Part shown: positions 1 to 64,000 of the stretch, in pieces
How positions within the stretch are numbered: position 1 is the first letter of the stretch
Layout of the letters: the number at the start of each line of letters is the position of its first letter
Assembly: GCA_963754985.1 (NCBI GenBank)
Contig: CAVWIJ010000001.1
Coordinates: forward strand, 97,035-161,034
Source of the DNA: an uncultured Holophagae bacterium
Lineage (GTDB): Bacteria; Acidobacteriota; Thermoanaerobaculia; Thermoanaerobaculales; Sulfomarinibacteraceae
Direction of reading: 5' to 3'
Length of the DNA: 64,000 nucleotides
Program-made: the position numbers and the translations under genes
Notes under the pieces: model-generated
What the model was told of the DNA's origin: nothing
What the model saw: only the letters and a program-made list of their open reading frames with translations
Databases searched by the model: none

Positions 1-562
1 CGCCGCCGTCGACGTAGCCCTCGTAGGACGGGAAGTAGGTCGGCGCCGCCGCTGTGTACAGGCCGACCTTCCACGCGAGCGCGCCGGCGTCGGTGCCCTC
101 GCCCGGGAAGTTGTGAAACAGCTTGGGCTTCCAGGTCCTCGGCTCACCGGCTCCACGCCCGGGGTCGTCGACGTTGTCGAGGTCGAAGGTCGCGACCAGC
201 ACTCGCGTGGCGAGGTCTCCGAGCGTCGTCGTCTCGCCGAGGACCCGCTGGAGCTCGCGCGTCAGGCCCTTGAGGCTGTAGTTGGCGCCGATCACCTTGC
301 CGAGGTCGACGACGTTGTCGAGCCAGGAGTCGTCGAAGATCGCCCGGCCCTTGGTCAGGTAGAGGTCCTCGATGGCGGCGAGATCGAGGCCTCTGGCGAT
401 CCCGAGCGCGAGCAGGCCCCCGGTCGAGGTCCCGGCGATGAGGTCGGCCTCATCCAACCAACCGCCCAGGCCCGGCTCGGCCGCGAGCCGCTTGAGCAGG
501 ACGACCGTGATGATGCCGCGGATTCCGCCGCCGTCGAGCGAAAGCACTCGGTAGGTCGCCAT
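1..562 (-). CDS. patatin-like phospholipase, N-terminal part (gene runs off the left edge of the window)
   Basis: Absent from the ORF track because no stop lies in the window. Reverse-strand translation from the ATG at 562 reads MATYRVLSLDGGGIRGIITVVLLKRL...DLIAGTSTGGLLALG...FPSYEGYVDGG. This gives the patatin oxyanion GGGxRG, nucleophile GxSxG (GTSTG) and catalytic DGG motifs in the expected order. Confidence 0.85.
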   Translation of the reverse strand, partial: MATYRVLSLDGGGIRGIITVVLLKRLAAEPGLGGWLDEADLIAGTSTGGLLALGIARGLDLAAIEDLYLTKGRAIFDDSWLDNVVDLGKVIGANYSLKGLTRELQRVLGETTTLGDLATRVLVATFDLDNVDDPGRGAGEPRTWKPKLFHNFPGEGTDAGALAWKVGLYTAAAPTYFPSYEGYVDGG

Positions 563-823
563 CCCTCAGCCCCCATGGCCGCAAGCCGGCACCCATCCAC
601 CGTCGCGATCCGCACCCTTCCGCCGCCGGAAGCGCTGGCTCGGCGGGTCGTCGGGTGGGCGCCGGAAGGCGCATTCCACCCTGACCTCTGAGTCAACCGC
701 CCCGCGGCGCCCGAAATGCCCTCAGAACGCTGCGCCGGCGGTGACCTTGAGAACCGGTATAATCTTCAGTGGTTGAGTCAAACAGGGAAAGGGAGCACGG
801 GGCTGCGCCGTGGACCTCCGGCA

Positions 824-1867
824 ATGAACTCAGAATCTCCTGATCGGTTTGCGCTGCCTGCCTCGGCCTCGCTGCTCGAGGAGGCCAAGGCCACGTGGCG
901 GCAGGCGGTCGCCGCCTACCAGAGCCCGACAGCTGCGCCGCAGCCTGTGGCAGCTCGCCAACAGCGTCCTCCCCTTCCTCGCGCTGTGGTACCTCGCCTA
1001 CCGGCTGCTCGCAGTGTCGTACTGGCTGGCCCTGCCGGTGCAGGCCCTGGCCGGCGGCTTCCTGATCCGGGTCTTCATCATCTTCCACGACTGCGGCCAC
1101 GGCTCGTTCTTCGCGTCGCGCAAGGCCAACGACGTGGTCGGCTTCCTGACCGGCGTCCTGACCCTCACGCCCTATCAGGACTGGCGGGACGAGCACGCGC
1201 GGCACCACGCGACCGCCGGCGACCTCGACCGGCGCGGCGCTCGGCGACGTGTGGACCATGACGGTGGACGAGTACCGCGCAGCGACGCTTCTGGCAGCGG
1301 CTCGGCTACCGGCTCTACCGCAACCCGCTCGTGCATGTTCGGCCTCGGCCCGGTGTACGTGTTCGCCATCAAGCAGCGCTTCCCCCGATCCCGGAGCGGA
1401 CCGCGCGGACGGCGCAGCGTCCTGTTGACCGACCTCGCGCTCGTCGCCGTCGTCGGCACCCTGTTCGCGACCATCGGCGTCGGCAAGACCCTGCTCGTCC
1501 ATCTGCCGATCCTCGCCATCGGCGGCGCGGCCGGCATCTGGCTGTTCTACGTCCAGCACCAGTTCGAGGGCGTCTACTGGGAGCACCGCGACAAGCGCGA
1601 CTACGTGGCCGTGGCGATGCAGGGCAGCTCGTTCTACGCCCTGCCGCGGATCCTGCAGTGGTTCTCCGGCAACATCGGCTTCCACCACATCCACCACCTG
1701 AGCCCGACGATCCCCAACTACCGGCTCCCGGAGTGCCACCGCGAGCAGGAGGTGTTCCAGAAGGTGGACCGGCTGACGCTGCGCCGAGCCTGCGTTCGCT
1801 GCGCCTGCGCCTCTACGACGAGGCGTCCCGTCGGCTGGTCGGCTTCGCCGCGCTGTCGGCCCGGTAG
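824..1867 (+). pseudogene. membrane fatty acid desaturase, frame-disrupted (pseudogene or assembly indels)
   Basis: Histidine boxes HDCGH, HARHH and HHIHH are present, as are the conserved flanks SLWQLANSVLPF, GDVWTMTVDEYRAA, FWQRLGYRLYRNPLV and SLRSLRLRLYDEASRRLVGF, but they are spread over three frames. Start is ATG 824 (MNSESPDRF) and the stop is at 1865-1867. Inferred frame changes lie near 925, 1240, 1288, 1334 and 1785. Track ORF 849..1883 reads through the middle out of frame. Confidence 0.8.
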
Positions 1868-1875
1868 GAGCGTGT

Positions 1876-1991
1876 GGGCATAGGCCCCTCGGCGCACGCG
1901 GGTCGTAGGCCTTTGGGTGTGCATGAGGCGTCGAGGTCGCTGGCTGGCCTACGCCCCACGCGCGCCGAGAAGGATGCGCTGCGCGCATCCT
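1876..1991 (+). repeat. intergenic repeat family, copy A (116 bp), ending in hairpin GGATGCGC-TGC-GCGCATCC
   Basis: Begins GGGCATAGGCCCCTCGG and ends GGCCTACGCCCCACGCGCGCCGAGAAGGATGCGCTGCGCGCATCCT. The same termini occur at 18328-18416 and, inverted, at 58133-58235. It lies directly after the desaturase stop. Confidence 0.7.
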
Positions 1992-2162
1992 GACGAGATG
2001 GCAGGGGCCCGCAACGTGTTCATCCGGATCGGCAACGGGCGTCTCGGCAGGCGCGCGGGTGCGAACACGCCGACCCGTGCTAGTGTGTCGGCTCGCGCCG
2101 GCCGCCGGGCCAGTAACGCCGGGCGCGAGTGACTCATAGGCGGGACCACAGGAGAGGACGTC

Positions 2163-2948
2163 ATGAACATCCGAAATCTGGCGCTGATCGCACTCGCCGC
2201 CGCGCTTGTGGCCGGCAATGCTTGCTCGAACGAAAAGGTCGCGAAGGACCACCCCACCGCCCAGGCCCAGCCATCGACAGGCCCGGAGGCGGCGGCGCCG
2301 GCTGGCGGCGGCAACACCTTCGCCGGCACGGTCGTAGAGACCATGGAGGCGGGGCCCTACACCTACGTGCGGGTGGAGGCCAACGGCCGCGAGATCTGGG
2401 CCGCCGCCAACCACTTCGAGGTGGCGGTGGGCGAGCAGGTCGAGGTGCCGCTCGACATGCCGATGGAGAGCTTCCACAGCGACACGCTCGACCGCGACTT
2501 CCCGCTCATCTACTTTGCCGGAGCGATCGCCCGTGAAGGCGAGACGACGGCACCGGCCATGCCGGCGGGGCATCCGCCGATCTCGGGCGCCGGCGCCGCT
2601 CACGGGACGGCCCCGGTTGCGCCCGTCGAGCCGGTGGCGGGCGGCCTGACGATCGCCGACATCTGGGCCGGCAAGAGCCGCCTCGCCGGCTCGACTGTCA
2701 CCGTGCGGGGCCGGGTCGTGAAGTTCAACCCCGGCATCATGGGCACCAACTGGATGCACCTGCAGGATGGCAGCGGGTCCGCCGCGAACGGCACCCACGA
2801 CCTCACGGTCACCACGCCGGCAGCGGTGACGGTCGGAGACGTGGTCACGGCGACCGGCACGGTGGCGGTCGACCAGGACTTCGGCGCCGGCTACGCCTAC
2901 CCGGTGATGATCCGCGAGGCCGCAGTCGTCACCCAGTCGCCGCTCTGA
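2163..2948 (+). CDS. putative secreted lipoprotein with OB-fold-like C-terminal half
   Basis: 261-aa ORF. The N-terminus MNIRNLALIALAAALVAGNAC is a signal peptide ending in a lipobox-like Cys. The C-terminal half (TVTVRGRVVKFNPGIMGTNWMHLQDGSG) resembles OB-fold lipoproteins by eye only. Confidence 0.7.
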   Translation: MNIRNLALIALAAALVAGNACSNEKVAKDHPTAQAQPSTGPEAAAPAGGGNTFAGTVVETMEAGPYTYVRVEANGREIWAAANHFEVAVGEQVEVPLDMPMESFHSDTLDRDFPLIYFAGAIAREGETTAPAMPAGHPPISGAGAAHGTAPVAPVEPVAGGLTIADIWAGKSRLAGSTVTVRGRVVKFNPGIMGTNWMHLQDGSGSAANGTHDLTVTTPAAVTVGDVVTATGTVAVDQDFGAGYAYPVMIREAAVVTQSPL

Positions 2949-2997
2949 CCTCAGCGGCGGGCGCACCCACCGGGCAGCGCCCGATTGCCCCGCGCCG

Positions 2998-5900
2998 TCA
3001 CTCCGCGGTCGACGGCGGCGAGAATCCGACCGCCACGTAGGTCGGGTCGCCGGTCACGTTGTCGACGATCGACAGGTACGCGCCGACCCGGCCGTCGCCG
3101 CCGAGGATCTCCACCTCCACTCTGCCGTTCTCCATCTGGCTGAGCCCGCCCAGAGCGTGCGGCATGTCGTTGATCTGGGTGTTCCCGTACGGCGGCAGGT
3201 CAATGGTTCTCGTCCCGGCGACCGCGCCGTGCTCATCCCACAGCGTCACTCGAACCTGCGCCTGCTCCCCCCACACCTCGCAGACGCCGAGGTTCGACCG
3301 GTAGGCCGGGGAGCGAACGATGCCGCCGACCGACTGCACCTGCTCACCGTCGGTCCGCATGACGTGATAGGGCGCCAGCGGTGGGATACCCTGGCCGTAG
3401 GAGCCTTCCTCGAGGCCGGGGGTCGAGGTCCGCGAGCTCACGATGATGTCGGTTCCCCGGATCTCGAGCGACCCTGCCCCGTTCGTACCGAAGACCGTTG
3501 CGACCACGTCTTCCCAGGTGGTGCTCGAGTGGGCGCCGAGCTCCAGGTCGGCGGCGAGGTAGTCGGTGGTGCCGTCCGACTCGCGCGGCGTGTAGAAGGC
3601 CTCGACCGTTTGCGGAGAGTCGACGAGGTTGAGCACCGTGAGTGTTGTGGTCCAGAAGGTGCCCTGCGCGCCGGGCGCGTTCGCAACAGCCGGGACGAAG
3701 TAGCTGTCCGTGGAGTGGACGCCGCGTACCGGTGGCGACGAGCCACCGGCGCCGGCCCGCAGCAGGATGTCGTCGACGTGCCAGCCGTCCGCGGTGATCG
3801 CCGAGTCGGTCTCGAGGCGGAAGCGGATCCGCGCCGCGGCCACCCCGTCGAGCTGGGGAAGGTCGATCGTCACGACCTCCCACATGGTGTGGTCCCGACC
3901 GGTGTAGCTCGCCACCGTCTCCCAGGTGGCGCCGTCGTCGGACGACACCTCGACGTAGCCGTAGTCAATGTAGTAGGTCTCGAGGTCGTAGATATGGGCA
4001 AACTCGAGCGTGGTGCCGGTCATCCCGCTGAGGTCGAGAGCCGGCGAGGTCAGCGAGACGTCGCGGTTGTTCCCGTAGTGGTAGGCTGGACTGTCGGTCC
4101 ACGAGTGGGTCGGGCTGGAGAACTCCTCGGTGGTGATAGCCCACGGCGACTGGGCAGTCCAGCCGATGTTGCCGCCCTCGACGTCGTCGAACAAAACCTG
4201 CTGGTAGGGGGCGAGCTGGAAGTCGAGCGGCGTGATCACGCCGGTGGTCGCCGAGACGTCCTCGGCGGTGAACGGCGCGTAGCCGTCGGCCACCGCGTTC
4301 ACGTCATAGGTCCCGGGCGGCAGCATCAGCTGGTAGCTGCCGTCGAGCGGGTCGGTCGCGGCGGAGAACGGGCCGGCGGTCACGATCGCCGCCAGTGGCT
4401 GCCCGTCCTCGGCGCTGCGGACGTCGCCGGCGAAGTGCGGCGCTGTGGCCGGATCGAGGATCCAGAACAAGACGGCGCTGGTCGGGCCCCAGGCGCCGGA
4501 CGCATCGCGCCCGGTGGCAAAGACGGTGTGGCGGCCGGTCGCGAGGCCGGTGGTGTCGATGGTGACGGTGGCCCACTCCTGGGAGGTGTCGAAGCTGCCG
4601 TCGGCGGGTGACATCGGCGTCGGGACTGCGCCGGCCTGCCACGGCGGGGCGTCGAGGTAGGCCGCAGCCTCGGTAATGTTCTGAACCGGCTCGGAGCCGT
4701 TGCTCTGGTTGAAGCGGCTGTCGTCGAGGCGCGCCCTGAACGTGACCGGTTCCCCGGGGGCGACCACGGTGATGCCGCCGAGGTCGACCTCGGTCGCGTC
4801 CGGGCCGCCAGGGGTGAGGTAGGGCGTGCGCGCGACCTTGGCCGCGTACCGGAGCGACTCGAGGTTGTCGGGCAGGATCGTCGCCTCGAAGCTGCCGCAG
4901 TCCTGGAAGAAGTCGGTCCCTAGCTCGAAGCCGTAGGCCGCCACGCCAAGGTCGCCGAACGCGAAGTCGGTGGTGTCGCCGTCGGTGGGGTAGAGGCCAA
5001 TGGACTGGTCGGGCGAGTAACCATTGAACCAGGCGAGGCGGCGGCCGAGGGTTTGCAGCGCGGCGTTGTTGGCGGTCTGGCTCGAGACAAATCCCCACGG
5101 CCACATCACGAGCTCGCCGTAGGAGTGAATGTCGAAGTAGACGCCGGTGGTGTCGGCCGGCGCCGGCGCCCCCAGGTCGGGCGCTCGCTGGTCGGGGAAG
5201 ATGGCACGGGCGTAGGCCTCGACCGCCTGCGTCTCGGGCTCCGAGGCCGCCGTCGCCCCGCGGTAGGTTTCATCGCAGGGGTTGGTGCTCGAGCCGCCGC
5301 AGCAGCCCCACTGGAACTCGAAATTGCGGTTGAGGTCGGCGCCCCGCGAGTCCGAGGTCGACCCGCAGTAGTTCTCGTTGGTGTTCTTGCGCCAGTACTC
5401 GCCGGTCTCGGCGTGCTTGCGTCCGTCCGGGTTGGTGTACAGCACGAGGTGGATCTCGTGCTCGTCGAGCAGCCAGGTGGCGTCGGCGTCCGTGCCGTGG
5501 CCGGCGAGCAGCTGCTCGGCAAAGCGCAGCATCAGCTCGGTGGTGGTGTACTCGCGGGCGTGGATCGCGGAGGTGACGAGCAGACGCGGCTTGCCGTGGG
5601 GCGGATCGGTTCCGGTGGGTGTCCCCGGGACCGCGCTGTTGGTGAGCTTGAGGACCATCATGTCGTAGCCGGGCAGGCCACCGGCCGTGGCCTTCTCCCA
5701 GGAATCGCCGATGTCGACCAACTGGGCGAGCTCCGGGTGGGCCGCGGCGAGGGCCTGGGCGTCGGCGAAGGTCTCCTCGACGGTGCGGTAGCACGGGTAG
5801 CCCGGGATGCCCTCGGTCTGTCCCTCCAGTCGCTTGAGTGGGGTGCACAGCCGGCTTGTCATGTGCTCGTCGATCTCGAGGGAGAGACCGGCGGCCATCA

Positions 5901-6108
5901 GCCGAGCGAAGCCGTCGGCGTCGACCCCGACCACCATGAAGCCCTCGTCGTAGCGCACCTCCCACGGCTCGGTCCATGCCGCCACCGCCGCCACCTGCGA
6001 GCGGTCGGAGAACCACGCCCGGACCACGGTCGGACAGTCGTCGGCGGCCGCCATCGAGTGCGTCGCGAAGGCCACCAGCGCTACAAAGACAGAGGTCGCG
6101 ACTCGCAT
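2998..6108 (-). CDS. secreted M14-family zinc carboxypeptidase with C-terminal accessory domains
   Basis: Signal peptide MRVATSVFVALVAFATHSMAA. M14 motifs HAREYTTTE (HxxE), NPDGR, DLNRNF and DIHSYGE. These are followed by a carboxypeptidase-regulatory-like segment, a MAM/immune-inhibitor-A-like segment (GYVEVSSDDGATWE) and a 234-aa C-terminal domain (3001-3702) that recurs elsewhere in the window. An RBS GGGAGG lies 5 nt upstream of ATG 6108; the track start 6114 is GTG. Confidence 0.9.
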   Translation of the reverse strand: MRVATSVFVALVAFATHSMAAADDCPTVVRAWFSDRSQVAAVAAWTEPWEVRYDEGFMVVGVDADGFARLMAAGLSLEIDEHMTSRLCTPLKRLEGQTEGIPGYPCYRTVEETFADAQALAAAHPELAQLVDIGDSWEKATAGGLPGYDMMVLKLTNSAVPGTPTGTDPPHGKPRLLVTSAIHAREYTTTELMLRFAEQLLAGHGTDADATWLLDEHEIHLVLYTNPDGRKHAETGEYWRKNTNENYCGSTSDSRGADLNRNFEFQWGCCGGSSTNPCDETYRGATAASEPETQAVEAYARAIFPDQRAPDLGAPAPADTTGVYFDIHSYGELVMWPWGFVSSQTANNAALQTLGRRLAWFNGYSPDQSIGLYPTDGDTTDFAFGDLGVAAYGFELGTDFFQDCGSFEATILPDNLESLRYAAKVARTPYLTPGGPDATEVDLGGITVVAPGEPVTFRARLDDSRFNQSNGSEPVQNITEAAAYLDAPPWQAGAVPTPMSPADGSFDTSQEWATVTIDTTGLATGRHTVFATGRDASGAWGPTSAVLFWILDPATAPHFAGDVRSAEDGQPLAAIVTAGPFSAATDPLDGSYQLMLPPGTYDVNAVADGYAPFTAEDVSATTGVITPLDFQLAPYQQVLFDDVEGGNIGWTAQSPWAITTEEFSSPTHSWTDSPAYHYGNNRDVSLTSPALDLSGMTGTTLEFAHIYDLETYYIDYGYVEVSSDDGATWETVASYTGRDHTMWEVVTIDLPQLDGVAAARIRFRLETDSAITADGWHVDDILLRAGAGGSSPPVRGVHSTDSYFVPAVANAPGAQGTFWTTTLTVLNLVDSPQTVEAFYTPRESDGTTDYLAADLELGAHSSTTWEDVVATVFGTNGAGSLEIRGTDIIVSSRTSTPGLEEGSYGQGIPPLAPYHVMRTDGEQVQSVGGIVRSPAYRSNLGVCEVWGEQAQVRVTLWDEHGAVAGTRTIDLPPYGNTQINDMPHALGGLSQMENGRVEVEILGGDGRVGAYLSIVDNVTGDPTYVAVGFSPPSTAE

Positions 6109-6219
6109 TGGCACCTCCCGGTTGAGGGTTATTCCTCACTCTACTACCACCAAGGGAGAACCCGCGGTGAGGGCCCCTCGAAGTCCTGCCCGCGGGGCGA
6201 AGCGGAGCGGCAGAACCTG

Positions 6220-8378
6220 CTACCTGGTGGGGAGCGCCGCCTTGACCCGCGCCGGCGTGAGCGGCATCCGCAGCACCCGCGCCCCAACCGCATCGAAGAC
6301 GGCGTTGGCGATCGCCGCGCCGACCACGATGATCGCCGGCTCGCCGCCACCCTGGGGCGGGTCGTTGGGCGCATCGATGATCACCGTCTCGATCGCCGGC
6401 AGCCAGGAGAAGCGTGGAATCTCGTAGGTGTCGAAGTTGCGGTCGAGGACCTCGCCGCCCGAAAAGTGCAGCTCCTCGGCGAGGGCGTAGCCCATCCCCA
6501 TGGTGAGGCAGCCCTCCATCTGGATGACGGCGCCGGCGGGGTTGATGACCAGGCCCATGTTCTGGGCGCAGACCAGCCGCGCGACGCGGACCCGCCCCGA
6601 GACGCGGTCGACCTCGACCTCGGCGGCGAGCGCGACAAAGGTGCCGGCATCAATACCGCAGGCGATGCCCTGGCCGCGTCCGCTCGGCGCCTTTGCGGGC
6701 CGCCAGGAGAAGCGGTCGGCGGCCGCCTGCAGCACGCCGCGCATCTTCGCGTCGCTCAGGTTGCGCAGCCGGAACTCGACGGGATCGAGTCCGGCCGCAG
6801 CCGCCAGGATGTCGACGTGCGACTCGCGCGCGAAGGTGTTGGTGTTGTTCCCGGGCGCCCGCCAGGCGCCGGTCGCGAAGGGGTGGGTGCCCGGCCCGCC
6901 CCGCCAGCCCGCCGGCGCGGCCACGGTCCGGTGGTGCGGCACGTCGTAGAACTGGTCCGCGCCGCGATCACCGGCGAAGTAGACCAGGTAGTCCCAGTAC
7001 GCGATGCGGCCGGCGGGGGTGACGCCAGCGTCGATCGTCACCACGGCGGCCGGCCGGAAGGTGTCGTAGAAAAACTCCTCGGCCCGGGTCCAGGCCACCT
7101 GCACGGGCCGTCCGGTGAGCCGGGCCAGCCTGGCGGCCTCGATCGCCTGGCGGTTCGCCGTCTTGCCGCCGAAGCCGCCGCCCACGAATGGCGGGACCAC
7201 CCGCACCGCATCCTCGGGCAGGGCGAGCGCCTGGGCCGCCTCGGCCCGGAGCGGGTACGGTGTCTGGGTCGACGCCCAGATCGTGAGCCGATCGTCCTCG
7301 AACGCCGCGACCGCGGTGTGGGTCTCGATGGCCGCGTGGGCGCGGTAGCCATCGTGGTAGGTGTGACGGGCCGCGGCGCTGGCGGCGGCGCGGCCGGCCG
7401 CGAGGTCGCCGCCCTCGGCCACGGTCTCGCCCGCCGGCGCCACCTTGACGAGGTGGTCGAAGATACTGTCCTGGTCGAGCTCGGAGCGGGGCGAGTCCCA
7501 CGTCGCGCGCACCCGCGCGAGCGCCTGCTCCGCGCCATCCGGGGTCGGGTGCAGCACGGCGATCAGATCGCCCTCGCGGACCACCGTCGCCCCATCCACC
7601 CCGGCGACAGCGGAGACGTCGACCTCCCGGAGGGTGGCGCCGTGCGCGGGCGGTCGCAGCAATCGGGCATAGAGCATGCCGTCGCGCCGGAGGTCGCCTG
7701 CGTACTGAGCGCGGCCGGTGACCTTGACCTCGGCGTCGCGGCGCAGCACCGGCCGGCCCACCACCTGGAAGTCGGCGACCGGCTCGAGCGCCGCCTTCCG
7801 GCCGAGGCGACGGCCGATCGCCTGGCCTTTCGCGAGCTCTGCGTAGCTGAGGCCGCGGGCCGGGTCGGTTGTGTCGACGATTCGCCCTGCTCGCGCCGCC
7901 AAGCGCTCCCGCGGAAGCTCCAGCCGGTCGGCCGCGAGATCGATCAGCACCTCCCGGGCCTCGGCCGCGGCGGCGCGCAGCGGCGGCCCGAAGAAACGCG
8001 TGGTCATCGAGCCGAAGGTGCCCATGTCCCACGGGCAGATGTCGGTGTCGCCCATCGTCATGTCCACCGACTCGAGCGGCACCTCGAGCTCGTCGGCCAA
8101 CATCTGCGCCAGCGACGTGACCACGCCCTGGCCCATCTCGATCTTGCCGGTGAAGCCGGTGACCCGCCCGTCCTCGCCGATCCGCAGGAAGGCGTTGAAG
8201 TCCGCGGGCAGCTCCCGGGCGAGTGACAGGCGTGGCGGCCCCTGCTCGAGGGCGAGCAGGTCACGGGCCGACACCGCCACCACGATCCCGCCGCCGAACA
8301 GGCGCAGGAACCGGCGGCGGCTGACCTCGGTCGGAGGCTCGAGGTCGAAGAAGGGAAGGAGCTCGTCGTGATGGCTGG

Positions 8379-8382
<4 letters not shown>
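6220..8382 (-). CDS. molybdopterin-binding oxidoreductase large subunit (IorB / aldehyde oxidase-xanthine dehydrogenase family)
   Basis: The true start is MTSHHDELLPFFDLEPPTEVSRRRFLRLFGGG (Tat-like SRRRFL). The track ORF 6220..8787 is an N-terminal over-extension into the upstream gene. Family motifs present: GKIEMGQGV, FVGGGFGGK, GEPAI. The ATG overlaps the upstream stop (ATGA at 8382-8379). Confidence 0.9.
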
Positions 8383-8861
<479 letters not shown>

Positions 8862-8891
8862 GGGGACTCCCCGACCTGGCTTCTCTATTCT

Positions 8892-10633
8892 CTATCCACG
8901 CAGCGCGGACGCAAATATTCCCGGAACGTGCCGCCACCCGGGATCGGCGGCGAAGGCGGCGACCCGGCGCGCGGTCACGTGCGCGGTGCGGTTGGTCACG
9001 AACCACGGCGGCTTCGGCAGCATGCTCGGGTCCCCGTGCATCCAGCTGCGCGGGAAGGGGTAGAAGGGGCCACGAACCACCGTCTTCTGCGGCCTGTCGA
9101 AGAGGAAGCTGTTACGGACGACACCGATACCGCTCCCGATGTCCTCGAGGGTGTGCCCGGGGTAGGCGCCCCAGGTCGCCTGGGCGAGCATGAAGGCGAT
9201 GGCTGCCCACACGTTGACGCCGACCGCGCCGTACTCGAGGGCGGCGATCGCACGATCCAGGGCGGGACCGGCTTCGCGCATGGTCGCTGGGTGGACAACC
9301 AGACTTGCTCCGAGCGTGCCGGCGAGATGCCGGTTGCAGAACGCCGTGGCGTTGTCGAGGAAGCTGGGGACGTCGTTGCCCGGCAGCTCGACCTCGGCAA
9401 GAACCTCGCCGAAGGCCTCGCTCGAGAAGCAGTGCTCGGCCGCAGCCTCGGCGTCGAGACCGGTTATCAGCGTGCGTGGCACCTCGCCCGTGAAGAGCTC
9501 GGCGTCGGGGTGGGCCGCGGCTACCCCCCGCTGGCGATCCGCCGCACCGGGATAGAACGCGGCCCGCGGCGGCAGCTCGCGCATCAGCCGCCGCACCTCG
9601 TCGAGGAACGCGCACCGCAGCGGCCACTCTCGGGGCAGCACCAGCACCTGGGCGGCGACGCAGTTGCAGCCACCGTTGTGCAGCTTCATGGCGGCCACGT
9701 GCTCGGCCTGATAGCGCAGGTCGGTCTCCGACCACGGACCGGGAACGACGATGACCGGGCAAACGCCACCGAGCTCGCTGGTGATCGGCTTGCCGAGCAG
9801 GGGCTCGCCGCTTCGCCGGCGGGCGGCAGCCTGCTCCCCAATACCCCAGACGATCGCGTCGTGGGTCGCGGCGCTGCCGGTGATGTGGACCTCATCGATG
9901 CCGTCGTGTCGCACCAAGTAGTCGCCGACCTCGGCGCCGCCGCCGACCACGCGTAGGAAGCCCGCTGCCACGAATGGCTCGAACACCTCCTCGAGAATGC
10001 CCGCCAGGTAGGCGTTGACCGGGCTCATCTTGAGCAGCACCACCTGGCCGCGCGCGATCAGCCGGTAGAGCGCATCGAGCGGCGGGATGCTGTTGACGTT
10101 GCCCGCCCCGAGCACGAGCGCCACCCGACCGCGCGGGTCGCGGCTCCCGGTAGATACCGGGCGACGTGCTCGGCGAGCTCGGCGGCGGCAACGCCCGGCT
10201 GCATCCAGACCTCCGCCGTGATGCCGCTCAGCAGCAGCCGGTCAAAGACCGAGCGCGGGAAGACCGGCACGACGACGCGTCCGTCGTCACGGGTCGTGAC
10301 CCCCTTGAACTCGGGCAGCCGCCCGGCGGCGAGCGCGGACAGCGTATCGACGTAGCCGCTGGCGGCGGCCGCCACGGCGTAAGGGCCGCCCATCCACTCC
10401 TCGCCGACCCACGGCGAGCGCGGGTCGATCCGCTTGGCCGCCACCGACGCATCCACCCAGCGCTTGCCGCACCTGCCGAGGTTGCGGCGGGTCGCCAGGA
10501 GCATCGCCACCTTGCGGTCGACCCCGAGCCTCGCCCACTCGTCGGCGTGGGATCGGAGCTCGCCGATCGCACGGTCGAGGCTGGTGCGATCCACCGCGCT
10601 GCCGGTGTCTGAGCCGACCGTGGAGTTTCCCAT
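8892..10633 (-). CDS. aldehyde dehydrogenase family protein, one apparent frame disruption near 10130
   Basis: Track ORFs 10058..10633 (MGNSTVGSD...AEHVARYLPG) and 8892..10124 (ALVLGAGNVNSIPPLD...ELGGVCPVIV...GGCNCVAAQ) are the N- and C-terminal parts of one ALDH-fold protein. In the alternative frame the junction reads GSRDPRGRVALVLGAGN. RBS AAGGAGG lies upstream of ATG 10633. Confidence 0.8.
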
Positions 10634-10673
10634 CGTGCCCTCCTTCGCGGACTGCGACCCGGTGCGGCGCGAG

Positions 10674-12276
10674 TCAACCAGCGGGAACCTCCGCCTTCGC
10701 TGGCAGCTGGGACATGATGTACTCCGACAGCGCGGTGATGGTCAGGCTCGGGTTGACGCCGAGGTTCACCGGCACCACCGAGCCGTCGGCCACGTACAGG
10801 TTCCGGTGGCCAAAGACCTCGCCGTTGAAGCCCACCACTCCGCGGTCGGGCGACGCCGCCATGCTGCAGCCGCCGAGGATGTGCGCCGTGGTGGGCGCAT
10901 CGAGCAGCACCTCGGACCACATGCTCTTCGGATAGCCCTTCATCTTGCGGGCCATGCGCCGGGTGACCTCGTTGCCGACCGGAATGTACGACCGCACCCG
11001 CTGCTGCCCTTCCGGGACCTCGGAGCTCACGCCCCATCCACCCAGCCGCCACCAGCGGCGCCGATACCTCAGATGGAGGTGGTTCTCGTCGGTCTGCATC
11101 ACCAGCACGCCCGAGTTTCGCGCCGCCTGGCCGGGGATCCAGATTGCGCGCAGGAACTGCAGGGGATGGCGGAGGACGTTGCCGAGAAAGCGCAGCTGGC
11201 GGGGGATCCGGCCGCCGCCGTCGGTGGCCACGGTCACCAGCCCGAACAGCACGTCGGAGCCCTTGTTGTAGCGCACAATCTCGATGTGCGTGCCGGGTGC
11301 CGGGTAGATTCCGGAGGTGATGGCGATTCCCTCGTTCCAGTCGACGCTGCGGTCGCTCGAGTCGACGCTGAGGATCGCCTCGGAGTTGGTGCGCACGCGG
11401 GAACCGAGCCGGTCGGAGAGACTCAGCAGCCAGCCCCGCTGCCGGCACTTCATCAGCAGCGGCACCGAGCCCATGACGCCGCCGCTGAACACCACGCCGC
11501 CGGCCGTAAGCCGGCCCTTGGGGTGGCGCAACCCGATCGAGCGACGGGTCATGACCTCGTAGCCGCCCCCGCTCAGCGGCCGCACGCCTGTGGCCTCGGT
11601 CTCGGGCACGATCCGCACGCCGAGACCCTCGGCGAGGTGGAGGTAGTTCTTGTCGAGGGTGTTCTTGGCGCCGACCGGGCAACCGATCATGCAGGCGCCA
11701 CAGAAGGTGCAGCCAGCGCGCTCGGGCCCGTCACCGCCGAAGTAGGGATCCGGCACCTCTGATGTCCGGCTCGCCAAAGAAGACGCCGACGTCGTTCCGG
11801 TGGAAGGTGTCCTCGCCGCGAAGCTCGACGCCGACCTCCCGCAGCACCTCGTCCGCCCGGCCGAGCTTCGGGCACGGGCTGGCGCCGAGCATCCTGCGAG
11901 CCTCGGCGTAGTGGGGCGCGAGCTTCGCCTTCCAGTCGCCCGGGCCCCACTCGGGCTTGCGGAAGACGTCGTCCGGCGGCACCAGCAGCTGGTTGGCGTA
12001 GACCAGGCTGCCGCCGCCGACGCCGCCGCCGTGCAACACCAGGACGTGCTTGAACAGCGTCAGCATCTGGATGCCGTAGAGGCCGAGCCGCGGCATCCAC
12101 AGGTACTTCCGGAGGTTCCAGTTGGTCCTCGGGAAATCGTCGCTGCGATAGCGCCGGCCCTTTTCGAGGACCACCACCCGGTAGCCCTTCTGGGCCAAAC
12201 GCAGGGCGGAGACCGAACCGCCGAAGCCGGAGCCGATCACGACGTAGTCGAAGTCCAGGGTGGTGACGTCAGTCAT
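10674..12276 (-). CDS. GMC-family (cholesterol oxidase-like) FAD oxidoreductase, one apparent frame disruption near 11758
   Basis: The N-terminus MTDVTTLDFDYVVIGSGFGGS carries the FAD Rossmann GxGxxG. The junction reads GVFFGEPDI | EVPDPYFGGDGPERAGCTFCGACMIGCPVGAKNTLDKNYL. The C-terminus contains HILGGC and NLYVADGSVVP. RBS GAGGAGG precedes ATG 12276. The gene is split in the track as 11731..12468 and 10674..11777. Confidence 0.85.
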
Positions 12277-12440
12277 CGCAGCCTCCTCTGACGCCGAGGC
12301 GCAGGCGCGGTTCCATGTTGATGAGGACCTCTGCCTGTACGATAGCACCGCCGCCAACATTCCCTCCCTGGATCTGTCAGAATCTGCGCATGCAGACAGG
12401 AACGCGACGTCGCTCGGACGGCTCCACGACGGGGCCCGGC

Positions 12441-14009
12441 ATGGACCGCGACAAGGCGATCGAGTCAATCGCAGGCTATCGCGGCTACTGGGACGTCGTC
12501 ATCATCGGCGGCGGCGCCACCGGCCTCGGCACGGCGGTCGACGCGGCCGCCCGCGGCTACCGCACGCTGCTTCTCGAGCAGAGCGACTTCGCCAAGGGCA
12601 CCTCCAGCCGCAGCACCAAGCTCGTGCACGGCGGGGTGCGCTACCTCCGCCAGGGCAACGTCTCGCTGGTGCTCGAGGCGCTCCACGAGCGCGGGTTGCT
12701 GGCCCACAACGCCAGCCACCTGGTGCGCAACCAGTCGTTCATCGTACCGATCTACGACTGGTGGGAGGGGCCGTTCTACGGCATCGGCCTCAAGGTCTAC
12801 GACAAGCTCGCGGGCAAGCTCGGCATCGCGCCCTCGGAGAGCCTGTCGCGGGCGGAGACCCTGGCGCGCATCCCCAACCTCGAACCCAACGGCCTGCGCG
12901 GCGGGGTGATCTACTACGACGGGCAGTTCGACGACTCGCGGCTGGCCATCAACCTGGCGCAGACCGCGGCCGCGCACGGCGCGACGGTGGTCAACTACAT
13001 GCGGGTGACTGGGCTGCTCAAGACGGGCGGTACCGTGGCTGGGGTCGCCGCCGAGGACCGCGAGTCCGGCACGGAGCACGAGATTCGCGCCCGGGTCGTG
13101 GTCAATGCCACCGGCGTGTTCACCGACCAGATCCTGCGGATGGACGACCCCGGCGCTCCGCCCATGCTCACGCTCAGCCAGGGGACCCACCTCGTGCTGG
13201 GGCCGGAGTTCCTGCCCGGAGACACGGCGATCATGGTGCCCCAGACCACCGACGGCCGTGTGCTGTTCGCGGTGCCGTGGCACGGCAGGGTGGTGGTCGG
13301 CACGACCGACACGCCGGTGGCCGAGCCGAGCATGGAGCCGCGGGCGTTGCCCGAGGAGGTCGACTTCATCCTCGACAATGCCGCCGCCTACATGGCCAAG
13401 GACCCGACCCGCGCCGACGTGCTGAGCGTTTTCGCCGGCCTGCGACCGCTGGTCACGGCGGACGACGAGGACGCGACCGCCAAGCTGTCCCGCGACCACT
13501 CGGTGCACGTCTCCCACTCCGGCCTCGTCACGATCACCGGCGGCAAGTGGACGACCTACCGCCGGATGGCCAAGGACGTGGTCGACCAGGCGGCCATGGT
13601 GGCCGGCCTGGTAGAGCGCCCCTGCACCACCGAGAGCCTGCGCATCCATGGCTGGCTGAAGAACGTGGATGCCGCGGATCCGCTGTACGTGTACGGCACC
13701 GAGGCGCCGGCGGTGCGCGCCCTCGCCGAGGAACGGCGCTCGCTCGGACAGCTCCTCCACGAACGGCTGCCGGTGACCGCCGCCCAGGTGGTGTGGGCCG
13801 TGCGCCGCGAGATGGCGCGCACCGTGGAGGACGTGCTCGCCCGCCGGACCCGCGCGCTGCTGCTCGACGCCCGGGCGAGCATCGAGGCCGTGCCGGCCGT
13901 GGCCCGGATCATGGACCGCGAGCTCCACCGCGGCCGCACCTGGCAGAAGGCGCAGGTCGAGGCGTACACCGCGATCGCCCAGGGCTACGTCCTCGACAGC
14001 AAGGGCTGA
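12441..14009 (+). CDS. glpD: FAD-dependent glycerol-3-phosphate dehydrogenase/oxidase
   Basis: MDRDKAIESIAGYRGYWDVVIIGGGATGLGTAVDAAARGYRTLLLEQSDFAKGTSSRSTKLVHGGVRYL is a typical GlpD N-terminus. The C-terminal part contains ITGGKWTTYR. Alternative in-frame starts lie at 12390 and 12315. Confidence 0.85.
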   Translation: MDRDKAIESIAGYRGYWDVVIIGGGATGLGTAVDAAARGYRTLLLEQSDFAKGTSSRSTKLVHGGVRYLRQGNVSLVLEALHERGLLAHNASHLVRNQSFIVPIYDWWEGPFYGIGLKVYDKLAGKLGIAPSESLSRAETLARIPNLEPNGLRGGVIYYDGQFDDSRLAINLAQTAAAHGATVVNYMRVTGLLKTGGTVAGVAAEDRESGTEHEIRARVVVNATGVFTDQILRMDDPGAPPMLTLSQGTHLVLGPEFLPGDTAIMVPQTTDGRVLFAVPWHGRVVVGTTDTPVAEPSMEPRALPEEVDFILDNAAAYMAKDPTRADVLSVFAGLRPLVTADDEDATAKLSRDHSVHVSHSGLVTITGGKWTTYRRMAKDVVDQAAMVAGLVERPCTTESLRIHGWLKNVDAADPLYVYGTEAPAVRALAEERRSLGQLLHERLPVTAAQVVWAVRREMARTVEDVLARRTRALLLDARASIEAVPAVARIMDRELHRGRTWQKAQVEAYTAIAQGYVLDSKG

Positions 14010-14079
14010 GCGAAGCCGAGCGCGAGTCCCCCGTCCCAGCTCGGAGCTCATTTCTGGCGCCCTGCCCCCGCCCATCTCC

Positions 14080-14110
14080 GTACCCGTACCCGTTCCCGTT
14101 CCCGTTCCCG
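14080..14110. repeat. hexanucleotide microsatellite (GTACCC)2(GTTCCC)3
   Basis: GTACCCGTACCCGTTCCCGTTCCCGTTCCCG, read directly from the glpD-MBL intergenic region. Confidence 0.8.
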
Positions 14111-14361
14111 GCCGAGCTGCATGTCCGTCGGGAAATCGGCGCTGAGCCTCGGTCGAGCCCAATCATATGCGGAGATCGGTGCATGGCACTGGAGAGGCAA
14201 CCGAGGGCGCTCGCTGCCGTACCTTTCAGTGACCGAGCGTCGTGATTACGCCCGCCGCAACGACCGTGGGAAGCCCCCAGCCTGCAGGTGACGGCTGTTC
14301 GTGGCGGCGGAGAAAGGGACGGAGAGTATCGTGAGAATCCGCTTCATCCTGTTGCTCGTGC

Positions 14362-15594
14362 TTGCCGCATCGATCGCCAGCCGCTGGCGCCGACGGCGGC
14401 AGCCCGGAGGTCCAGGTCAGCCGCCTCGGCGAGACCCTCTATGAGCTCACCACCGACCAGGGGTCGTACACCACGAACTCTCTGGTCTCGGTCGGCGACG
14501 ACGGCCTGCTCATCGTGGACACCCAGTCGCGCAAGGACTCCGCGGCCTTTCGGAAGGCGATCGCGTCCTTCGGCAAGGGGGACCCGAAGATCATCATCAA
14601 CACCCACCGCCACGGCGAGCACGTGGGCGGCAACGAGCTCTTCGGCGAGGGGCCGATCGTCATTGCCCACGCGCTCGTCCGCGGCAAGCTGCGCAGCGGC
14701 AGCTACCTCTTCGACGAGTTCCCGGAATCCGCGCTGCCCGACATCAGCTTCACGGACTCGCTCAGCGTGTACTTCAACGGCGAGGAGATCCGGCTCATCG
14801 CCATGCCCGGCAGCCACGACGACAACGAGATCATCGTCCATTTCACAAAGTCAAAGGTCGTCCACCTGAGCTCGATCGCCAACGGCTTCAACTTCCCGTC
14901 GGTCGACGCGGACGGCGACGTGCTGCGCTTCGAGGAGCTCGTCGGCAGGGCGATCGAGCTGCTGCCCGCCGACGTGGCGATCGTGTCGGGCCACAACCGC
15001 AACGGCACGATCGAGGACCTGCGGGCCTACCGCGAGATGCTTGCCGCCACCACCGGCATCGTGCGCGCCGGCCTGGCCGCCGGCAAGGACGCCGACACCA
15101 TGAAGGCGGAGAAGGTGCTCGAGGCGTGGTCCTCCTACGCCGGCAGCTACGTCAGCACCGACGAGTGGATCGACAGCCTGATTGCCGGCCTCCAGGGCCA
15201 GGAGCCGAGGCGGCGGAAGATCTTCGACCCCCTCTACGAGGCCTACTCCAAAGGCGGCGCGGACGCGGCCATTGCCCTCTACCGGACTCTGCGGCGGGAG
15301 AAGCCGGACGAGTTCGGTTTCGAGGACACCGATCTGCTGGCGATCGGCGACAAGCTGCTCGCCCGCGAGCTGTTCGAGCCGGCCCTCCGCTTTCTCGAGG
15401 CCAGCCTCGCCGAGTACCCGGACTCAGCGTACGCCTACTATGCCAACTACGAGCTCGCAGTCGCCCACGACCGGCTCGGCCACCACGAGGAGGCGATCCG
15501 CTACTGCCGGACGGCCGCCGAGCAGAACCCGGACAGCGCCCGGATCGGCGCCTTTCTCGAGGAGCTTACGGGCCGGCCGTCACCCACGAGCTGA
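14362..15594 (+). CDS. MBL-fold metallo-hydrolase with C-terminal TPR region
   Basis: The motif NTHRHGEHVGGN is an HxHxDH-type variant. The C-terminal part is TPR-like (DSAYAYYANYELAVAHDRLGHHEEAIRYCRTAAEQNPD). A good signal peptide (GTG 14331: MRIRFILLLVLAASIAS, RBS GGAGAG) lies upstream in another frame. This suggests the true start is 14331, with a +1 disruption near 14378. Confidence 0.8.
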   Translation: MPHRSPAAGADGGSPEVQVSRLGETLYELTTDQGSYTTNSLVSVGDDGLLIVDTQSRKDSAAFRKAIASFGKGDPKIIINTHRHGEHVGGNELFGEGPIVIAHALVRGKLRSGSYLFDEFPESALPDISFTDSLSVYFNGEEIRLIAMPGSHDDNEIIVHFTKSKVVHLSSIANGFNFPSVDADGDVLRFEELVGRAIELLPADVAIVSGHNRNGTIEDLRAYREMLAATTGIVRAGLAAGKDADTMKAEKVLEAWSSYAGSYVSTDEWIDSLIAGLQGQEPRRRKIFDPLYEAYSKGGADAAIALYRTLRREKPDEFGFEDTDLLAIGDKLLARELFEPALRFLEASLAEYPDSAYAYYANYELAVAHDRLGHHEEAIRYCRTAAEQNPDSARIGAFLEELTGRPSPTS

Positions 15595-15640
15595 GCGATC
15601 GCGAACCCCTCACCCCGGGGAGAAACTGGGAGAAGACCGC

Positions 15641-17110
15641 TCAGACTTCGCTGCCGAAGCGGCTGTGGTGCCGCGCGTACAACACGTAGACCACCATCCC
15701 GAGCACCAGCCACACCCCGAAGCGGATCCAGGTCGCCGTCGGCAGGTTGGCCATCAGGTAGATGCAGACTGCAATCCCGGCCAGCGGGACGAATGGGACC
15801 AGCGGCGTCCGGAACGGCCGCTTCCGCTCCGGCTCGCGCACCCGCAGCACGATGACCCCGATGCACACCAGCACGAACGCGAACAGCGTGCCGATGTTGG
15901 TGAGCTCGACGAACACGTCGAGGTTGGCGAAGGCGGACAGCGCGCCGACCACCACGCCGAACCAGATGGTGGTGACGTGCGGCGTGCGGTAGCGCGGGTG
16001 GACCTTGGCGAACGAGGGCGGCAGCAGGCCGTCGCGCGCCATCGAGAAGAAGATCCGGGTCTGGCCGTACTGGAAGACCAGCAGCACGGCGGTGGTGGCA
16101 ATCACCGCGCCGACCGCCACCAGCCCCGCCGCCCAGCCCATGCCGAGCACCGAGAACGCGCGCGCCAGGGGCTCCGCTGAACCCGCAATGTCGGACAGCG
16201 GGACCATGCCGGTCAGCACGAGCGCGGTCGCCACATACAGCACCGTGCACAGCGCCAGCGAACCAATCATGCCGATCGGCATGTCGCGCTGCGGGTTGCG
16301 GCACTCCTCGGCGGCCGTCGACACCGCGTCGAATCCGATGTAGGCGAAGAAGATGATCGCCGCGCCGGCGCCGATGCCCGCCCAACCGTTGGGCGCGAAA
16401 GGATGCCAGTTCTCGGGCCGGACAAACAACGCCCCGGCAACGATGAAGAAGAGCAGGATCGCGACCTTGACCACGACCATGACCGAGTTGATGCGGGCCG
16501 ACTCCTTGACGCCGAGCACCAGCAGCCAGGTCAACAGCGCCACGATCGCGACTGCCGGCAGGTTGAAGATCACCGGCACGCCGAAGACTCGCGGCGCGGC
16601 GGCCATGATCTCCGGCGAGCGTAGCGCGGCTGCGAGGTCGGTGCGCAGCCACCCGGGCACGTCGAGCCCGAGCCCGCGCAACAGCTCGCAGAAGTAGCCC
16701 GACCACGACACGGCGACCGCCACGTTGCCCATCGCGTACTCGATGATCAGGTCCCAGCCGATGATCCACGCCACCAGCTCGCCGAGGGTCGCCGCCGAGT
16801 AGGTGTAGGCGCTGCCCGAGATCGGCACCATGGCCGCGAACTCCGCGTAGCACAGCGCGCACAGGCCGCAGCCGAACGCGGTGATCATCATCGATACCAC
16901 CAACGCCGGCCCCGCTCCCTGGTGGTGGGCGCCGCCCGCCGCCGCGGTTCCGATCGAGGCGAAGATTCCGGCGCCGATCACCGCACCGACCCCGAGCGCG
17001 ATCAGCTCGAAGGGGCCGAGCACCCGGCGCAGCTGCCGCTCGCCGTCGGCGCCGGCCTCGGCGAGCATCAGGTCGAGCGACTTGCGGCGCAGCAGATTCC
17101 GGAACGACAT
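15641..17110 (-). CDS. APC-family amino acid permease (cationic amino acid transporter-like)
   Basis: The 490-aa multi-TM protein starts MSFRNLLRRKSLDLML...FELIALGVGAVIGAGIF and contains AYIGFDAVSTAAEE. The track ORF 15641..17728 over-extends upstream, antisense into the OYE gene. Confidence 0.9.
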   Translation of the reverse strand: MSFRNLLRRKSLDLMLAEAGADGERQLRRVLGPFELIALGVGAVIGAGIFASIGTAAAGGAHHQGAGPALVVSMMITAFGCGLCALCYAEFAAMVPISGSAYTYSAATLGELVAWIIGWDLIIEYAMGNVAVAVSWSGYFCELLRGLGLDVPGWLRTDLAAALRSPEIMAAAPRVFGVPVIFNLPAVAIVALLTWLLVLGVKESARINSVMVVVKVAILLFFIVAGALFVRPENWHPFAPNGWAGIGAGAAIIFFAYIGFDAVSTAAEECRNPQRDMPIGMIGSLALCTVLYVATALVLTGMVPLSDIAGSAEPLARAFSVLGMGWAAGLVAVGAVIATTAVLLVFQYGQTRIFFSMARDGLLPPSFAKVHPRYRTPHVTTIWFGVVVGALSAFANLDVFVELTNIGTLFAFVLVCIGVIVLRVREPERKRPFRTPLVPFVPLAGIAVCIYLMANLPTATWIRFGVWLVLGMVVYVLYARHHSRFGSEV

Positions 17111-17221
17111 GCTCGCCGAGGATACCAGACGACCGGGCGATCTCGACCACGTCGAATCGTATCGCGCGATCGGCAAGCCTGGTCTATCCTGACCGCAGGG
17201 CATGGGGAAGGAGCTCGGCGC

Positions 17222-18319
17222 ATGAGGCAGGTCTTCGAAGCCACCACCATCAACGGCCTGCGGCTCGCCAACCGGCTCGTCCGGTCGGCCACCTGGGAGG
17301 GTCTCGGCGACGCCGACGGGCGCGTCAACGAGGGCGTGATTGAGATCTACCGCCGGCTCGCCGAGGGCGGCGTCGGGCTGATCATCACGGGCTACCTCGC
17401 GGTGCGGTCGGACGGCCGCCAGCACACGACCCAGCTCAGCGTTGACCGCGACGAGCTTGTCCCGGGCCTCGCCGAGCTCGCGGCCGTGGTCCACAAACAC
17501 GGCGGCACGGTGGTCGGCCAGATCGTCCACTGCGGCGGCCAGGCTGTCCGCACAGCCAGCGGCGGCCAGGACCCCGTGGCCCCGAGCGCGGTGGCCAGCC
17601 CCGGCTACCCCGAGCTCCCGCGCGAGCTGTCGCTCGCCGGCATCCGCGAGCTCGTGGCCTGCTTCGCGGCGGCGGCCGGCCGCCTCCGCAACGCCGGCTT
17701 CGACGGGGTCCAGCTCCATGGCGCTCACGGCTATCTGCTGGCGCAGTTCCTGTCACCGTCGCGCAACCAGCGCACCGACGACTACGGCGGCAGTCTCGAC
17801 AACCGCTCTCGCTTCACCCTCGAGGTGCTGGCGGCGGTGCGCGCCGAGGTGGGCGCCGACTGGCCGGTGATGATCAAGCTCAACGCCCACGACTTCCTCG
17901 AAGGGTCGACCACCGAGCGCGACTCCTCCCACCTCGCCGCCGCCCTCGCCGAGGGCAGCATCGACGCCATCGAGGTCTCCGGCGGCACCGGTGGCTCGGG
18001 AAAGCTCGGCGCGGCTCGCCGCCACATCGAGACCGCCGAGGACGAGGCCTACTTCCTTCCCCAGGCCCGCGCGATCCGGGCGGCGGCCCCGGGCGTACCC
18101 CTGATGCTGGTCGGCGGCATGCGCTCGCTCGAGACGATCGAGGCCGTGCTCGCCTCGGGCGTCGCCGACTACATCGCCCTGGCGCGACCGCTGATCCGCG
18201 AGCCGGACCTGCCGGCGCGCTGGGCCTCCGGCGACCGCCGCCGCGCCGCCTGCGTGTCGTGCAGCGGGTGCTTTGCTCCGGCCGCCCGAGGCGAGGGCAT
18301 TCGCTGCGTCAACATCTAG
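17222..18319 (+). CDS. NADH:flavin oxidoreductase (Old Yellow Enzyme family)
   Basis: MRQVFEATTINGLRLANRLVRSATWEG followed by HGAHGYLLAQFLSPSRNQRTDDYGGSLDNRSRF, the OYE signature. The track ORF start at 16922 is an over-extension. Confidence 0.9.
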   Translation: MRQVFEATTINGLRLANRLVRSATWEGLGDADGRVNEGVIEIYRRLAEGGVGLIITGYLAVRSDGRQHTTQLSVDRDELVPGLAELAAVVHKHGGTVVGQIVHCGGQAVRTASGGQDPVAPSAVASPGYPELPRELSLAGIRELVACFAAAAGRLRNAGFDGVQLHGAHGYLLAQFLSPSRNQRTDDYGGSLDNRSRFTLEVLAAVRAEVGADWPVMIKLNAHDFLEGSTTERDSSHLAAALAEGSIDAIEVSGGTGGSGKLGAARRHIETAEDEAYFLPQARAIRAAAPGVPLMLVGGMRSLETIEAVLASGVADYIALARPLIREPDLPARWASGDRRRAACVSCSGCFAPAARGEGIRCVNI

Positions 18320-18327
18320 GAGCTTCG

Positions 18328-18416
18328 GGGCATAGGCCCCTCGGATGCGTTCCTGACGTGGTCATTGTTGTTGGCCTCTGCCCACGACGCTCCTCGGGAT
18401 GCGCTGCGCGCATCCT
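18328..18416 (+). repeat. intergenic repeat family, copy B (89 bp)
   Basis: GGGCATAGGCCCCTCGG...GGCCTCTGCCCACGACGCTCCTCGGGATGCGCTGCGCGCATCCT. Both termini match copy A, and it lies directly after the OYE stop. Confidence 0.7.
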
Positions 18417-18553
18417 AGATCGATGGGTTAGTGGCAATGACCGTCTGACAACGCTTCGGTGGACCACGCCCGCAGACAGGCCAATGCGGTACGAACTCCT
18501 GGAGCTCAGGCCACCGGAGGCGGCGGCTCTTCAAAGCACCTCGAGCCCAGATG

Positions 18554-18591
18554 AAAAGGCGGCCGCGGGAATCCGGGTCCCTGCGGCCGCC
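18554..18591 (-). terminator. putative rho-independent terminator of the 18633..19658 gene
   Basis: The reverse strand reads GGCGGCCGCAGGGACCCGGATTCCCGCGGCCGCC followed by TTTTC: a GC-rich imperfect hairpin plus a T-run about 40 nt after the stop. Confidence 0.55.
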
Positions 18592-18632
18592 GCTGCGTGC
18601 TGTGATGCCGGGTCGTTGCCCGGCGACCCGAC

Positions 18633-19658
18633 TCAGCGCGGGTCGAGCGCGAAGTCCTGCACCGTGGTCTCGTCGGCCACGATCACGACCTCGGCCATGG
18701 CCGGATCAAAGCCCCAGGCAAAGACGCGCACCGTCCAGGTGCCGGCCGGAATCTGGTCGAAGTGATAGAAGCCGTCCTCATCCGTGACGGCGACGTTCCA
18801 GCCGCCCCCCATCCCCTTCTCCACCGACTCGCCCGGCGCCGGACCGTCGAACCCGAATCGGCAGGCGACGACGATCGCCCCCTCGATAGCGGCACCAGTG
18901 CCGGCATCGCTCACGGTTCCCTGCAGGCTGCCGAAGGTCAGCGGCGCGAGCGCGAAGTCGACCTGTGACAACGCGCCCTCGACGACGGTTACCGGGCCCG
19001 ACTCTGAAGGAAGGTAGCCGAAGCTCATGGCCCGCGCGTTGTAGTCGCCCACCGGCACGTTCTCGATCAGGTAGCTGCCGTCGGCCCCGGTGACCGCGTG
19101 CAGCCACATGCCCCCGCCGCCGTCCGCCCCCCTCGTGCCCTTGAGCTCAGGAACCTGAGCCGGGCGCAGCATCACGTGCGCTCCCTGAATCGGAAGCTGG
19201 CTCACCGCATCGATGACCGTGCCGCCGACCGATCCGAACGACATTGGCTCGAGCGCGAAGTCCTGGACGGTGGTTCCGCCATCGGTGATGGTCACGTCGG
19301 CGCTGGCCATGACGTAGCCGGGCTTGCCGCAGGCGACGCGGTAGTCGCCGGCCGGCAGATCGCCGAACACGTAGGCGCCGGCTGCATCAGTGAACGCGTA
19401 TCGTGGCGGGTGGTGCCCGCCGCCGCCCGGCGGATGACCTCCTCCGTGGCCCTCTCCTCCGCCCGGACCGCCCATCGCACCACGCGCCACCACGAGCGCA
19501 TGGTCTATTGGGATTCCGGTGCCGGCATCGGTGACCGTGCCCTGCAGGATCCCGGTCTGGGCCATCGCGTTGCCCGCGAGCAGGCCGAGTGCGAGAGCCG
19601 CCGCCATGACGATGAACATCCGTCCCTTCATCACGCGTTGCGTCTGCCGAGTGAACAT
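18633..19658 (-). CDS. secreted protein with three carboxypeptidase-regulatory-like (CarboxypepD_reg) repeats
   Basis: Starts MFTRQTQRVMKGRMFIVMAAALALGLLAGNAMA (signal peptide), with RBS GGGAGGGG 5 nt upstream. Three repeats of the type G(I/S)LQGTVTDAGTGxxIxxAxVV...DGxYxFxxxPxGxY are present. Confidence 0.8.
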   Translation of the reverse strand: MFTRQTQRVMKGRMFIVMAAALALGLLAGNAMAQTGILQGTVTDAGTGIPIDHALVVARGAMGGPGGGEGHGGGHPPGGGGHHPPRYAFTDAAGAYVFGDLPAGDYRVACGKPGYVMASADVTITDGGTTVQDFALEPMSFGSVGGTVIDAVSQLPIQGAHVMLRPAQVPELKGTRGADGGGGMWLHAVTGADGSYLIENVPVGDYNARAMSFGYLPSESGPVTVVEGALSQVDFALAPLTFGSLQGTVSDAGTGAAIEGAIVVACRFGFDGPAPGESVEKGMGGGWNVAVTDEDGFYHFDQIPAGTWTVRVFAWGFDPAMAEVVIVADETTVQDFALDPR

Positions 19659-19914
19659 TGAACCCCTCCCTCGTGCGGTCGGCCGGACAGGCCCCGCACG
19701 CTTCTTATACCACTCCAGCGGACAGCCTTCGCCAACCGGTCGAGGACCGGGTGACGACGAGCACACCTGGCGGGTCTGGGGAACGGCGGCAAAACGCGAA
19801 CCGGTCGCAGATCGAAGGGCGAGGAGCCCGCGCTTGGTGCCGCCATGCACCATACTGTCCGCGCCCGCCGTGCGCCAGGTGCGCGCGAATGCGGACCTTC
19901 GAGGAGGGATTGCT

Positions 19915-20301
19915 GTGGCCACACACTTCTGGTGCATCGTCGCGGCCTGGGCCGTGGTCTATCTCACCAAGCTGCCGATCGCAGCCGCCATGAACCGGGC
20001 AGGGGGCTATGACAACCGTCACCCGCGGGCCCAACAGGCGAAGCTGACCGGCTGGGGGGCGCGGGCGCTGGCAGCCCATCTGAACGGATTCGAGACCTTC
20101 GCCCCGTTTGCCGCTGCGGTGCTCGTGGCCCACGTCGCCGGCGCGCCGGCCGGCCTCGTAACTGGGCTCGCGCTGCTGTTCGTGGTGTCGCGAGTGGCGT
20201 ACGTGGCCTGCTACATCGCGGACCTGTCCTCGCTGCGCTCCGCGGTGTGGGGCGTCGGATTCCTCGCGACCTTGGGCCTGTTCCTCGCGCCCCTGGTCTG
20301 A
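19915..20301 (+). CDS. MAPEG-family membrane protein
   Basis: 128 aa starting at GTG 19915 (RBS GGAGGG): VATHFWCIVAAWAVVYLTKLPIAAAMNRAGGYDNRHPRAQQAKLTGWGARALAAHLNGFE..RVAYVACY. This is a typical small MAPEG protein. Upstream of that point the track ORF 19519.. is non-coding. Confidence 0.75.
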   Translation: MATHFWCIVAAWAVVYLTKLPIAAAMNRAGGYDNRHPRAQQAKLTGWGARALAAHLNGFETFAPFAAAVLVAHVAGAPAGLVTGLALLFVVSRVAYVACYIADLSSLRSAVWGVGFLATLGLFLAPLV

Positions 20302-20305
20302 ACGG

Positions 20306-20348
20306 GCAGGCTGGAAGCCCGCGCGACAAGCAGGCTGGAAGCCTGCGC
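20306..20348. repeat. 19-nt direct repeat pair, each a short hairpin, between convergent genes (possible bidirectional terminator)
   Basis: GCAGGCTGGAAGCCCGCGC at 20306-20324 and GCAGGCTGGAAGCCTGCGC at 20330-20348, with one mismatch. The second copy contains GCAGGC-TGGAA-GCCTGC. Confidence 0.5.
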
Positions 20349-20353
20349 TACAA

Positions 20354-20899
20354 CTACTCGGCGGCGGGCGGAGGCACCGGCTCCGGGACCTCGTTGACGA
20401 TCGGCGGCACGGTCATGAAAAACGCGAACATCGCCTTGAGGTCCTCGACGGTGACCATTGGATAGTGCGGCATCGGGGGCAGGATGTCGCGGCCCATGCC
20501 GAGGTGCTTGCCGGTGCGCAGAGCTGCAACGAACATCTCCTCGTCCCAGGCTCCGAGACCAGTCTCCTTGTCGGAGGTCAGGTTGGCCGCGTAGCTGATG
20601 CCCCACGGCCCGGCCCACGCAGTCATGCCCCCGGTGACGGCATTCCAGGGCCCGGGCGGCAGCGCGGGCGGCGGAGGCAGCTCGACGTCACTCGGGTGCC
20701 CCGAGTACATCCGCTCCAGATCAGGCTCGGGGCCCTTGGGACCCATTCTCAGCGGCGTGTGGCAGTGGGCACACCCGACGGTCTCGACCAGGTACTTGCC
20801 ACGTTCTGCGGCCGTGAGCTCCTCGCCGGCTGCAGCGGTCATCGCTCCAGCCACCACCAGAGCGAACGCGACAAACCACGAACCAGATCCACGACTCAT
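20354..20899 (-). CDS. c-type cytochrome (single CxxCH), secreted
   Basis: Signal peptide MSRGSGSWFVAFALVVAGAMTAAAG; heme motif GCAHCHTP; a distal PPMPHYP region that may supply the Met ligand. Confidence 0.85.
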   Translation of the reverse strand: MSRGSGSWFVAFALVVAGAMTAAAGEELTAAERGKYLVETVGCAHCHTPLRMGPKGPEPDLERMYSGHPSDVELPPPPALPPGPWNAVTGGMTAWAGPWGISYAANLTSDKETGLGAWDEEMFVAALRTGKHLGMGRDILPPMPHYPMVTVEDLKAMFAFFMTVPPIVNEVPEPVPPPAAE

Positions 20900-21166
20900 G
20901 ACGAAACTCCTGATCAGCGACCCTCATTGTCAGGTCGGCTGTTGATTCCGCACTTCGAGAACTTCGGCTCGGCTGCGGTCATTCCGCCCGCAACAGCAGG
21001 ACGCTCGCCGCATCGGTCTCCACCCCGCCCGTTCATCGCGCAGCTCGAGGCCGCCTGCCGAGCCGCCAGACCCGCCGCCGCCCGCGAACATCGCTGACCT
21101 GATCTCCAACAAATTTCTGATACGAATTCTCAGGAATGAACCTCGCCGGGCGCTGTTCTACGGTGT

Positions 21167-24100
21167 ATGCCAGGTATCAACATCGGTCGGCCGCTCCTCG
21201 GCGCCGGCGCGGCAGCGAAGAATGACTGGGCATCGGCGAGCGCGCGCACCGGCCTCGACTTCACTGCACAGGCGGAGTTCAGGCGCGGGGTCAACCTCAC
21301 GATCGGGCTCGAAGCGCTCGCGTCGGCCGACGCAGGGCTGTCCCGCTTCATCTCCGGCACTGTCCGCGGCAACGCCTTTGCCGCGGCCGAGGCGAGCCTC
21401 CAGATCGGGCTTCCCCTGAACCTGTTCAAGCGCTTCGGCCTCGCCGTCGGCGCGGAGGCGAAAGCCCAGGCGGCCGCCGGCATCGAGGCCGGCCTCGCTC
21501 TCTCGATCGGCGACTTCGTCGAGCTCGTGCGCCGTGACCCGGACGCGGTCGGCGTTCCGCTCGAGCTGATCCTCCTGATGCTCGAGGAGGTCGATGCCGG
21601 CGGCAAGGTCGAGATCCACGTTGCGGCGGCGGCGATGGCCTACGCGTCGCTGCAGATCGCGGGATCGGTCATCGACACCCCGGGGAAGCCGGCCGGCTTC
21701 GAGTACACGATCGACGCCGGCCTCGGCCTCGCGGCTGGAATGGGCTTCAGCGGCGGGCTGCTGCTCGGCTTCAAGGACTTCCGACACTTCTACGGACGGG
21801 CCGTCGACCTCGCCGTGGGAACCACGGTCGCTCAGGTGGCATCGTCGCTGCCAGCCGCCGACGCCGCGACGCAGGCGCTCGCGAGCGCTTTCGCCCCGGT
21901 CGCCAAGATCGCTCTCAGGAGCGCATACGAGATCGGCAGCTTCATCGAGGTCAACGCGCCGGACGGCTCGGCCCAGGCCTCGCTCTCGCTCGCCAACCAC
22001 TGCGTGGGCGTCGTCCTCGAGGAGTCGCAGCGTTACCTGCTGGACCGTTTCGTCGAGTCCGGCCTGCGGGCCATTCTCGACGCGCTGAGGGCGCAATCCA
22101 CAGGCATGAGTACACGCGCGTGGAACACGCTGCGGCCGCAGCGTCTTGCGCTGGCGCAGGCCCTCTACTCGGTCCCGCCGGAGCCCTTCCAGTCCACACC
22201 CGAGAACGCGGCGTTCTGGCGGCGGATTCAGCAGCGGGTCGCGACCCTCGTCGATGCCCTCCCGGCGAACTCGCCGGCGCGGGACCAGATCATGCAGGGG
22301 CTCGCGTGTGTCTCGGCGGCCGCCGAGCTGCTGACAGAGATGTTCCGCAGCCGGATCAACCAGGCGCAGGCCTACGTGGTGGCGGTCGGGGTAGGCCGGA
22401 TCGCGACCAGGCCGGCCTTCGGAGGGCCACTGCCAAGCCAGCCCCCCGTCCGAGTCAGGAGCTTCATCAACGCGGCGCTCGGCCTCGCCGCGTCGGCCGA
22501 CCTCGACACCGCAGCCCTCGCACGCTTCCTCGGTCAGCCGGCGACGCTCGACGCGCTGCGTAGCTCGTGCCCGGATGTCAACGAGTTTGCCAGGATCTTC
22601 CGTGGACCGGTCGCGGCTCTCGAGGTCGAGGTGCTCTCGGCGCTGCTCGCGAACCGTGAGGCCTTCCTCCCCAACGCAGCCGGCGACATCGACCCGAAGG
22701 AGACGCTCGCCGTCCTCCTCGAAGCCCTCGACGCCTTCATCGCCAGCCGGCTCAACGTCGAGCTCAGGCAGGCCTTCTACCAGACCAACCCCGACCCTGC
22801 CACCCGGCTCTACTTCGACGAGGTCCTGCTCGGCGCCATCAACTTCACGAAGGACGTCGCGTTTCAGACGATCCTTAACTGGGAGACGCGGCAGCCCGAC
22901 CGGGACAGCTTCACCGAGGCGCTGGCGAGCGTCCTCACGATGATGCTCGGCCGCAGCCTGGTCATCGTCGGCGACCTCTTCTTCAACGCGCTGCTCGAGA
23001 ATGTCCAGGACGCCGCCGAGCACGCCTCGTCGCGGCTGTCCGGCAGCCGGGACCCGTTCCGGGCGATCGGAATCGCGACCAGCCCGGAGCTGCGCGCGCT
23101 CTTCGCCGACACCCTGCGGATCGGCGGCGAGGTCTTCGGCCCGCTGCCCAGCGACACGCGATCGCGCGTCCGCCAGATCCTGTACGAGATCATGGAGCCA
23201 CTGCCGCCAACCGGACAGCAGGACTTCGTCGACGAGCTCGCTGACCAGTTCTTCATTCCCAACCGCGAGCACCTCGCCGAGCTCAGCGAGGAGCTCCTGG
23301 AGATCTCACGCGACCGTTTCGGACTGTTCGTCGAGAAGGTCCTGCAGAGCGCCGGCCAGTTGCTCCTTGACGCCATCGTCGAGTTCATCGACCAGGCGAT
23401 CCAGACCATCAAGGACTGGGAGCGGCGGCTCGGCGCGGCGATCGCCGACCTCGCGCGGCTCATCCAGGAGCTCGAGCGGGAGATTGCCCGTCTCGTCGAG
23501 CAGGTCGAGGCAGCGTTCAGCGAGGCGGCTGCTGCGATCGATCAGCTGCTCGACACACTGCGCAGCAACAGCGCGCGCGCCGCGCTCAAGGCGAAGATCG
23601 TCTCCGTGCTTTACTCCCGCGCCAAGTCCGTGCTGCGGGACAACGAGCTCTACAAGGCGCTGCCGCGCGAGCTCCGCAGCGCCGTCAGATCGCTGCTCAA
23701 GGACAGCATCCGCGGCCTGGTCGACAACCCGCTCGTCGATCCCGTCCTCGATGCTGTGACCGCCGTCGGCAGCGAGCTCGAGACGCTGGTCGACGACGTC
23801 CGCGACCTCGACCCGTCGCGCCCGCTCTCCGAGCAGCTCCTCGATCTGGTAATCGATCGGATCGAGGACGGCATCCGGGACCACTTCGGCTCGAGCGACC
23901 CTCGGATCGACATCGGCTTCACCTTCAGCTATGAGCTCTTTGGCCACCACAGCGTGCGCTTCGAGCTCGGGCGGGTGCGGATCCCGATGTCGAGCTTCCT
24001 GGGCGCGCTTCGCGACGCGATCGACGACATCGGGGCTTTTGACAGCGCCCTGACCGACGCGGCCGAGCGGGTCGCCGCGGCCTTCGAGAAGTTGCTCGAG

Positions 24101-25006
24101 CTCCAGGACATGGAGTCGGAGCGCGCCGCCGCCCGCGCCTCGCGGGAGCGGCTCACCCGGATCGAGCGCGAGCACACCAGCAACCCGAAGGAGATTGCCA
24201 TCCTCTCGCCGGCGCCGAGCTCGGTCCACAGTGGGAGCGTCCCGGTGGAGATCCACCTCGGCGGGGTGCCGCTGTCGTACCTCGGCCTGGACCGGGACGA
24301 GCAGCAGCGGGTCTTCATCTTCCTCAACGGCGAGCTCATCCCGAGCAAGTCGCTGGTGGTCGGTCGAGCCGCCGGCGCCGCCGACAGGGAGCTTCATCGG
24401 CTCGACTTCACGCTCACCGGGCTGGCTGGCTTTGACGCAGCGGCCCAGAAGTTCGAGGGCAGCGACGCGACCATCCGCATCCGCGGCGGCGTTCCAGCCG
24501 GCGATGTCGAGGCAGTCGCGTTGAACCGAACCGGTGCGGTCCACGTCGGACGCCACACCGTCTCGAAGGGGCGCGGTGGGCGCTCGATGACGTCGTCGGT
24601 GGTGGCCAATTTCCCGCCCGGACACACGCTCGCCGGCTCGCAGATCGCCGGCCTCCGGTCCGCCCTGCCGGCCGGGACCGAGATCTCGTTCGACCTGGGC
24701 CTCTCAGAGCTCGTGCAGGGCGCGAATACGCTCACGGTGGTCGTGATCGACCGTGGCGGCCGCCAGTACCAGCAGGTGGTGAGCTTCGGCGTCGCGGCGC
24801 CGCCTCGCCTGCGGGCGGATGACCTCCGTCCGAGGCTGCCTAGTGGGGTCGGGCGAGCCTCCGGCCGCGGGCGAGGTCGTCCGGTCAAACCGCCGGTCGG
24901 GATCTCGGCTGCCGCAGCCGACGTTCGCGCCCGCCTTCGAAAGGCCTCCTCGTACCTCGACAGCCAAGCCAGGCTGAATCTGACCGACTTCACGAGGGGC
25001 AAATGA
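21167..25006 (+). CDS. large (1279 aa) protein of unknown function, Ala/Gly-rich N-terminal repeats plus long helical/coiled-coil body
   Basis: An uninterrupted 3.8-kb ORF preceded by an AT-richer stretch (21100-21165). No signal peptide and no motif I can assign. An internal ~85-aa duplication is marked by EASLQIGL...GIEAGLALSIGDF and YASLQIAG...TIDAGLGLAAGMGF. A coiled-coil-like segment reads IKDWERRLGAAIADLARLIQELEREIARLVEQVEAAF. Confidence 0.8.
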   Translation: MPGINIGRPLLGAGAAAKNDWASASARTGLDFTAQAEFRRGVNLTIGLEALASADAGLSRFISGTVRGNAFAAAEASLQIGLPLNLFKRFGLAVGAEAKAQAAAGIEAGLALSIGDFVELVRRDPDAVGVPLELILLMLEEVDAGGKVEIHVAAAAMAYASLQIAGSVIDTPGKPAGFEYTIDAGLGLAAGMGFSGGLLLGFKDFRHFYGRAVDLAVGTTVAQVASSLPAADAATQALASAFAPVAKIALRSAYEIGSFIEVNAPDGSAQASLSLANHCVGVVLEESQRYLLDRFVESGLRAILDALRAQSTGMSTRAWNTLRPQRLALAQALYSVPPEPFQSTPENAAFWRRIQQRVATLVDALPANSPARDQIMQGLACVSAAAELLTEMFRSRINQAQAYVVAVGVGRIATRPAFGGPLPSQPPVRVRSFINAALGLAASADLDTAALARFLGQPATLDALRSSCPDVNEFARIFRGPVAALEVEVLSALLANREAFLPNAAGDIDPKETLAVLLEALDAFIASRLNVELRQAFYQTNPDPATRLYFDEVLLGAINFTKDVAFQTILNWETRQPDRDSFTEALASVLTMMLGRSLVIVGDLFFNALLENVQDAAEHASSRLSGSRDPFRAIGIATSPELRALFADTLRIGGEVFGPLPSDTRSRVRQILYEIMEPLPPTGQQDFVDELADQFFIPNREHLAELSEELLEISRDRFGLFVEKVLQSAGQLLLDAIVEFIDQAIQTIKDWERRLGAAIADLARLIQELEREIARLVEQVEAAFSEAAAAIDQLLDTLRSNSARAALKAKIVSVLYSRAKSVLRDNELYKALPRELRSAVRSLLKDSIRGLVDNPLVDPVLDAVTAVGSELETLVDDVRDLDPSRPLSEQLLDLVIDRIEDGIRDHFGSSDPRIDIGFTFSYELFGHHSVRFELGRVRIPMSSFLGALRDAIDDIGAFDSALTDAAERVAAAFEKLLELQDMESERAAARASRERLTRIEREHTSNPKEIAILSPAPSSVHSGSVPVEIHLGGVPLSYLGLDRDEQQRVFIFLNGELIPSKSLVVGRAAGAADRELHRLDFTLTGLAGFDAAAQKFEGSDATIRIRGGVPAGDVEAVALNRTGAVHVGRHTVSKGRGGRSMTSSVVANFPPGHTLAGSQIAGLRSALPAGTEISFDLGLSELVQGANTLTVVVIDRGGRQYQQVVSFGVAAPPRLRADDLRPRLPSGVGRASGRGRGRPVKPPVGISAAAADVRARLRKASSYLDSQARLNLTDFTRGK

Positions 25007-25725
25007 ACACTCCTCTGCAGCTGGCTGCCTTCACGCTTGCCGACTTCCTATCGGAAGACCCGGGCGTTGCGCCGTTCCGCGCCGTCGCCTTCGTGCTCGG
25101 CAAGCGCGGTCACCGCAACGCCGGCCTCGATCCCAGGACCGCTGCGCGGATGCACGCCCGCAGCCTGAAGTGGGCCAGGCGCACGAACGACAAGCTCCGG
25201 ATCCAGAGGCGCCTCGACTACGATCCGCTCGAGGTGGTCGAGATCAACAGCTTCGACGAGCTCATCGCCAAGCGCCCCCGCTCCGGAACCTGGCAGAGCA
25301 TCTTCCTCGTGACCCACGCCGGTGGCGAGCTTCCTCAGGGCATGGCGGGCTCGATCTTCTTCGGTGACCGCGAGCTCTTCATCACCGGTTCCGGGATCAA
25401 CGACCTTCTCGACGAGATCAACCGGAAGAAGGCGAGGGTCGAGGAGTTTCGTCGAGGGTTCGACCAAAGCTCCCGACTGCAGATCTTCGCCTGCGGCGTG
25501 GGGTCGACGGGTCCGGAGGTCGCCATCTACACGAGAGAGCTCTTCGGAGTCGAAGGGGCAGCCCACTTTCCGCGAGTCGACGTCGATCTCCTCGCGAACG
25601 GAACGCTCGTCACGCCGGACGAGGACGATCCACGGCTGCTGCGTGAGCTTGCCGTCGCCGACATGAGCACCATCCCTCCCAAGGAGGAGGCCCTCCCAGA
25701 GGACGCCGAGGTGCGGCCCCCCTGA
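25003..25725 (+). CDS. 240-aa protein of unknown function, translationally coupled to the 1279-aa protein
   Basis: Its ATG overlaps the upstream stop (ATGA at 25003-25006). The segment IFLVTHAGGELPQGMAGSIFFGDRELFITG...LQIFACGVGSTGPEVAIYTRELFGVEG resembles the DUF4347-type layout (xHGxxGxLxLG...GCxxG), but weakly and by eye only. Confidence 0.7.
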   Translation: MNTPLQLAAFTLADFLSEDPGVAPFRAVAFVLGKRGHRNAGLDPRTAARMHARSLKWARRTNDKLRIQRRLDYDPLEVVEINSFDELIAKRPRSGTWQSIFLVTHAGGELPQGMAGSIFFGDRELFITGSGINDLLDEINRKKARVEEFRRGFDQSSRLQIFACGVGSTGPEVAIYTRELFGVEGAAHFPRVDVDLLANGTLVTPDEDDPRLLRELAVADMSTIPPKEEALPEDAEVRPP

Positions 25726-25910
25726 CCCTCGCCCCCGTCTCGCACCGCCACGATCCACGCACCATCGGGTGCCACGGGCAGCGGGGAACCTGGCGGCAGC
25801 AGGGAGGCCGCAGCACCGGCAGCCTCCCGCTTCAGGCGCGCGGGCGTCCCCTCGCAGCCCCACGGCTCCTGGCGTATGCTGGCTGCCAGCTCCCTGCAAT
25901 GGAGGTCTTG

Positions 25911-27131
25911 ATGTCACGCTGCAGGCTTCTCACGCTGGCCTCGCTCCTCTTGGTGTCCGCGGCCGCCACCCCGTCGCCGGCCGATCAGGTCAACCTCCTC
26001 TCGATCCAGGAAGGCACCTTCCCGGTCGTCGAGCCGGAGAGCTACGGTGGCTGGCCGGTCGTGGCCCTGCTCGACGACAGCCCGGAGACCGGCTGGGCCT
26101 GCCCGGAGGGCAAGATCGCCGACAACGTGTTCGTGTTCGAGATGGCGGCGGAGGCGACCATCGAGCGCTTCGAGTTCGACGCGAAGGGCGTGGACGAGGA
26201 GGGCGCCGGGGCGAAGGAGGTCGTGGTCGAGGTCTCGACCACCTCCAAGAGCGACGGCTTCACGCCGGTCCTCCAGGCGACGCTGGCGGCCGGGCGCGAC
26301 CGCCAGGCCTTCGACGCGGCGAAGCCGGTGCCGGCGCGCTGGGTGCGGCTGACCATCCGCACGAACCACGGCAACGAGGGCTGGACCGAGCTGTTCGGCT
26401 TCCGGGGCTACGGGGAACGGCCGGCCACCGGCGCCCTCGCCGAGGGCATCTCCGGCACCTACGCGACCGACTACAACGACTTCCACGTCCGCCAGCAGGG
26501 CACCGCGCTGGTCGGCTGCTACGAGTACGACTTCGGCGTGCTGGACGGCGCCATCGAGGGCCGGGTCATGAAGATCACCTGGCGGGAGCGGGAGGATGGC
26601 AGCGAGCGCGGGCCGGCCGTGATGGTCTTCTCGCCGGACGGCAAGTCCTTCCGCGGCTTCTGGTGGCACGCCGGCAACGAGGCCCGCCTCCCCAACGGCG
26701 AGTGGAACGGCACCAAGACGTCGGCCGCCATCGGCACCTGCCCGCACTGGGCGGGCTCGGTGAGCGGAGAGCTCACGAAGACCCTGTCGTCGACCGGGCG
26801 CGCGCGGGTCTACGGCATCCTCTTCGACCTCGACTCGGCGACCATCCGGCCGGCGTCGAAGCCCGTCCTCGACGAGGTCGCGGCCTCGCTCGAGAGCCAG
26901 CCGGACTGGCGGCTCACGATCGAGGGCCACACCGACTCGACCGGCAGCGCGGAGCACAACCGGGTGCTGTCGCAGCAGCGCGCCGACGCCGTCAAGGCCT
27001 TCCTGGTGGCCGCCGGGATCGATGCCGCGCGCCTGCAGACAGCTGGCTTCGGAGCGTCGCAGCCGGTGGCCGACAACGCCACCGAGCTCGGCCGCAGCCA
27101 GAACCGCCGGGTCGAGCTGGTGCGAAACTAG
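25911..27131 (+). CDS. OmpA-family protein with N-terminal discoidin (F5/8 type C)-like domain
   Basis: Signal peptide MSRCRLLTLASLLLVSAAA (RBS GGAGG 5 nt upstream; the track start is 25899). The C-terminal OmpA_C motif reads FDLDSATIRPASKPVLDEVAASL...LTIEGHTDSTGSAEHNRVLSQQRADAV...NRRVELV. Confidence 0.88.
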   Translation: MSRCRLLTLASLLLVSAAATPSPADQVNLLSIQEGTFPVVEPESYGGWPVVALLDDSPETGWACPEGKIADNVFVFEMAAEATIERFEFDAKGVDEEGAGAKEVVVEVSTTSKSDGFTPVLQATLAAGRDRQAFDAAKPVPARWVRLTIRTNHGNEGWTELFGFRGYGERPATGALAEGISGTYATDYNDFHVRQQGTALVGCYEYDFGVLDGAIEGRVMKITWREREDGSERGPAVMVFSPDGKSFRGFWWHAGNEARLPNGEWNGTKTSAAIGTCPHWAGSVSGELTKTLSSTGRARVYGILFDLDSATIRPASKPVLDEVAASLESQPDWRLTIEGHTDSTGSAEHNRVLSQQRADAVKAFLVAAGIDAARLQTAGFGASQPVADNATELGRSQNRRVELVRN

Positions 27132-27184
27132 CGCCGCCGCCTCCCGCGCGCGCAGCCCGCGACGCCGAGAAGCCGGGCGGTCGG

Positions 27185-27731
27185 TCATCCGCCGGCCAGC
27201 TCCCGGGCCAGCGCCTCGTAGCGCTGATGAACGCCCTCGCCGATCTCGTCCCGCTCGACCCGCTCGAAGTCCGCGGCAAGCGCAGCCTGGTCCTCCTCGC
27301 TGAAGACCCGGTCGGCCATCGGGTAGAGGATGTTGTCCTCTTTGGAGATGTGCTGGCGCAGCAGCGACGCGTAGGCGGCGAGGCGCTCGGCCACCACCGT
27401 CCTCGCGGACGCGACGCCGGCTGCCGCGGCGGCGATGTTGTCAGCGACCGCCGCGACATGGGCGCGTCCGAGCTCGTGCTCGTGCAGCATCACCGCAACC
27501 GGCCCGCCCTGGAGAGGGAAGCCCTTTTCGCCCATGCGGACGAACAGCAGATCCTCCTCCTTGGCGTGGTGGCAGTGGTCGGCGAAGTTGCGGATGAAGT
27601 CGACGAAGGCGTTCAGACGATCGGCGTCGGCGGCAACGCCGCTTGCGATCGCCTCTCGCCTCCCGCTCGGCGGCGTCGAGAACCATCAGGATGAGCTGGT
27701 GCTCATGCCTCAGGATGTCGGTCGGAAGCAT
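27185..27731 (-). CDS. hemerythrin-domain protein, one apparent frame disruption near 27650
   Basis: Starts MLPTDILRHEHQLILMVLDAAEREA (RBS AAGGGAG). The sequence then continues in another frame as AIASGVAADADRLNAFVDFIRNFADHCHHAKEEDLLFVRMGEKGFPLQGGPVAVMLHEHELGR...HISKEDNILYP, giving the hemerythrin H/HxxxE ligand pattern. The track shows only the 3' part (27185..27535). Confidence 0.8.
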
Positions 27732-27748
27732 GGCGATCTCCCTTCGCT

Positions 27749-28369
27749 TCAGTGGGCGTGGGCGTCGTGCCCGGCCGGGGCTGCGCCGTGCCCAGATCCG
27801 GCCATCGCGACGTGCAGGCCCTCGACGTAGTGGATGAAGTCGACGTACGCGGCGACGTAGGCGCGGCCGGCAGCGACGTTGTGGCCGGCGTGCTCGCGGG
27901 CCGCGACCACTCGCTCGAAGCGGTGGCGCACCCCCTCGTCGAGGTGCTCCGTCAGCGCGGCGACGAGGCTGTCGGCCGAGCCGGAGTCGATCGCACGGTC
28001 GGCGGCTGCGATGCCCGGCTCGACGGTGCCGGCCGGCTTGAGTCCGGTGTAGGGGGCGCCTTCGCCCGCACGGTGCACGCGCACCAGGGTCTCGAAGAAC
28101 CAGGTGTCGGCGAGCTCGAGCGCGGCGCCGCCCGACGCCCGCACCACCAGCGCGCGGTCGAAGGCGGCGCGGATCTCCGGCTCGTCCTCGGCCCGCACCC
28201 ACTTCAAGACCTGAGTCACGTCACCGGCCGCCAGCGCCGCGCGGGCGTCGATGACGACTGGGCCGTCGACGGTGTCGCAGTGCGCACCGGCGGTCCGCGC
28301 CCCACTGACGCCGAGGGCGATGACCGCGGCGACGATGGTCACGATGGCTCGATGGACGCTCATTCTCAT
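27749..28369 (-). CDS. secreted DUF6448-like protein
   Basis: Signal peptide MRMSVHRAIVTIVAAVIALGVSGARTAGA followed by HCDTVDGPVVIDARAALAAGDV, which I recognise as the start of the DUF6448 family. His-rich C-terminus. Its ATG overlaps the upstream stop (ATGA at 28369-28366). Confidence 0.75.
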   Translation of the reverse strand: MRMSVHRAIVTIVAAVIALGVSGARTAGAHCDTVDGPVVIDARAALAAGDVTQVLKWVRAEDEPEIRAAFDRALVVRASGGAALELADTWFFETLVRVHRAGEGAPYTGLKPAGTVEPGIAAADRAIDSGSADSLVAALTEHLDEGVRHRFERVVAAREHAGHNVAAGRAYVAAYVDFIHYVEGLHVAMAGSGHGAAPAGHDAHAH

Positions 28370-28626
28370 GTGCTCTCTCCATTCGCTCCGGCTCGCACCC
28401 GGCCGCCGTCGGCCCCGTTTCGGGCCGTGCTGTCGAGCTCGGCGAGGAAGGCCTCGGTCTCCTGGCCGTAGGTGCGAGCAGCCTCGGCCAGCGTGTCGAA
28501 CCGAGCCATCGCGCAGCCGACGCAGGCCATCCCCCGCCGCACGAAGACGGCGGCGAGCACCGGGAACTGGTCGAGCGTCTGCTCGACCGTGCGCTCCAAG
28601 AGAACCAACGGCTCGATCACCGGCAT
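28366..28626 (-). CDS. DUF1858 (hybrid-cluster-protein-associated redox disulfide) domain protein
   Basis: MPVIEPLVLLERTVEQTLDQFPVLAAVFVRRGMACVGCAMARFDTLAEAARTYG contains the family CxxC motif in context. The track ORF start at 28713 is probably an over-extension. Confidence 0.7.
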   Translation of the reverse strand: MPVIEPLVLLERTVEQTLDQFPVLAAVFVRRGMACVGCAMARFDTLAEAARTYGQETEAFLAELDSTARNGADGGRVRAGANGEST

Positions 28627-28765
28627 CCTCCGTCTCCCTTGTAGCCGGAAGGAGAACGGCCGTCCTTGCGCTGGGTCAATCGTTGGCAGGAGGCCGGCGA
28701 ACCGTCCGGTCAACGGACGGCGTTCGCCCTACCGCGCACCGCGGCCGGCAGGCCGCACGCTGTCG

Positions 28766-29467
28766 TCACTCCTCGGGAAGATCCTCGGCGATGGTCACCA
28801 GGTCGTGCGGACAGCGGATGACCACCCTCTCGCGACCGCTCTCGACGGTCCCAGCCTCCTCCCAGTCGGCCATCAGTCGGCTGACCGTGAACAGCGTGGT
28901 GCCGGTGAGCCTGGCAATGTCCTCGCGGGTCAGCGGCATGTCGATCTCGACGCCGCGATCGGTGCGCCGGCCCGCCTTGGCGGCGAGCCGCAGCAGGGCA
29001 CGGGCGACGCGCCGGGCAACCCTTTCGGTGGCGAGCTCGCGGAGTCGGTCCGACAGCTCGCCCATCCGCTCGGTGAGGATGCGCAGCACGTTGAGCGCGA
29101 GCTGCGGGTGCCCGCGCAGCAGCTCGTCGAGGGTCTTGCGCGGCCAGGCGATGACGGTGGTGTCGCCGACCGCTTCCGCCGCGGCCGGGTACTCCTGGCC
29201 GGCAAACAGCGCGACGACCGCGCACATCTCGCCGGGACCGACGTAACGGACGATCAGCTCCTGGCCCTCGGCGCTGACCTGGGTGAGCTTGAGGCGGCCC
29301 TCGAGCACAACGGAAAACTCCTCGGCCGCGTCTCCCTGGTGAAAGAGGAGCCCGCGCCGCTGCAGCCGGCGCAGAGTTCCCTTCATCGCGACCGCAGCGA
29401 GCGCCTCCGCCGAAAGCTCCTGGAACACCGGCGAGCGGGCGAGCACCTCCTGGATATCGGCTGCCAT
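28766..29467 (-). CDS. Crp/Fnr-family transcriptional regulator
   Basis: MAADIQEVLARSPVFQELSAEAL...LFHQGDAAEEFSVVLEGRLKL is a cNMP-binding fold. The C-terminal HTH reads LTREDIARLTGTTLFTVSRLMADWEEAG. Confidence 0.9.
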   Translation of the reverse strand: MAADIQEVLARSPVFQELSAEALAAVAMKGTLRRLQRRGLLFHQGDAAEEFSVVLEGRLKLTQVSAEGQELIVRYVGPGEMCAVVALFAGQEYPAAAEAVGDTTVIAWPRKTLDELLRGHPQLALNVLRILTERMGELSDRLRELATERVARRVARALLRLAAKAGRRTDRGVEIDMPLTREDIARLTGTTLFTVSRLMADWEEAGTVESGRERVVIRCPHDLVTIAEDLPEE

Positions 29468-29643
29468 CGGTGACCATCTTAGTCGGGTCGGGCCTGGCCC
29501 GCTCCCTGCGGCCTCCGGATTCCCGGTCACGAGATGGCGGGGGTGACAACCTCGCCAGCGGTGGAGGGAGCTCGCGCCACGATCCCGATATAATCTGCGG
29601 ACATCGAGCGGCGCCGACGGCGCGGCTCGGTCTGGAGGCCATC

Positions 29644-30249
29644 ATGACCGCGTCCCCGTTCCGCACCGTCGCCGCGCTGGCTGCTCTCGTCGTTGCAGTC
29701 GGCTGCTCGAGCACCACAGTCACCCGGGTCCCGACCGAGGAGCAGATCGACCTCTCGGGGCGCTGGAACGACACCGACAGCCAGCAGGCCGCCCAGGCCC
29801 TCGTCGACCAGTCCATGGCCACGCCGTGGGTCGACAACTTCGTGCTCGCGAAGGCCGAGAAGCCCACGGTGATCATCGGCACGATCCGCAACAAGACGCC
29901 CGAGCACATCGCGGTCAAGACCCTGGTCGCCGACCTCGAGCGCTCCTTCATCAACTCGGGCCGGGTGACCGTGGTCGCGTCGGCCGAGGAGCGCGACGAG
30001 ATCCGCGGCGAGCGCGAGGACCAGCAGCAGTTCGCCTCGGACGACACCGTCAAGGCCTGGGGCCTCGAGCGCGGTGCCGACTACATGCTGATCGGCGAGG
30101 TCAACTCCCAGTTCGACGCCGAGGACGGCAAGGAGGTCAAGTACTACCAGGTGGACTGCTACCTGGTCGACCTCGAGAGCAACGTCAAGGTGTGGACCGG
30201 CTTCACCAAGATCAAGAAGTTCGTCGGCCGCAGCAAGTACAAGCCGTAG
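29644..30249 (+). CDS. lpoB: penicillin-binding protein activator LpoB-like lipoprotein
   Basis: MTASPFRTVAALAALVVAVGCSS has a lipobox. WNDTDSQQAAQALVDQ, VIIGTIRNKT and GADYMLIGEV are typical LpoB/YcfM features. Confidence 0.8.
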   Translation: MTASPFRTVAALAALVVAVGCSSTTVTRVPTEEQIDLSGRWNDTDSQQAAQALVDQSMATPWVDNFVLAKAEKPTVIIGTIRNKTPEHIAVKTLVADLERSFINSGRVTVVASAEERDEIRGEREDQQQFASDDTVKAWGLERGADYMLIGEVNSQFDAEDGKEVKYYQVDCYLVDLESNVKVWTGFTKIKKFVGRSKYKP

Positions 30250-30255
30250 GCTGGG

Positions 30256-31689
30256 ATGCCTCGAGTCACGCGGATCAGTGCCGGGCGGCTCGTGCCCGGC
30301 CTGCCAGCGGCGGTGCTGCTGCTCGCCGCCGGCTGTGCGACCTACGTCGCCTCCAACCTCCAGCTGCGCTCGCAGGTCGCGACGAGCGACTGGGCGGCCG
30401 CCCTCGCCCATATCGAGGCCCGCAAGGGCGGCACCGACCGGCTGCTCCAGCTGCTGCAGCGCGGCCACGTCCTGCACTACGCCGGCCGCATCGATGAGTC
30501 GAACACTGCCTTCCAGCAGGCAGAGGACCTCGCGGCGTCGCTCTACACCCGGAGCATCTCGCAGGCGGCGGCGTCGTTGATCGTCAACGACCTCGCGGTC
30601 GACTACCGCGGCAAGCCGCACGAGCTCGCGATGGTGCCGTTCTACCGGGCGTTCAACTACCTGTCGCTCGGCGATCGCGAGGCCGCCCAGGTCGAGGCGC
30701 GCAAGGCGACCCTCACGCTCGCGGGGGCGGTCGAGGCAACGCTCGCCGAGATCGAACGGCCTGAGGACCGGGAGGCTGCCCGGAGGCTCCAGGACAGCGG
30801 CTTCCTGCACTGGTTCGCGGGCCTGCTCTTCGAGTCCGAAGGGTCGGCCAACGATGCCTTCGTCGCCTACCGCAACGCGGCCCGCGCCTACCTCGCGGGC
30901 GGCGAGCTGACCGGGGTCGCGCCGCCGGTCGCGCTCGGCCGCGACCTCGAGCGGGTCGGCCTCGCCCACGGCTTCCGAAGCGAGGTCGAGGAGCTGCGCG
31001 CGGTCTCGCCAGCCCTCTTCCCGCCGACGGACGACGTTTCTGGGACGGAGCCAGGCGGCGAGGTCGTGCTCGTGCTCGAGTCGGGCTGGGTGGCGGCTCG
31101 CGATCAGGTGATGCTCAACGTCCCGATCCTCGACATCGACCACCACTACGGCTCAAACGACGACTGGGCGTGGGCGCTCGTCAACCGCGCCTCGCCCGGC
31201 TGGTCAAGCGGCTACGACGTCGACATCGAGTACTGGCTCACCGTCGCGGTGCCGGTCATGGCCCCGCCGACCACCGGCCAGGTGACGGGGGTGCGGATGG
31301 TGGCCGAGAAGGTCGCGGCGACAGCGGAGCCGGCCGACGACCTGTCGCGCCGCGCGGCGGCGACCTTCGCAGCCGAGCGCGGACAGATGCTGTTCAGGAC
31401 CTTTCTTCGCGCCCTCGCCAAGTACGCGGCGTCCGAGGCCGTCAAGAACGAGGACGAGACCGCCGGCGCGGTCGTCAACCTGCTCGGCGTGCTGACCGAG
31501 CGCGCCGACACCCGCTGCTGGCTGACTCTGCCCGACCGGCTGGCAGTTGCACGCCTGCGACTTCCCCCTGGCCGGCACGAGCTGCGCCTGGAGTACCTCG
31601 ACCAGGCGGGGAGCGTGGTCTCGAGCGAATCCGAGACGATCGAGGTCGTCGACGGCGGCTTCACCTTCCTCAACCGCCGCAGCTTCTGA
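30256..31689 (+). CDS. lipoprotein of unknown function (COG3014-like LpoB neighbour)
   Basis: 477 aa with the lipobox LLLAAGCAT and a TPR-like N-terminal half. It lies 6 nt after lpoB. The family assignment is by recollection of conserved lpoB neighbourhoods only. Confidence 0.75.
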   Translation: MPRVTRISAGRLVPGLPAAVLLLAAGCATYVASNLQLRSQVATSDWAAALAHIEARKGGTDRLLQLLQRGHVLHYAGRIDESNTAFQQAEDLAASLYTRSISQAAASLIVNDLAVDYRGKPHELAMVPFYRAFNYLSLGDREAAQVEARKATLTLAGAVEATLAEIERPEDREAARRLQDSGFLHWFAGLLFESEGSANDAFVAYRNAARAYLAGGELTGVAPPVALGRDLERVGLAHGFRSEVEELRAVSPALFPPTDDVSGTEPGGEVVLVLESGWVAARDQVMLNVPILDIDHHYGSNDDWAWALVNRASPGWSSGYDVDIEYWLTVAVPVMAPPTTGQVTGVRMVAEKVAATAEPADDLSRRAAATFAAERGQMLFRTFLRALAKYAASEAVKNEDETAGAVVNLLGVLTERADTRCWLTLPDRLAVARLRLPPGRHELRLEYLDQAGSVVSSESETIEVVDGGFTFLNRRSF

Positions 31690-31691
31690 GA

Positions 31692-31922
31692 GTGCCCCCC
31701 GTCGCCGTGTGGCTGTACCCGGATGCCGCTCCCCCGCAGCTGATTCCGGGCCGTTTCGATGGCGTCCTGGCCGAGGGGGTGATCACCGACGCGAGCATCG
31801 TGCCGGGGGACCCGCTGACGTCGCTCGCGGATCTGGTCGACGTCATCCGAGCCGGCGGCGCCTACGTCAATGTCCACACGACCGCGAATCCGTCAGGTGA
31901 GGTCCGAGGCCAAGTCAGGTAG
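31692..31922 (+). pseudogene. CHRD-domain C-terminal fragment
   Basis: A 76-aa reading frame ending AGGAYVNVHTTANPSGEVRGQV, the CHRD C-terminal signature (YVNVHTxxxPxGEIRGQ). The N-terminal half of the domain and any signal peptide are missing. It starts 2 nt after the previous stop. Confidence 0.5.
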
Positions 31923-31991
31923 CTACGCGGGGGCGGCCCGCCCCGCGGGCCGCCCGCTCTCCTCTCTGCTCCCCGTCGGACCGGGGCGGAG

Positions 31992-32273
31992 GTGGTGCGC
32001 TCGACGGCCGCGCTACGATGGGTCGTCGTGTTCGATCCGGCGGCCCCCGAGCCCGAGATTCCGATTCCGGCGAGCCACCTGCTCGCGCTGCTCGGCGCCA
32101 TACGGCGCCAGTACCGCCTCTCCTGGCTCGGCATCCACGGCGTCGGACACTGGGCGAGGGTGCTGGACACCGGCCTGCGCCTGGCCATCGGTCGCGCCCG
32201 CCGCAATTACAGGCCGCGTTTCGCTCGCGATGGGTGGTTGGTCCTCGAACGACATCGCGGCGGACGGGACTGA
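31992..32273 (+). pseudogene. possible N-terminal fragment of an HD-domain protein
   Basis: LSWLGIHGVGHWARVLDTGLRLA resembles the GxHGxxHWxRV start of a small HD-domain family. The HD dyad region that should follow is absent in all frames. Confidence 0.3.
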
Positions 32274-32278
32274 GGCTG

Positions 32279-32467
32279 ATGCTCAACGGCACGTACGACC
32301 TCGTCTTCCCGTACGAGACTTCGCAGCTTCCCTACTTCGAGCTGCTCGGCGCGCCCGAGGGGCTCAAGAAGGTCGTGGTACACGAGGCCAGCCACTCCTT
32401 CCCGAACACGGACCGCGCCCGGGAGTCGCTCGCCTGGCTCGACCAGCACCTCGGCCCGGTGCCGTGA
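32279..32467 (+). pseudogene. C-terminal fragment of an alpha/beta hydrolase
   Basis: MLNGTYDLVFPYETSQLPYFELLGAPEGLKKVVVHEASHSFPNTDRARESLAWLDQHLGP matches the last ~60 aa (catalytic His region) of dienelactone-hydrolase/S9-type enzymes. No upstream nucleophile region is present. Confidence 0.45.
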
Positions 32468-32639
32468 CCCTCTGACCCTGCGATTCGGGTGCCGGCCGCG
32501 GTCTTCGGCGCGCCGCTTGACGGGGCGATTTCGCCCCCAGGTATTCTGATAGAATCACTCACAAGCCCCTCGACGGTCAGGTGATTGGGCAGCGGAGCCG
32601 CAGCACGGGAATGCTGGCCTTCATATCGGGCACCTGTGA

Positions 32640-35378
32640 ATGCGGCCAGGAGCGGAAGTGGTTATGGACGAGCCAGGTCCCCATGCTCCGCCTCCCCCTC
32701 CCAACGCGGAGGGGGCGAATGGCGTTGACCTTGCCGGCTCGACCACACTCACGGAGGACGCAATCAGGCTCTGGCCCACCGTGACTCACTACAAGATACT
32801 GGGTGAGATCGGCCGCGGCGGGATGGGGGTCGTCTACCGGGCCGTCGACCTGATCCTCGGGCGCGAGGTCGCGCTAAAGACAATCACCCCCGGCGCCGAG
32901 ATGCACGAAGGCAGGAGACAGCGCATCCTGCGGGAGGCACAAGCGGCGTCGAAGCTGTCGCATCCCGGCATCGTCCCGGTGTTCGAAGTCTTCGAGTCCG
33001 GGGGCGCTCCCTGGATCTCGATGCAACTCATTGAGGGGCACAGCCTCGAGCGGGTGTTGCGCGACCATGGACCGGGCCCGATCGAGGACATCCTGGAGCA
33101 GCAGCTGACTCTCGCATCGGCGCTCGCCGCGGCTCACGCCGGAGGCGTCCTCCACCGGGACATCAAGCCTTCGAACGTCCTCGTCTCCGTTGACGGCACC
33201 GTCCGACTCTCGGACTTCGGACTCGCCCGATCGATCGAAACCGATGTCGACTCGATGGACGGCACGGCCACTCAGCTCACGAAGCCTGGCGGATTGGTTG
33301 GCACCCTGCCCTATATGTGTCCTGAGCAGGTGCTCGGTCGTCCGCTCGACCGGCGCAGCGACATCTTCTCGCTAGGGGCGGTCTTCTACGAGATGATCAC
33401 AGGGCAACGGGCGTTCGAACGACCCCGAGAAGGGTCTGTCATCAATGCCATTCTGCACGAGGCGCCGCCGCGATTGGTCCATCCCGCGGAGCCGGTGCAG
33501 GAGGTACTGCAGCTCGTCGTAGACCGCTGCCTCGCCAAGGACTCGAAAAACCGGTACCAGACGGCTGACGAGCTCGCGCAAGACCTCCGCGCGCTGGTGC
33601 GAGTCAGCGGTTCGGTCACCGGCGTGCACGAGCGGTGGCCCCGCGCCGCACGTTGGCGGCCACGGACCCAGTTGCTGGCCATCCCGGCGGCTGCGATCGT
33701 CATGGCAGGTGTTACGACCCTGCTGTTGCGGGTCACCGGCGATCGTGTTCCACAGTATGTCGCGCGCCAGGTGACGGATGACCCGAGGCTCGAGGCCGAG
33801 CCGGCGATTTCGCCCAGCGGCTCGGAGATCGCCTACAGCCTGAGGGACGGGGGGAACACCGACCTCTACGTCATCGACGCCCGCGGCGGAACCCCGCTTC
33901 GCCTGACATCAGGGATGGCCGACGACCATAGCCCGACCTGGTACCCAGACGGTAGCGCGGTCCTGTTCGTGTCGGGGCGAGCAGGCCAGAAAGACCTATG
34001 GAGGGTGTCGCACTTCGGAGGTGTCCCGGAACGGGTGCTGGCCAACGCTGTCGATCCGGCAATCTCGCCCGACGGGAAGAGAGTCGCTTTCGCTCGCCCA
34101 GACGCGGAAGGCGTCCCGCGAATCTGCGTCACCTCCCTCGACTCCCCTGCCGACACCCGGTTTCTCACCGAAAAGTACGATGGCTTCTGGGAGCACTTCG
34201 AGCCTGCCTGGTCGCCAGACGGACGTTCGATCATCTACCGGGACTTCCGCGACCTGTGGCTCGTTCCGCTGGACGGCGGATCGCCCCGCGTCCTGAGCCA
34301 GGACGATCCCATGGATCGCCAGCCGATCTGGTCGCCGGATGGGAGGTGGATCTACTTCTCGTCTTTCCGAGATGGCGCCCAGGCTATCTGGCGCAGGCGG
34401 GAAAAGGGAACCATGCTCCAGCGGATCACGACCGGCACCGGATGGGAACAGTCACCGAGTATCTCCGCCGACGGACGGCGGATTGTATACGCGACCTTCC
34501 AGGAGGACACCCGCCTCGAGATCGTGGACCGCTCGACTGGGCATCGGGTCCTCCTCCACGACGCACGCCACGTGTCATCACCAGCGATCTCACCTGACGG
34601 ACGCTCGGTAGTGTTGTCTTCTTCGCGCGAGAACGCGGCCGATCTCTGGAAACTCAACCTCCGCGACGAACGCCCCATGGACAGCTCGATGCGGCTGACC
34701 CGCCAGCCGGGATCGTGCACAAACCCTGTTTTCTCGAGAGACGGGCGCTGGATCGCATACTATCGCGTCATCGACGGGCAGCGCGACGTCTGGGTTGTCG
34801 ACAGCGAAGGCGGTTCACCTCACCAGATTACCGACAGCACGGCCACCGACGTCCAGCCGGACTGGTCACCTGACGACCGCCGCATCGCCTTCTGCTCGGA
34901 CCGCTCCGGGTCGATGCAGGTCTGGATCGTGGACGTCGCAGATGGAAGTGCGCAAGGCGCACCTCGCGAGCTCACCAACATCGCGGGGACCGTGGAGAGG
35001 CCGATCTGGTCCCCGACCGGCGACGAGCTGGCGTTTATCGTCCACACGGACGTAGGATCCGAGGTCTGGAGAGTCCCCCCGGATGGCAGCAGACCGCCGC
35101 AGCGAGTGACGACCGGAGCTGGCGCAGAGTATCTGCGCTGGATTCCTGGAAGTGGCGGGCTCCTCGTCGGCGGCTATTGGGGAGGCCGCCAGATCCAGGT
35201 CCACAGCGTCGACCCGGTCAGCGGAGAGTCCAGCCGAGTCGAGGATCTGGTCGTGAACGACGCCGACGACGAGCAGTGGGGATTCGATGTTACAGCCGAC
35301 GGCCGAACTGCCGTGCTCAGTGTGTTCAGTCATCGCGGCGACGTGTGGATGCTCGAAGCCGAGTCGGGGGCGTTCTGA
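32640..35378 (+). CDS. Ser/Thr protein kinase with transmembrane helix and TolB/PD40-type beta-propeller (module copy 1)
   Basis: GRGGMGVVYRAVD, VALK, HRDIKPSNVL, DFGLA and GTLPYMCPE are Hanks kinase motifs. The TM helix is LLAIPAAAIVMAGVTTLLLRV. Many PD40 blades follow (SPSGSEIAY, WYPDGSAVLF, SPDGKRVAF, WSPDGRSIIY, WSPDGRWIYF and others). An alternative start lies at ATG 32664. Confidence 0.92.
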   Translation: MRPGAEVVMDEPGPHAPPPPPNAEGANGVDLAGSTTLTEDAIRLWPTVTHYKILGEIGRGGMGVVYRAVDLILGREVALKTITPGAEMHEGRRQRILREAQAASKLSHPGIVPVFEVFESGGAPWISMQLIEGHSLERVLRDHGPGPIEDILEQQLTLASALAAAHAGGVLHRDIKPSNVLVSVDGTVRLSDFGLARSIETDVDSMDGTATQLTKPGGLVGTLPYMCPEQVLGRPLDRRSDIFSLGAVFYEMITGQRAFERPREGSVINAILHEAPPRLVHPAEPVQEVLQLVVDRCLAKDSKNRYQTADELAQDLRALVRVSGSVTGVHERWPRAARWRPRTQLLAIPAAAIVMAGVTTLLLRVTGDRVPQYVARQVTDDPRLEAEPAISPSGSEIAYSLRDGGNTDLYVIDARGGTPLRLTSGMADDHSPTWYPDGSAVLFVSGRAGQKDLWRVSHFGGVPERVLANAVDPAISPDGKRVAFARPDAEGVPRICVTSLDSPADTRFLTEKYDGFWEHFEPAWSPDGRSIIYRDFRDLWLVPLDGGSPRVLSQDDPMDRQPIWSPDGRWIYFSSFRDGAQAIWRRREKGTMLQRITTGTGWEQSPSISADGRRIVYATFQEDTRLEIVDRSTGHRVLLHDARHVSSPAISPDGRSVVLSSSRENAADLWKLNLRDERPMDSSMRLTRQPGSCTNPVFSRDGRWIAYYRVIDGQRDVWVVDSEGGSPHQITDSTATDVQPDWSPDDRRIAFCSDRSGSMQVWIVDVADGSAQGAPRELTNIAGTVERPIWSPTGDELAFIVHTDVGSEVWRVPPDGSRPPQRVTTGAGAEYLRWIPGSGGLLVGGYWGGRQIQVHSVDPVSGESSRVEDLVVNDADDEQWGFDVTADGRTAVLSVFSHRGDVWMLEAESGAF

Positions 35379-35435
35379 AGCCGCGGTGGTTTCAGTCAAC
35401 ATCGGACCGTCCCTCGCGGCTTGAAGGAGGGAGCC

Positions 35436-35654
35436 ATGCAGGTTTTGACGCTGGTTGTTGGCGTGAAGTGCGGGGACGACCACCCGCCCTCCGGCGTCAC
35501 GGTCGAAGAGCTAAAGAAGGCCATCACGGAGGAGCGCAAGGCACTCGACGCGGTGTTTCGCGTCCTGCGCGACGAGGAGCCACAGAAGAGAGTGTCGAAA
35601 ACCCTCGTCGGAAAGATCCGCGAGCTCTACCCGACGCTGCGCTGGCAGCGCTAG
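35436..35654 (+). CDS. 72-aa protein of unknown function between kinase and rSAM (candidate peptide substrate/partner)
   Basis: ATG 35436 is preceded by the strong RBS GAAGGAGGGAG. The protein is MQVLTLVVGVKCGDDHPPSGVTVEELKKAITEERKALDAVFRVLRDEEPQKRVSKTLVGKIRELYPTLRWQR. It ends 28 nt before the rSAM start. Confidence 0.65.
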   Translation: MQVLTLVVGVKCGDDHPPSGVTVEELKKAITEERKALDAVFRVLRDEEPQKRVSKTLVGKIRELYPTLRWQR

Positions 35655-35682
35655 CGACGCGTCTCCGTTCCGTGAACCGGCG

Positions 35683-36877
35683 ATGCGTGTCGGCCTCGGC
35701 CTGATCCTGACGGGCCGCTGCAACTTGGCCTGCGCCTACTGCTACCAGCGCTCCGGGGCGGATTCCGGTACCCTGTCGTTGGCCGCGGTTCGCTCCAGCG
35801 TGGCGGCTGCGCTCGAGCTGGGGCCGCAGGGCATCGACGCCGTTTTCAGCGGCGGCAAGCCGCTGCTCGAAGCTGGACTTCTCACCCGCTGCATCGATGA
35901 GTTGGTGCAGATAGTTCCCGCCGATGTCGACCTCAGCATGCGGGTCATCACCAACGGCGTGCTGCTAGACCGGCGGCTCACCGACTTCCTCGCCGGGCAC
36001 GGTGTGGACGTCCAGCTCAGCCTCCACGAGTTGCCGGGTGGACGTGGGTTCGCGCCTGCGTACGATCGCCTGGGCCGACTCATCGACGACTACCCCGTCT
36101 ACTCAAGAAACCACCTGAGCACTGCAACGGTGGTGCCGTCGTGGCGGGTGGCGGGGCTGGCACGGAACGTCCAGAGGCTGCTCGAACTCGGCGTCCAGGA
36201 CATCCATCTCGCGGTACCGTTCACTCCGGACCCAGGCTGGACCGCCGGGACGGACGCCATGCTGGAGCGCGAGCTCGAGACGATCCTCGAGGCGAGCACG
36301 GCGTACTGGAGAGAGCGGGGCGTGATCCCGGTCGCCTGCCTCAGAACTCCAAAGCAGGCCCACAATGTGGGCCGCTGGCGGCCCAGGCAACCCATCTGCC
36401 GTGCGGGGTCGGGGACCATGTTCGCGGTGGACCCCGGGGGCCATGCCTGGGTGTGTGCCTGCTTCGCACCGACTCTCCACGCGCTGCCGCCGCTCGCGGA
36501 GGGAGCTTCTCGGGTGCTCGATCTGGGTCCGGTGGAGTCCCCGACGCTCCCTGATCGGCTCGCCACGCTGCCGTCGGCGGTCCGCCGCGTGAGGTCACTC
36601 ACGCACCGGCACTCGAAGTTCACCCGCTCTCGGAAATGCTCCGAGTGCCCGGACCTCGCGGAGTGTGGAATCTGTCCGGCGGCGATCTGCCACTGCGAGG
36701 ATGATCCCGACCGCGTGCCTGACCACCAGTGTGCCTTCGAGCGCATCACGCTTGGCGACCCGACGACGTCTGGCGGAGAGAATCGATGCCGACCGACCCG
36801 CGCTCGGGACCCGGCACCGCGCACGGTTGCTGGAGGAGTTGAAGCGCGAGCTCGAGGCTGAGCTCGGGCACAGCTAA
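35683..36877 (+). CDS. radical SAM enzyme with SPASM-like C-terminal Cys cluster (module copy 1); one apparent frame disruption near 36752
   Basis: GRCNLACAYCYQ is the CxxxCxxC motif, followed by FSGGKPLL. The C-terminal Cys-rich region reads ICRAGSGTMFAVDPGGHAWVCAC...RKCSECPDLAECGICPAAICHC. After CAFERITL the sequence continues in the +1 frame (ATRRRLAERIDADRPALGTRHRARLLEELKRELEAELGHS, stop 36877), which parallels copy 2 (CAFSRVTLEARRRFRDM). Confidence 0.85.
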
Positions 36878-36931
36878 CGCGTCACGCGCACATGACCGCT
36901 CGATCGGGGCAAAGCGATCTCGAGTCGCGGG

Positions 36932-37420
36932 TCAGTTGGCGGCAGCGGCTGCTGGCGGGCACTCGCAGTCGGGGCAGCCGCGGTCGAAGACGATCTTCCA
37001 GCTGCCGTCGGGTGAGCGCCGCCACACCGAGTTGAAGGTGCCGATCCGCTTCCCGTCCGGTGCGAAGACCGGGCCGGAGGTGAGGCCGAGGCTGCCCGAG
37101 TCGAGCACCGCGGCAACCTCGGGCCGCCACGAAAACGGAGCCGCGGTTCCCTCGAAGTGCGGCTTCCACGCTGCCGCCACTGCGTCGCGGCCGCGCAGAT
37201 CGCTGCTCCGCCCGAAGAACACCGCCTCCTCGGCGAGGAACGACACGAAGGCCGCGTGATCGCGATCGGCCATGGTCCTCGCGAAGGCCTCTTCGGCGAC
37301 GCGTAATTGGGTGGCGAGCTCTGCGTTCCCGGGACCATCCGCCGCCATCGCGGCCGCCGGCACACCCAGTGTCAGAACCAGGACAGCGGCGATCACGACA
37401 CTCGACAGCCGGTCATGCAT
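36932..37420 (-). CDS. secreted SnoaL/DUF4440 (NTF2-like) protein
   Basis: The signal peptide MHDRLSSVVIAAVLVLTLGVPAAAMA is followed by EEAFARTMADRDHAAFVSFLAEEAVFF...DGSWKIVFD, typical of the DUF4440 layout. Confidence 0.75.
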   Translation of the reverse strand: MHDRLSSVVIAAVLVLTLGVPAAAMAADGPGNAELATQLRVAEEAFARTMADRDHAAFVSFLAEEAVFFGRSSDLRGRDAVAAAWKPHFEGTAAPFSWRPEVAAVLDSGSLGLTSGPVFAPDGKRIGTFNSVWRRSPDGSWKIVFDRGCPDCECPPAAAAAN

Positions 37421-37519
37421 GGGCTCCTCCGTCGTCCTCGAACATACGCTGAGAATGCGCACCGGTTCGAGCTCGCCACGCGCGGGCACCGCCGCAGAAG
37501 GAGCGGCGACGGCCCGCGC

Positions 37520-38125
37520 TCACTGCTTGGGCAGCCTCGGCATCGGCACGAAGCCGTCGAGCGCCTCGACCCGCGCGAGCCAGGCGCGCACGTTCGAGTA
37601 CTCGGCGATGTCCACGCCGCCCTCGTCCGCCACCGCCACGTAGCTGTAGCACGCGACGTCGGCCAGCGTCGGGCCATCGCCGACGAGCCACGACCTGGAC
37701 TCGAGGTGGGCGTTCATGACCCCGAGCAGCTGGTGGCTGGTGGCGACAGCCTGCTCGTGGTCGCCCGGCCGGCCGAAGGCCTTGATGACCCGCGCTCGCG
37801 AGGGCCCAAGGTAGAGCGGCCCGGCAGCGGTCGCCAGCCACTCGTAGACGTGCGCCCGCGCGATCGGGTCGAGCGGCAGGAAGGTCCGGTCGTCGTCGTA
37901 GTTCTCGGCCAGGTAGAGGATAATTGCGACCGAGTCGCGCAGCACCACGTCCGCGTCCTCCAGCACCGGCACCTGACCGAACGGGTTCAGCGCGAGGTAC
38001 TCCGGCGACTTGTGGGTCTGGCTCTTCATGTCGACCGGCTCGAGGTCGAGGTCGAGCTTGAGCAGGCCGCACATGAGGCGCACCCTGTGCGCGTGACCGG
38101 AGAACATCGAGTCGTAGAGCTTCAT
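37520..38125 (-). CDS. glutathione S-transferase
   Basis: MKLYDSMFSGHAHRVRLMCGLLKLDLDLEPVDMKSQTHKSPEYLALNPFGQVPVLEDADVVLRDSVAIILYLAE is a GST N-terminal thioredoxin-like fold. The rest of track ORF 37520..39193 is antisense read-through. Confidence 0.88.
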   Translation of the reverse strand: MKLYDSMFSGHAHRVRLMCGLLKLDLDLEPVDMKSQTHKSPEYLALNPFGQVPVLEDADVVLRDSVAIILYLAENYDDDRTFLPLDPIARAHVYEWLATAAGPLYLGPSRARVIKAFGRPGDHEQAVATSHQLLGVMNAHLESRSWLVGDGPTLADVACYSYVAVADEGGVDIAEYSNVRAWLARVEALDGFVPMPRLPKQ

Positions 38126-38311
38126 CGTCCATCCCCTCCCATCTCGGATCTGACAGCCGATCAGCGCAACAACGGCGGCCGCCGGGACATTCTCGGCCGG
38201 CAATCGGCATCGGCAAGTCGAGATTTCCGTGACCAGTCTTGACCTTCGTTGAGGCAAGGCTGAGAATGGACCGAAGGCACTAACAGGCTGCAGCAGGCGG
38301 AGGGAGACGCA

Positions 38312-40954
38312 GTGCCCCTCTCCCCAGGCTCGATGCTCGGTCCGTACCGTCTCGTCGGACTGCTTGGCGCCGGCGGGATGGGTGAGGTGTACCGGGCCCG
38401 CGACGAGCGCCTCGGCCGCGACGTGGCCATCAAGGTGCTGCCGGAGGAGGTCGCCACCAACTCCGACCGGCTGGTACGCTTCGAGCGCGAAGCGCGAGCG
38501 ACGGCGGCGCTCGACCACCCGAACATCCTGGCGGTGTACGACGTCGGGCGGCACAACGGGCAGCCGTACCTGGTCACCCAGCTGCTCGAAGGCCGGACGC
38601 TGCGCCAGGCGATCGCCACCGGGCGGCTGCCGGCGAGCAAGGCCCTGGAGCTCGGCATCCAGATCGCCCAGGGCCTCGGGGCCGCTCACGACCGGGGCAT
38701 CATTCACCGCGACCTCAAGCCGTCGAACATCTTCCTGACCAGCGATGGCAGAGCCAAGATCCTCGACTTCGGCCTGGCCAGGCTGGCTCTTTCGGAGCTG
38801 ACGACAGGCACGCTCGGCGAGCGCAGCACCGCGACCGACCTCACCCTCGCCGGTGCACCCGTCGGCACGGTCGGCTACATGGCGCCGGAGCAGGTCCGGG
38901 GCCTGCCTGCCGACCACCGTTCCGACATCTTCTCGTTTGGCTGTGTGCTCTACGAGATGCTCGCCGGCCAACGCGCGTTCTCCAAGGACTCCGCGGTCGA
39001 GACGATGGGCTCGATCCTGCACGAGGACCCGCCGCCGCTCACCGCCAGCGGCCGATCGGTCCCGCCGGCGCTGGCCGCGGTCGTCCGGCGCTGCCTGGAG
39101 AAAGCGCCCGGAGGACCGCTTCCAGTCGGCGCACGACCTCGCCCTCGCTCTCGAGGCGCTTTCGTCCAGGAGCGGAGCCTCCTTGCCCCTCATCTTCGCT
39201 CCAACCCTGGCGATGGCGCCGGTGGCTTGCCATCGCAGCCGGCGCCGCTGCGGTGGTGGTCGCGGTGATCGGTCTGAGCCGGCTCGTCAATCGTGATTCG
39301 CTTCCAACCTTCGAACCGCGCCAGGTAACAGCCCGCCCCGGGCTCGAAACCGAGCCCGCGCTCTCGCCGCTCGGGACGGACATCGCCTACACCGGGCACG
39401 ACGGGGTGCGCAGCGACATCTGGGTTGTCGACGTGCGCGGCGGCCAGCCGCTGCGCCTCACGACCGACGGTGCGGGCAACCGGAGCCCGACCTGGTTCCC
39501 CGACGGCAGCGCCATCGCCTTCGTTTCCGAACGGGACGGGCGCTCGTCGGTGCGGAAGGTGCCGCGGCTCGGTGGTAGCCGCACTGCTCCTTCTTCCCGA
39601 CGCCCAGGATCCGGCCATCTCCCCCGACGGCACGACCATCGCGATGACCCGGCCCGACGCCGGAGGGTTCATGCGGATCGCCGTGGCATCGCCTGGAGCG
39701 CCACAGCAGCCGAGGGTGCTCACCGGGGACGGCGACGGGGTGTGGCACCATCAACAGCCGGCGTGGTCGCCGGATGGTAGGACGATCTGCTACCACGATC
39801 AGAACGACCTCTGGCTTGTCCCCGTGCACGGGGGCACGGCGCGGCGCCTGACCGCGGACGACTCCTCGGGATTACGATCCTGTCTGGTCGCCGTCCGGGC
39901 GGTGGGTCTACTTTGCCTCCGACCAGGCAGCAGACCCACGCGATCTGGCGAGTGGAGGTGAGCAGCGGCGAGCTCAGCCGCGTGACGATGGGAACGGGCC
40001 AGGAGTGCTGGCCCGACGCTGACCCGCTCGGGCGATCTGCTTGGCGTACTCGACGCTCGCGGAACGCATGAGCTTCGAGCTGGTGGACACCGCGACGCAG
40101 GAACGAGCGCGCTACGAGCGGGCCGGCTGATCTACGAGCCGTCGATTGCGCCGGACCGCAGCTCGGTGGTCTTCACCTCGAATGTGGAGGGCACGTTCGA
40201 CCTGTGGCGGCTGCCGCTCCAGGACAACCGGCCGGCCGGCGATCCGGTGCGGTTGACCGAGCAGGTCGGGGACTTGCTTCAGCCCCGTCGTTCTCGCCCG
40301 ACGGCCGCTGGATTGCCTTCCAGCGCGTGACCGGCGGCCAGCGCGACGTATGGATCCATGCCTGCCGCGGGGGGTACAGCCACGAACTTCACGGACCACC
40401 CCGCGGTCGGAAATCTGACCCGGAGTGGTCACCGGACGGCAGCCAGGCTGGCGTTCGTGTCGGACCGCTGCCGGTGTCGACCAGGTCTGGGTCGCACCGG
40501 TCCGGGACGGACGTACGAGTCGGGGAACCGCGACGTATCGCCGGCGTGGAAGGCGTGGTGACCTCACCGAGCTGGTCTCCTGATGGCGCTCGGATCGGAT
40601 TCGTCGAGGACAGCTGGACATCGGAGAGCGAGGTGTGGACGGCTGCCGTCGACGGCTCGAGGCCTGCGCGCAAGCTGACGCGACGGCGCGAGCGCCCGAG
40701 CCGCTGCGTGGAACCGCTCGACCGGTGACCTGCTCGTCCTCGGCACGTGGGGTACCCCGCAGCTGGGTCGATCCGAAGCCGTGACTCCGAAGGGTGGCCA
40801 AGTCGCGCGAGCTCCCGGCGGCGGCGCCGTCCGAAACCTCGGCAAACCTGCATGGGGGTTCGACGTGTCAGACGACGGACAGCTCATGGCACTGCTCGGA
40901 AAGCACGTCCAAGGAGACGTGTGGGTGCTCGAGGCGACGACAGGGGGTTTCTGA
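38312..40954 (+). pseudogene. Ser/Thr kinase-TolB-propeller paralogue (module copy 2), multiply frame-disrupted
   Basis: The kinase domain is intact from GTG 38312 (RBS GGAGGGAG): GAGGMGEVYRARD, HRDLKPSNIFL, DFGLA, GTVGYMAPE. After CLEKAP the frame changes (EDRFQSAHDLALALEAL lies in +1), and the TM plus PD40 blades are scattered over all three frames (39253.., 39425.., 40204.. and others). The end FDVSDDGQLMALLGKHVQGDVWVLEATTGGF (stop 40952-40954) parallels the copy 1 end. Confidence 0.8.
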
Positions 40955-41016
40955 GTCGTTCGAATGTGCCGTGTCACCCAAAGCTCGCATCAAGATCCGA
41001 TGAAAGGAGTCGCGCC

Positions 41017-41297
41017 ATGAGCGACACACCGACGTTCCGAGACCGTGCGTGAAGTCATCAGTCAGCATCGAGCAGAACTGGCCGGATGCTGCATCGTGGC
41101 CCGAGCTTCGCGATCTCGAGCAGCTCATGCCCGTCGATCCATCAGTGTGGATTCTCCCTGAGACACGGCTCGCTGGGGCCTGTGGCATCGCTGCGGAGAC
41201 CGGTACGGACGCCGGTCGGTCGACGTTGCGACACATACCCGTTTCCCGGCCGTCTTCGGCACCATGCCAAGAGCTTGAGCGCTGGGTGATGGGCTAG
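41017..41297 (+). pseudogene. possible frame-disrupted counterpart of the 72-aa protein (module copy 2)
   Basis: RBS GAAAGGAG lies 7 nt before ATG 41017. Reading with +1 shifts near 41047 and 41085 gives MSDTPTFRDRA|REVISQHRAEL|PDAASWPELRDLEQL...SSAPCQELERWVMG. The segments ISQHRAELPDAASWPELRDLEQ and ITEERKALDAVFRVLRDEEPQ align by eye, and both proteins end EL..RWxx(x). Confidence 0.3.
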
Positions 41298-41447
41298 AGC
41301 CGAACGTGTGCCCCGCGTTTGCCGACCTGCGACTCGTGATCGTCGCGAGCGCACTCGCGACGGGACGGCGGGCGCCACTCGATGGAATGGACGTGGGCTG
41401 CCGCGACACGATGCTGCGAGTCGGTGACCGAGGTGTAGAACGTCGAC

Positions 41448-42682
41448 ATGCTCCGCGCGGTGACGCTCCTCCTCTCCGACCGCTGCAACCTGCAGCTGCA
41501 GCTACTGCTACCAGAGCGGGCGAACCGGCCCGGTCCGCATGTCATGGCCAACGGCGCGGGCGGCCTCGACCTGCTCCTGGCCGGCGCGCAGACGACCGTG
41601 TGCGGTGGAGCTCAGCGGCGGGGAACCGACTCTCGAGCCGGCACTCCTGCGGAGGTGCGTCGCATACATGAAGTCGGCGGCACCGCCCGGCGTCGTAGTG
41701 GACTGCTCGCTGACCACCAACGGCACTCTCGTGGACGACGACTCTGCTCGTCCTTCCTTGTCGATCACGACGTCCGGCGATCGATCTGCAGCTTCGACGG
41801 CGTGCCCGCCGCTCAGGACCTGCGGGGCCACGAGCACGTTTCCGACGCTCGACCGGCTTCTGCAAAGGGCGCGCCGGCAGTACGCGGGGTACTTCAGTCC
41901 GCCGCGTGACCGCGCGCATGGTCGTGCAGCGGCGAACCGATGCCCCACCTCGGCGGCGTCGGTGCACCATTTCATGACGTGCGGGGTGAGCCGGATCGCG
42001 ATCGGACCGTGTCATGGCACACGGACTCCGGCTGGAAACCGAGGGACGAGGAGATCCTGCGCGGCCAGGTAGACGAAATCGTGGCGGACAGCCTGGCCCA
42101 CCTGGAGACGGCCGGGACGGTTCCGGTGGCTTTCTGACGCGGTGCCGACCGTGAGCCGCGAGCGCGAGGCAAGGGCCCGCGCTGCGCCGCCGTCTCCGGC
42201 CGCGGTGCCTGCGTGGATACGCGCAGGCGGAGTGTGGGGCTGTCCACTGTTCGCGCGATCGCTGCGACGACTGCCGCCGCTGGCGGAAGCCGCCGCCGAC
42301 CTCGTCTCTCTCGGCAGCATCCACGACCCCGCGCTGGCGGCGCGTCTCGCCGGGCTCCCAGAACGCGCGCGACACCATCCGCTGTTCTCGACGGAATCCG
42401 GCGCGCTGCGGGGCGAGACGCTGTCGCGACTGCGAGTACGCGGCCGACTGCTGGATCTGTCCGGCAGCGATCTGCGAAAGCGACCAAAGCCTTGATCCAC
42501 ACGAGGTCCCCGCGTTTCACTGCGCCTTCAGCCGCGTCACGCTGGAGGCGAGGCGACGCTTCCGCGACATGCGGGCGCAGGCCGGCGCCCGGAAATGTCC
42601 GGCCGAGCTCGCAGAGGCGCTGCGGGAGGTGGCGGCGGCCCTGCGATCGGCTGAACCCGGAGCGCCGACGCCGCGGAGCTGA
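41448..42682 (+). pseudogene. radical SAM/SPASM paralogue (module copy 2), multiply frame-disrupted
   Basis: MLRAVTLLLSDRCNL, then the CxxxCxxC motif is broken by a frame change. ELSGGEPTLEPALLRRC, SLTTNGTLV, FDGVPAAQDLRG, GVWGCPLFA and CEYAADCWICPAAIC...FHCAFSRVTLEARRRF are found in different frames. The stop is at 42680-42682. Confidence 0.75.
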
Positions 42683-42781
42683 CGGAGCGGCCGACACCAC
42701 CCGCAACTGAACGGCCTCGACCTCGTACTGTCTGGGGTGGCTGCCAACGTGGTCCATCAGAATCTCAGCTAGGGGGCGTCC

Positions 42782-44191
42782 ATGCAACGACTCGCCAGTC
42801 TCGTCCTCGGTGTGTCTCTCGCGTTCGTTCCAGTTCTCGCCGCCGCTGCCGATGAGGAGCTCCCGTTCGAGGTCCAGCGGCTGAGCGACCGGGTGCTCGT
42901 GCTCAAGGAGCTTTCGCCGTGGGAGAGCAACCACGTCGTGATCGTCAGCGCCGCCGGCCTGGTTCTGGTCGACCCCGGCCACACGGCCGTCATGGGGCGG
43001 CTGATCCGCGAGGCGGTCGGCCCGCGAGCTCGGCCGCGACCGCTTCGCCTACGTCATCGACACCCACGAGCACTGGGGCCACACCTGGGGCAACGCCGCC
43101 TTTCCGGAAGCGCTGGTGGTCGGACACGAGAACGCGCGCCGAGCGATGGACGCCGACGCTGCCAACCGCCGAGCGGCGGGCCGCGTACATGCGCGGTCAG
43201 GCCGACCTGGCGGCGGCCCGCCTCGCCGAGCTCGACCCGGCCGGCGATGAGGCCCGCGCCGCGCGCCAGGAGCGGGACCACTTCGACCGCATCGTGCGCG
43301 GGCTCGAAGAGGCCGGGTTCGCCGTGCGGACGCCAGACCTGACCTTCTCGGACCGCCTCCGCCTCGACCTCGGCGACCTCAGCCTCGAGATGTCCTATCT
43401 GGGCCGCGGTCACTCCGACTCGGACATCACGATCCTCATCCCCGAGGAGAAGGTCCTGCTGGTCGGCTGCTTCTTCGTGGAGCAGGGGCTGCTGCCCGTC
43501 TTCGGCACCCAGCCGGTGCTCGACCCGGACCGCTGGCTCGCAACCTTCGGCGCGGCTCTCGACCGCGAGCCGGCCATCGAGCACGTGATCCTCGGTCAGT
43601 ACACGGTGTGGCCGCGGGAGCGGCTCGCGGAGATGCGCGACTACATCGCCTGGCTGTGGCCGGCGGTCCAGAAGCTCGACGCCGAGGGAGTCGACCTCGA
43701 GACGGCCATGGCGCGACTGCCGCTGCTCGGACGCAGCTCGCCGGGCTTCGCCAGGCCGGGGTCAGCGACGATGAGCTCGCCCGCTTCCACCGCACCGAGG
43801 TGACGGCGCTGTGGCGGCAGGTGAAGGAGTCGGCCGCGGCCGAGGTCGGGCGCGCCGTCGACGAGGGCGGCGCCGCGGCCGGGGTCGCCCGCTACCGCGA
43901 GCTGGTCGCCGCCAACGACCCCGACCTGTTCTTCGACGAGAACGAGTTCAACCTGCTCGGCTACCGGCTGCTCGGCCAGAGCAAGGTCGACGACGCGATC
44001 GCGGTGTTCGAGCTCAACGTCGAGCGCTACCCCGACTCCTGGAACGTCTACGACAGCCTGGGCGAGGCGCACGCGACTGAAGGGAAACAGGGAGCGGGCG
44101 ATCGAGCTCTACCGGCGCTCCGCTCGAGCTCAACCCCGACAACACCAACGCGACGCAGGCCCTCGAGCGCCTGACCGCCTCGACCCTCTGA
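42782..44191 (+). pseudogene. MBL-fold hydrolase with TPR tail, paralogue of 14362..15594, multiply frame-disrupted
   Basis: Signal peptide MQRLASLVLGVSLAFVPVLAAAA. YVIDTHEHWGHTWGN (HxHxxH) sits in a second frame, LGRGHSDSDITILIPEEKVLLVGC in a third, and the TPR-like tail (NLLGYRLLGQSKVDDAIAVFELNVERYPDSWNVYDSLGEAH...ELNPDNTNATQALERL) in two more. Confidence 0.75.
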
Positions 44192-44294
44192 CCGCTCAGA
44201 CCGACCGCCGCTCGCGGAACGTGTGGCGAGCGGCCGCGTCCCGGTGGCGTGCTAGCGTGGAGCCGGGCGATCCCCTTCGCCCAGGGAGGCGAGC

Positions 44295-45087
44295 ATGCGG
44301 GTGACCATGAACGGCTACGCGCTGGCGGTGGAGGACGGCGGGCGGGGAACTCCGGTGCTGCTGCTGCACGGCTTCCCGATGTCGTCGGCGATCTTCGCGC
44401 CGATCCGCCCGTTCGTGGAGCGGTCGGGCCGCGCTGATCACCATGGACCTGCGCGGCTTCGGAGCCTCCGACGCCCCGCAGGGACTCTATGGCATGGACG
44501 AGCTCGCGGAGGACGTCGTGCGCGTGGCCGACCATCTCGGTCTCGAGCGCTTCGTGCTCGGCGGCCACTCGATGGGCGGCTACGTGGCGTTCCGGGTCGC
44601 GGCGCGCCACCGCCACCGCCTGTCCGGCCTGGTCCTCATCGACACCCGCGCCGCGGCCGACACGCCCGAGGGCGTCGAACGGCGGCGTGCGACCATCGCG
44701 ACCATCAAGGGGGGCGGGCGCAACGTCTTCCTGGACGGATTCCTGCCGTTGCTGGTAGGGCCCGTGACCAGGGACCGAAAGCCGGAGGTCATGGAGCAGC
44801 TGCGCGCGATCGCCGCCGGGATCCCGGACCACGTCCTGACCGGCTGCCTCGAAGGCATGATGACGCGTCCGGACAGCCGCGATCTGCTCGCGGGCTTGGA
44901 TCTTCCCACCCTGGTGATCGTGGGCGCTCAGGACCCGGTCACGCCGCCCGATGAGGCCCGGGCCGTCGCCCTCGCCCTGCCGCGGGGCGAGCTCATCGAG
45001 GTACCGGACGCCGGCCACACGCCGACGCTCGAGCAGCCTCGGATCGTCGGCGAGGCCATCGCACGGTTCCTGGCCGAGCAGCTCTGA
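44295..45087 (+). CDS. alpha/beta hydrolase, one apparent frame disruption near 44425
   Basis: MRVTMNGYALAVEDGGRGTPVLLLHGFPMSS, then a +1 shift to ALITMDLRGFGASD...LGGHSMGGYVAF (GxSxG)...VGAQDPVTP...DAGHTP. The gene is split in the track as 44295..44954 and 44443..45087. Confidence 0.85.
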
Positions 45088-45105
45088 ACGGCGGCTCCGC
45101 GTCCC

Positions 45106-46785
45106 TCAGACACCCGGCTGGCAGAAGCAGGAGGAGCGCAGCGTAGTGTCCGCGCCCGCCCAGGCCTCCGCGAACCGGGCCTCGAACTGCTCCGCCTCGG
45201 CGTCCTTGCCCTGCAGCCGCAGCGCCCGTCCGAGCCCGTACAGCGACCAGCCGTTGCCGGGCAACCGCGCGAGGTCCTCGCGGTAGACCGACTCCGCGTC
45301 GGCATAGCGGCGCTCCATGAGCAGGGTGGCGCCGAGGGCGTGGCGGATCGGCTGGATCCAGTCGGGCGGCTCGTCGTAGCGAAGCTCGTCCTCGCGCGCG
45401 GCCGCCTCGTACAGGGCCTCGATCCCCTCGGCCTTCTTGCCCTCTCGATAGAGGATCTCGCCCTCGACGAGCCGGTCGGCGACGTCGAGGAGGTCGTGGG
45501 CGCGGTTGTTGCCGAAGGTCGCGTCCTCGGCAACCGCGGCCCTCGCCGCGAGAAACGCCCGCTGCTCGGCGCGGGCCTCCTCGGGACGGCCGAGAGCCGC
45601 GAGCGCGACCGCGCGCGCGGCGAAGTGCAGCGACCGCGTGAGCGGGATGTAGGCGGGCGGCTCCGGCTCGTCGAGAATCTCCTGCCACCGCCCGAAGCGC
45701 ATCAGCACCTCGTACGGCATCGCGACGAAGCCGTCGGCCCAGCTCGCGTTCGCCTGCAGCCAGTCCACCGGGATGTCGGCGACCAGTTCGCGGATCGACG
45801 TCAGGGCGACCTCGCTGCGGCCGATCATCATCGCGGCGTACGCCTTCATGTGGTGGTTGTGGGACATGTAGAGGCGGTAGAAGTCCGGCGGCGCAGGCGC
45901 CACCTCGCGGTAGGCGCGATCGGCCTCGATGGCCTTGGTGTTGGCGACGATCGCCTCCTCCCAGCGGCCGCGGCGGACGTCGATATGCGACGGCATGTGG
46001 ACCATGTGGCCGAGACCAGGCATCAGGTCGCGGAGGGCGTCGGCGGCCCGGTCCGCGCGGCCCGGGTCGCTCGAGGCCTCGACGGCGTGGATGTAGAGGT
46101 GCAGGGCGAGCGGGTGCTCGGGATGGCGCCCGAGCACCTCCTCGAGAACCTGGACAACTGCCGGCGTCCACTCCTTCGGCTCGCCGGCGTGGGTCCAGAG
46201 GTCCCACGGGTGGAGGTCAAGCAGGGCCTCGGCGTAGAGGGCGCCGACATCGCCGTCGTCGGGGAAGCGCCGGTAGGCATCGGCCATCGCGTCGGCGAAG
46301 GCCTGATCGAGCGGGGCGCGATCCGCGGGCTGGGGTGACGCGTACCGCGTCGCCACGGCCTCGATCAGGGCACGGTTCGGGCCGTCGTCGAGCGGCGCCG
46401 CGAGGCGCACGGCCTCGCTCGCGGCGGCAAAGGCCGCGGCCTCCCGCTCCGGCGGCACCGCCGGGTTGTTGATGTGCGGACCGTTGGCGTACGCGATCCC
46501 CCACTGTGCCATGGCGCAGCCCGGATCGACCTCGGCGGCGCGCTGGAACGAGCGGATGGCCTCGTCGTGGTTGAAGGCGTAGAGGAACGCCAGCCCCTGA
46601 TCGAAGTACTGCTGAGCCTCGGCGGACGAGGTCTCCACGGCGCGCCGGTGCGTCCCGAGGCCGTCGAACACCGGCTCCACTGAGGTCGCGGGTCCAGTCG
46701 CGGCGCCGCCGCATGCGCCGAGGATTCCGATCACCGAAACGAGACAGCACGTCCGGCCGAGCCGCCTCATGGTCTGCGTCCTCAT
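45106..46785 (-). CDS. TPR-repeat lipoprotein
   Basis: MRTQTMRRLGRTCCLVSVIGILGACGG has a lipobox (RBS GAGGAGG). TPR-like repeats run throughout (AQQYFDQGLAFLYAFNHDEAIRSFQRAAEVDP...). Confidence 0.85.
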   Translation of the reverse strand: MRTQTMRRLGRTCCLVSVIGILGACGGAATGPATSVEPVFDGLGTHRRAVETSSAEAQQYFDQGLAFLYAFNHDEAIRSFQRAAEVDPGCAMAQWGIAYANGPHINNPAVPPEREAAAFAAASEAVRLAAPLDDGPNRALIEAVATRYASPQPADRAPLDQAFADAMADAYRRFPDDGDVGALYAEALLDLHPWDLWTHAGEPKEWTPAVVQVLEEVLGRHPEHPLALHLYIHAVEASSDPGRADRAADALRDLMPGLGHMVHMPSHIDVRRGRWEEAIVANTKAIEADRAYREVAPAPPDFYRLYMSHNHHMKAYAAMMIGRSEVALTSIRELVADIPVDWLQANASWADGFVAMPYEVLMRFGRWQEILDEPEPPAYIPLTRSLHFAARAVALAALGRPEEARAEQRAFLAARAAVAEDATFGNNRAHDLLDVADRLVEGEILYREGKKAEGIEALYEAAAREDELRYDEPPDWIQPIRHALGATLLMERRYADAESVYREDLARLPGNGWSLYGLGRALRLQGKDAEAEQFEARFAEAWAGADTTLRSSCFCQPGV

Positions 46786-46996
46786 GCGCTACCTCCTCTC
46801 GGCTGGCGACGCCACAGCTCATCGGACGGTGCACAAGATCGGCAGTGGCCGTCCGCCGTTTCACCGTCTCGGGCGCCGCACACCGGCGGTTTTCCCCATC
46901 CAAGCCGAGTGGTCAGGGCTTCTATTCCGGACAGGGGGCTCCCCCTCAAGGAGAATCCGGTGGATTCGAGGGGCGTGTCGCGACGCGCGAAGCCGG

Positions 46997-47932
46997 TCAG
47001 CTGTCGGCCGGATCCGCGACCACCATCTCAGCCGCGCCAGGCTGCATCAGGCCACCGAGCAGCGGCCCGAGCAGGCCCTGCAGCGCCTGGTCGAGCTCCG
47101 CGGCCGACTCGACCGTCGCAAGCTGGGTCAGCATGGCATCGGCCATTCCGATCACGACCATCGCCTGCGCCGACCCCTGCGCGAGCTCCTCGTCGGTGAT
47201 GGTTGCGAGCTTCTCCTTCGCCGCGGCGACCTTCACGTCCCAGTCCACGGCCATCTCGCTCGGCACCCAGCGGCCCTCGACTCGGGTCAGCTGGAGCTCC
47301 TCGGGCTCCTCGTCCGGCGCGGTCATGCGAACGGTGGCCTGATTGCCGTCGCGGGAGACGAGCTCGATCTTGGTCTGCCGGAGCTTGCCGGCAAACTCGC
47401 GGTCGAAGGCGTCATCACCGCGGGCCTTGGACACCTCGGCGGCCTGGTTCATGAGCTCGCGACCGGTCGATGAAAGGTAGCGCTCCCAGTCGATGGTCTT
47501 CAGCGTCTCGAGACGCGTCACGTCGCTCGAAAAGAAGCTATCGAGCACACTGACCACCGAGTCCCAGCCGCTCTCGATCCGCCGGCGATCGTCACCCGCC
47601 GCCTGCAGCATCGAGCTGGACAGGAAAAGCGCCTTCTTGTCGCGCAGGATCCCGACCGTCTTGCGGCCGAGGCCGAAGGCCGCGTTCCAGACCGCCGGAT
47701 CCATCCGCCCGGCGAAGGTGTGGGTCAGCTCGGTGATGTCCTTCTGGTAGGTGGGCGGCAGGGCCTGCCAGAGCACCTCGGGATGGCGGTCGGCGAGCGC
47801 CGCGCTGACCGCCCGGACGGTGCCGTCCGGTGTGTCGGGGATCTCGATCGACAGCGCCGGCGCGGCGACTGCCACAACGAGGGCAGCGAGGATGTGGCAG
47901 AGCAGATTCTTCGGATACGGAGTGTGATGCAC
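46997..47932 (-). CDS. secreted protein of unknown function
   Basis: GTG 47932 has RBS AAGGGG 6 nt upstream. VHHTPYPKNLLCHILAALVVAVAAPALS is a signal peptide. The 311-aa ORF has coding-like composition and no motif I can name. Confidence 0.65.
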   Translation of the reverse strand: MHHTPYPKNLLCHILAALVVAVAAPALSIEIPDTPDGTVRAVSAALADRHPEVLWQALPPTYQKDITELTHTFAGRMDPAVWNAAFGLGRKTVGILRDKKALFLSSSMLQAAGDDRRRIESGWDSVVSVLDSFFSSDVTRLETLKTIDWERYLSSTGRELMNQAAEVSKARGDDAFDREFAGKLRQTKIELVSRDGNQATVRMTAPDEEPEELQLTRVEGRWVPSEMAVDWDVKVAAAKEKLATITDEELAQGSAQAMVVIGMADAMLTQLATVESAAELDQALQGLLGPLLGGLMQPGAAEMVVADPADS

Positions 47933-48121
47933 GGCAACCCCTTTTGCGACGTCGTCGCGAACATTCTCGCACACGCGAGTCCGACCGCGCAAAAACCCGC
48001 GGGTACGACGCCGCGGGTGGGAAGTTCCAGGCAGGCAGGATGGAGGCAGGATGCCTACCCCACAACCCCCCGAACAAGCACGCCTCGCGGTGGGCCGGAG
48101 CAGAGTGACTCGACGGGAGGT

Positions 48122-49093
48122 TCACGGCCCGATGAGGGCCAGCAGCCCGGCCAGACCGAGGACGCCGAGCAACGCGGCGAGGACTGCGAGCACGACGCGG
48201 GCCACCGAGATCGGCGCGTCGCCGACCAGGCACGCGGCATCCTGACCGGACAGCACACACCGGTGGAGGACGCCGCGGTAGCGGTAGGCAATGACCCAGG
48301 CCGGGAAGCCGAGGCGCCGCGTGACCAGCCGCCGCGCCAGCACCGAGGTGTGGACGTTGCGGAAGCGGCGGCCGGGGATGATTCCGTCCTGCAGGCGCTT
48401 GGCCACCAATCGCTCGAGCTCGGACCGGACGTGCCGCCGCGCCGCGGCCCGCCGCAGCTCGAACTGCTCGACCACGACCTCGGGATCATCGCCTGGCTCC
48501 CGTTCGCGGGCGCTGCGGAGGTCGTAGCTCGGCAGCAGGCGGGAGGTCTCGCGAGCCGTCAGCCCACGCGACGCGGAGACCACAATGCCGTCGAGCTCGA
48601 GCTCGGTTTGGCCCGCGTGCGGAGCCCAGTCAGCGCGCGAGGCCCCGGCGTCGGAGTCGGCCGTCCAACTCACCAGGGTGTCGACGTCGAACGCCCACCC
48701 CACCCACCACAGGGCGCGCAATGACTCGAGCCGACTCGCCGATCGCAGGTCGGCCGGACGGAACCAGCCGAGGCTGCCCTGCCACTGCCGGAAGCTCTCC
48801 TCGGCGCGCGATCGATCAACGGTGAACGGCAGGACCAGTCCGGCCTGCTCCAGCGGGTCCTCGGGAAGCTCGAGGTGGACGATCGAGCCGCAGAACGCGC
48901 ACTGGGGAGCGCGCGCCGTGACGTTGTACGAGACAGCAGCGCCGCAGCCCTCGCAGCGCAGCACCTCGACCGTCGCCTCGGCTCGGTCGTCCTGGACCGT
49001 CGCCGGAGCAGCGGCGCCACAGACGGCGCAGCGCAGGTCGCCGTCCTCGAACGGGCTCGTGCAGCGCCGGCAGGAGACGGCCTCGGAGGTCAC
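48122..49093 (-). CDS. double zinc-ribbon, C-terminally membrane-anchored protein (paralogue B)
   Basis: The GTG start overlaps the upstream stop (GTGA at 49093-49090). CRRCTSPFEDGDLRCAVC and CEGCGAAVSYNVTARAPQCAFC are two CxxC...CxxC ribbons. PAWVIAYRYRGVLHRCVLSGQDA precedes the C-terminal TM helix VVLAVLAALLGVLGLAGLLALI. Confidence 0.75.
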   Translation of the reverse strand: MTSEAVSCRRCTSPFEDGDLRCAVCGAAAPATVQDDRAEATVEVLRCEGCGAAVSYNVTARAPQCAFCGSIVHLELPEDPLEQAGLVLPFTVDRSRAEESFRQWQGSLGWFRPADLRSASRLESLRALWWVGWAFDVDTLVSWTADSDAGASRADWAPHAGQTELELDGIVVSASRGLTARETSRLLPSYDLRSAREREPGDDPEVVVEQFELRRAAARRHVRSELERLVAKRLQDGIIPGRRFRNVHTSVLARRLVTRRLGFPAWVIAYRYRGVLHRCVLSGQDAACLVGDAPISVARVVLAVLAALLGVLGLAGLLALIGP

Positions 49094-49989
49094 AGCAGCC
49101 GTCCGACGAGAACGATCAGCCCGGACAGGCCGGCGATCGCGGCCGCGATCAGGGCAAGCTTGGTCCACGACAGCGGAGTCACTCCCCAGACCTTGCCGGT
49201 CTGCCCGTTGACGACGAAGCGGACCAGTGGCTTGCGCGGGTGGTAGCGCAGCGCGACGACCCACACCGGCAGCAGGATGAGGTCGGCGGACTCATGGCGC
49301 AGCGTGGTGCGGCAGGTCGTGCCGCGGTGCGTGTCACCGGGCAGGAAGCTCTCGATGATCCCGGCAGCTCGCTGCCGAACCTCCTCGCGAGCGAGCCGGA
49401 GGCAATCATCACGGGCGAGGGACGGCTCCTCCGCGATCCAGCCGGACAGCAGGGCTGGCGAGTAGCCGACCAGCGCCGCGAGGTCGAACGGCTCGATGGC
49501 CTCGAGCTCGGCGTTGGCAAGGCCGCGCGAGGCCGTCACCACGGTGTCGGTGACGTAGGACGCGTGCCGGCCCGCGAGGTCGCGGTACTCGATCTCGCGC
49601 ACCCGGCGCAACCGCTTCGAGGACAGGTCGATTTTTGTCCGCTCGTAGGCTTCACCGACCTTCGCGGAGTACTCAATGTCGACGGCAGCCGAGTAGAGAT
49701 AGGCCGGCAGGTAGATGCCCTGGACCCGCTCCGCCGCCGCCCGCCGCAGGCCCGACGGCGCCAGCCACTTGCCGCGCAGCCAGCTGCGGATCGCCGCGAT
49801 CGCCCGCCGCCGGTCGACCGAAAAACCTACCGTGAACACCGGGAGTGGCCGATCGGTTGTCGCCGGTCGATCCACCACCGACGGCGAGTCGCAGTAGGGA
49901 CAGCGCGCGGTTCGCAGCAGCGGCTCGATCAGGATGGTCGCTCCGCACGACGAGCACGCGATCTCGAGCTGCTGGCCCACTGTAGCCAC
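49090..49989 (-). CDS. zinc-ribbon, C-terminally membrane-anchored protein (paralogue A)
   Basis: CSSCGATILIEPLLRTARCPYC is the ribbon. LPVWVVALRYHPRKPLVRFVVNGQTGKVWGVTPLS precedes the C-terminal TM helix LALIAAAIAGLSGLIVLV. Confidence 0.78.
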   Translation of the reverse strand: MATVGQQLEIACSSCGATILIEPLLRTARCPYCDSPSVVDRPATTDRPLPVFTVGFSVDRRRAIAAIRSWLRGKWLAPSGLRRAAAERVQGIYLPAYLYSAAVDIEYSAKVGEAYERTKIDLSSKRLRRVREIEYRDLAGRHASYVTDTVVTASRGLANAELEAIEPFDLAALVGYSPALLSGWIAEEPSLARDDCLRLAREEVRQRAAGIIESFLPGDTHRGTTCRTTLRHESADLILLPVWVVALRYHPRKPLVRFVVNGQTGKVWGVTPLSWTKLALIAAAIAGLSGLIVLVGRLL

Positions 49990-50244
49990 GGCGATCAGTC
50001 TACCCGGAGACGAGGCCCGGGTTCGGCGACCGGAGGGAAGCCGTCTCGAAGCCGGCTCGACCGGGCGGTCGACCAGGCGCCCGGGCGATCGCGGAAAGCT
50101 GGACCCGCGCCGAGATGCCGCCCGATTCTCGGGGCAGCGGGGCAGCGATGGACGAGCACCTGGTGCATCGCTCCCGGTCAGTCACGCTCGAATTCGGGTC
50201 CGCGGCTCGGCAGTGCGCGCGGCGTATTCCCAAATTCCGAGCAG

Positions 50245-50282
50245 TTCACTAGGAATAGTTACCATCTATATGACTATAGTCA
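50245..50282 (+). promoter_or_regulatory. AT-rich island with 12-bp perfect palindrome upstream of the cytochrome pair (putative promoter/operator)
   Basis: TTCACTAGGAATAGTTACCATCTATATGACTATAGTCA is locally AT-rich in a ~70% GC context. It contains TGACTATAGTCA (50271-50282) and TATAGT/TATATG -10-like hexamers. It lies ~85 nt upstream of the cytochrome start and in the divergent intergenic region shared with 49989. Confidence 0.4.
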
Positions 50283-50365
50283 CATTCGCGACTGAAGCCG
50301 ACAGCTAGTGTCGGGAGGGGAGATCCGGATGCGCATCAGGAATCAGGTTGGGGGAGGGGTTGGTG

Positions 50366-51861
50366 ATGGCAGTGGAGTCGATGCGCCACACAGCTGCGAT
50401 GTTCCTCGGACTCGCGATCTGCGGCGCTGCCAGCCTGGAAGGCTACGAACGGTACAGCCAGAACGACGACGCCACCTGGTGCCGGGAGTGTCACGGCGAC
50501 TTCCGGGCCACGAACTATGTGTCGCTGGTTGACGGACTTCCCTGGGGCAACCTCCACAACGTGCATCGCTCGACCATGCTCGGCAGTGACTGCGAGGCCT
50601 GCCACATCGGCAGCTCGCGACTGCCGGTCTACCTCGACCAGTCGACCGGTGGCATCGGACTCGAGCCCGTATCGTGTGTCGGCTGCCATGGCGTCAACCC
50701 GTCGCCGGGCAATCCGAGCACGGGCCTGTGGGGAGCCGGCCTGCGCGCTCACCACACCAACGCCGGGGTCGGTCCCGACTCCGACGGGCTTCGCTGCCTG
50801 GACTGCCACAGCAACGATCCGCCGCCGCCGCCCGAGAACGTGCCCCCGTCATACTACTTCTCACCCGACCCGGCCCATCCGAGCAAGCCGACCAACCCCT
50901 GCAACCCGGCGCCGGGGTTCCCGGAGCACTATGCCGCGAGTGTGATCGGCCTCGATAACGACGGCGACCTGCTCTACGACGAGGTCGATCTGAGCTGTGC
51001 GGCAGTACCGACCAGCACGCCGACACCGACCTCCGTGCCTCCCCCGACGAGCACGCCCACCAGAACTCCGACGGCAACGGTAACACCCACCCCGACCGTC
51101 ACGCCGACGGCGACCCGCACCGCAACCACAACTCCGAGCGCGACCACGACCAGCACGCCGACTCGAACTCCCACGAGCACCCCAACGAGCACGGCGACGG
51201 CGACGGCGACGGCGACCCGACGCTCGACACGCCGACGCCGACACCAACCAGAACGCCAACGAGCACGTCCACGAACACCGCCACCGCAACGGCGACGCCG
51301 AGCGCGACCACGACCTCGACGCCGACCCGAACGCCAACGAACAGCGCGACCAGCACCCAGACCAGCACACCCACACCGACGCCGACGACAACCCCGACGA
51401 GCACCCCGACCGCGACGGCGCCGCCGGGCGCCACGCCGACCCATACGCCGACCAACACGCCGACCCGAACGCCAACCAACACAGCGACCGGCACCCCGAC
51501 CAGCACGCCGACTCGAACACCAACGAGCACCCCCACGAGCACCGCGACCGCGACGCCGAGCTCGACGCCGACCAGCACACCGACTCACACCCCCACTTCG
51601 ACGGCGACGAGCACACCGACGCGGACCCCGACCGCATCGGCAACCCCGAGCCCGTCGCCGACCGGCACGGCCACGCCGACACCATCCCCCACCAACACAT
51701 CGACCCCGACGACGACCCCGCCGTCGCCCACGGTCACTTCGACTCCGACCGCCACACCGACTCCTGGCCCACCGCTGATCTTCAGCGACGGCTTCGAGTC
51801 CGGGGATCTTTCGGCGTGGAGCGAGGGCCACACCCTCAGGGTTTTGAGGATCACGGGATGA
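50366..51861 (+). CDS. secreted tetraheme c-type cytochrome with ~255-aa Pro/Thr linker and conserved C-terminal tail (copy 1); one frame disruption near 51215
   Basis: Signal peptide [26 protein letters not shown]. Four CxxCH motifs (WCRECH, CEACH, CVGCH, CLDCH) and a DNDGD motif. The PT-rich linker continues in the -1 frame after (ACGGCG)4 at 51191-51214. The true end is [30 protein letters not shown], with the stop at 51859-51861. The Arg/Pro-rich tail of track ORF 50348..51778 is an out-of-frame reading. Confidence 0.85.
51005..51772 (+). repeat. Pro/Thr-codon low-complexity coding repeat (linker of cytochrome copy 1)
   Basis: A continuous run of ACN/CCN codons ([27 protein letters not shown]...), including a perfect (ACGGCG)4. 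Confidence 0.85.
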
Positions 51862-51970
51862 CCGGGATCGTCCTCGGTGCATCGCGCGCGCCGCGTCGGC
51901 CGCACGGCACGGGCGGCGAAGCGCGGTCCGCCGGTCAACCACCTCGTTTCATCGAGAAAGTGAGGCTGCC

Positions 51971-52903
51971 ATGAGAGTATTTCGTTTGAACGCCGCCGCG
52001 GCGGCGCTGCTCGCCGTTGCGATCACCGGCGTCACCACCGTGCACGGCTACGAGCGGTACAGCCAGAACGACGACGCCACCTGGTGCCGGGCGTGCCACG
52101 GCGACTTCCGGGCCGACAACTACGTGTCGCTGTCCGACGGGCAGCCGTGGGGCAACCTCCACGAGGTCCACCGATCCACGATGCTCAGCGGGGACTGCGA
52201 CGCCTGTCACATCGGGAGCTCGCGGTTGCCGGTGTACCTCGATCAGTCCACCGGCGGCGACGGGCTGGAGCCCAAGTCCTGCGTCGGCTGCCACGGCGCC
52301 AACCCTTCACCGGGCAACCCGAGCACGGGCCTGTGGGGAGCCGGGCTCAGGGCTCACCACGCCAACGCCGGGATCGCCAGCTGCGCGACCTGCCACTCCG
52401 GCGACCCGACCCCGCCGGCCGAGAACGTGCTCCCGTCGTACTACTTCTCGCCCGACCCGGCCCATCCGAGCAAGCCGACGGATCCCTGCAACCCGGCACC
52501 CGGCTTTCCGGAGCACTATGCGGCCAGCGTGATCGGCCTCGACAACGACGGCGACCTGGTCTACGACGAGGCCGACCCGAACTGCGGGGTGCCTCCCACC
52601 GCGACGCCGACGAGAACGCCGACCCGCACACCGACGCCCACTGCGACCAGGACGCCGACCGCGACGCCGACCGGCCCGCCGACCTTCACGCCGACCCCAA
52701 CACCGACGCCCACGGCAACCGGCACGCCGCCCCCACCGACCTTCACGCCGACCCGGACCGCAACCCCGACCGTGACGCCGACCCCGACCCCTGATCCGGA
52801 CCTGCTGTTCGGGGATGGCTTCGAGTCCGGCGACATCTCGGCGTGGAGTGGTGGAGTGAAGGCCGCCGCCGTGGCGGCGGCGGGGGACGCCAATCCGCTC
52901 TGA
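51971..52903 (+). CDS. secreted tetraheme c-type cytochrome with ~70-aa Pro/Thr linker and conserved C-terminal tail (copy 2)
   Basis: Signal peptide [26 protein letters not shown]. Four CxxCH motifs (WCRACH, CDACH, CVGCH, CATCH) and DNDGD. The PT linker is at 52589-52798, followed by [18 protein letters not shown]. About 80% identical to copy 1 over the heme domain, by eye. Confidence 0.9.
52589..52798 (+). repeat. Pro/Thr-codon low-complexity coding repeat (linker of cytochrome copy 2)
   Basis: [67 protein letters not shown]. Confidence 0.85.
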
Positions 52904-53114
52904 CCTCGCTCGCCGACCGCACCGTGCTTCTCGTCGTCGGTGTCGAGGCGCTGGTAGCTGGGCTTCCCTGACGGCGAGGTCATCGGCGCCTGCCGCAGTG
53001 AGCGCACAGTTGGCGTTCGCCGGGCCGGCTCCTGCCAGCCCAGTCGGTTGACATCACCAGCGAGCCTCCCTAACGTGTCCGTGGACAGTACTGAAAACGC
53101 GGTCGGAGGCCAGC

Positions 53115-56100
53115 ATGACTCGGAAGGCGCTCGGATCGGTCGGTTCGAGGCATTTTGGTGTTCTGTTCCTGCTCGCGGTCATCGCCGCCGGCGCTCTTCT
53201 GGTGACCGCCTCGGGCCGCGAGGCCGCTCCGCCGGCGGGAAACGCCGGACCCGCCGCGGCGAAGCTGCTCGTGCAAGGCTCCACGCTGTTTCTGCCCGGC
53301 GCAGCGCACGTCACAGGAGCCGCCGATACCAACTGGCGGACCGACCTCGAGGTGTACAACAACGGAGCGGTCATGGCCCAGTACGAGATCGCCCTGCTCG
53401 AGCGGGACCAGGCCAATCTCCAGCCGGCCACCGCCACCTTCAGCCTGCAGCCGGGGCGCTCGGTGCGCTACAACGACGTCCTGTGGACGGTGTTCGGGTT
53501 CAACGGATCGGCGGCGCTGCGAGTCTCGGCGCTGAGCGGCGCGGTGATGGTCTCGAGCCGCACCTACAACCAGACCGCAATCGGCACCTACGGCCAGTAC
53601 ATCGGCGGCGCGTTGGAGTCGCGGGCGATCGCGTTCGGGCAGCAGGGCCGCATCATCCAGCTCACCCACAATCAGGGCACCACCATCGGCTACCGAACCA
53701 ACGTCGGCTTCGTCAACACAACGTCGTCACCGATGGTCGTACGGGTCGACCTGTTCACGTCGGACGGCGTCCTTCTGGGGACGAGGTCGTACAACCTCGA
53801 GGCGTTCATGTTCACCCAGAAGGAGCGCATCTTCGGCTCGGTGACCCAGGGCGACGTCAGCGACGGCTACGTCGTGGTCTGGACCGAGACCCCGGGTGCC
53901 GGCTTCTTCGCGTACGCCTCAGTGGTCGACAATCGGACCGGCGATCCGATCTACATCCCGGCCTCGGTGATGGGGGGATCGACCCAGCCGACCCCAACTC
54001 CGACCCGCACCACGACCGGCACGCAGCCGTCGACGCCGACGCCGACCCGCACCCCGACGCGCACGATGACGCGCACGCCGACCAGTCACGCCGACCCAAC
54101 CCGGAGCAGGGTTCAACCTGCGCCCCTACCAGCCGTCAGGATGGGACGGCCCCGCTCGTCGCGTCCGGGCAGGCGGGGACCCACACCTCGGGCGGGCTCG
54201 TCGGCGGAAGCCCCACCTACATGGATGTCGCCTTTGCCAACGACGGTCCGGACAGCGTGTTTGTTCCCGCGAACAGCGATCTGGTCGAGATTCTGTTTGA
54301 CGGCACCTCGATCGGGTACCTTCGAAATCAGAATGCGTTCGATTTGCCGGCGGCGCCAACCTATGTCTACTGGGAGGATGTGCAGATCAACGGCGTTTCT
54401 GCTGGCCAACATACCTTCACAATGGTGGTCGATCCGCTGGACATCTTCACAGAGAGCAACGAAGGGGACAACAGCTACATCTACACCGGGACCTGGAGCG
54501 GCCTCAAGGCAGGGGGCATCGCAGTACCGAAGCCACACCTCCTGGACGGCGACCAGATGCGGTTGGCGCCGATCCCGGACCACGCGGGCGACACGCTCTG
54601 GGGCCGTCCGGTCGAGGAGTACGCGCAGAAGCGCGCCCTCGTGCCCCACGGCAGGACGGGGGTTCGCGTCGGCGGAACGAAGCTGGTCGGCGAGACGGTG
54701 TACATCGCAGCCACCGCGCACGTGGCCGGTGCTGCGGGAACGAACTGGCGGACCGATCTCGAGCTCCACAACCCGGGGTCGACCCAGGGCCAGTACCAGA
54801 TCGCGCTCCTGCGGCGCGACGAGAACAACGCGTCGCCGGCGACGGCGGTGTTCTCGGTGCCCGCCCAGCGTTGCCTCCGCCTCGCGGATGTGCTGTTCAA
54901 CGTCTTCGGGTTCACGGGAGGGGCGGCGCTGCGCGTCACGCCGCTGAGCGGCGATGTGATGGTGACCAGCCGGACCTACAACCTGACCGACCAGGGGACC
55001 TACGGCCAGTTCATCGGTGGCAAGGCCGAGTCGGAAGCGATCGATCACGGCGAGGACGGCGTCGTCATCCAGCTCTCCCAACAGCCGGGCACGGCCAGCG
55101 GCTACCGGACCAATCTCGGCTTCGTGAGCAGCGTCGGCTCCCAGATCACGGTGGCCGCCGACATCTACCGGTCCACCGGGGAGCTGCTGGGCACCCAGAG
55201 CTACACCCTGCCGCCCTATGGGTACAAGCAGGTCGATCGGATCTTCCAGTCCGTGACCCAGGGTGAGGTCGCCGACGGCTACATCGTGGTCCGGACCACC
55301 ACGCCGGGAGGTCGCTTCTTCGCGTACGCCTCGGTCGTGGACAACGCGACGGGCGACCCGATCTTCATTCCGGCGACCATGCGCGCTGGTGGCGGCCCGC
55401 CGCAGACGCCGACGCCGACGCCGACCCTCGGCCCCGCCGTGCCGCTCGACCCGCTGGTCGTCGTGCAGGAGCTGTTCGACTGGCTCGCCACCGTCGGCCA
55501 GGGCGACGTCATGAGCTTCGAGGAGGCGGCGGCGCAGATCCAGACCTATGGCCTGCAGGCGGCGCTCAATCAGGTTGCCATCGATCTGCCGGGGGTGGTC
55601 ACGGTCGGTCCGTACAGCCTGCAGTTCGACTTCCCGCCCGGCTACGTGTCACCGGACGGCTACGAGGTCAGCGGGCTGGCCGACGTCAGCTTCACGAGCG
55701 TCAACACCAACGCCCCCAACCTCTCCGCCGACTTCTCGGGCGGCCAGCAGGGCCTCCGCGTGAACGGCGGCGCCTTCATGATCGAGAACGCGAGCGGGAG
55801 CATCGACCTGGCGACCGATGCGCAGGGCCACGTGCAGGGCGCCGTGACCTTCAGCGGAACCGGCGACATCCCGTTCCTCAAGTCGGCGAGCACGATCGAC
55901 GGCGACATCCAGGTGGACACCGAGATCTGCCCGAACTACCCGATCGGCGGCCAGATCGTCCTCCAGCGCGAGGAGGGCCGGCACGAGTTCAACTTCGACG
56001 ACTGCGTGCGACGGCACCTTCGTCTACATCGGGCCGGGGCAGACCGGCGCGCTGGCGTTCCGGCTGCGCTGGCAGGGCCCGCAGGACATCGACCTCTACG

Positions 56101-56409
56101 TGCGGGAGCCCAACGGCGAGGTGATCTACTACGGCTTCCCGGTGTCGACCACGGGAGGACAGCTCGACGTCGACGCCAACGCCGGCTGCAGCGGGCCGGA
56201 CCCGGACCCGACCGAGAATGTCTTCTGGCCGGAAGGCATGGCGCCCGCTGGAACCTACCAGTTCTGGGCGGATCTGTGGTCGGACCTGCGACGGGTCGGA
56301 AACGCCGGCGGTCACGCTCTATGTGATCCGAGCCGGGGTCATCGACCGCACGATCAACACCTCGATCTCGGGCGGCCAGACCGCGACCTACGACTACCAG
56401 TACCCGTGA
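53115..56409 (+). pseudogene. ~1100-aa mosaic secreted protein (two copies of the recurrent ~220-aa domain, CARDB-like segment, YfaP/DUF2135-like C-terminal domain), at least 4 frame disruptions
   Basis: The N-terminal anchor/signal is MTRKALGSVGSRHFGVLFLLAVIAAGALLV. Domain copy 1 is at 53283-53964, followed by a PT linker. GAGFNLRPYQPSGWDGP sits in a second frame and LVASGQAGTHTSGG...NEGDNSY in a third. Domain copy 2 is at 54698-55382. The C-terminus, reconstructed across shifts near 56005 and 56290, reads CDGTFVYIGPGQTGALAFRLRWQGPQDIDLYVREPNGEVIYYGFPVSTTGGQLDVDANAGC...ENVFWPEG...TYQFWADLWSD|CDGSETPAVTLYVIRAGVIDRTINTSISGGQTATYDYQYP. The stop is at 56407-56409. Confidence 0.8.
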
Positions 56410-56422
56410 TGGCGACGTGATG

Positions 56423-56455
56423 ACGGGGACCCCGCAGCCCGAGCGCGGGGTCCCC
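56423..56455. terminator. 13-bp perfect-stem hairpin between convergent genes (putative bidirectional terminator)
   Basis: ACGGGGACCCCGC-AGCCCGA-GCGGGGTCCCCGT lies 14 nt after the stop at 56409. Only a weak T-run follows. Confidence 0.5.
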
Positions 56456-56559
56456 GTTCTGCACTCCGGTGGTGTCCGTGTTCACTCGTGACGGGAGCGT
56501 GGCAGCACTCCGGGCGGATGCGGATCACATCGCTCACGAGGTCATTCGACGCGGAGGTG

Positions 56560-57708
56560 TTACTCGGGGTGGACGCGGCGGCGGGCCGCGATCTTGAGGC
56601 TCTCCCACATCAGCCAGCCGCGCATCGCCGCACCCTTGAGCCGGCCGTGGCGGTGGTCGATGCGCGCGAGGCTCCAGTCGATCAACGTGCCTGGCGGAGT
56701 GAGCTGGTCGGTCACGGGCCGCGACACGAGCCGGATCGCATCGAAGGAGCAGGACAGCGCGCACACACCGCAGCCGATGCACCGCGTCCGGAGTCGACCA
56801 CGTAGCCGTCGTCGCCGGCGCTGATCGCCTCGACCGGGCAGCGGCCGCCGTCGCAGTCGCCGCACTCCGAGCAGAGCTCGCGGTCGATGACGGACACGTA
56901 GTTGGAGCGGGCGAGCATGTAGGGTGCGCCATGGTCGTTCACGGCGCGCAGGAAGCCGCAGCAGCAGGAGCAGCAGTTGCAGACGAAGAACGGCTCCCGC
57001 TGGACGTTATAGGTGCAGTGGACGAGGCCCTCCTCCTCGAGGCGATCGAGCAGCTCCAGGGCCTCCTGGCGGGTGATCTCGCGCCCCCACTCGGGCATGC
57101 CCTCGTAGGCGTTCGGCTCCTTCGAGAACGACATGCAGGTCTCGCTCGTGTGGCTGCAGGGTTTGCCGAGCAGGGCCTGCTCCTTGCGGCACAGGCAGTC
57201 GGCAACGCGGAACGAATTGCAGCGCCTCGAGCATCACCTTGAGGTCGTCGTAGGGCAGGACCTCGGCGCGGGCCTCGATGCGGCGGTGGACGGGGACGAC
57301 GCGGGCGAGCGCGGGCGCCACCGATCCGAGGGTGCCGAGCAGAACCGGCGCGTAGGCCTCGAAGAGCTCCGCGAGCTCGCGGTCGAGGTGGTTGAGCTGG
57401 AACTCCCAGATGCCGACGATGAACGGTGCGAGCCCGTAGTAGCGGCGGCCTCGCAGCCGGAAGCTGAAGATCTGCCCGCGCTCGGCCATGCCATCGAGGG
57501 ACTCCCGCACCTCGCCGGTGGGCCGGCGGAGCCGGCGTCCGACCATGGCCGCGGTCTCGGGCAGCGGCTTGAGCCGCAGCGCCATCGCGGCATCCTCGGG
57601 CGAGAAGATCTTGCGCAGGATGGCGAGCTCGACACCACTGTCGGTGGCCGGGAAGCCGTGAGGCAGCCCGTCGAGCACCTTCGCCAGCCTCTGGTAGACG
57701 TCGGCCAT
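56560..57708 (-). pseudogene. 4Fe-4S dicluster/Cys-rich ferredoxin-like protein with N-terminal winged-helix-like region, 2 frame disruptions
   Basis: MADVYQRLAKVLDGLPHGFPATDSGVELAILRKIF..., then a shift near 57218 to NSFRVADCLCRKEQALLGKPCSHTSETCMSFSKEP...FFVCNCCSCCCGFL...CSECGDCDGGRCPVEAI, then a shift near 56785 to CIGCGVCALSCSFDAIRL. The gene is split in the track as 57007..57723, 56712..57134 and 56560..56865. Confidence 0.75.
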
Positions 57709-57776
57709 AGTCTCTCTTCGCACGTCAGTCGACCGGCCCGGCGCGGAGGCGCGCTGCGATCAACCGCGCGACACCG

Positions 57777-57914
57777 TCACTCCTCTGGCTCGCTGGGCCC
57801 GGCATCGCCCTCCTTCTTTTCGATCCGGCGCGCGCGCTTGTCGGCCTTCTTCTGCTGCTTCTCGACCTCTCGCCGCCGCTTCTCGAACTTGTAGGATCCG
57901 GTCTTGCGTGGCAC
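57777..57914 (-). CDS. possible 45-aa highly basic small protein
   Basis: Below the track size cut-off. GTG 57914 is preceded by GGAGGGAG. The protein is MPRKTGSYKFEKRRREVEKQQKKADKRARRIEKKEGDAGPSEPEE. No family recognised. Confidence 0.35.
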   Translation of the reverse strand: MPRKTGSYKFEKRRREVEKQQKKADKRARRIEKKEGDAGPSEPEE

Positions 57915-58132
57915 CAGCTCCCTCCCTTTTTGTCATGCCCGGCTCGCGGCCGCTCTCGGTCGCAGCGCGTTGCGGTCGCTGCAACCCGCCGCGAGTCGGC
58001 CAAGATGCGGTCCATGCTATCAGATCGGGGCATACCGCTTCGCCCGCGGCCGCCGGGTCCGCCGGTCCACCCCCGCGGCGAGGAGCGCCCGCTTTCACCG
58101 CGCCGCGAGTGATTCCACGACACCGATGATCC

Positions 58133-58235
58133 AGGATGCGCGCAGCGCATCCAGTTCGGAACGCGCAGGGCAAAGGCCAGACAACCTGCTCCGGCCCCGC
58201 ACCGCGTGTTGGGGCCTGCGACCTGCGCGTGCCGA
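58133..58235 (-). repeat. intergenic repeat family, copy C (inverted, ~103 bp, distal end diverged/truncated)
   Basis: AGGATGCGCGCAGCGCATCC is the exact reverse complement of the copy A/B terminal hairpin. The following AGTTCGGAACGCGCAGGGCAAAGGCCAG and GGCCTGCGACCTGCGCGTGCCGAA align to the reverse complement of copy A (TTCTCGGCGCGCGTGGGGCGTAGGCCAG and GGCCTACGACCCGCGTGCGCCGA). Confidence 0.6.
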
Positions 58236-58236
58236 A

Positions 58237-58263
58237 TAAAAAACCCCTCCGCGAGGGAGGGGT
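58237..58263 (-). terminator. rho-independent terminator of the RRM protein gene
   Basis: The reverse strand reads CCCCTCC-CTCGC-GGAGGGG followed by TTTTTT, 23 nt after the stop at 58286. Confidence 0.8.
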
Positions 58264-58285
58264 TCGAGCGGGATCGCTCAGATGC

Positions 58286-58549
58286 TTACCAGCGGTCGCG
58301 GCGCTTCTCCTGGGCAACGTCCACCCGGATGGTGCGGCCGTCGAGCTCGGTGTTGTTGAGCGCGGCGACCGCCTTGTCGGCGGCGTCGTCATCCTCGAAG
58401 GTCACGAACCCGAAGCCCCGAGAACGGCCCGAGTCGCGATCGCTGATGACCGCGGCCTCGGTGATCGTACCGAATGGCGAAAAGGCCTCGCGGAGGGCCC
58501 GCTCATCGGTGTTCCAACTCAGACTTCCAACAAACAGCTTCTTGGCCAT
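58286..58549 (-). CDS. RRM-type RNA-binding protein (glycine-poor Rbp)
   Basis: MAKKLFVGSLSWNTDERALREAFSPFGTITEAAVISDRDSGRSRGFGFVTFED carries RNP2 (LFVGSL) and RNP1 (RGFGFVTF). RBS AAAGGAGAG. Confidence 0.92.
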   Translation of the reverse strand: MAKKLFVGSLSWNTDERALREAFSPFGTITEAAVISDRDSGRSRGFGFVTFEDDDAADKAVAALNNTELDGRTIRVDVAQEKRRDRW

Positions 58550-58683
58550 GCTCTCTCTCTCTCCTTTGAGTCACCGCCCCTTCCGGGCGTGCTCGCGTCT
58601 CGAGTCACAGCGGGCCACCCGCCCGCCAAAGGCAGTTCAGCCACGGTGGCTGGACCAGGACATGTGATGATATCACCTTTCGC

Positions 58684-60051
58684 TCAGTTTCCAGCCCTGC
58701 CGCCGGGTCGCGGGCCAAACGATCGTCCACTCGCTGTGGAGCGGCCGGTGCGGCGGCGACGCGCTCCGGCGTCGTCGTCTCGCCGCGGCGCGGCATTCGG
58801 CGCGGCGACGTGCGACGCCCGGCGGGCGGCGTTGTCGCGAGCCCGGGCGCGCTCCTCGGCGCGCTGGGATCGGATCGTGGCGATCCGCTCGGCGACCGGA
58901 ATCTCGAGCTGACCGGCCGGCTTCGCGTCGTAGTCGAAGCCGTCGAGCCGGCGGCGGTTGAGACGGTGCCCGAGGGCACGCTCGATGGCGGCGAGCTGAG
59001 GGCCCTCGGCCGGCGAGACGAAGGTGAGGGCGTCGCCGGCGGCGCCAGAGCGCGCGGTCCGGCCGACCCGGTGGATGTAGTCATCGGGCTGCACCGGCAC
59101 ATCGAAGTTGACAACGTGCGGCAGCTCGTGAACATCGATGCCTCGGGCCGCGATGTCGGTCGCGACCAGCACCTGAAGGCGGCCGTTCTTGAAGTCGGCG
59201 AGCGCCGCCTCCCGCTGTCGCTGGCTGCGGTTGCCATGGATGCGGTCGCAGGCGATGCCGGCCCGGGCCAGCTTGTCGGCGAGTCGGTTCGCGCGGTGCT
59301 TGGTGCGGGTGAACACCAGCGCGGTGCGGATGTCGCCCCGGCGCAGGAGCTCGACCAGAAGCAGCGGTTTGAGCTGCTCGGCCACCGGCAGCACCGACTG
59401 CGTGATCAGAGTCGGCGGCGCGGAGGGCCGCTCGACGTCGATGCGCACCGGGTCCTGCAGGAGTTTGCGGCTGAGCTCGGCGATCGGCGCCGGAATGGTG
59501 GCCGAGAAGAGCAGGCTCTGGCGCTTTTTCGGCAGGGCGGCGAGGATCCGCTTGATGTCGGGCAGGAATCCCATGTCGAGCATGCGATCGGCCTCGTCGA
59601 GAACGAGCACCTCGAGCTGGTCGAAGCGCAGCCACGACTGCTGCATGTGGTCGAGGAGCCGCCCCGGGGTTGCGACCACGACCTCCACGCCGGCGCGCAG
59701 CGCGCGCTCCTGGGGGCCGGCGGCGACGCCGCCGAACACGGCGACGGAGCGGATCCGGGTGTGGCGCCCGAGGGCCTCGAGGTGCTCGTGCACCTGGGCG
59801 GCGAGCTCCCGGGTCGGGGTCACCACCAGGGCGCGGGGGCCGCGTCCCGGGCGGGCGATGAGGCGCTGCAGGATGGGCAGGACGAAGGCGGCGGTCTTGC
59901 CGCTGCCGGTCATGGCGCAGGCCAGCACGTCGCGGCCGGCAAGCCCCGGGGGCAGCGCCGCGATCTGAATGGGTGTGGGCGTCGTGAAGCCCAGGTCGGC
60001 GATCCCGCGCTGGAGAACGGGATCGAGGTGGAACTCGGAGAATGAACTCAA
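58684..60051 (-). CDS. rhlE: DEAD-box ATP-dependent RNA helicase (RhlE-like) with basic C-terminal tail
   Basis: Q-motif GFTTPTPIQ, AMTGSGKT, PTRELA, VLDEADRMLDMGF, SAT, ARGID and HRVGRTAR are all present and in order. Confidence 0.95.
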   Translation of the reverse strand: MSSFSEFHLDPVLQRGIADLGFTTPTPIQIAALPPGLAGRDVLACAMTGSGKTAAFVLPILQRLIARPGRGPRALVVTPTRELAAQVHEHLEALGRHTRIRSVAVFGGVAAGPQERALRAGVEVVVATPGRLLDHMQQSWLRFDQLEVLVLDEADRMLDMGFLPDIKRILAALPKKRQSLLFSATIPAPIAELSRKLLQDPVRIDVERPSAPPTLITQSVLPVAEQLKPLLLVELLRRGDIRTALVFTRTKHRANRLADKLARAGIACDRIHGNRSQRQREAALADFKNGRLQVLVATDIAARGIDVHELPHVVNFDVPVQPDDYIHRVGRTARSGAAGDALTFVSPAEGPQLAAIERALGHRLNRRRLDGFDYDAKPAGQLEIPVAERIATIRSQRAEERARARDNAARRASHVAAPNAAPRRDDDAGARRRRTGRSTASGRSFGPRPGGRAGN

Positions 60052-60300
60052 AACAGTACTTCCTTCTGCGGCTGCACGATCAGCGTCAGCGTGGTGCGCC
60101 GCGAGATTCCGGCTATTTTTCGGTGGGAACGGGAGACTTGCCGGCGAGGCTGCCGTCCGGGCCCTGGCGGGCCCTCAAGATTGTCGGTGTCGCCTCGGCC
60201 GCACCGCGCGAGCGGCGCCGCATCGCGGCGACGGAGATATCGTCTCACATTTTCGGCGCGTGTCAACCCCAGGCCAACATCGCGGCGGCCGGCCGACCGG

Positions 60301-60329
60301 TTGAGCCGACCGCCGGGTAGCTTCACAAT
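60301..60329 (+). promoter_or_regulatory. sigma70-like promoter candidate for 60369..60725
   Basis: TTGAGC-N17-CACAAT (4/6 and 4/6 matches to consensus, 17-nt spacer) lies ~40 nt upstream of ATG 60369, which has RBS GGAGGGAG. By-eye match only. Confidence 0.3.
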
Positions 60330-60368
60330 GGGCTCGGAGCGGCGCGCGGCCGGGCTGGCGGAGGGAGC

Positions 60369-60725
60369 ATGGAAGCGACGTCCAGAGGGAGCTACCTGGG
60401 GACCGAGATCGCGGGAAGTTGGTGGCGGCGGTACCGCGCTCGCGGCTTCTTCGGTCGCGGCAACGGTGAGCTCTGGCTCGACGACGAGGGCCTCCACTTC
60501 CGGCGCCTGCTCACCCGCTCGCCGCTCGACATCGCCTGGCGCGAGATGACCCGAGTCCGCCTGGGCCGCTGGCACGCCGGTCGATGGGCGGCAGGCAGGC
60601 CGGTGCTCAAGGTCGACTTCGAACGCGACGGCCGGCAGTTGAGCGCCGGCTTCGTGCTGCCCGGCGACCGGCAGCGAATGGAGGAGCTCACAGACGAGCT
60701 CCGGGGCCGCATCGCACCCGCGTGA
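60369..60725 (+). CDS. 118-aa protein of unknown function
   Basis: ORF with a strong RBS (GGAGGGAG). The sequence NGELWLDDEGLHFRRLLTRSPLDIAWREMTRVRLGRW...PVLKVDFERDGRQLSAGF has protein-like composition (possibly a bacterial PH-like fold, a guess). Confidence 0.6.
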   Translation: MEATSRGSYLGTEIAGSWWRRYRARGFFGRGNGELWLDDEGLHFRRLLTRSPLDIAWREMTRVRLGRWHAGRWAAGRPVLKVDFERDGRQLSAGFVLPGDRQRMEELTDELRGRIAPA

Positions 60726-60774
60726 GCTAGGCCTCAGCGCAGCGGCTCCAGTCGCGCGGACGCCGGCCGCGCCG

Positions 60775-61635
60775 TCAGTCCGGGCAGTCGAGCTCGTCGG
60801 TCGGCGCGGCGTAGATGAACTCGCCGTCACCGGTGCCGTCGGGGTTGCCGTCGACCTTGGACACGTAGCTGACGAACATGTTGGGGAAGTCCGCGTTGCA
60901 CGGGTCGGGAGTCTGGCTTGCTGGATCGAGCCAGAGCTCGACGGTCAGCGGACCGTCGACCCTGCCGACCCCGAGCTGAGCGAACGACCACTGACGGACG
61001 CTGGCCGTGGGGACCGGCTTGATGCCCTCGACGAGAGTCGCGCCGTCTGCTGCCAGGATGCGGTAGTGCACCTGGATCTCCTCGGAGAGCGACAGGTTCA
61101 CGATCCCCAAGTTGGAGCGGAAGCGCACGTCGTTGCGCGCGCCGGTCGCGATCGAGGGCCACCACGCGGCGTTGTAGGTGAAGTCGAGCGCCGGCACCGT
61201 CTGGCCGAAGGTCCCCAGGGGGCTGCCAACGTTGTAGGTGCGGGTCACCGCCGCATAGTCGTCGTCCTCCGGATTCGCCGGGATCAGGTCATGGTCGCTC
61301 GAGGTGAGCAGCGCCCCCTTGACGTCGGTGGCATAGCCGAACAGGCCGTGCAGCACATCCTCGAGGATCACCGTCTCACGGGCGTCGAGCATGACGCGCA
61401 TCGGGAAGAGGGGGTTGAACACGTTGGCCTGGTCGGCTGGAAAGAACTGCAGACCGACGGTCAACGCGTAGTCATGGGGGTTGTACATCGTCAGATCGCT
61501 CACCCATTGGGTCCCGCCCACGCCCGCGGTGCGGGCCACGATCGGGAAGAACTGGAAATCCGACACCTGTTGGCCGGCGACAGGCAGTGCCGCGCTGAGA
61601 ACGGCCAATCCCAGCAGCTGCGAACGCCACGACAT
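60775..61635 (-). CDS. secreted single-domain member of the recurrent ~220-aa domain family
   Basis: The signal peptide MSWRSQLLGLAVLSAALPVAGQQ is followed by FFPIVARTAGVGGTQWVSDLTMYNP...VTRTYNVGSPLGTFGQTVP...VRFRSNLGIVN...FVSYVSKVDGNPDGTGDGEFIYA. This aligns with 3001-3702, 53283-53964 and 54698-55382. Confidence 0.8.
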   Translation of the reverse strand: MSWRSQLLGLAVLSAALPVAGQQVSDFQFFPIVARTAGVGGTQWVSDLTMYNPHDYALTVGLQFFPADQANVFNPLFPMRVMLDARETVILEDVLHGLFGYATDVKGALLTSSDHDLIPANPEDDDYAAVTRTYNVGSPLGTFGQTVPALDFTYNAAWWPSIATGARNDVRFRSNLGIVNLSLSEEIQVHYRILAADGATLVEGIKPVPTASVRQWSFAQLGVGRVDGPLTVELWLDPASQTPDPCNADFPNMFVSYVSKVDGNPDGTGDGEFIYAAPTDELDCPD

Positions 61636-62032
61636 GTCCTCCTCCTTTCGATCCGGGCGACGCCGTGTGCGCCACCCACTGTTATCCGATAGCCCTCAAT
61701 ATGGTCCTCGCCTGCCGGCTCGGCAAGCTCCAAGGCCACCACCCCCGCAGTCGGCGATCGGCCCCCGTACACCGGCCGGGGCTTGACACAAACGAGAAAC
61801 GGTCTCACATTCAGTCCGAAGCCGTTCGACAAACCGGCGCGGGGTGGATCGCGCTCTTCGCCGGATTGCCGTGGAGGTGCAGCGGGCTGTCCGCTGTCTC
61901 ATGCGTGCCGTGAGCACACGCACACGGCCTGCCAGCCGGTCGCGGCCGGAGGACCGACGGAGGGGCACGATCGGTCCAACGTACGCGGCGTCGTATCTCG
62001 AGAACCCTGCCCACCCAAAGGAGGAATGCACC

Positions 62033-62512
62033 GTGAAAAGCAAGCTCGAGGTGATCATCGTCGGATCAGTGCTGTGCCTGGCCGTGCTCGTCGCGTCGCC
62101 GGTGGCCGCCGCTGACTGGTCGGCCGCACAACAGGACGTGTGGAAGAACGTGGAGGCCTACTGGGCCTCCTGGTCGAAGGGCGACATCAACGGCTTCCAG
62201 GGCTATGTCCACGAGGACTACAGCGGCTGGAGCGTCGACTCACCGCTGCCGGCAGGAAAGTCCTCGTCTGGGAAGTGGATGGGATTCTGGGCCGCCAACA
62301 ACACGGTATTGGTGTACGAGGTCACGCCGGTCTCGATCATGGTGCGTGGAGACGTCGCCGTGGTCCACTACTACTACTCGCAGGTCTCGAAGGGCTCCGA
62401 CGGCAAGATGAAGAGCGCCAAGGGCCGGTGGACCGACATCCTCGCCAAGCAGGGCGACCGCTGGGTGCTGATCGCCGACCACGGCGGGGACACCGACAAC
62501 GGCGACGACTGA
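62033..62512 (+). CDS. secreted SnoaL/DUF4440 (NTF2-like) protein
   Basis: GTG 62033 has RBS AAGGAGG. The signal peptide is MKSKLEVIIVGSVLCLAVLVASPVAAA. VWKNVEAYWASWSKGDINGFQGYVHEDY...RWTDILAKQGDRWVLIADH fits the DUF4440 layout. Confidence 0.75.
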   Translation: MKSKLEVIIVGSVLCLAVLVASPVAAADWSAAQQDVWKNVEAYWASWSKGDINGFQGYVHEDYSGWSVDSPLPAGKSSSGKWMGFWAANNTVLVYEVTPVSIMVRGDVAVVHYYYSQVSKGSDGKMKSAKGRWTDILAKQGDRWVLIADHGGDTDNGDD

Positions 62513-62639
62513 CGAGCCGGAGCCCACCCCCGGCCAGGTGCGGGCGGCGGCTAACGACTCGTTCGATCCCGGCACCTGCCGCGGGGGAGGTGCCGGTGTT
62601 GTTTTTCGTCCCGACGGGGGCGAGCCGGTTGCGCCGGGA

Positions 62640-63236
62640 TCAGTCGGTGGCGCCGGCGAGCATGTACTCGATCGCCTCGTAGCCGACCGCGCCGGTCATC
62701 TCCTCCACGCTCTCGGTGAGCTCGGCCTTGTGGCTGATCAGGCCGTCGCGAACCATGAACACCCGGTAGTCGAGGCGGTCCGCGTCGAAGTAGGTGGCCA
62801 GCACGCAACCGACCGCGGAGAGGCCGGTCAGGAACACGGTGTCGGCGCCCTGCTCGCGCAGGATCCGGTCGAGCTCGGTCTGGTTGAAGGCGCTGGGGTG
62901 CGTCTTGACCACCATCGGGTCGGAGTCCTGGATCCGGATTGTCGCCGGAAACTCAAACGGCTCGGTCCCGGGCTGCGGGCCGTACGCAGGGTCGGTGTGA
63001 TAGACCCTGATCACCGGCAGACCGTGCTTGCGAAAGAGCTCGATGGTGGCGTTGATCATCGGCATCGCGCCCTCGGTCTCCTCGCCGTCCATGTACGGCA
63101 TGAAGGCGTTCTGGATGTCCATCACGATCAGTGCGGGCTTGCCCTTGGCCGCGGCCACCGGCGGCGCGTCGGCAGCCAGCACGATCGGAGCGAGGAACGC
63201 GAACGCCATCACGTTGATCAACAGCGACCTTCTCAC
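62640..63236 (-). CDS. isochorismatase-family cysteine hydrolase with signal peptide
   Basis: ALIVMDIQNAF (catalytic Asp region), KTHPSAF (Lys) and FLTGLSAVGCVLAT (nucleophile Cys), in order. Confidence 0.85.
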   Translation of the reverse strand: MRRSLLINVMAFAFLAPIVLAADAPPVAAAKGKPALIVMDIQNAFMPYMDGEETEGAMPMINATIELFRKHGLPVIRVYHTDPAYGPQPGTEPFEFPATIRIQDSDPMVVKTHPSAFNQTELDRILREQGADTVFLTGLSAVGCVLATYFDADRLDYRVFMVRDGLISHKAELTESVEEMTGAVGYEAIEYMLAGATD

Positions 63237-63396
63237 GTGACCTCCCTTGCCAGCGCGTGCGCTGGGACGCGGCGGGAGCCGGCTGCCTCGCGCTCGTGCA
63301 GCGGCGCCGACACCTGCGTCGCGTTCGCTGGAGGTACGCGCCGCCGCCCGGCCGGTTGCGCCGGTGCGAGAGCGACAACCGGGAACGCAGCCAGCG

Positions 63397-64000
63397 TTAC
63401 TGCCCGCCGTCGACCCGGGCCAGGATGTCGGCGGCGTCGCTCTTGTGGACGGTGAAGGTCAGCATCTTCAGCCGCACGTAATCGTCGCGGTAGAAGTAGT
63501 AGCCCTCGAACTTCCCGTGCCGCGATGAGCGGTTGGAGTCCTTGATGAGGAACCAGTCGTGGTTGTCGAGGCGCATGTGTCCGACCACGTGGATCCCGTG
63601 ATCGTCGCCGGTGGAGCCATTGTCGAAGCGAAACTCGCGCGCGCTCTGGTCGATGTACTCGCCCGGGATGTCGAAGGTCGGCACCACCGCCACGTCCTCG
63701 AAGCCGTTCATGCCCGGCTCCGAGACGTCGCCACCGAGCACCGCGCCGTGTCCCGCCGTGACCGCCCGGACCAGGGTGCCGAACCAGACGTCGAGCGGCA
63801 GGTTGATGTAGCTCGCATCGTGCCACCAGTTGTCGGGAACCCGGTACTCGCCGCGGGTCCAGAACGGCGCCTGGAGCGTCGACATCAGGGTCACGTAGTC
63901 GTCGGGATCGATCCTGCAGATCTCGGAGAGGAAGGCCTGCGGCGTCATGCTGACGCCATTCCAATCCACGACCTCCGGCGGCCGCCCCATGGTCGCGTCG
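63397..64000 (-). CDS. papain-fold (C1-like) peptidase, C-terminal part (probably continues beyond the right edge)
   Basis: GDDHGIHVVGHMRLDNHDWFLIKDSNRSSRHGKFEGYYFYRDDYVRLKMLTF is the His/Asn-Trp region of C1 aminopeptidase-like enzymes. The frame stays open to position 64000, so the ATG at 63990 may not be the true start. Confidence 0.7.
   Translation of the reverse strand, partial: DATMGRPPEVVDWNGVSMTPQAFLSEICRIDPDDYVTLMSTLQAPFWTRGEYRVPDNWWHDASYINLPLDVWFGTLVRAVTAGHGAVLGGDVSEPGMNGFEDVAVVPTFDIPGEYIDQSAREFRFDNGSTGDDHGIHVVGHMRLDNHDWFLIKDSNRSSRHGKFEGYYFYRDDYVRLKMLTFTVHKSDAADILARVDGGQ

Follow-up and report, generated by a model that had tools for sequence, protein, structure and literature searches.

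The window analyzed here, a stretch of 64,000 nucleotides taken as a whole, contains two overlapping genes, termed A and B, whose features are collected in Table 1. Both open reading frames are uninterrupted and agree exactly in position and length with an earlier sequence-only reading. The ATGA overlap between the A stop and the B start that it described was also recovered by direct inspection: the junction reads ...GAGGGGCAAATGAACA, with the ATG of gene B (25003-25005) overlapping the TGA of gene A (25004-25006). The GC content at codon positions 1, 2 and 3 is 0.71, 0.47 and 0.89 for gene A and 0.68, 0.46 and 0.84 for gene B, resembling the neighboring genes, and the codon bias of both is host-like. 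Since the codon-position GC matches that of the neighbors and homologs exist, A and B are real genes and not chance high-GC reading frames. A gene map of the window based on GC3 consists mostly of long, intact genes.

Table 1. Features of the A-B locus, in window coordinates.
Feature	Position	Strand	Remarks
Leader 5' of gene A	21095..21166	+	AT-richer; no consensus element identified
ORF A	21167..25006	+	ATG start, 1279 aa, intact
A residues 1-205, Ala/Gly-rich N-domain	21167..21781	+	predicted long β-hairpins; invariant AxAxAxA strands
A residues 206-1005, all-helical body	21782..24181	+	AlphaFold2 model, pLDDT mostly 70-94
A residues 1009-1209, β-sandwich domain	24191..24793	+	model strands; conserved in all subfamilies including LTD-type relatives
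A residues 1210-1247, Pro/Arg/Gly-rich linker	24794..24907	+	variable length; P+R+G = 0.35
A residues 1248-1275, terminal amphipathic helix AAAADVRARLRKASSYLDSQARLNLTDF	24908..24991	+	conserved in tail-type homologs
Coupling junction	24994..25006	+	GAGGGG Shine-Dalgarno-like run (24994-24999), then ATGA; read from sequence
ORF B	25003..25725	+	ATG start, 240 aa, intact
B residues 3-17, N-terminal amphipathic helix TPLQLAAFTLADFLS	25009..25053	+	putative docking motif
B His105 codon (VTHAGG)	25315..25317	+	putative catalytic His; invariant in 19 sequences
B Cys164 codon (FACGVG)	25492..25494	+	putative catalytic Cys; kept in 18/19 sequences

The leader noted earlier as AT-richer is indeed so, its GC content being 48.5% over 21100-21165 and as low as 41% across 21095-21145, whereas the flanks have about 68-69%. 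It is likely the promoter or 5'UTR region of gene A; no sigma-70-type consensus was found in it, and no RNA elements were found in the window. A signal-peptide-like amino terminus is absent from both proteins, in line with the sequence-only reading, and A has no segment resembling a transmembrane helix (maximum KD19 of 1.61). That reading had also raised the setting of a defense island or secretion locus. The window itself is neither, presenting an ordinary chromosomal context.

The A protein may be considered in terms of five regions. Both the Ala/Gly-rich N-terminal repeats and the helical body followed by a β-rich C-terminal part, as proposed from sequence, are supported by composition and by the AlphaFold2 model, respectively. 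Alanine and glycine make up 34% of residues 1-205, some Ala/Gly columns being invariant among homologs, and the region contains 8 overlapping [AG]x[AG]x[AG]x[AG] matches where 2.4 are expected; this period-2 count was reached in 75 of 5000 shuffles. Strands are predicted at residues 4-18, 22-38, 41-58, 64-81, 89-108, 142-167, 177-187 and 191-202 in a model of low confidence (pLDDT < 60 for residues 1-110). Conservation along A peaks in the N-terminal 225 residues. The strands of the N-domain are alanine-lined, unlike typical lipid-facing strands. The helical body is modeled with a helix of about 100 residues (700-798; nt 23264-23560) and a β-hairpin at 913-938. The β-sandwich carries the conserved sequence IAILSP...IHLGGVP...RVFIFLNG...GANTLTVVVIDRGG..YQQVVSFGV. 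The linker that follows is probably disordered, and a comparison of the tails of 45 homologs revealed a conserved short motif resembling (R/K)LPxxPG within it, the RLP of the window's A being residues 1223-1225. The terminal helix is kept in tail-type homologs regardless of partner family and is absent from the LTD-type relatives.

A word search identified 46 homologs of A, with full-length matches from E = 0 down to 31% identity. An exhaustive HMM search raised the family, clustered at 50% identity, to 488 representatives, of which 264 have E ≤ 1e-30. Almost all are 1000-1600 aa long, and they share the layout of an Ala/Gly-rich β-hairpin N-domain, a helical body of about 800 aa, a β-sandwich, a disordered linker and a terminal helix. 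Against Pfam, NCBIfam and PADLOC, A produced low-complexity or coiled-coil noise only, and in PADLOC 2.0 the matches were at the level of coiled coils (LeoA, E 4e-4 over 80 residues). Profile searches with the helical body returned noise of the coiled-coil type, and a profile search of PDB sequences returned nothing meaningful. Foldseek searches of the PDB and of the viral structures in BFVD were not significant (best PDB E 0.07, TM < 0.1); a likeness to ABC transporters or tape-measure proteins was rejected as long-helix noise at TM < 0.1, and no gasdermin or other pore-former was among the PDB matches. The Lamin Tail Domain (PF00932) has no Pfam match in the window's A; a distant subfamily of the superfamily does carry a true one at its C-terminus (50-65 bits). 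Thus, A belongs to a new family that is unannotated in curated libraries, and the earlier statement that it contains no recognizable motif holds.

The family is patchily distributed, with members in Verrucomicrobiia, Casimicrobiaceae, Alcaligenaceae, Bacteroidaceae, Halioglobus and Bacillota MAGs. Scans with an Ala-rich pattern gave at least two loci in a metagenome collection and at least five in GTDB. A phage or plasmid origin was discarded, as no relatives of the family were found in pattern scans of IMG/VR, in INPHARED or in PLSDB.

The AlphaFold model of B (pLDDT 83.9, pTM 0.81) is an α/β fold with a central sheet. Its best Foldseek matches were the cysteine protease domains (CPDs) of MARTX toxins (PDB: 3eeb, 3gcd, 3fzy; E about 1e-4, probability 1.0), followed by the TcdB CPD (3pee), the CHAT protease of Craspase (7xsq, 8d9h) and caspase-9 (1jxq). 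Almost all of the top PDB matches belong to clan CD (E 1e-4 to 1e-2, probability 0.9-1.0), with TM-scores of only 0.43-0.53. In clan CD, a histidine precedes a cysteine; the two residues sit where consecutive core strands end on their C-terminal side, and a glycine follows each. The model of B presents the same arrangement: His105 lies at the end of strand 97-106 and Cys164 at the end of strand 153-164, on consecutive core strands and 59 residues apart, with a glycine after each. Of the 18 homologs of B, the one sequence without the cysteine is a garbled fusion (P0065). From the model, the fold of B is predicted to be that of a clan CD (caspase/CPD-like) cysteine protease, His105 and Cys164 standing where the catalytic dyad belongs, and the protein may be catalytically active. 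The best fold matches (C80 CPD, CHAT of the Craspase component Csx29, and C14 caspases) share this His-Cys order. B differs from them in having an extra N-terminal helix, and from C80 CPDs and TPR-CHAT proteins in being a standalone protein of 240 aa rather than one domain within a giant toxin or fusion protein.

In sequence, B stands apart. Nothing was found at E ≤ 1 apart from noise among Pfam and NCBIfam profiles, including peptidases C80, C14 and CHAT, and neither PADLOC nor a profile search of PDB sequences gave a match. Having no Pfam, NCBIfam or PDB sequence match, B represents a sequence family new to the clan CD fold. The resemblance to DUF4347 (a PF14252-type profile) suggested earlier was not upheld, as no Pfam match appeared at E ≤ 1. 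The accompanying statement that function cannot be deduced needs revision as regards B, whose nature can be deduced from its fold and conserved His/Cys pair.

Sixteen distinct A-family loci have readable downstream DNA, and in every one a same-strand gene begins between -4 and +118 nt from the A stop. Half (8/16) have an ATGA-type overlap of 4 nt, the remaining gaps being 2-118 nt, and L001, L011 and L019/L020 repeat the overlap with a B-type gene as partner. The downstream genes themselves are not constant. They form about ten families that are mutually unrelated by BLASTP and lack signal peptides. A B-type clan CD protein is the partner in four loci. Others include a DUF4056 protein (Pfam E 5.6e-26), a Beta-lactamase2-like family with a conserved SxxK, a family with papain-like Q-x5-C...H...WG motifs, an HExxH protein and an OmpA-domain protein, leaving four families without an identified affinity; the papain-like and HExxH classes are probable assignments made from motifs. 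An HExxH gene also lies directly upstream of the A homolog in L017. PDB sequence searches of three partner families were negative and PADLOC matched none of ten partners. A 271-aa partner in L010 (YHG...SCLGG) was considered as a relative of B; this homology is unsupported because the hhalign E-value is only 0.23.

The sequence-only reading had proposed a translationally coupled unit of two uncharacterized genes, to be doubted if the two failed to co-occur in other genomes. Coupling, its recurrence and the uncharacterized status of the pair stand; a fixed pairing of two families does not. A partner is always present in the 16 loci, but its family changes, and one homolog of B (L005) sits downstream of a 774-aa protein unrelated to A, so the doubt is half justified.

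Most of the partner families, otherwise unrelated, have in common an N-terminal amphipathic helix motif, always at the amino terminus. With a leave-one-family-out PSSM, each of seven partner families placed among the best 0-2% when ranked against 835 background N-termini. The B protein of the window is a weak match (rank 47/835), and its helix has a low pLDDT (47) in the monomer model. In held-out partners the motif is modest or absent (L018p 17/984, L016p 23/984, L017p 84/984, L007p 205/984). The B homolog in L005, whose upstream gene is unrelated to A, has no N-terminal helix; judging from this one case, the motif appears to track partnership with an A-family gene. The conserved unit is A together with some enzyme bearing a docking-like N-terminal helix, and a partner may dock physically on A through this helix. 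As to its binding site, the C-terminal helix of A was rejected when a prediction failed: LTD-type relatives without the tail helix still have helix-bearing partners. A homotypic adaptor was also discarded, as A has no internal copy of the motif and the PSSM found no consistent copy in 13 A-family proteins.

Beyond the partner, little is shared among the loci. Flanking genes are unrelated, several loci have toxin-antitoxin pairs or transposases close by, and the genes 3' of the partners are not conserved across the loci examined, nor is any immunity-like gene conserved there. The patchy distribution and varying contexts fit a mobile conflict module.

Taken by analogy, this plan of constant core and swappable effector has a precedent in bacterial conflict systems (PMC7159879). 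In the EAD-coupled and EACC1-caspase two-gene systems, a constant 5' component is followed by a caspase-superfamily peptidase or another swappable effector (PMC7159879), and short non-enzymatic adaptor elements have been proposed to couple effector to core (PMC7159879; Kaur, Burroughs, Iyer, Aravind 2020, eLife). The details differ. EADs are small homotypic domains found in both core and effector, whereas the element described here is a helix of about 12-15 residues with no copy in A, and an NTPase, vWA-MoxR or STAND protein is not part of the A-B module. EACC1 is small, with a single TM segment (PMC7159879); A, at 1279 aa, soluble-looking and without a TM segment, was rejected as an EACC1. 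Known anti-phage systems in PADLOC 2.0 had no significant match to A, B or the ten partners.

With this precedent in mind, the preferred reading, put forward tentatively at a probability of about 0.45, is that A provides a constant scaffold to which one of several interchangeable effector enzymes is docked. A and B would form a self-contained two-gene module in which A, a large non-enzymatic protein with a hairpin N-domain, long helical body, β-sandwich and flexible tail, holds, positions or releases the effector. The downstream-encoded enzyme would be recruited through its short N-terminal amphipathic helix and would have been swapped repeatedly during evolution. Within the window this enzyme would be B, a standalone clan CD cysteine protease with a putative His105/Cys164 dyad, whose production translational coupling would keep matched to that of A. 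The module would most likely serve in inter-organismal or anti-invader conflict, either as toxin delivery or as abortive infection, with the β-hairpin domain as a possible membrane-active or oligomerizing part.

If this reading is true, a sizeable unannotated family would be added to bacterial conflict modules, one of about 500 clusters at 50% identity in several phyla whose core has no detectable characterized relative. It offers a testable targeting rule, an N-terminal helix of about 15 residues. Orphan enzyme families, DUF4056 among them, become tied to one context, which could help in assigning their functions, and the caspase/CPD-fold proteases gain a new sequence family in B. Should the reading be wrong, the A family is still large, conserved and structurally unusual and needs explaining.

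In bacterial gasdermin operons, a pore-forming protein is encoded next to the protease, caspase-like or of another type, that activates it. The present locus resembles them in that a large protein with a putative membrane-active hairpin region adjoins a caspase-fold protease gene, and in that the protease type varies among members. A and B could in the same manner be substrate and dedicated maturation protease: B would cleave A, for instance at the (R/K)LP of the linker, releasing an autoinhibitory C-terminal piece, and the hairpin N-domain would then oligomerize or insert into the membrane. The CPDs of MARTX and TcdB toxins (family C80) are autoprocessing proteases, activated by InsP6, that cleave after Leu, and the predicted fold and dyad of B, the conserved (R/K)LPxxPG preceding a conserved helix in an otherwise variable linker, the coupled production of the two proteins, the peptidase-like character of other partners (papain-like, HExxH, β-lactamase/DD-peptidase fold) and the HExxH gene directly 5' of A in L017 are all in keeping with it. 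However, the linker motif is conserved regardless of partner type and is therefore not a B-specific site, and the LTD-type relatives have partners without having a linker or tail. Several homologous operons encode non-protease partners (Lipocone DUF4056, OmpA-domain and several families of no known affinity), and the partners are small and without sensor or repeat domains. No gasdermin fold was detected in A, nor similarity to other pore-formers; the protein is about four times larger than gasdermins, and its hairpin part is N-terminal and alanine-lined. A protease-substrate pair is thus considered unlikely.

Somewhat more doubtful is a housekeeping role in which A, with a lamin-like outline, would be a cytoskeleton-like or envelope scaffold recruiting wall- or envelope-remodeling enzymes, the partner differences reflecting lineage-specific envelope chemistry. 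The long helical body with its 100-residue helix, the C-terminal β-sandwich and the true Lamin Tail Domain of the distant subfamily suit a scaffold of this kind, native codon usage and an ordinary chromosomal context suit a resident gene, and several partners touch peptidoglycan or lipid II chemistry (SxxK β-lactamase-like, the OmpA peptidoglycan-binding domain and the TelC-clade Lipocone). The partners lack signal peptides, though, and would therefore not reach the wall by standard routes. Nor is an essential scaffold expected to be as rare and phyletically patchy as A, in unconserved neighborhoods with toxin-antitoxin modules and transposases; rapid swapping among unrelated enzyme families typifies conflict systems and not housekeeping complexes. 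The tight coupling of a large gene to a small one, missing signal peptides and patchy distribution would also be compatible with A as a large toxin and B as its cognate immunity protein or antitoxin made in stoichiometric amounts. This is very improbable: B, unlike inert immunity proteins, has a protease fold in which the His is invariant and the Cys nearly so, other partners keep catalytic motifs (SxxK, HExxH, DUF4056), and A, which has no recognizable toxin domain, is conserved while the partner family changes, the opposite of the co-variation of toxin tips and immunity proteins.

Under the preferred reading of a scaffold with interchangeable effectors, the cell envelope is suggested as a target by several of the effector types. 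DUF4056 corresponds to CapCone-DUF4056, a family of Lipocone proteins whose clade also includes TelC, a toxin with lipid II phosphatase activity (bioRxiv 10.1101/2025.01.14.632903), and together with the papain-like, β-lactamase/DD-peptidase-like and metallopeptidase-like partners it gives a repertoire resembling the shuffled envelope-directed domains of polymorphic and Lipocone toxin systems. For some envelope-directed toxins that have neither signal peptides nor immunity genes, novel trafficking modules have been proposed (bioRxiv 10.1101/2025.01.14.632903). Differing from polymorphic toxins, the variable enzyme of the A module is a separate gene and not a C-terminal toxin tip, and PAAR, LXG, Rhs, VENN or other secretion-linked domains and a conserved immunity gene were not seen. 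CapCone-DUF4056 is not among the listed polymorphic toxin tips (bioRxiv 10.1101/2025.01.14.632903). A was also rejected as a "Broken-hairpin" trafficking domain, that domain being short, C-terminal and toxin-fused. In a more specific and quite speculative form, considered improbable at present, the A family would be a self-sufficient machine for handling effectors, and the alanine-lined hairpin domain of A would oligomerize into a membrane-breaching assembly that carries or releases the helix-docked, signal-peptide-less, envelope-directed enzyme. If true, this would be a new route of toxin delivery or infection-triggered suicidal lysis, independent of known secretion systems, holins and gasdermins.

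The docking arrangement may also be compared with the cargo-targeting peptides of microcompartments and encapsulins, where a short terminal amphipathic helix and a linker tie unrelated enzymes to one structural protein. A shell protein with a BMC domain or HK97 fold is missing here, and the architecture of A is unrelated, with nothing suggesting a closed shell. The likeness lies in the partner helix, which is likewise a short terminal amphipathic element on unrelated enzymes.

The gene pair consists of a large upstream gene, here A, and a smaller downstream gene, here B, and both ORFs are confirmed on the forward strand with ATG starts. The coupled overlap proposed in the sequence-only reading is also present: at the junction, GAGGGGCAAATGA, the ATG of B overlaps the TGA of A by 4 nt, and a Shine-Dalgarno-like run can be read immediately 5' of it. 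At 70% GC, chance yields long ORFs, and the window contains a typical one antisense to A; thus, ORF length by itself is no evidence here. Even so, A and B are real genes, as judged from codon-position composition (GC3 = 0.89 and 0.84, GC2 = 0.47 and 0.46, respectively, with similar values in neighbouring genes) and from the numerous homologues of each. The AT-richer leader that had been noted before A was recovered, and no sigma-70 consensus was found within it. As had been claimed, nothing resembling a signal peptide occurs in either protein; a TM-like segment is also absent from both.

Features of the A/B pair in the window and at other loci with homologues of A or B (L001-L020)
Feature	Position or locus	Strand	Details
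A	21167-25006	+	1279 aa
B	25003-25725	+	240 aa
A, eight long beta-strands	residues 1-202		model; confidence low below residue 110
A, helical body	residues about 205-1005		model; 100-residue helix at 700-798
A, beta-sandwich	residues from about 1009		model
RLP in A linker	24833-24841		residues 1223-1225
AT-richer leader	21095-21165		41-48.5% GC
ORF antisense to A	21158-23272	-	704 aa
Secreted F5/8-type-C + OmpA protein	25899-27131	+	174 nt 3' of B
Skewed stretch	51001-52000		GC skew -0.26, AT skew +0.51
B-type clan CD partner (putative)	window, L001, L011, L019/L020		alignment, model, fold matches
DUF4056 partner	L002/L003		Pfam E 5.6e-26
Beta-lactamase2-like partner	L004, L013		conserved SxxK
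Papain-like partner	L012, L015		Q-x5-C...H...WG; motifs alone
HExxH protein partner	L007
OmpA-domain protein partner	L018
Unknown partner families	L008, L010, L014, L016/L017
OmpA-type domain	L001:15938-16828	-	gene close to module
OmpA-type domain	L018:9669-10712	+	within the partner itself
Toxin-antitoxin pairs	L002:6567-6938 and 17127-17728; L003:3629-4359; L004:7935-8521		DUF433/DUF5615, PhdYeFM/PIN, RHH/PIN
PF00144 genes	L002:15914-17041; L004:15557-16831; L017:777-1892		beta-lactamase/PBP-like
Split A homologue	L004:10001-13835		1066-aa call; remainder by tblastn 13365-13826
B homologue and upstream gene	L005:7646-10789		262 aa (48% identity) and 774 aa; 30-nt gap
Patatin-like phospholipase + DUF3376 gene	L016:11272-13806	same as partner	844 aa
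HEYGH gene	L017:5224-5970	same as A homologue	248 aa

B has no match in the curated profile libraries (Pfam, NCBIfam and PADLOC), and the DUF4347-like layout once suggested for it finds no sequence support in Pfam. An AlphaFold2 model calculated from 19 sequences was confident (pLDDT = 83.9, pTM = 0.81), and clan CD cysteine proteases make up nearly all of the best-matching solved structures, among them the V. cholerae MARTX cysteine protease domain (E = 1e-4, probability 1.0), the TcdB CPD, the CHAT protease of Craspase and caspase-9, with modest TM-scores of 0.43-0.53. His105 (VTHAGG) is invariant across the family alignment, and Cys164 (ACGVG) is kept in every aligned sequence but one garbled fusion, P0065. 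Each residue terminates a core strand in the model, in the His-then-Cys order that is typical of clan CD. From these fold matches and the conservation and placement of the two residues, the best description of B is that of a new sequence family, with a predicted caspase/CPD-like fold and two residues that plausibly form a catalytic dyad. B, which had been likened weakly to DUF4347, is reclassified as a putative clan CD-fold protease. The exception in the alignment, P0065, is a predicted protein of 368 aa on a 48.9-kb ENA contig. In a single ORF it carries the C-terminal beta-sandwich and tail of an A homologue fused to a B homologue, and its sequence around the Cys motif is scrambled; a frameshift or an assembly error is the probable cause, but it might be a natural A-B fusion.

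Consistent with the earlier description of A as lacking a recognised motif, Pfam, NCBIfam and PADLOC gave nothing significant, nor did a comparison with PDB sequences. The compositional zones that had been described are reproduced by composition and by a model of residues 1-1200 (pLDDT = 78). Conservation is highest in the N-terminal 225 residues, where AxAxAxA strands are invariant. The beta-sandwich is followed by a Pro/Arg-rich linker of variable length and then by a conserved terminal helix. Within the linker, which is otherwise variable and probably disordered, an (R/K)LPxxPG-like motif is conserved irrespective of the partner family among A proteins with this tail, and might serve for processing or recognition. 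When 1.84 billion representatives were searched exhaustively by HMM, 488 family members emerged (264 at E <= 1e-30), nearly all of them full-length (1000-1600 aa), with named sources that include Verrucomicrobiia, Casimicrobiaceae, Alcaligenaceae, Bacteroidaceae, Halioglobus and Bacillota MAGs. No relatives were found in phage and plasmid collections. A is a large new family without known relatives. In a distant subfamily, the N-domain, helical body and sandwich are kept and a Lamin Tail Domain (LTD) replaces the linker and helix. One A homologue (L004) is split, its C-terminal remainder lying in another frame, which points to a frameshifted pseudogene or else to a sequencing error.

Seen from B, the two genes are strongly paired. 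At L001, L011 and L019/L020 a B homologue comes directly after an A homologue and overlaps it by the same 4 nt, and several further pairs occur on contigs of identical length; the exception is L005, where the B homologue follows an unrelated protein. Seen from A, a same-strand gene begins -4 to +118 nt past the stop codon of A in all 16 distinct loci with sequence downstream, half of which (8/16) have the 4-nt overlap. These partners fall into about 10 families unconnected by BLASTP. One of them, DUF4056, has been placed in the Lipocone superfamily as CapCone-DUF4056, in the same clade as the lipid II phosphatase toxin TelC (bioRxiv 10.1101/2025.01.14.632903). The expected co-occurrence of two fixed families therefore holds in one direction only: B homologues follow A at the loci compared, apart from L005, and the partner of A changes. 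The unit that is conserved comprises A and a swappable enzyme that bears a helix tag.

The upstream protein in L005 (containing GYQRGELLSSFSITPGGEV) has no Pfam match, and B-type proteases may also serve this second, different family of large partners. In L016, an LTD-type locus, a patatin-like gene begins 26 nt past the 502-aa partner and may encode a third component or a second effector. In L017, an LTD-type A homologue is preceded, at a distance of 30 nt, by a gene with a zincin-like HEYGH motif whose product has an amphipathic helix at its N-terminus, VLIEALSGLLAQLKGG; effector-like genes may therefore flank A on either side.

The tag is an amphipathic helix, roughly phi-x-phi-A-phi-x-L-A-x-F-L-x-G, with which most of the unrelated partner families begin. 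In a leave-one-family-out PSSM test, all seven families scored in the top 0-2% against 835 background N-termini, with a weaker result for the B of the window itself (rank 47/835). The twelve training partners also gave the top scores when the N-termini of all ORFs at all loci were scanned. Such placement is built in for training sequences; the leave-one-family-out test is what provides independent support. The helix (residues 3-17) has low confidence in the B model, an observation that does not conflict with folding of this segment only upon partner binding. The L005 homologue, with its other upstream gene, lacks the helix. As caveats, held-out partners of the LTD-type subfamily score only modestly (23/984, 17/984 and 84/984), and the L007 partner has no score to speak of (205/984). 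A prediction made in the analysis, that LTD-type relatives have no helix-bearing partners, failed. No internal copy of the motif was found in A. We infer that the partners bind A and that A provides the binding site.

The best-supported reading is that A would act as a constant scaffold that recruits an interchangeable effector enzyme via the partner's N-terminal helix, with the window carrying the predicted caspase/CPD-like protease version. The main rival is maturation, in which B would cleave the linker of A in a gasdermin-like manner; protease-type partners agree with this, but the Lipocone, OmpA and LTD variants do not fit. It is less likely that A is a housekeeping lamin-like scaffold or that A and B form a toxin-immunity pair.

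The scaffold-and-effector reading has precedent in bacterial conflict systems that couple a constant core to swappable effectors, some of them caspase-like (PMC7159879). The organisational logic is the same, but the components differ: EACC1 is a small TM protein, unlike A, and EADs are homotypic domains, unlike the helix. The module is rated a variant of a known organisational kind, and the chance that it embodies an effector-delivery or lysis mechanism of a wholly new type seems low. More speculatively, the envelope would be the effector target, with A supplying access or control, since several of the partners are of kinds that suggest the envelope (lipid II phosphatase-like, PBP/beta-lactamase-like and peptidoglycan-binding), the partners lack signal peptides, and the beta-hairpin domain of A is amphipathic and highly conserved.

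A defence-island or secretion-locus setting, which the sequence-only reading had proposed to check, was not borne out. By gene content the window is ordinary chromosome, with an M14 carboxypeptidase, a molybdopterin oxidoreductase, a glycerol-3-phosphate oxidase-type enzyme, a permease, a Ser/Thr kinase-PD40 protein and a DEAD helicase as neighbours. The flanks at other loci are unrelated, with toxin-antitoxin pairs or transposases at some. Thus, the module is autonomous and tied neither to a secretion system nor to a recognised defence island. The toxin-antitoxin pairs, together with an HTH-AAA_16-TPR regulator and an AAA_5/VWA pair near the module in L002/L003, hint at variable or defence-type regions in the L002, L003 and L004 genomes only. 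OmpA-type peptidoglycan-binding domains recur by the module in the window, L001 and L018, which may be coincidence. At three unrelated loci, PF00144 genes lie within a few kb of the A gene. Finally, one stretch of the window is skewed far beyond the rest, which suggests a strand-biased repeat or a low-complexity coding stretch.

Follow-up and report, generated by a model that had tools for sequence, protein, structure and literature searches.

The two genes described here stem from a Thermoanaerobaculia-type Acidobacteriota genome and lie in a window of 64,000 nucleotides, by which we mean the whole stretch of DNA that was analyzed. On balance, and with modest confidence, we read them as tandem, diverged paralogues encoding secreted tetraheme cytochromes. 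Each would sit on a Pro/Thr tether with a lineage-specific sorting tag and would serve extracellular electron transfer, the frameshifts in both genes being assembly errors. A broader proposal is put forward with less confidence, and may well prove wrong: the tail, which in its common form lacks a transmembrane segment, could belong to an undescribed C-terminal sorting or attachment system, found largely in Thermoanaerobaculia-type Acidobacteriota, whose cargo would include Pro/Thr-stalk cytochromes for extracellular electron transfer.

Results

A tandem pair of tetraheme cytochrome genes

The two genes are adjacent on the forward strand and share one layout (Table 1), as a preliminary description of this DNA had proposed. 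A motif scan found in both of them a signal-peptide-like N terminus and four CxxCH motifs at matching positions, and the DNDGD motif and the Pro/Thr linker that had been described are also present in both. The first three CxxCH motifs are at residues 39, 76, and 104 of either protein and the fourth at residue 144 in gene 1 and 138 in gene 2. The sequence YERYSQ is probably the start of the mature gene 1 protein. The head, about 185 aa long, includes, besides the CxxCH motifs, the DNDGD motif and another four conserved His residues (H64, H67, H130, and H165 in gene 2); in an AF2 model, the head of gene 2 has a pLDDT of about 90. The mature heads, whose identity had been put at about 80% by eye, are 86% identical in protein and 79% identical in coding DNA. 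Between them we measured a dN/dS of 0.20 at a dS of 0.59, which indicates that the genes are diverged paralogues under purifying selection and that their resemblance is not due to chance. The linker of gene 1 is made up of imperfect tandem repeats, and there is no transmembrane segment in the tail of this protein.

Table 1. Features of the two cytochrome genes (positions are those of the window)
Feature	Coordinates	Strand	Remarks
Gene 1, tetraheme cytochrome paralogue	50366..51861	+	498 aa once one base is restored near 51217
Gene 1, signal-peptide-like N terminus	50366..50440	+	Basis: sequence, family consensus A-x-A/Y..YS.N.DAT.C
Gene 1, tetraheme head	50441..50998	+	CxxCH starts at nt 50480, 50591, 50675, 50795
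Gene 1, DNDGD	50954-50968	+	Acidic motif flanked by conserved Cys pair
Gene 1, Pro/Thr linker	50999..51774	+	259 aa, 68% P+T; frameshift (1 nt) near 51217
Gene 1, tail	51775..51861	+	16-residue motif, then 12 more residues and stop
Gene 2, tetraheme cytochrome paralogue	51971..52971	+	ORF as called stops at 52903 (310 aa)
Gene 2, tetraheme head	52046..52585	+	CxxCH starts at nt 52085, 52196, 52280, 52382
Gene 2, DNDGD	52541-52555	+	
Gene 2, Pro/Thr linker	52586..52801	+	72 aa, 75% P+T
Gene 2, tail motif	52802..52852	+	17 residues
Gene 2, hidden C-terminal extension	52871..52971	+	Gly-rich spacer, hydrophobic segment TVLLVVGVEALVAGLP, TGA; frame restored by +1 nt

Frameshifts and assembly quality

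The layout of gene 1 stands as first described, but its continuity as a single reading frame does not, since it requires a correction of one nucleotide. Where the linker is interrupted, the called ORF (50348-51778) leaves the Pro/Thr frame for an Arg-rich off-frame sequence, and only when CCC is changed to CCCC does translation continue into the tail and end at the stop codon at 51859-51861. In gene 2, one G is missing after position 52870 relative to a 90.6%-identical contig (L125). With this G restored, the protein has 333 aa, matches the length of its closest relative (P0001), and stops at 52969-52971. The correction reveals a hidden hydrophobic C-terminal extension of 30 residues. Hence, the tail that had been described as the shared end of both proteins does occur in both, but it is probably not the end of the gene 2 protein. 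An Arg-rich RRGHRR lies in the same frame downstream of the corrected stop codon, the position of which is identical in L125.

Such interruptions are not confined to the cytochromes. A syntenic contig (L001) encodes an intact protein of 1096 aa that is split in the window into six collinear pieces by five frame changes, an intact metallo-beta-lactamase that is split into five pieces, and an intact alpha/beta hydrolase that is split into two. The window segments between frameshifts are 83-97% identical to the intact orthologues. Since genes that are intact in L001 are broken window-wide, sequencing or assembly error is the likely cause of the indels, and the frameshifts in genes 1 and 2 are probably assembly errors too. 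Programmed frameshifting in gene 1 was considered and rejected, because indels occur throughout the window.

The head as a protein family

The head is an uncharacterized family and an abundant module of about 1,000 clusters (1009 clusters at 50% identity, E<=1e-3), found in proteins of 200 to 1300 aa and located at the N terminus in all homologues. In an alignment of 102 sequences of the family, the four CxxCH motifs, H67, H130, and the DNDG core are invariant, H64, H165, and the D following the core are present in at least 90% of the sequences, and the Cys pair is conserved. Both window copies retain all of these residues, the invariant and the conserved ones alike. With several CxxCH motifs in a protein predicted to be exported, both classify, from their sequences, as multiheme c-type cytochromes. 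Anchoring as lipoproteins was rejected, as the signal-peptide Cys is not conserved.

The architecture had been described as belonging to no named family, and our searches agree. A scan of NCBIfam returned no family for the head, and the matches to multiheme models of Pfam were marginal. The window proteins matched weakly Cytochrom_c3_2, Cytochrome_C7, and the MtrC-MtrF domains II/IV, and only gene 2 with PF14537 (Cytochrom_c3_2) exceeded a threshold, at 27.4 bits for a gathering score of 25 (23.2 bits for gene 1) in a match covering about 50 residues. For PF22113 (MtrC/OmcA-type domains II/IV), with a threshold of 30 bits, the two proteins scored 19.8 and 10.9 bits, and for NF033662, the model used for a thrombospondin type 3-like or acidic disulfide Ca-binding repeat (a DxDxDG-type loop between Cys residues), the scores were 17-19 bits against a cut-off of 41. 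Searches of the PDB by sequence and with Foldseek found no structural relative of the head, and so the arrangement of the heme core, and with it the redox role, is read from the motifs.

Exchangeable C termini

The modules found C-terminal to the head among its homologues are PEP-CTERM (TIGR02595, above its cut-off), MYXO-CTERM (26.4 bits, cut-off 20), T9SS C-terminal domains (PF18962/PF13860, in P0056, P0067, and P0087), dockerin-like repeats, cohesin, Ig-like arrays, and the GFESGD tail; PT linkers also occur in this position. Modules of this sort are characteristic of proteins on the cell surface or outside the cell. Recognized sorting or anchoring modules occupy in other lineages the place on the head that the tail occupies here, which is in line with the earlier suggestion that the tail is a sorting signal.

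The tail itself comes in different forms. In 28 of the 120 closest homologues it is long and consists of the motif, a spacer of about 20 aa, a hydrophobic segment of about 17 residues (GTVFLMVxxGAxLAGLPGIR), and an Arg cluster. The hydrophobic segment is absent from 24 of the 120, as it is from gene 1. The corrected gene 2 ends in a hydrophobic segment homologous to that of the long form, with the stop codon placed before the Arg cluster, as in L125. In an AF2 model of a homologue without linker, the tail is disordered (pLDDT below 50) and is not packed against the head. A scan of metagenomes with a DNA pattern of the long tail, which was too strict, gave seven matches, all due to chance.

Spread and cargo of the tail

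The consensus of the tail is [LIV]FxDGFESGDTSAWSxxVP-COOH, about 20 residues. We searched for it with a DNA pattern comprising the tail and a stop codon, in which TGG was also permitted at the stop position. The pattern was found in at least 117 genome stretches. Among the matches listed, 130 of 130 end in a true stop and none in TGG, Acidobacteriota-type labels are attached to 98 of the 117 loci, and some MAGs have several loci each (for example, MFD00032.bin.2.196, OFTM27, and P_S1_bin.14). The positions left free by the pattern are conserved as well, as is the terminal Pro, and the spacing does not vary. In the Thermoanaerobaculia-type loci that were fetched, the motif lies at most six residues from the stop codon in 154 of 158 occurrences. 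For these genomes, we therefore rejected the possibility, raised in the preliminary description, that the tail is the start of a known domain truncated in these genes.

The proteins that bear the tail are diverse. They include subtilases, M36 peptidases, FG-GAP, BNR, LPMO, M14, and GH114 proteins, and other multiheme cytochromes, and about 74% of the complete cargo ORFs have a signal-peptide-like N terminus by a crude score. Bona fide choice-of-anchor B, O, and Q proteins bear the GFESGD tail in Thermoanaerobaculia-type genomes, and relatives of the tail-bearing M36 peptidases depend on myxosortase, T9SS, or rhombosortase. The tail thus ends more than 100 unrelated proteins with signal peptides, nearly all of Thermoanaerobaculia type, and for this reason it looks like an undescribed sorting or anchoring tag; the comparative backing for the anchoring or sorting function first suggested is strong. 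As judged from these sequences, the tail is a lineage-wide tag on many types of cargo and not a feature specific to cytochromes.

Scans of the isolated tails and of 66 full-length tail-bearing proteins against Pfam and NCBIfam returned no model of the tail. A profile search of a set of 5.8 billion proteins returned short fragments only (at most 130 aa), including cargo other than cytochromes. In the literature, a search for "GFESGD" gave unrelated papers only, and searches on Thermoanaerobaculia multiheme proteins, on multiheme proteins with PEP-CTERM, and on choice-of-anchor gave nothing resembling a tail system.

Genomic neighborhood

The window has no porin-cytochrome partner, as noted before; it contains no porin, Ccm, or secretion genes, and genes for a porin or a periplasmic decaheme protein are absent both from it and from three other cytochrome contexts. 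In these three more distant contexts, those of P0003, P0036, and P0010, the cytochrome has no conserved neighbors, and they have nothing in common beyond the synteny of close relatives. At the corresponding locus, the syntenic contig L001 has a single cytochrome, and a PMT_2-like gene lies beside it, which raises the possibility of O-glycans on the Pro/Thr linker. Around the 117 tail loci, the gene families are generic (Ser/Thr kinases, histidine kinases, ABC ATPases, and sulfatases), and clustering of the 916 ORFs from these loci yielded no candidate sorting enzyme or transporter.

Discussion

Our favored explanation is that the two proteins would be exported by Sec through their N-terminal signal peptides and would receive four hemes in the periplasm, at the four CxxCH motifs. 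The conservation of four further His suggests that these provide the sixth ligands, in which case the head would be an electron-transfer module with low-spin bis-His hemes. Comparative genomics suggests that the tail ([LIV]FxDGFESGDTSAWS) could target proteins, once exported, to the surface of the cell or to the extracellular matrix, and that in some members of the family, probably including gene 2, a hydrophobic segment following the tail may act as an anchor. By analogy, the Pro/Thr linker could be an extended tether, possibly glycosylated or mineral-binding, allowing the head to contact electron donors or acceptors at distances of some tens of nm from the anchor and so to take part in extracellular electron transfer. 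It is plausible, as had been suggested, that the linker holds the head away from the cell surface. However, a C-terminal hydrophobic anchor with Arg is equally compatible with a tether in the inner membrane.

The latter would make these proteins periplasmic cytochromes, in which the hydrophobic segment is a permanent anchor that is not cleaved and the linker lets the head sweep the periplasm as an electron shuttle between components of the inner and outer membranes. The long-tailed homologues fit this, since a hydrophobic segment followed by an Arg cluster would be a type I inner-membrane anchor by the positive-inside rule. Furthermore, the corrected gene 2 ends in the homologous segment, and its 72-aa linker, if extended, would be about as long as the periplasm is wide. 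Yet in both gene 2 and L125 translation would stop ahead of the Arg cluster, gene 1 and 24 of the 120 closest homologues lack the hydrophobic segment, and a linker of 259 aa far exceeds what the periplasm would require. The T9SS, dockerin-like, PEP-CTERM, and MYXO-CTERM modules on other members of the family point past the periplasm, and known tripartite sorting signals resemble such anchors and are nevertheless processed (bioRxiv 10.1101/2023.06.07.544157). We regard a permanent inner-membrane tether as unlikely.

Somewhat more doubtful still, in our view, is a structural or adhesive role of the tail in place of a sorting role. The tail would then be a small module, a free beta-strand or hairpin that goes back to the first strand of a jelly roll and binds a partner protein, exopolysaccharide, or mineral by itself, and export past the periplasm, if any, would take another route. 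What suggests such a role is that two metagenomic fragments (P0138 and P0154) have the motif at the start of a larger domain that looks beta-rich and two others (P0135 and P0136) have it twice in tandem, that the tail has a weak, non-significant match (E of about 0.2) to positions 1-30 of NTTRR-F1, and that the short tail has neither a transmembrane segment nor a basic cluster. The proximity of the motif to the stop codon in nearly all occurrences, its fixed spacing, and its terminal Pro argue the other way, and both the cargo set and the swap with recognized sorting signals match the behavior of a sorting tag. The two possibilities are compatible, because one tag can be recognized and also mediate attachment. 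Finally, an architecture without current function, whether through pseudogene decay of the two genes or because the pair is an artifact of assembly, seems very improbable to us. Both genes are frameshifted as assembled, and the single cytochrome in L001 could be taken in the same sense. But housekeeping-type neighbors are equally frameshifted, with intervening segments close to intact orthologues, the dN/dS between the heads is low, and all invariant residues are retained. With a DNA difference of 21%, the copies do not represent one identical repeat that was collapsed or expanded. In the short-read contigs L123 and L125, the sequence breaks off 143 and 99 nt, respectively, past the cytochrome stop codon, which is compatible with a repeat there and so is no evidence against a tandem pair.

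The sorting-tag reading could have consequences beyond this locus. To our knowledge, the known C-terminal sorting tags of diderms fall into two kinds, tripartite signals that include a transmembrane segment and folded domains such as those of T9SS. A tag of 20 residues that has no such segment and is carried, perhaps dozens of times per genome, by secreted enzymes, adhesins, and cytochromes points to an uncharacterized route of envelope sorting or attachment in a class that is widespread and almost uncultured. The tail could also be a simple sequence handle to list the surface and secreted proteome of this lineage from metagenomes. A head placed at the N terminus of proteins that are stalk-like or bear an anchor, combined with the Pro/Thr tether, suggests a mechanism of extracellular electron transfer in Acidobacteriota. 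Among Thermoanaerobaculia, we are aware of one cultured representative, for which reduction of Fe(III) and Mn(IV) is reported.

Comparison with known systems

The tail resembles the tripartite sorting signals LPXTG, PEP-CTERM, MYXO-CTERM, and GlyGly-CTERM (Haft, bioRxiv 10.1101/2023.06.07.544157). Like them, it is at the extreme C terminus, occurs in many copies per genome on diverse cargo with signal peptides, and belongs to one lineage. It alternates with PEP-CTERM or MYXO-CTERM on one and the same cargo domain, has a signature of more than three invariant residues (F-x-D-G-F-E-S-G-D-x3-W), and in its long form adds a hydrophobic segment and an Arg cluster. It differs from them in that the common short form ends five residues past the invariant Trp, without a transmembrane helix or basic cluster, and in that a spacer of about 20 residues separates motif and helix in the long form. 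We know of no cognate sortase-like enzyme for it. The C-terminal domains of T9SS are likewise C-terminal, without a transmembrane segment, and carried by many secreted proteins of one lineage. Nevertheless, they are folded beta-sandwiches of 70-100 residues, whereas the tail has about 20, is predicted to be disordered, and has no sequence similarity to them; neither window protein matches Por_Secre_tail (PF18962/TIGR04183).

For the head, the likeness to MtrC/OmcA and to cytochromes c3/c7 lies in the several CxxCH hemes with His as sixth ligands, which in the window proteins are read from motifs. However, c3 has a different heme spacing (it is about 47 aa per heme in the window proteins) and a different order of the extra His, and, unlike MtrC/OmcA, the window proteins have no lipobox, decaheme layout, or MtrAB-type partner genes. 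The head also behaves as the choice-of-anchor proteins of NCBIfam do, being one conserved extracytoplasmic module whose C-terminal anchors vary by lineage, although it is itself outside the named families.

In PgcA of Geobacter sulfurreducens, Pro/Thr repeats connect the heme domains; they bind Fe(III) oxides and provide reach and flexibility (PMC10570954). This protein has three monoheme domains with two PT stretches between them and is a lipoprotein that is processed at its N terminus and then released (PMC10570954, PMC5732950). The window proteins have instead a single compact head with four hemes, a single PT stretch (72-259 aa), and a tag at the C terminus, and their tether joins the head to the tail, whereas in PgcA the repeats link one heme domain to the next. 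No sequence similarity to PgcA was seen; the likeness is one of function, and we treat PgcA as an analogue, not a relative. Still, as a secreted c-type cytochrome with heme domains on long unstructured Pro/Thr sequence, it is the nearest functional analogue of the proteins described here.

A probable lineage-wide C-terminal tag

The more interesting half of our finding is the GFESGD-type tail of some 20 residues shared by the two tetraheme cytochromes. It had been proposed that this tail could be an anchoring or sorting signal, and the comparative evidence supports the proposal well, since the same tail is found on many unrelated exported proteins of the lineage. A protein search with a tail profile returned short fragments of FG-GAP, subtilase-like, SdrD-B, UnbV/ASPIC, and Calx-beta proteins that have the tail at their end. 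A degenerate DNA pattern (F-x-D-[GD]-F-E-x-G-[DN]-x3-W-x4-P, then TRR), scanned against one genome per species for 185,579 species, gave at least 117 stretches. All 130 matches listed end in TGA, TAG, or TAA and none in TGG, although the pattern permits TGG, and they terminate open reading frames of 70 to 1366 aa. Among these listed matches, positions left free by the pattern favor L/I/V at -19 (93%), S at -5 (83%), A at -7 (63%), T at -9 (62%), and V at -2 (55%). A looser motif occurs 158 times across the loci fetched from the matches listed, 154 times at most 6 residues from the stop, which speaks against the tail being simply the start of a known, truncated domain.

Acidobacteriota-type labels account for 98 of the 117 tail loci listed: Thermoanaerobaculia and its orders, "Holophagae"-labelled MFD metagenome-assembled genomes (MAGs), Candidatus Multivoradales (within Thermoanaerobaculia, according to a taxonomy look-up), and Sulfomarinibacteraceae, which we take to belong to Acidobacteriota. 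Another 11 are unclassified and 8 have other labels, 4 of these from one MAG. Several of the listed matches can come from one MAG, including the genome of L001, a contig syntenic with the window. Proteins bearing the tail are diverse. They include FG-GAP, Peptidase_S8, BNR, PA, beta-helix, LPMO_10, M14, GSDH, GH114, and trypsin-like proteins (Pfam), as well as choice-of-anchor B, O, and Q domains, rhombotarget A, and M36 peptidases (NCBIfam), the latter having relatives that depend on myxosortase, T9SS, or rhombosortase. Of the complete open reading frames, ~74% have a signal-peptide-like N terminus when judged by a crude hydrophobicity score. The tail matches no model in Pfam or NCBIfam, and in the AlphaFold2 model of a linker-less homologue it is disordered and unpacked against the heme domain. 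These comparisons argue for a lineage-wide C-terminal tag and not a cytochrome feature; it appears to be an undescribed one, mostly without a transmembrane segment, characteristic of Thermoanaerobaculia-type Acidobacteriota. Clustering the genes around the 117 tail loci listed gave no candidate for a sorting machinery.

The tail also occurs on three multiheme proteins unrelated to the tetraheme head, with 5, 9, and 2 CxxCH motifs (loci L009, L066, and L044, from Thermoanaerobaculia-type MAGs). In four metagenomic fragments (P0138, P0154, P0135, and P0136), an IFADGFESGD.S.W motif opens a larger domain without a Pfam match, or is found twice in tandem at the C terminus. Possibly the tail descends from this domain's first strand or imitates it.

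A family of tetraheme heads with interchangeable C termini

The preliminary description did not recognize the cytochromes as a named family, and we agree. The two proteins match Pfam Cytochrom_c3_2 marginally (27.4 bits for gene 2 and 23.2 for gene 1, versus a cut-off of 25) and c7 and MtrC domains II/IV below threshold, and an NCBIfam scan gave nothing but a weak acidic-disulfide-repeat match at the DNDGD motif. The 285 relatives of the ~185-aa N-terminal head found by a word-indexed search are all unnamed or "hypothetical" and come from MAGs of Acidobacteriota, Myxococcota, and Phycisphaerae and from metagenomes. Searching 1.84 billion representatives in full with a HMMER profile gave 1009 clusters at E<=1e-3 (359 at E<=1e-30), in which the head is always N-terminal in proteins of 200-1300 aa. 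Across 102 sequences, the four CxxCH motifs, H67, H130, the DNDG core, and C173 are invariant, and H64, H165, the D after DNDG, and C205, the other member of a Cys pair with C173, are at least 90% conserved. Four extra histidines for four hemes would fit bis-His coordination. The head is modeled by AlphaFold2 with a pLDDT of ~90, and neither Foldseek against the PDB nor a PDB sequence-profile search found a structural relative. The cytochromes are members of a large, structurally uncharacterized family whose tetraheme heads are N-terminal and sit on stalks.

We surveyed what follows the conserved Cys closing the head in the 120 closest homologues. The short tail, hFxDGFESGDTSxWSxxVP-COOH, ends 24, some without any linker. 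In 28, a long form continues after the motif with a ~20-residue spacer, a hydrophobic GTVFLMVxxGAxLAGLPGIR segment, and an Arg cluster. Others carry T9SS C-terminal domains, PEP-CTERM (TIGR02595, 16.7 bits versus a cut-off of 16), MYXO-CTERM (26.4 versus 20), dockerin-like repeats, a short ..PVE..(T/S)WGxIKxL(F/Y) tail (P0066, P0069, P0071, P0085, P0101, and P0115), or a Cys-containing ~120-aa domain ending ..QDLxxRCD (P0062, P0091, P0093, P0094, and P0096); no NCBIfam model matched the last two where tested. More distant members have Ig-like arrays (ASH/HYDIN, Big_5), DUF4215 repeats, cohesin, or MopE-type repeats. Such swapping is what an extracytoplasmic head placed on various stalks and anchors would show, and it speaks against a cytochrome of the ordinary kind, soluble in the periplasm.

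The gene pair and its frameshifts

Both predicted products have a signal-peptide-like N terminus, four CxxCH motifs (residues 39, 76, and 104 in both, the fourth at 144 in gene 1 and 138 in gene 2), a DNDGD motif and then a Cys, a Pro/Thr linker (259 aa, 68% P+T in gene 1; 72 aa, 75% in gene 2), and the tail, with the consensus L(I/L)F(S/G)DGFESGD(L/I)SAWS. Their mature heads are 86% identical and their coding DNA 79% identical; with a dS of 0.59 and a dN/dS of 0.20, they are old paralogues under purifying selection.

Features of the locus (window coordinates unless a contig is named)
Feature	Location	Strand	Description
Gene 1, called ORF	50348-51778	+	Not one open frame
Gene 1, stop in +2 frame	51859-51861		
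Gene 2, called ORF	51971-52903	+	Open, 310 aa
Gene 2, stop in corrected frame	52969-52971		
TGA and Arg-rich stretch	52969-53000; L125 ~1473-1510		
Paralogous genes	48122-49264; 49090-49989	-	Divergent from cytochromes; no Pfam match
Orthologue of 1096-aa protein	53115-56406	+	L001 protein intact, secreted, no Pfam or NCBIfam match
M14 carboxypeptidase	3001-6114	-	
Monoheme cytochrome c	20357-20899	-	Small; Pfam Cytochrom_C; separate from and unrelated to the tetraheme pair
Region of split genes	41900-57800		e.g., 42782-44185, 44295-45084, 53115-56406, 56712-57723
PMT_2-like gene	L001 10978-12532		Called as two pieces

The preliminary description of two same-strand genes with one layout was right in strand and placement, but it missed indels in both. 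The called ORF of gene 1 passes from a cytochrome start through a Pro/Thr-rich stretch into Arg-rich nonsense past ~51217, and in the +2 frame the Pro/Thr repeats continue to ...[30 protein letters not shown]; with one C put back into a CCC run, the product is 498 aa long. Gene 2, compared with the 90.6% identical contig L125, which encodes the homologue P0001, lacks one G after 52870. Once corrected it has 333 aa, like P0001, and ends ...[51 protein letters not shown]. The motif therefore probably does not form the real C terminus in gene 2.

Errors of assembly are the most likely cause of these frameshifts. The window (~70% G+C) is syntenic, at 81-89% DNA identity, with L001 (CAVQXZ010000001.1, a 1.57-Mb MAG contig of isolate MFD00032.bin.2.196; the cluster of its cytochrome contains a protein with the label Thermoanaerobaculales). 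Three proteins intact there are broken in the window: five frame changes cut the downstream 1096-aa protein into six collinear pieces, and a metallo-beta-lactamase and an alpha/beta hydrolase align in five and two pieces, with 76-98% (mostly 83-97%) identity between breaks. Single-base frameshifts interrupt many genes of the region whose L001 orthologues are intact, a pattern typical of unpolished long-read assembly, and an ORF-based reading of the window therefore needs frame correction. A TGA directly follows ..GLP in corrected gene 2 and ..SLP in L125, and in both gene 2 and this 90%-identical relative an Arg-rich stretch (RRGHRR / RGTRPRQR) lies in frame 3' of it, as though a nonsense change common to the two had removed the basic cluster from a long-type tail.

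Copy number and neighborhood

L001 has a single cytochrome followed by a PMT_2-like gene (protein O-mannosyltransferase/ArnT-type); the window lacks this gene, and the second cytochrome occupies the corresponding interval. The PMT_2-like neighbor hints at possible O-glycosylation of the Pro/Thr linkers. Contigs L123 and L125, from short reads, stop 143 and 99 nt past the cytochrome stop codon, a break compatible with a repeat at that point. The divergent paralogous genes, whose products each carry Cys-pair (zinc-ribbon-like) motifs at the N terminus and a hydrophobic segment at the C terminus, adjoin the cytochrome also in L001, L123, and L125, and not in more distant contexts. A ~240-aa domain (TNWRTDLE.. 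YRTN(V/L)GF.. FFAYASVVDN.TGDP) occurs twice in the orthologue of the 1096-aa protein, which also has a Pro/Thr linker of its own; the M14 carboxypeptidase contains a related domain (29% identity) in its C-terminal part. Window neighbors include an M14 peptidase, oxidoreductases, an OmpA-family protein, a DEAD-box helicase, and several proteins without Pfam matches. As previously noted, the window has no porin-cytochrome partner, and we found no cytochrome-maturation or secretion genes in it either. Gene neighborhoods of more distant homologues are unrelated.

Proposed export and attachment, and known systems

The sequences and their comparison point to two paralogous exported proteins in which four sites of heme attachment are conserved; each has a disordered Pro/Thr tether and a tail common to many unrelated exported proteins of the lineage. 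We propose that they would be exported by Sec and receive their hemes in the periplasm. The tail would be recognized by a sorting or attachment step placing them at or beyond the outer membrane, where the tether would give the head reach. An extended chain spans ~0.3 nm per residue, and linkers of 72-259 aa could, fully extended, span an estimated ~20-80 nm. The main alternative is that a C-terminal hydrophobic segment tethers the protein permanently to the inner membrane and the head acts in the periplasm. This is possible for gene 2, but the segment is absent from gene 1 and from the 24 short-tail homologues, and the T9SS, dockerin-like, and PEP-CTERM variants of the family also count against it.

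The closest functional precedent for a Pro/Thr-tethered heme head is Geobacter PgcA, in which Pro/Thr repeats join heme domains, bind Fe(III) oxides, and give flexibility (PMC10570954). The tail resembles tripartite C-terminal sorting signals (Haft, bioRxiv 10.1101/2023.06.07.544157) in location, multiplicity, signature motif, signal peptides, and cargo diversity, and differs in the transmembrane segment and basic cluster, present only in the long form.

Follow-up and report, generated by a model that had tools for sequence, protein, structure and literature searches.

A predicted fused pair of ASRT/TM1070-like β-sandwiches in secreted multidomain proteins of Acidobacteriota

A segment of about 225 amino acids is present in exactly four copies within the 64,000-nucleotide stretch of DNA analysed here (the window), as determined by searching its six-frame translation with a hidden Markov model (HMM) of the four copies; this search of the whole window did not yield a fifth. 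Modelling shows each half of the segment as a predicted β-sandwich of the ASRT/TM1070 type. The module is an uncurated family of an already known fold and superfamily and not a new kind of domain. The best explanation overall, to which we would give about an even chance, is that it is a rigid fused pair of domains of the ASRAH superfamily, non-catalytic and most probably sugar- or polysaccharide-binding, with a predicted role as a tether.

Four copies in three genes

The four copies lie in three unlinked genes distributed over 58 kb, with no local gene cluster. The features are as follows, with the evidence for each copy given in parentheses.

53115..56405, plus strand: mosaic gene, interrupted by single-base insertions in the window
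53283..53964, plus strand: copy 1, N-terminal domain of the mosaic protein (translation, alignment, HMM match, AlphaFold2 model)
about 53283-53630, plus strand: N-terminal sandwich of copy 1
about 53631-53963, plus strand: C-terminal sandwich of copy 1
54698..55382, plus strand: copy 2, internal in the mosaic protein (translation, alignment, HMM match)
2998..6114, minus strand: M14 carboxypeptidase gene carrying copy 3, 1,038 amino acids
3001..3702, minus strand: copy 3, C-terminal domain of the secreted 1,038-residue M14 carboxypeptidase (translation, alignment, HMM match)
60775-61635, minus strand: stand-alone gene carrying copy 4, 286 amino acids with a signal peptide
60793..61554, minus strand: copy 4, body of the stand-alone 286-residue protein (translation, alignment, HMM match)

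A preliminary description of this DNA had reported four segments aligning along their full length, and translation, MAFFT alignment, BLASTP and the HMM scan all bear this out. MAFFT aligned the copies end to end with 32 invariant columns, and BLASTP was significant between all pairs (E values of 3e-91 to 4e-7). The landmark motifs that had been listed are all present, namely xHVxGAxGTxW(R/T/V)(T/S)DL..N, SRTYN, GTYGQ, (Y/F)R(T/S)N(L/V)G and AYxS(V/I)VDNxTGDP. Copies 1 and 2 are 59-60% identical to each other and all other pairs are 25-30% identical. Copy 3 is the most degenerate, with Thr replacing both D21 and N96, and copy 4 has insertions relative to copies 1-3. In the M14 protein, Pfam recognizes Peptidase_M14 (residues 119-401), CarboxypepD_reg (563-634) and a MAM/Reelin-like region (681-786). 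The window proteins open with hydrophobic segments resembling signal peptides or anchors, and linkers rich in proline and threonine border the module units. The G+C content of the window is about 70%.

The mosaic gene and its frame breaks

The mosaic protein comprises, in order, an N-terminal hydrophobic anchor or signal, copy 1, a Pro/Thr linker, a weak CARDB-like region, copy 2, a second Pro/Thr linker and a terminal part of about 340 residues that is without a family match. The CARDB match has an E value of 0.0086 on the orthologue at the syntenic locus L001 and reaches 3.7e-8 in relatives. Within the window, frame analysis placed copies 1 and 2 in different reading frames, and alignment of the DNA with L001 revealed single extra bases in the window at around 54083-54086, 54150 (CCC to CCCC), 56004 and 56285 (C to CC). 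At L001 (5833-9123; from the ‘uncultured Holophagae’ metagenome-assembled genome (MAG) MFD00032.bin.2.196) the gene is one intact open reading frame of 1,096 amino acids, with about 89% nucleotide identity over the mosaic gene, and in tblastn searches intact orthologues of about 1,100 amino acids (P0127 and P0131) are collinear with the window across three frame changes. The earlier view of a single mosaic protein thus holds after about four single-base corrections and fails for the window as it stands, in which there is no uninterrupted frame. We read the frame breaks at 54-57.8 kb as local indel errors of a long-read assembly, although they may be true pseudogenes. The neighbouring Fe–S protein gene (56560-57723, minus strand) likewise appears to be split, over three frames, and the long genes in the rest of the window are intact.

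Predicted fold and internal duplication

The AlphaFold2 model of copy 1, built from an alignment of 74 sequences, is all-β and of high confidence (pLDDT 96.3, pTM 0.91). The same order of eight to nine strands with one short helix occurs twice in it, in residues 2-108 and 121-226. When profiles of the N- and C-terminal halves were compared with hhalign, they matched with a probability of 84-89% (E values of 2e-6 to 8e-6), and the alignment pairs WRTDLEVYN of the first half with YRTNVGFVN of the second. The match between the two half profiles, taken together with the repeated strand order, indicates that the 225-residue ‘domain’ is an internally duplicated pair of sandwiches.

Comparison of the full model with the Protein Data Bank (PDB) using Foldseek gave one meaningful match, to TM1070 (1nc7), with a target TM-score of 0.74, an r.m.s.d. 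of 3.8 Å and a probability of 1.0. Other whole-model matches, to RbmA, SGBP-B, GH2 enzymes and birnavirus VP2, reflect a generic two-sandwich layout (TM-scores below 0.25, r.m.s.d. above 15 Å). The C-terminal half modelled alone (pLDDT 96.6) also matched 1nc7 best, with TM-scores of 0.65 and 0.63 and a probability of 1.0 over 109 alignment columns of the 111-residue query. It was followed by the ASRT chains 2ii7-2iia, all with a probability of 1.0, and then by the carbohydrate-binding modules (CBMs) 5fu2, 5aos, 7zvo and 2zez, with TM-scores of about 0.4-0.55. Structure prediction with Foldseek comparison, which had been proposed as a check, therefore assigned a fold, that of TM1070/ASRT-like sandwiches. 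A polysaccharide-lyase (PL7-like) reading, prompted by RT(D/E)L-type motifs, was set aside because the top 50 matches of neither model include a lyase.

Profile searches against PDB sequences, with the whole domain and with each half, retrieved neither ASRT nor TM1070. Matches at chance level were the only result, for example to PBP1a, an L-amino-acid oxidase and DUF3244 (E=0.1). Since these searches gave no ASRT or TM1070 sequence, the link to ASRT rests on the fold and on borderline HMM matches.

Comparison with the ASRAH superfamily and with carbohydrate-binding modules

The ASRAH superfamily was defined from the Anabaena rhodopsin transducer ASRT and from TM1070 of Thermotoga by De Souza, Iyer and Aravind in 2009 (PMC2739507). 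Its signature second strand ends in a conserved Asn and in TM1070 bears the cleft-lining signature SHEshChhN; the ligand cleft is lined by this strand and completed at the dimer interface (PMC2739507). Outside the cell its members are invariably found in twos or fours, the pair in an actinobacterial lipoprotein encoded beside WhiB, a glycosyltransferase and an inactive zincin, and the fours in amidase fusions of Chloroflexi, and the binding of sugars by ASRAH domains is a prediction (PMC2739507).

Like the members of this superfamily (PF07100; 1NC7; 2II7-2IIA), the halves of the module are predicted to be β-sandwiches of about 110 residues with a conserved Asn ending the signature strand, and in extracellular proteins the sandwiches likewise come in twos or fours. 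It differs in its signature, (W/Y/F)R(T/S)(D/N)hxhhN as opposed to SHEshChhN, with Arg, Asp and Asn in place of His and Cys, in the permanent fusion and mutual divergence of its two sandwiches, and in being a mobile part of large, secreted, multidomain acidobacterial proteins, unlike the three families of 2009. PF07100 is not matched significantly at the sequence level, the single hit having an E value of 0.035 in one relative (P0002). This weak alignment puts the strand-2 Asn of PF07100 near the conserved Asn of the module family, and the residue register between the module and TM1070 is deduced from it and from the spacing of the motifs. The conserved Asn residues are N26 (83%) and N145 (82%, with Ser in 17%), and each immediately follows strand 2 of its sandwich. 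In ASRAH domains a conserved Trp follows a polar residue where strand 1 begins; the first sandwich of the module has Tyr or Phe (67%) near this point, and the second appears to have no counterpart. The invariant W18 follows a polar residue and opens strand 2 rather than strand 1. Taken as a whole, the module fits a further, acidobacterial ASRAH family of fused pairs.

The next-best structural matches after TM1070 and ASRT are CBMs (5FU2 and 5AOS of Ruminococcus flavefaciens, 7ZVO of BT0996-C and 2ZEZ of CBM16). These are, like the module, appended at any position to secreted enzymes, often with Pro/Thr linkers. They differ from it in strand topology (according to PMC2739507), and the module is without sequence similarity to CBMs and has a binding function that is predicted.

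Matches to curated families

No Pfam-A or NCBIfam model reached its threshold on any of the four window copies, and the NCBIfam scan gave no match at all. The only Pfam-A model that matched them, below threshold, was DUF5719 (PF18986), which scored 11.2 bits on copy 1 and 15.6 bits on copy 3, with no score on copies 2 and 4, compared with a cut-off of 26.2 bits. DUF5719 is also matched by 7 relatives in a set of 74 and by 3 in a set of 37 (best E value 2.5e-8, scores of up to 26.8 bits), few relatives reaching the gathering threshold (26.2 bits). They occupy two separate regions of the HMM, at about 54-140 and 164-309. DUF5719 is probably the Pfam model of the actinobacterial cell-surface lipoprotein with two ASRAH domains, and the matches to two separate regions of its model are consistent with such a two-ASRAH family, as they are with a pair of sandwiches in the module. 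A literature search on DUF5719 returned nothing. The family PF25839, which is given in a precomputed listing for one relative (P0007), was not reproduced by the Pfam scan.

There are also clear differences from DUF5719. The window copies have neither its N- and C-terminal extensions nor a lipobox, and the window family belongs to Acidobacteriota, with a promiscuous domain context from which the neighbourhood of WhiB, glycosyltransferase and inactive zincin is absent. The window genes and related loci have neighbours other than those described for the actinobacterial ASRAH family. Relatives are annotated by NCBI and JGI as ‘hypothetical’ or after their partner domains (SUMF1/FGE, RCC1 or PKD). 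The statement that no Pfam or InterPro name could be attached to the segment is accordingly right in that no Pfam-A or NCBIfam model matches at threshold, and needs amending in that the segment has fold relatives in ASRAH and a borderline match to DUF5719. Since DUF5719 is without known function and its match is sub-threshold, the segment was not found to fall into a curated family of known function.

Family size and taxonomic distribution

Thermoanaerobaculia is a largely uncultured class of Acidobacteriota that is common in soils and sediments. The four-copy profile matched 8,158 proteins at E≤1e-3, each standing for a cluster at 50% identity, and 2,433 at E≤1e-30, in a search of 1.84 billion cluster representatives. 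A scan seeded with sequence patterns and run on one genome for each species gave 195 relatives, nearly all of them in Thermoanaerobaculia, ‘Holophagae’ or Acidobacteriota MAGs, a taxonomic picture that is biased towards close relatives by the narrow alignment used. Several MAGs supply three to six loci each among the best 80 relatives. To call the family locally expanded, as had been done from the four copies in the window, is therefore misleading, as the family is expanded throughout the lineage: Thermoanaerobaculia MAGs have several loci each, and the clusters total 8,158.

The stand-alone 286-residue protein has orthologues across Thermoanaerobaculales with 54-92% identity, which are 280-300 residues long, all ‘hypothetical’ and without a Pfam match. 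The subtype fused to an M14 peptidase is rare (14 matches). No conserved or informative neighbours were found around the stand-alone and PKD-fused homologues, and no conserved sugar-metabolism or polysaccharide genes lie beside the stand-alone members, a point against the sugar-binding reading given below.

Domain architectures

Two units are present in 146 of the 150 best representatives, a list that is biased towards two-unit proteins because scores add. The units of 109 pairs in these 146 proteins are directly adjacent, with a gap of 7-30 residues, giving four sandwiches in a row. In about 25 pairs they are separated by a spacer of 190-250 residues, as in the mosaic gene of the window, and in that gene and several close relatives the spacer is the region with the weak CARDB match. 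The partner domains are all extracellular and include PKD, LVIVD/β-propeller, CARDB, FGE-sulfatase, Kre9_KNH, CBM96 (alongside the module in 2 of 37 relatives), Big_1/2, invasin, Kelch, FG-GAP and PPC. The partners of copy 3 in the window are an M14 carboxypeptidase with CarboxypepD_reg and MAM-like domains.

The 300 instances of the unit in the 150 best representatives are N-terminal in 65, internal in 164 and C-terminal in 71, and together with the window proteins this upholds the earlier proposal that one homologous secreted module is used N-terminally, internally, C-terminally and alone. These positions bear on whether the module could be a signal domain for secretion, sorting or covalent anchoring, analogous to the C-terminal domain of the type IX secretion system (T9SS). 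The C-terminal location in the M14 peptidase, as in 71 of the 300 instances, would suit such a signal, as would the confinement of the family to one lineage. The unit is nevertheless N-terminal or internal just as often and is frequently present twice per protein, neither of which would be expected of a sorting signal; its 225 residues greatly exceed the size of known sorting domains, and it matches no NCBIfam sorting-domain model. We find this reading hardly credible, and the positional data effectively exclude it.

The arrangement of units in adjacent pairs could instead point to self-association, in which the paired sandwiches oligomerize and so gather secreted proteins in a matrix or surface layer without binding a glycan. 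TM1070 and ASRT are both tetramers in which the cleft walls are made by the dimer interface (PMC2739507), adjacent pairs are common, the stand-alone secreted copies are kept across the order, and the biofilm matrix protein RbmA is the top whole-model Foldseek match by E value. The RbmA match, with a TM-score of 0.22 and an r.m.s.d. of 19 Å, is nevertheless one of shared two-sandwich layout only, the dimer interface would already be satisfied by the intramolecular pair, and the invariant residues are polar or charged (Asp, Arg, Asn and Gln) as opposed to the hydrophobic patches typical of stable interfaces. We consider self-association unlikely.

Conserved residues and predicted function

Across 525 instances of the domain, 14 positions show an invariance of 94% or more: G12, W18, D21, R93, T94, N96, G104, Q105, R138, N140, G142, Q179, D216 and D221. 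The polar residues among these are D21, R93, N96, Q105, R138, N140, Q179, D216 and D221. Strand 2 of the second sandwich carries R138, N140 and G142 at every other position, and the corresponding strand of the first sandwich carries D21; from the comparison with TM1070, this strand-2 face is predicted to line a cleft.

So many invariant charged residues are unusual and would be compatible with catalysis or with metal binding as well. If the module were an enzyme, such as a glycan lyase or hydrolase or one that modifies peptides, the invariant Arg, Asp, Asn and Gln would be its catalytic residues, and the unusual density of this charged and polar set and the existence of stand-alone secreted forms are what would be expected. 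Against this, no catalytic β-sandwich fold comes near the top ranks of the structural matches (GH2 entries have target TM-scores of 0.1 or less), and those that recur are the non-catalytic TM1070/ASRT and CBMs. Moreover, the domains to which the module is attached are usually enzymes or repeats in their own right, and two of the invariant residues (D21 and N96) are missing from the M14 copy, making an enzymatic function very improbable.

The polar residues might, alternatively, serve only folding or metal binding in a passive, possibly Ca2+-stabilized spacer or stalk of the kind formed by many PKD, Big and CARDB domains. The module is indeed found with spacer-type Ig-like domains and Pro/Thr linkers, its conserved Asp, Asn and Gln and the DNxTGD loop are possible metal ligands, and the strand-2 Asn of ASRAH domains has been given a purely structural role (PMC2739507). 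However, domains of this kind rarely keep 14 near-invariant positions at an overall identity of 25-30%, and the conserved stand-alone secreted forms imply a function of their own. We regard a passive spacer as decidedly improbable.

We propose, in preference, that internal duplication produced a rigid pair of ASRT/TM1070-like sandwiches that would form one or two TM1070-like clefts within a single chain, and that directly adjacent pairs of units may mimic the TM1070 tetramer. The module would then be a non-catalytic binder, its ligand most probably a sugar or polysaccharide, and would tether its fusion partner (an M14 peptidase, LVIVD propellers, PKD/CARDB arrays or an FGE-sulfatase) to a glycan, which might belong to the cell's own envelope, to an exopolysaccharide or to a polymeric substrate. 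A binding or anchoring role, as first suggested for the module from its varied positions, is plausible and agrees with the published prediction of sugar binding by ASRAH domains.

Discussion

The module reveals no new type of system, as its superfamily already carries a published functional prediction. What changes is that a family exceeding 8,000 clusters (50% identity), whose members have so far been ‘hypothetical’ or named after their partners, can now be described as a fused ASRAH-type pair. The family clearly qualifies as a candidate for a Pfam/InterPro entry of its own, to be placed in the clan of ASRT and DUF5719. Being small and confidently modelled, with 14 near-invariant residues, it also offers a tractable extracellular model for the sugar-binding prediction made for ASRAH domains in 2009.

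The family is of relevance to the cell-surface biology of Thermoanaerobaculia. In a more specific version of the proposed tether, which we think distinctly unlikely, the module would be a dedicated surface-attachment device of this class, in which a lineage-specific fused ASRAH pair recognizes one particular glycan of the envelope or exopolysaccharide and so puts secreted enzymes and adhesins on display, by the dozen in each genome. If this were true, Acidobacteriota would possess a Gram-negative counterpart of anchoring by SLH or CWB2, and the module would be the first of the ASRAH families to have its ligand defined.

Frameshifts and the C-terminal region of the mosaic protein

Frameshifts occur at high density in window positions 54000-57800, a stretch that takes in most of the mosaic gene and its neighbour:

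55430-56405, plus strand (L001:8101-9120 in the syntenic locus of a related Holophagae MAG): C-terminal ~340 residues of the mosaic protein, after module copy 2
56560-57723, minus strand: gene for a protein with two 4Fe-4S motifs, its reading split across three frames

Relative to an intact orthologue, the mosaic gene carries four single-base insertions. Unlike this stretch, the rest of the window has its long genes intact. The frameshifts are probably a local long-read assembly error, with true gene decay a possible alternative. The C-terminal ~340 residues, which match no Pfam family and are kept in the intact orthologues P0127 and P0131, are a second unannotated region within the mosaic protein.

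Genes upstream of the mosaic gene

48125-50181, minus strand: two overlapping open frames of 360-390 residues
50348-51800, plus strand: multihaem cytochrome c, first of a tandem pair
51971-52903, plus strand: multihaem cytochrome c, second of the pair

The minus-strand frames, which give only faint zinc-ribbon matches and lie in a stretch 89% identical to L001 with four gaps, may be a single frameshifted gene or two adjoining genes. The cytochrome genes are tandem paralogues, whereas L001 has a single copy. Each is followed by a long Pro/Thr-rich linker, whose Pro/Thr codons account for a strong AT skew across 48-52 kb, and a [17 protein letters not shown] motif lies at the second gene's end.

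Tail of stand-alone homologues

Two stand-alone module homologues from other metagenomes, P0050 and P0093 (268-271 residues), share a near-identical C-terminal tail, VVFE(S/A)F(L/M)RPG, found in none of the module copies in the window. This tail may serve as a signal for sorting or for processing.
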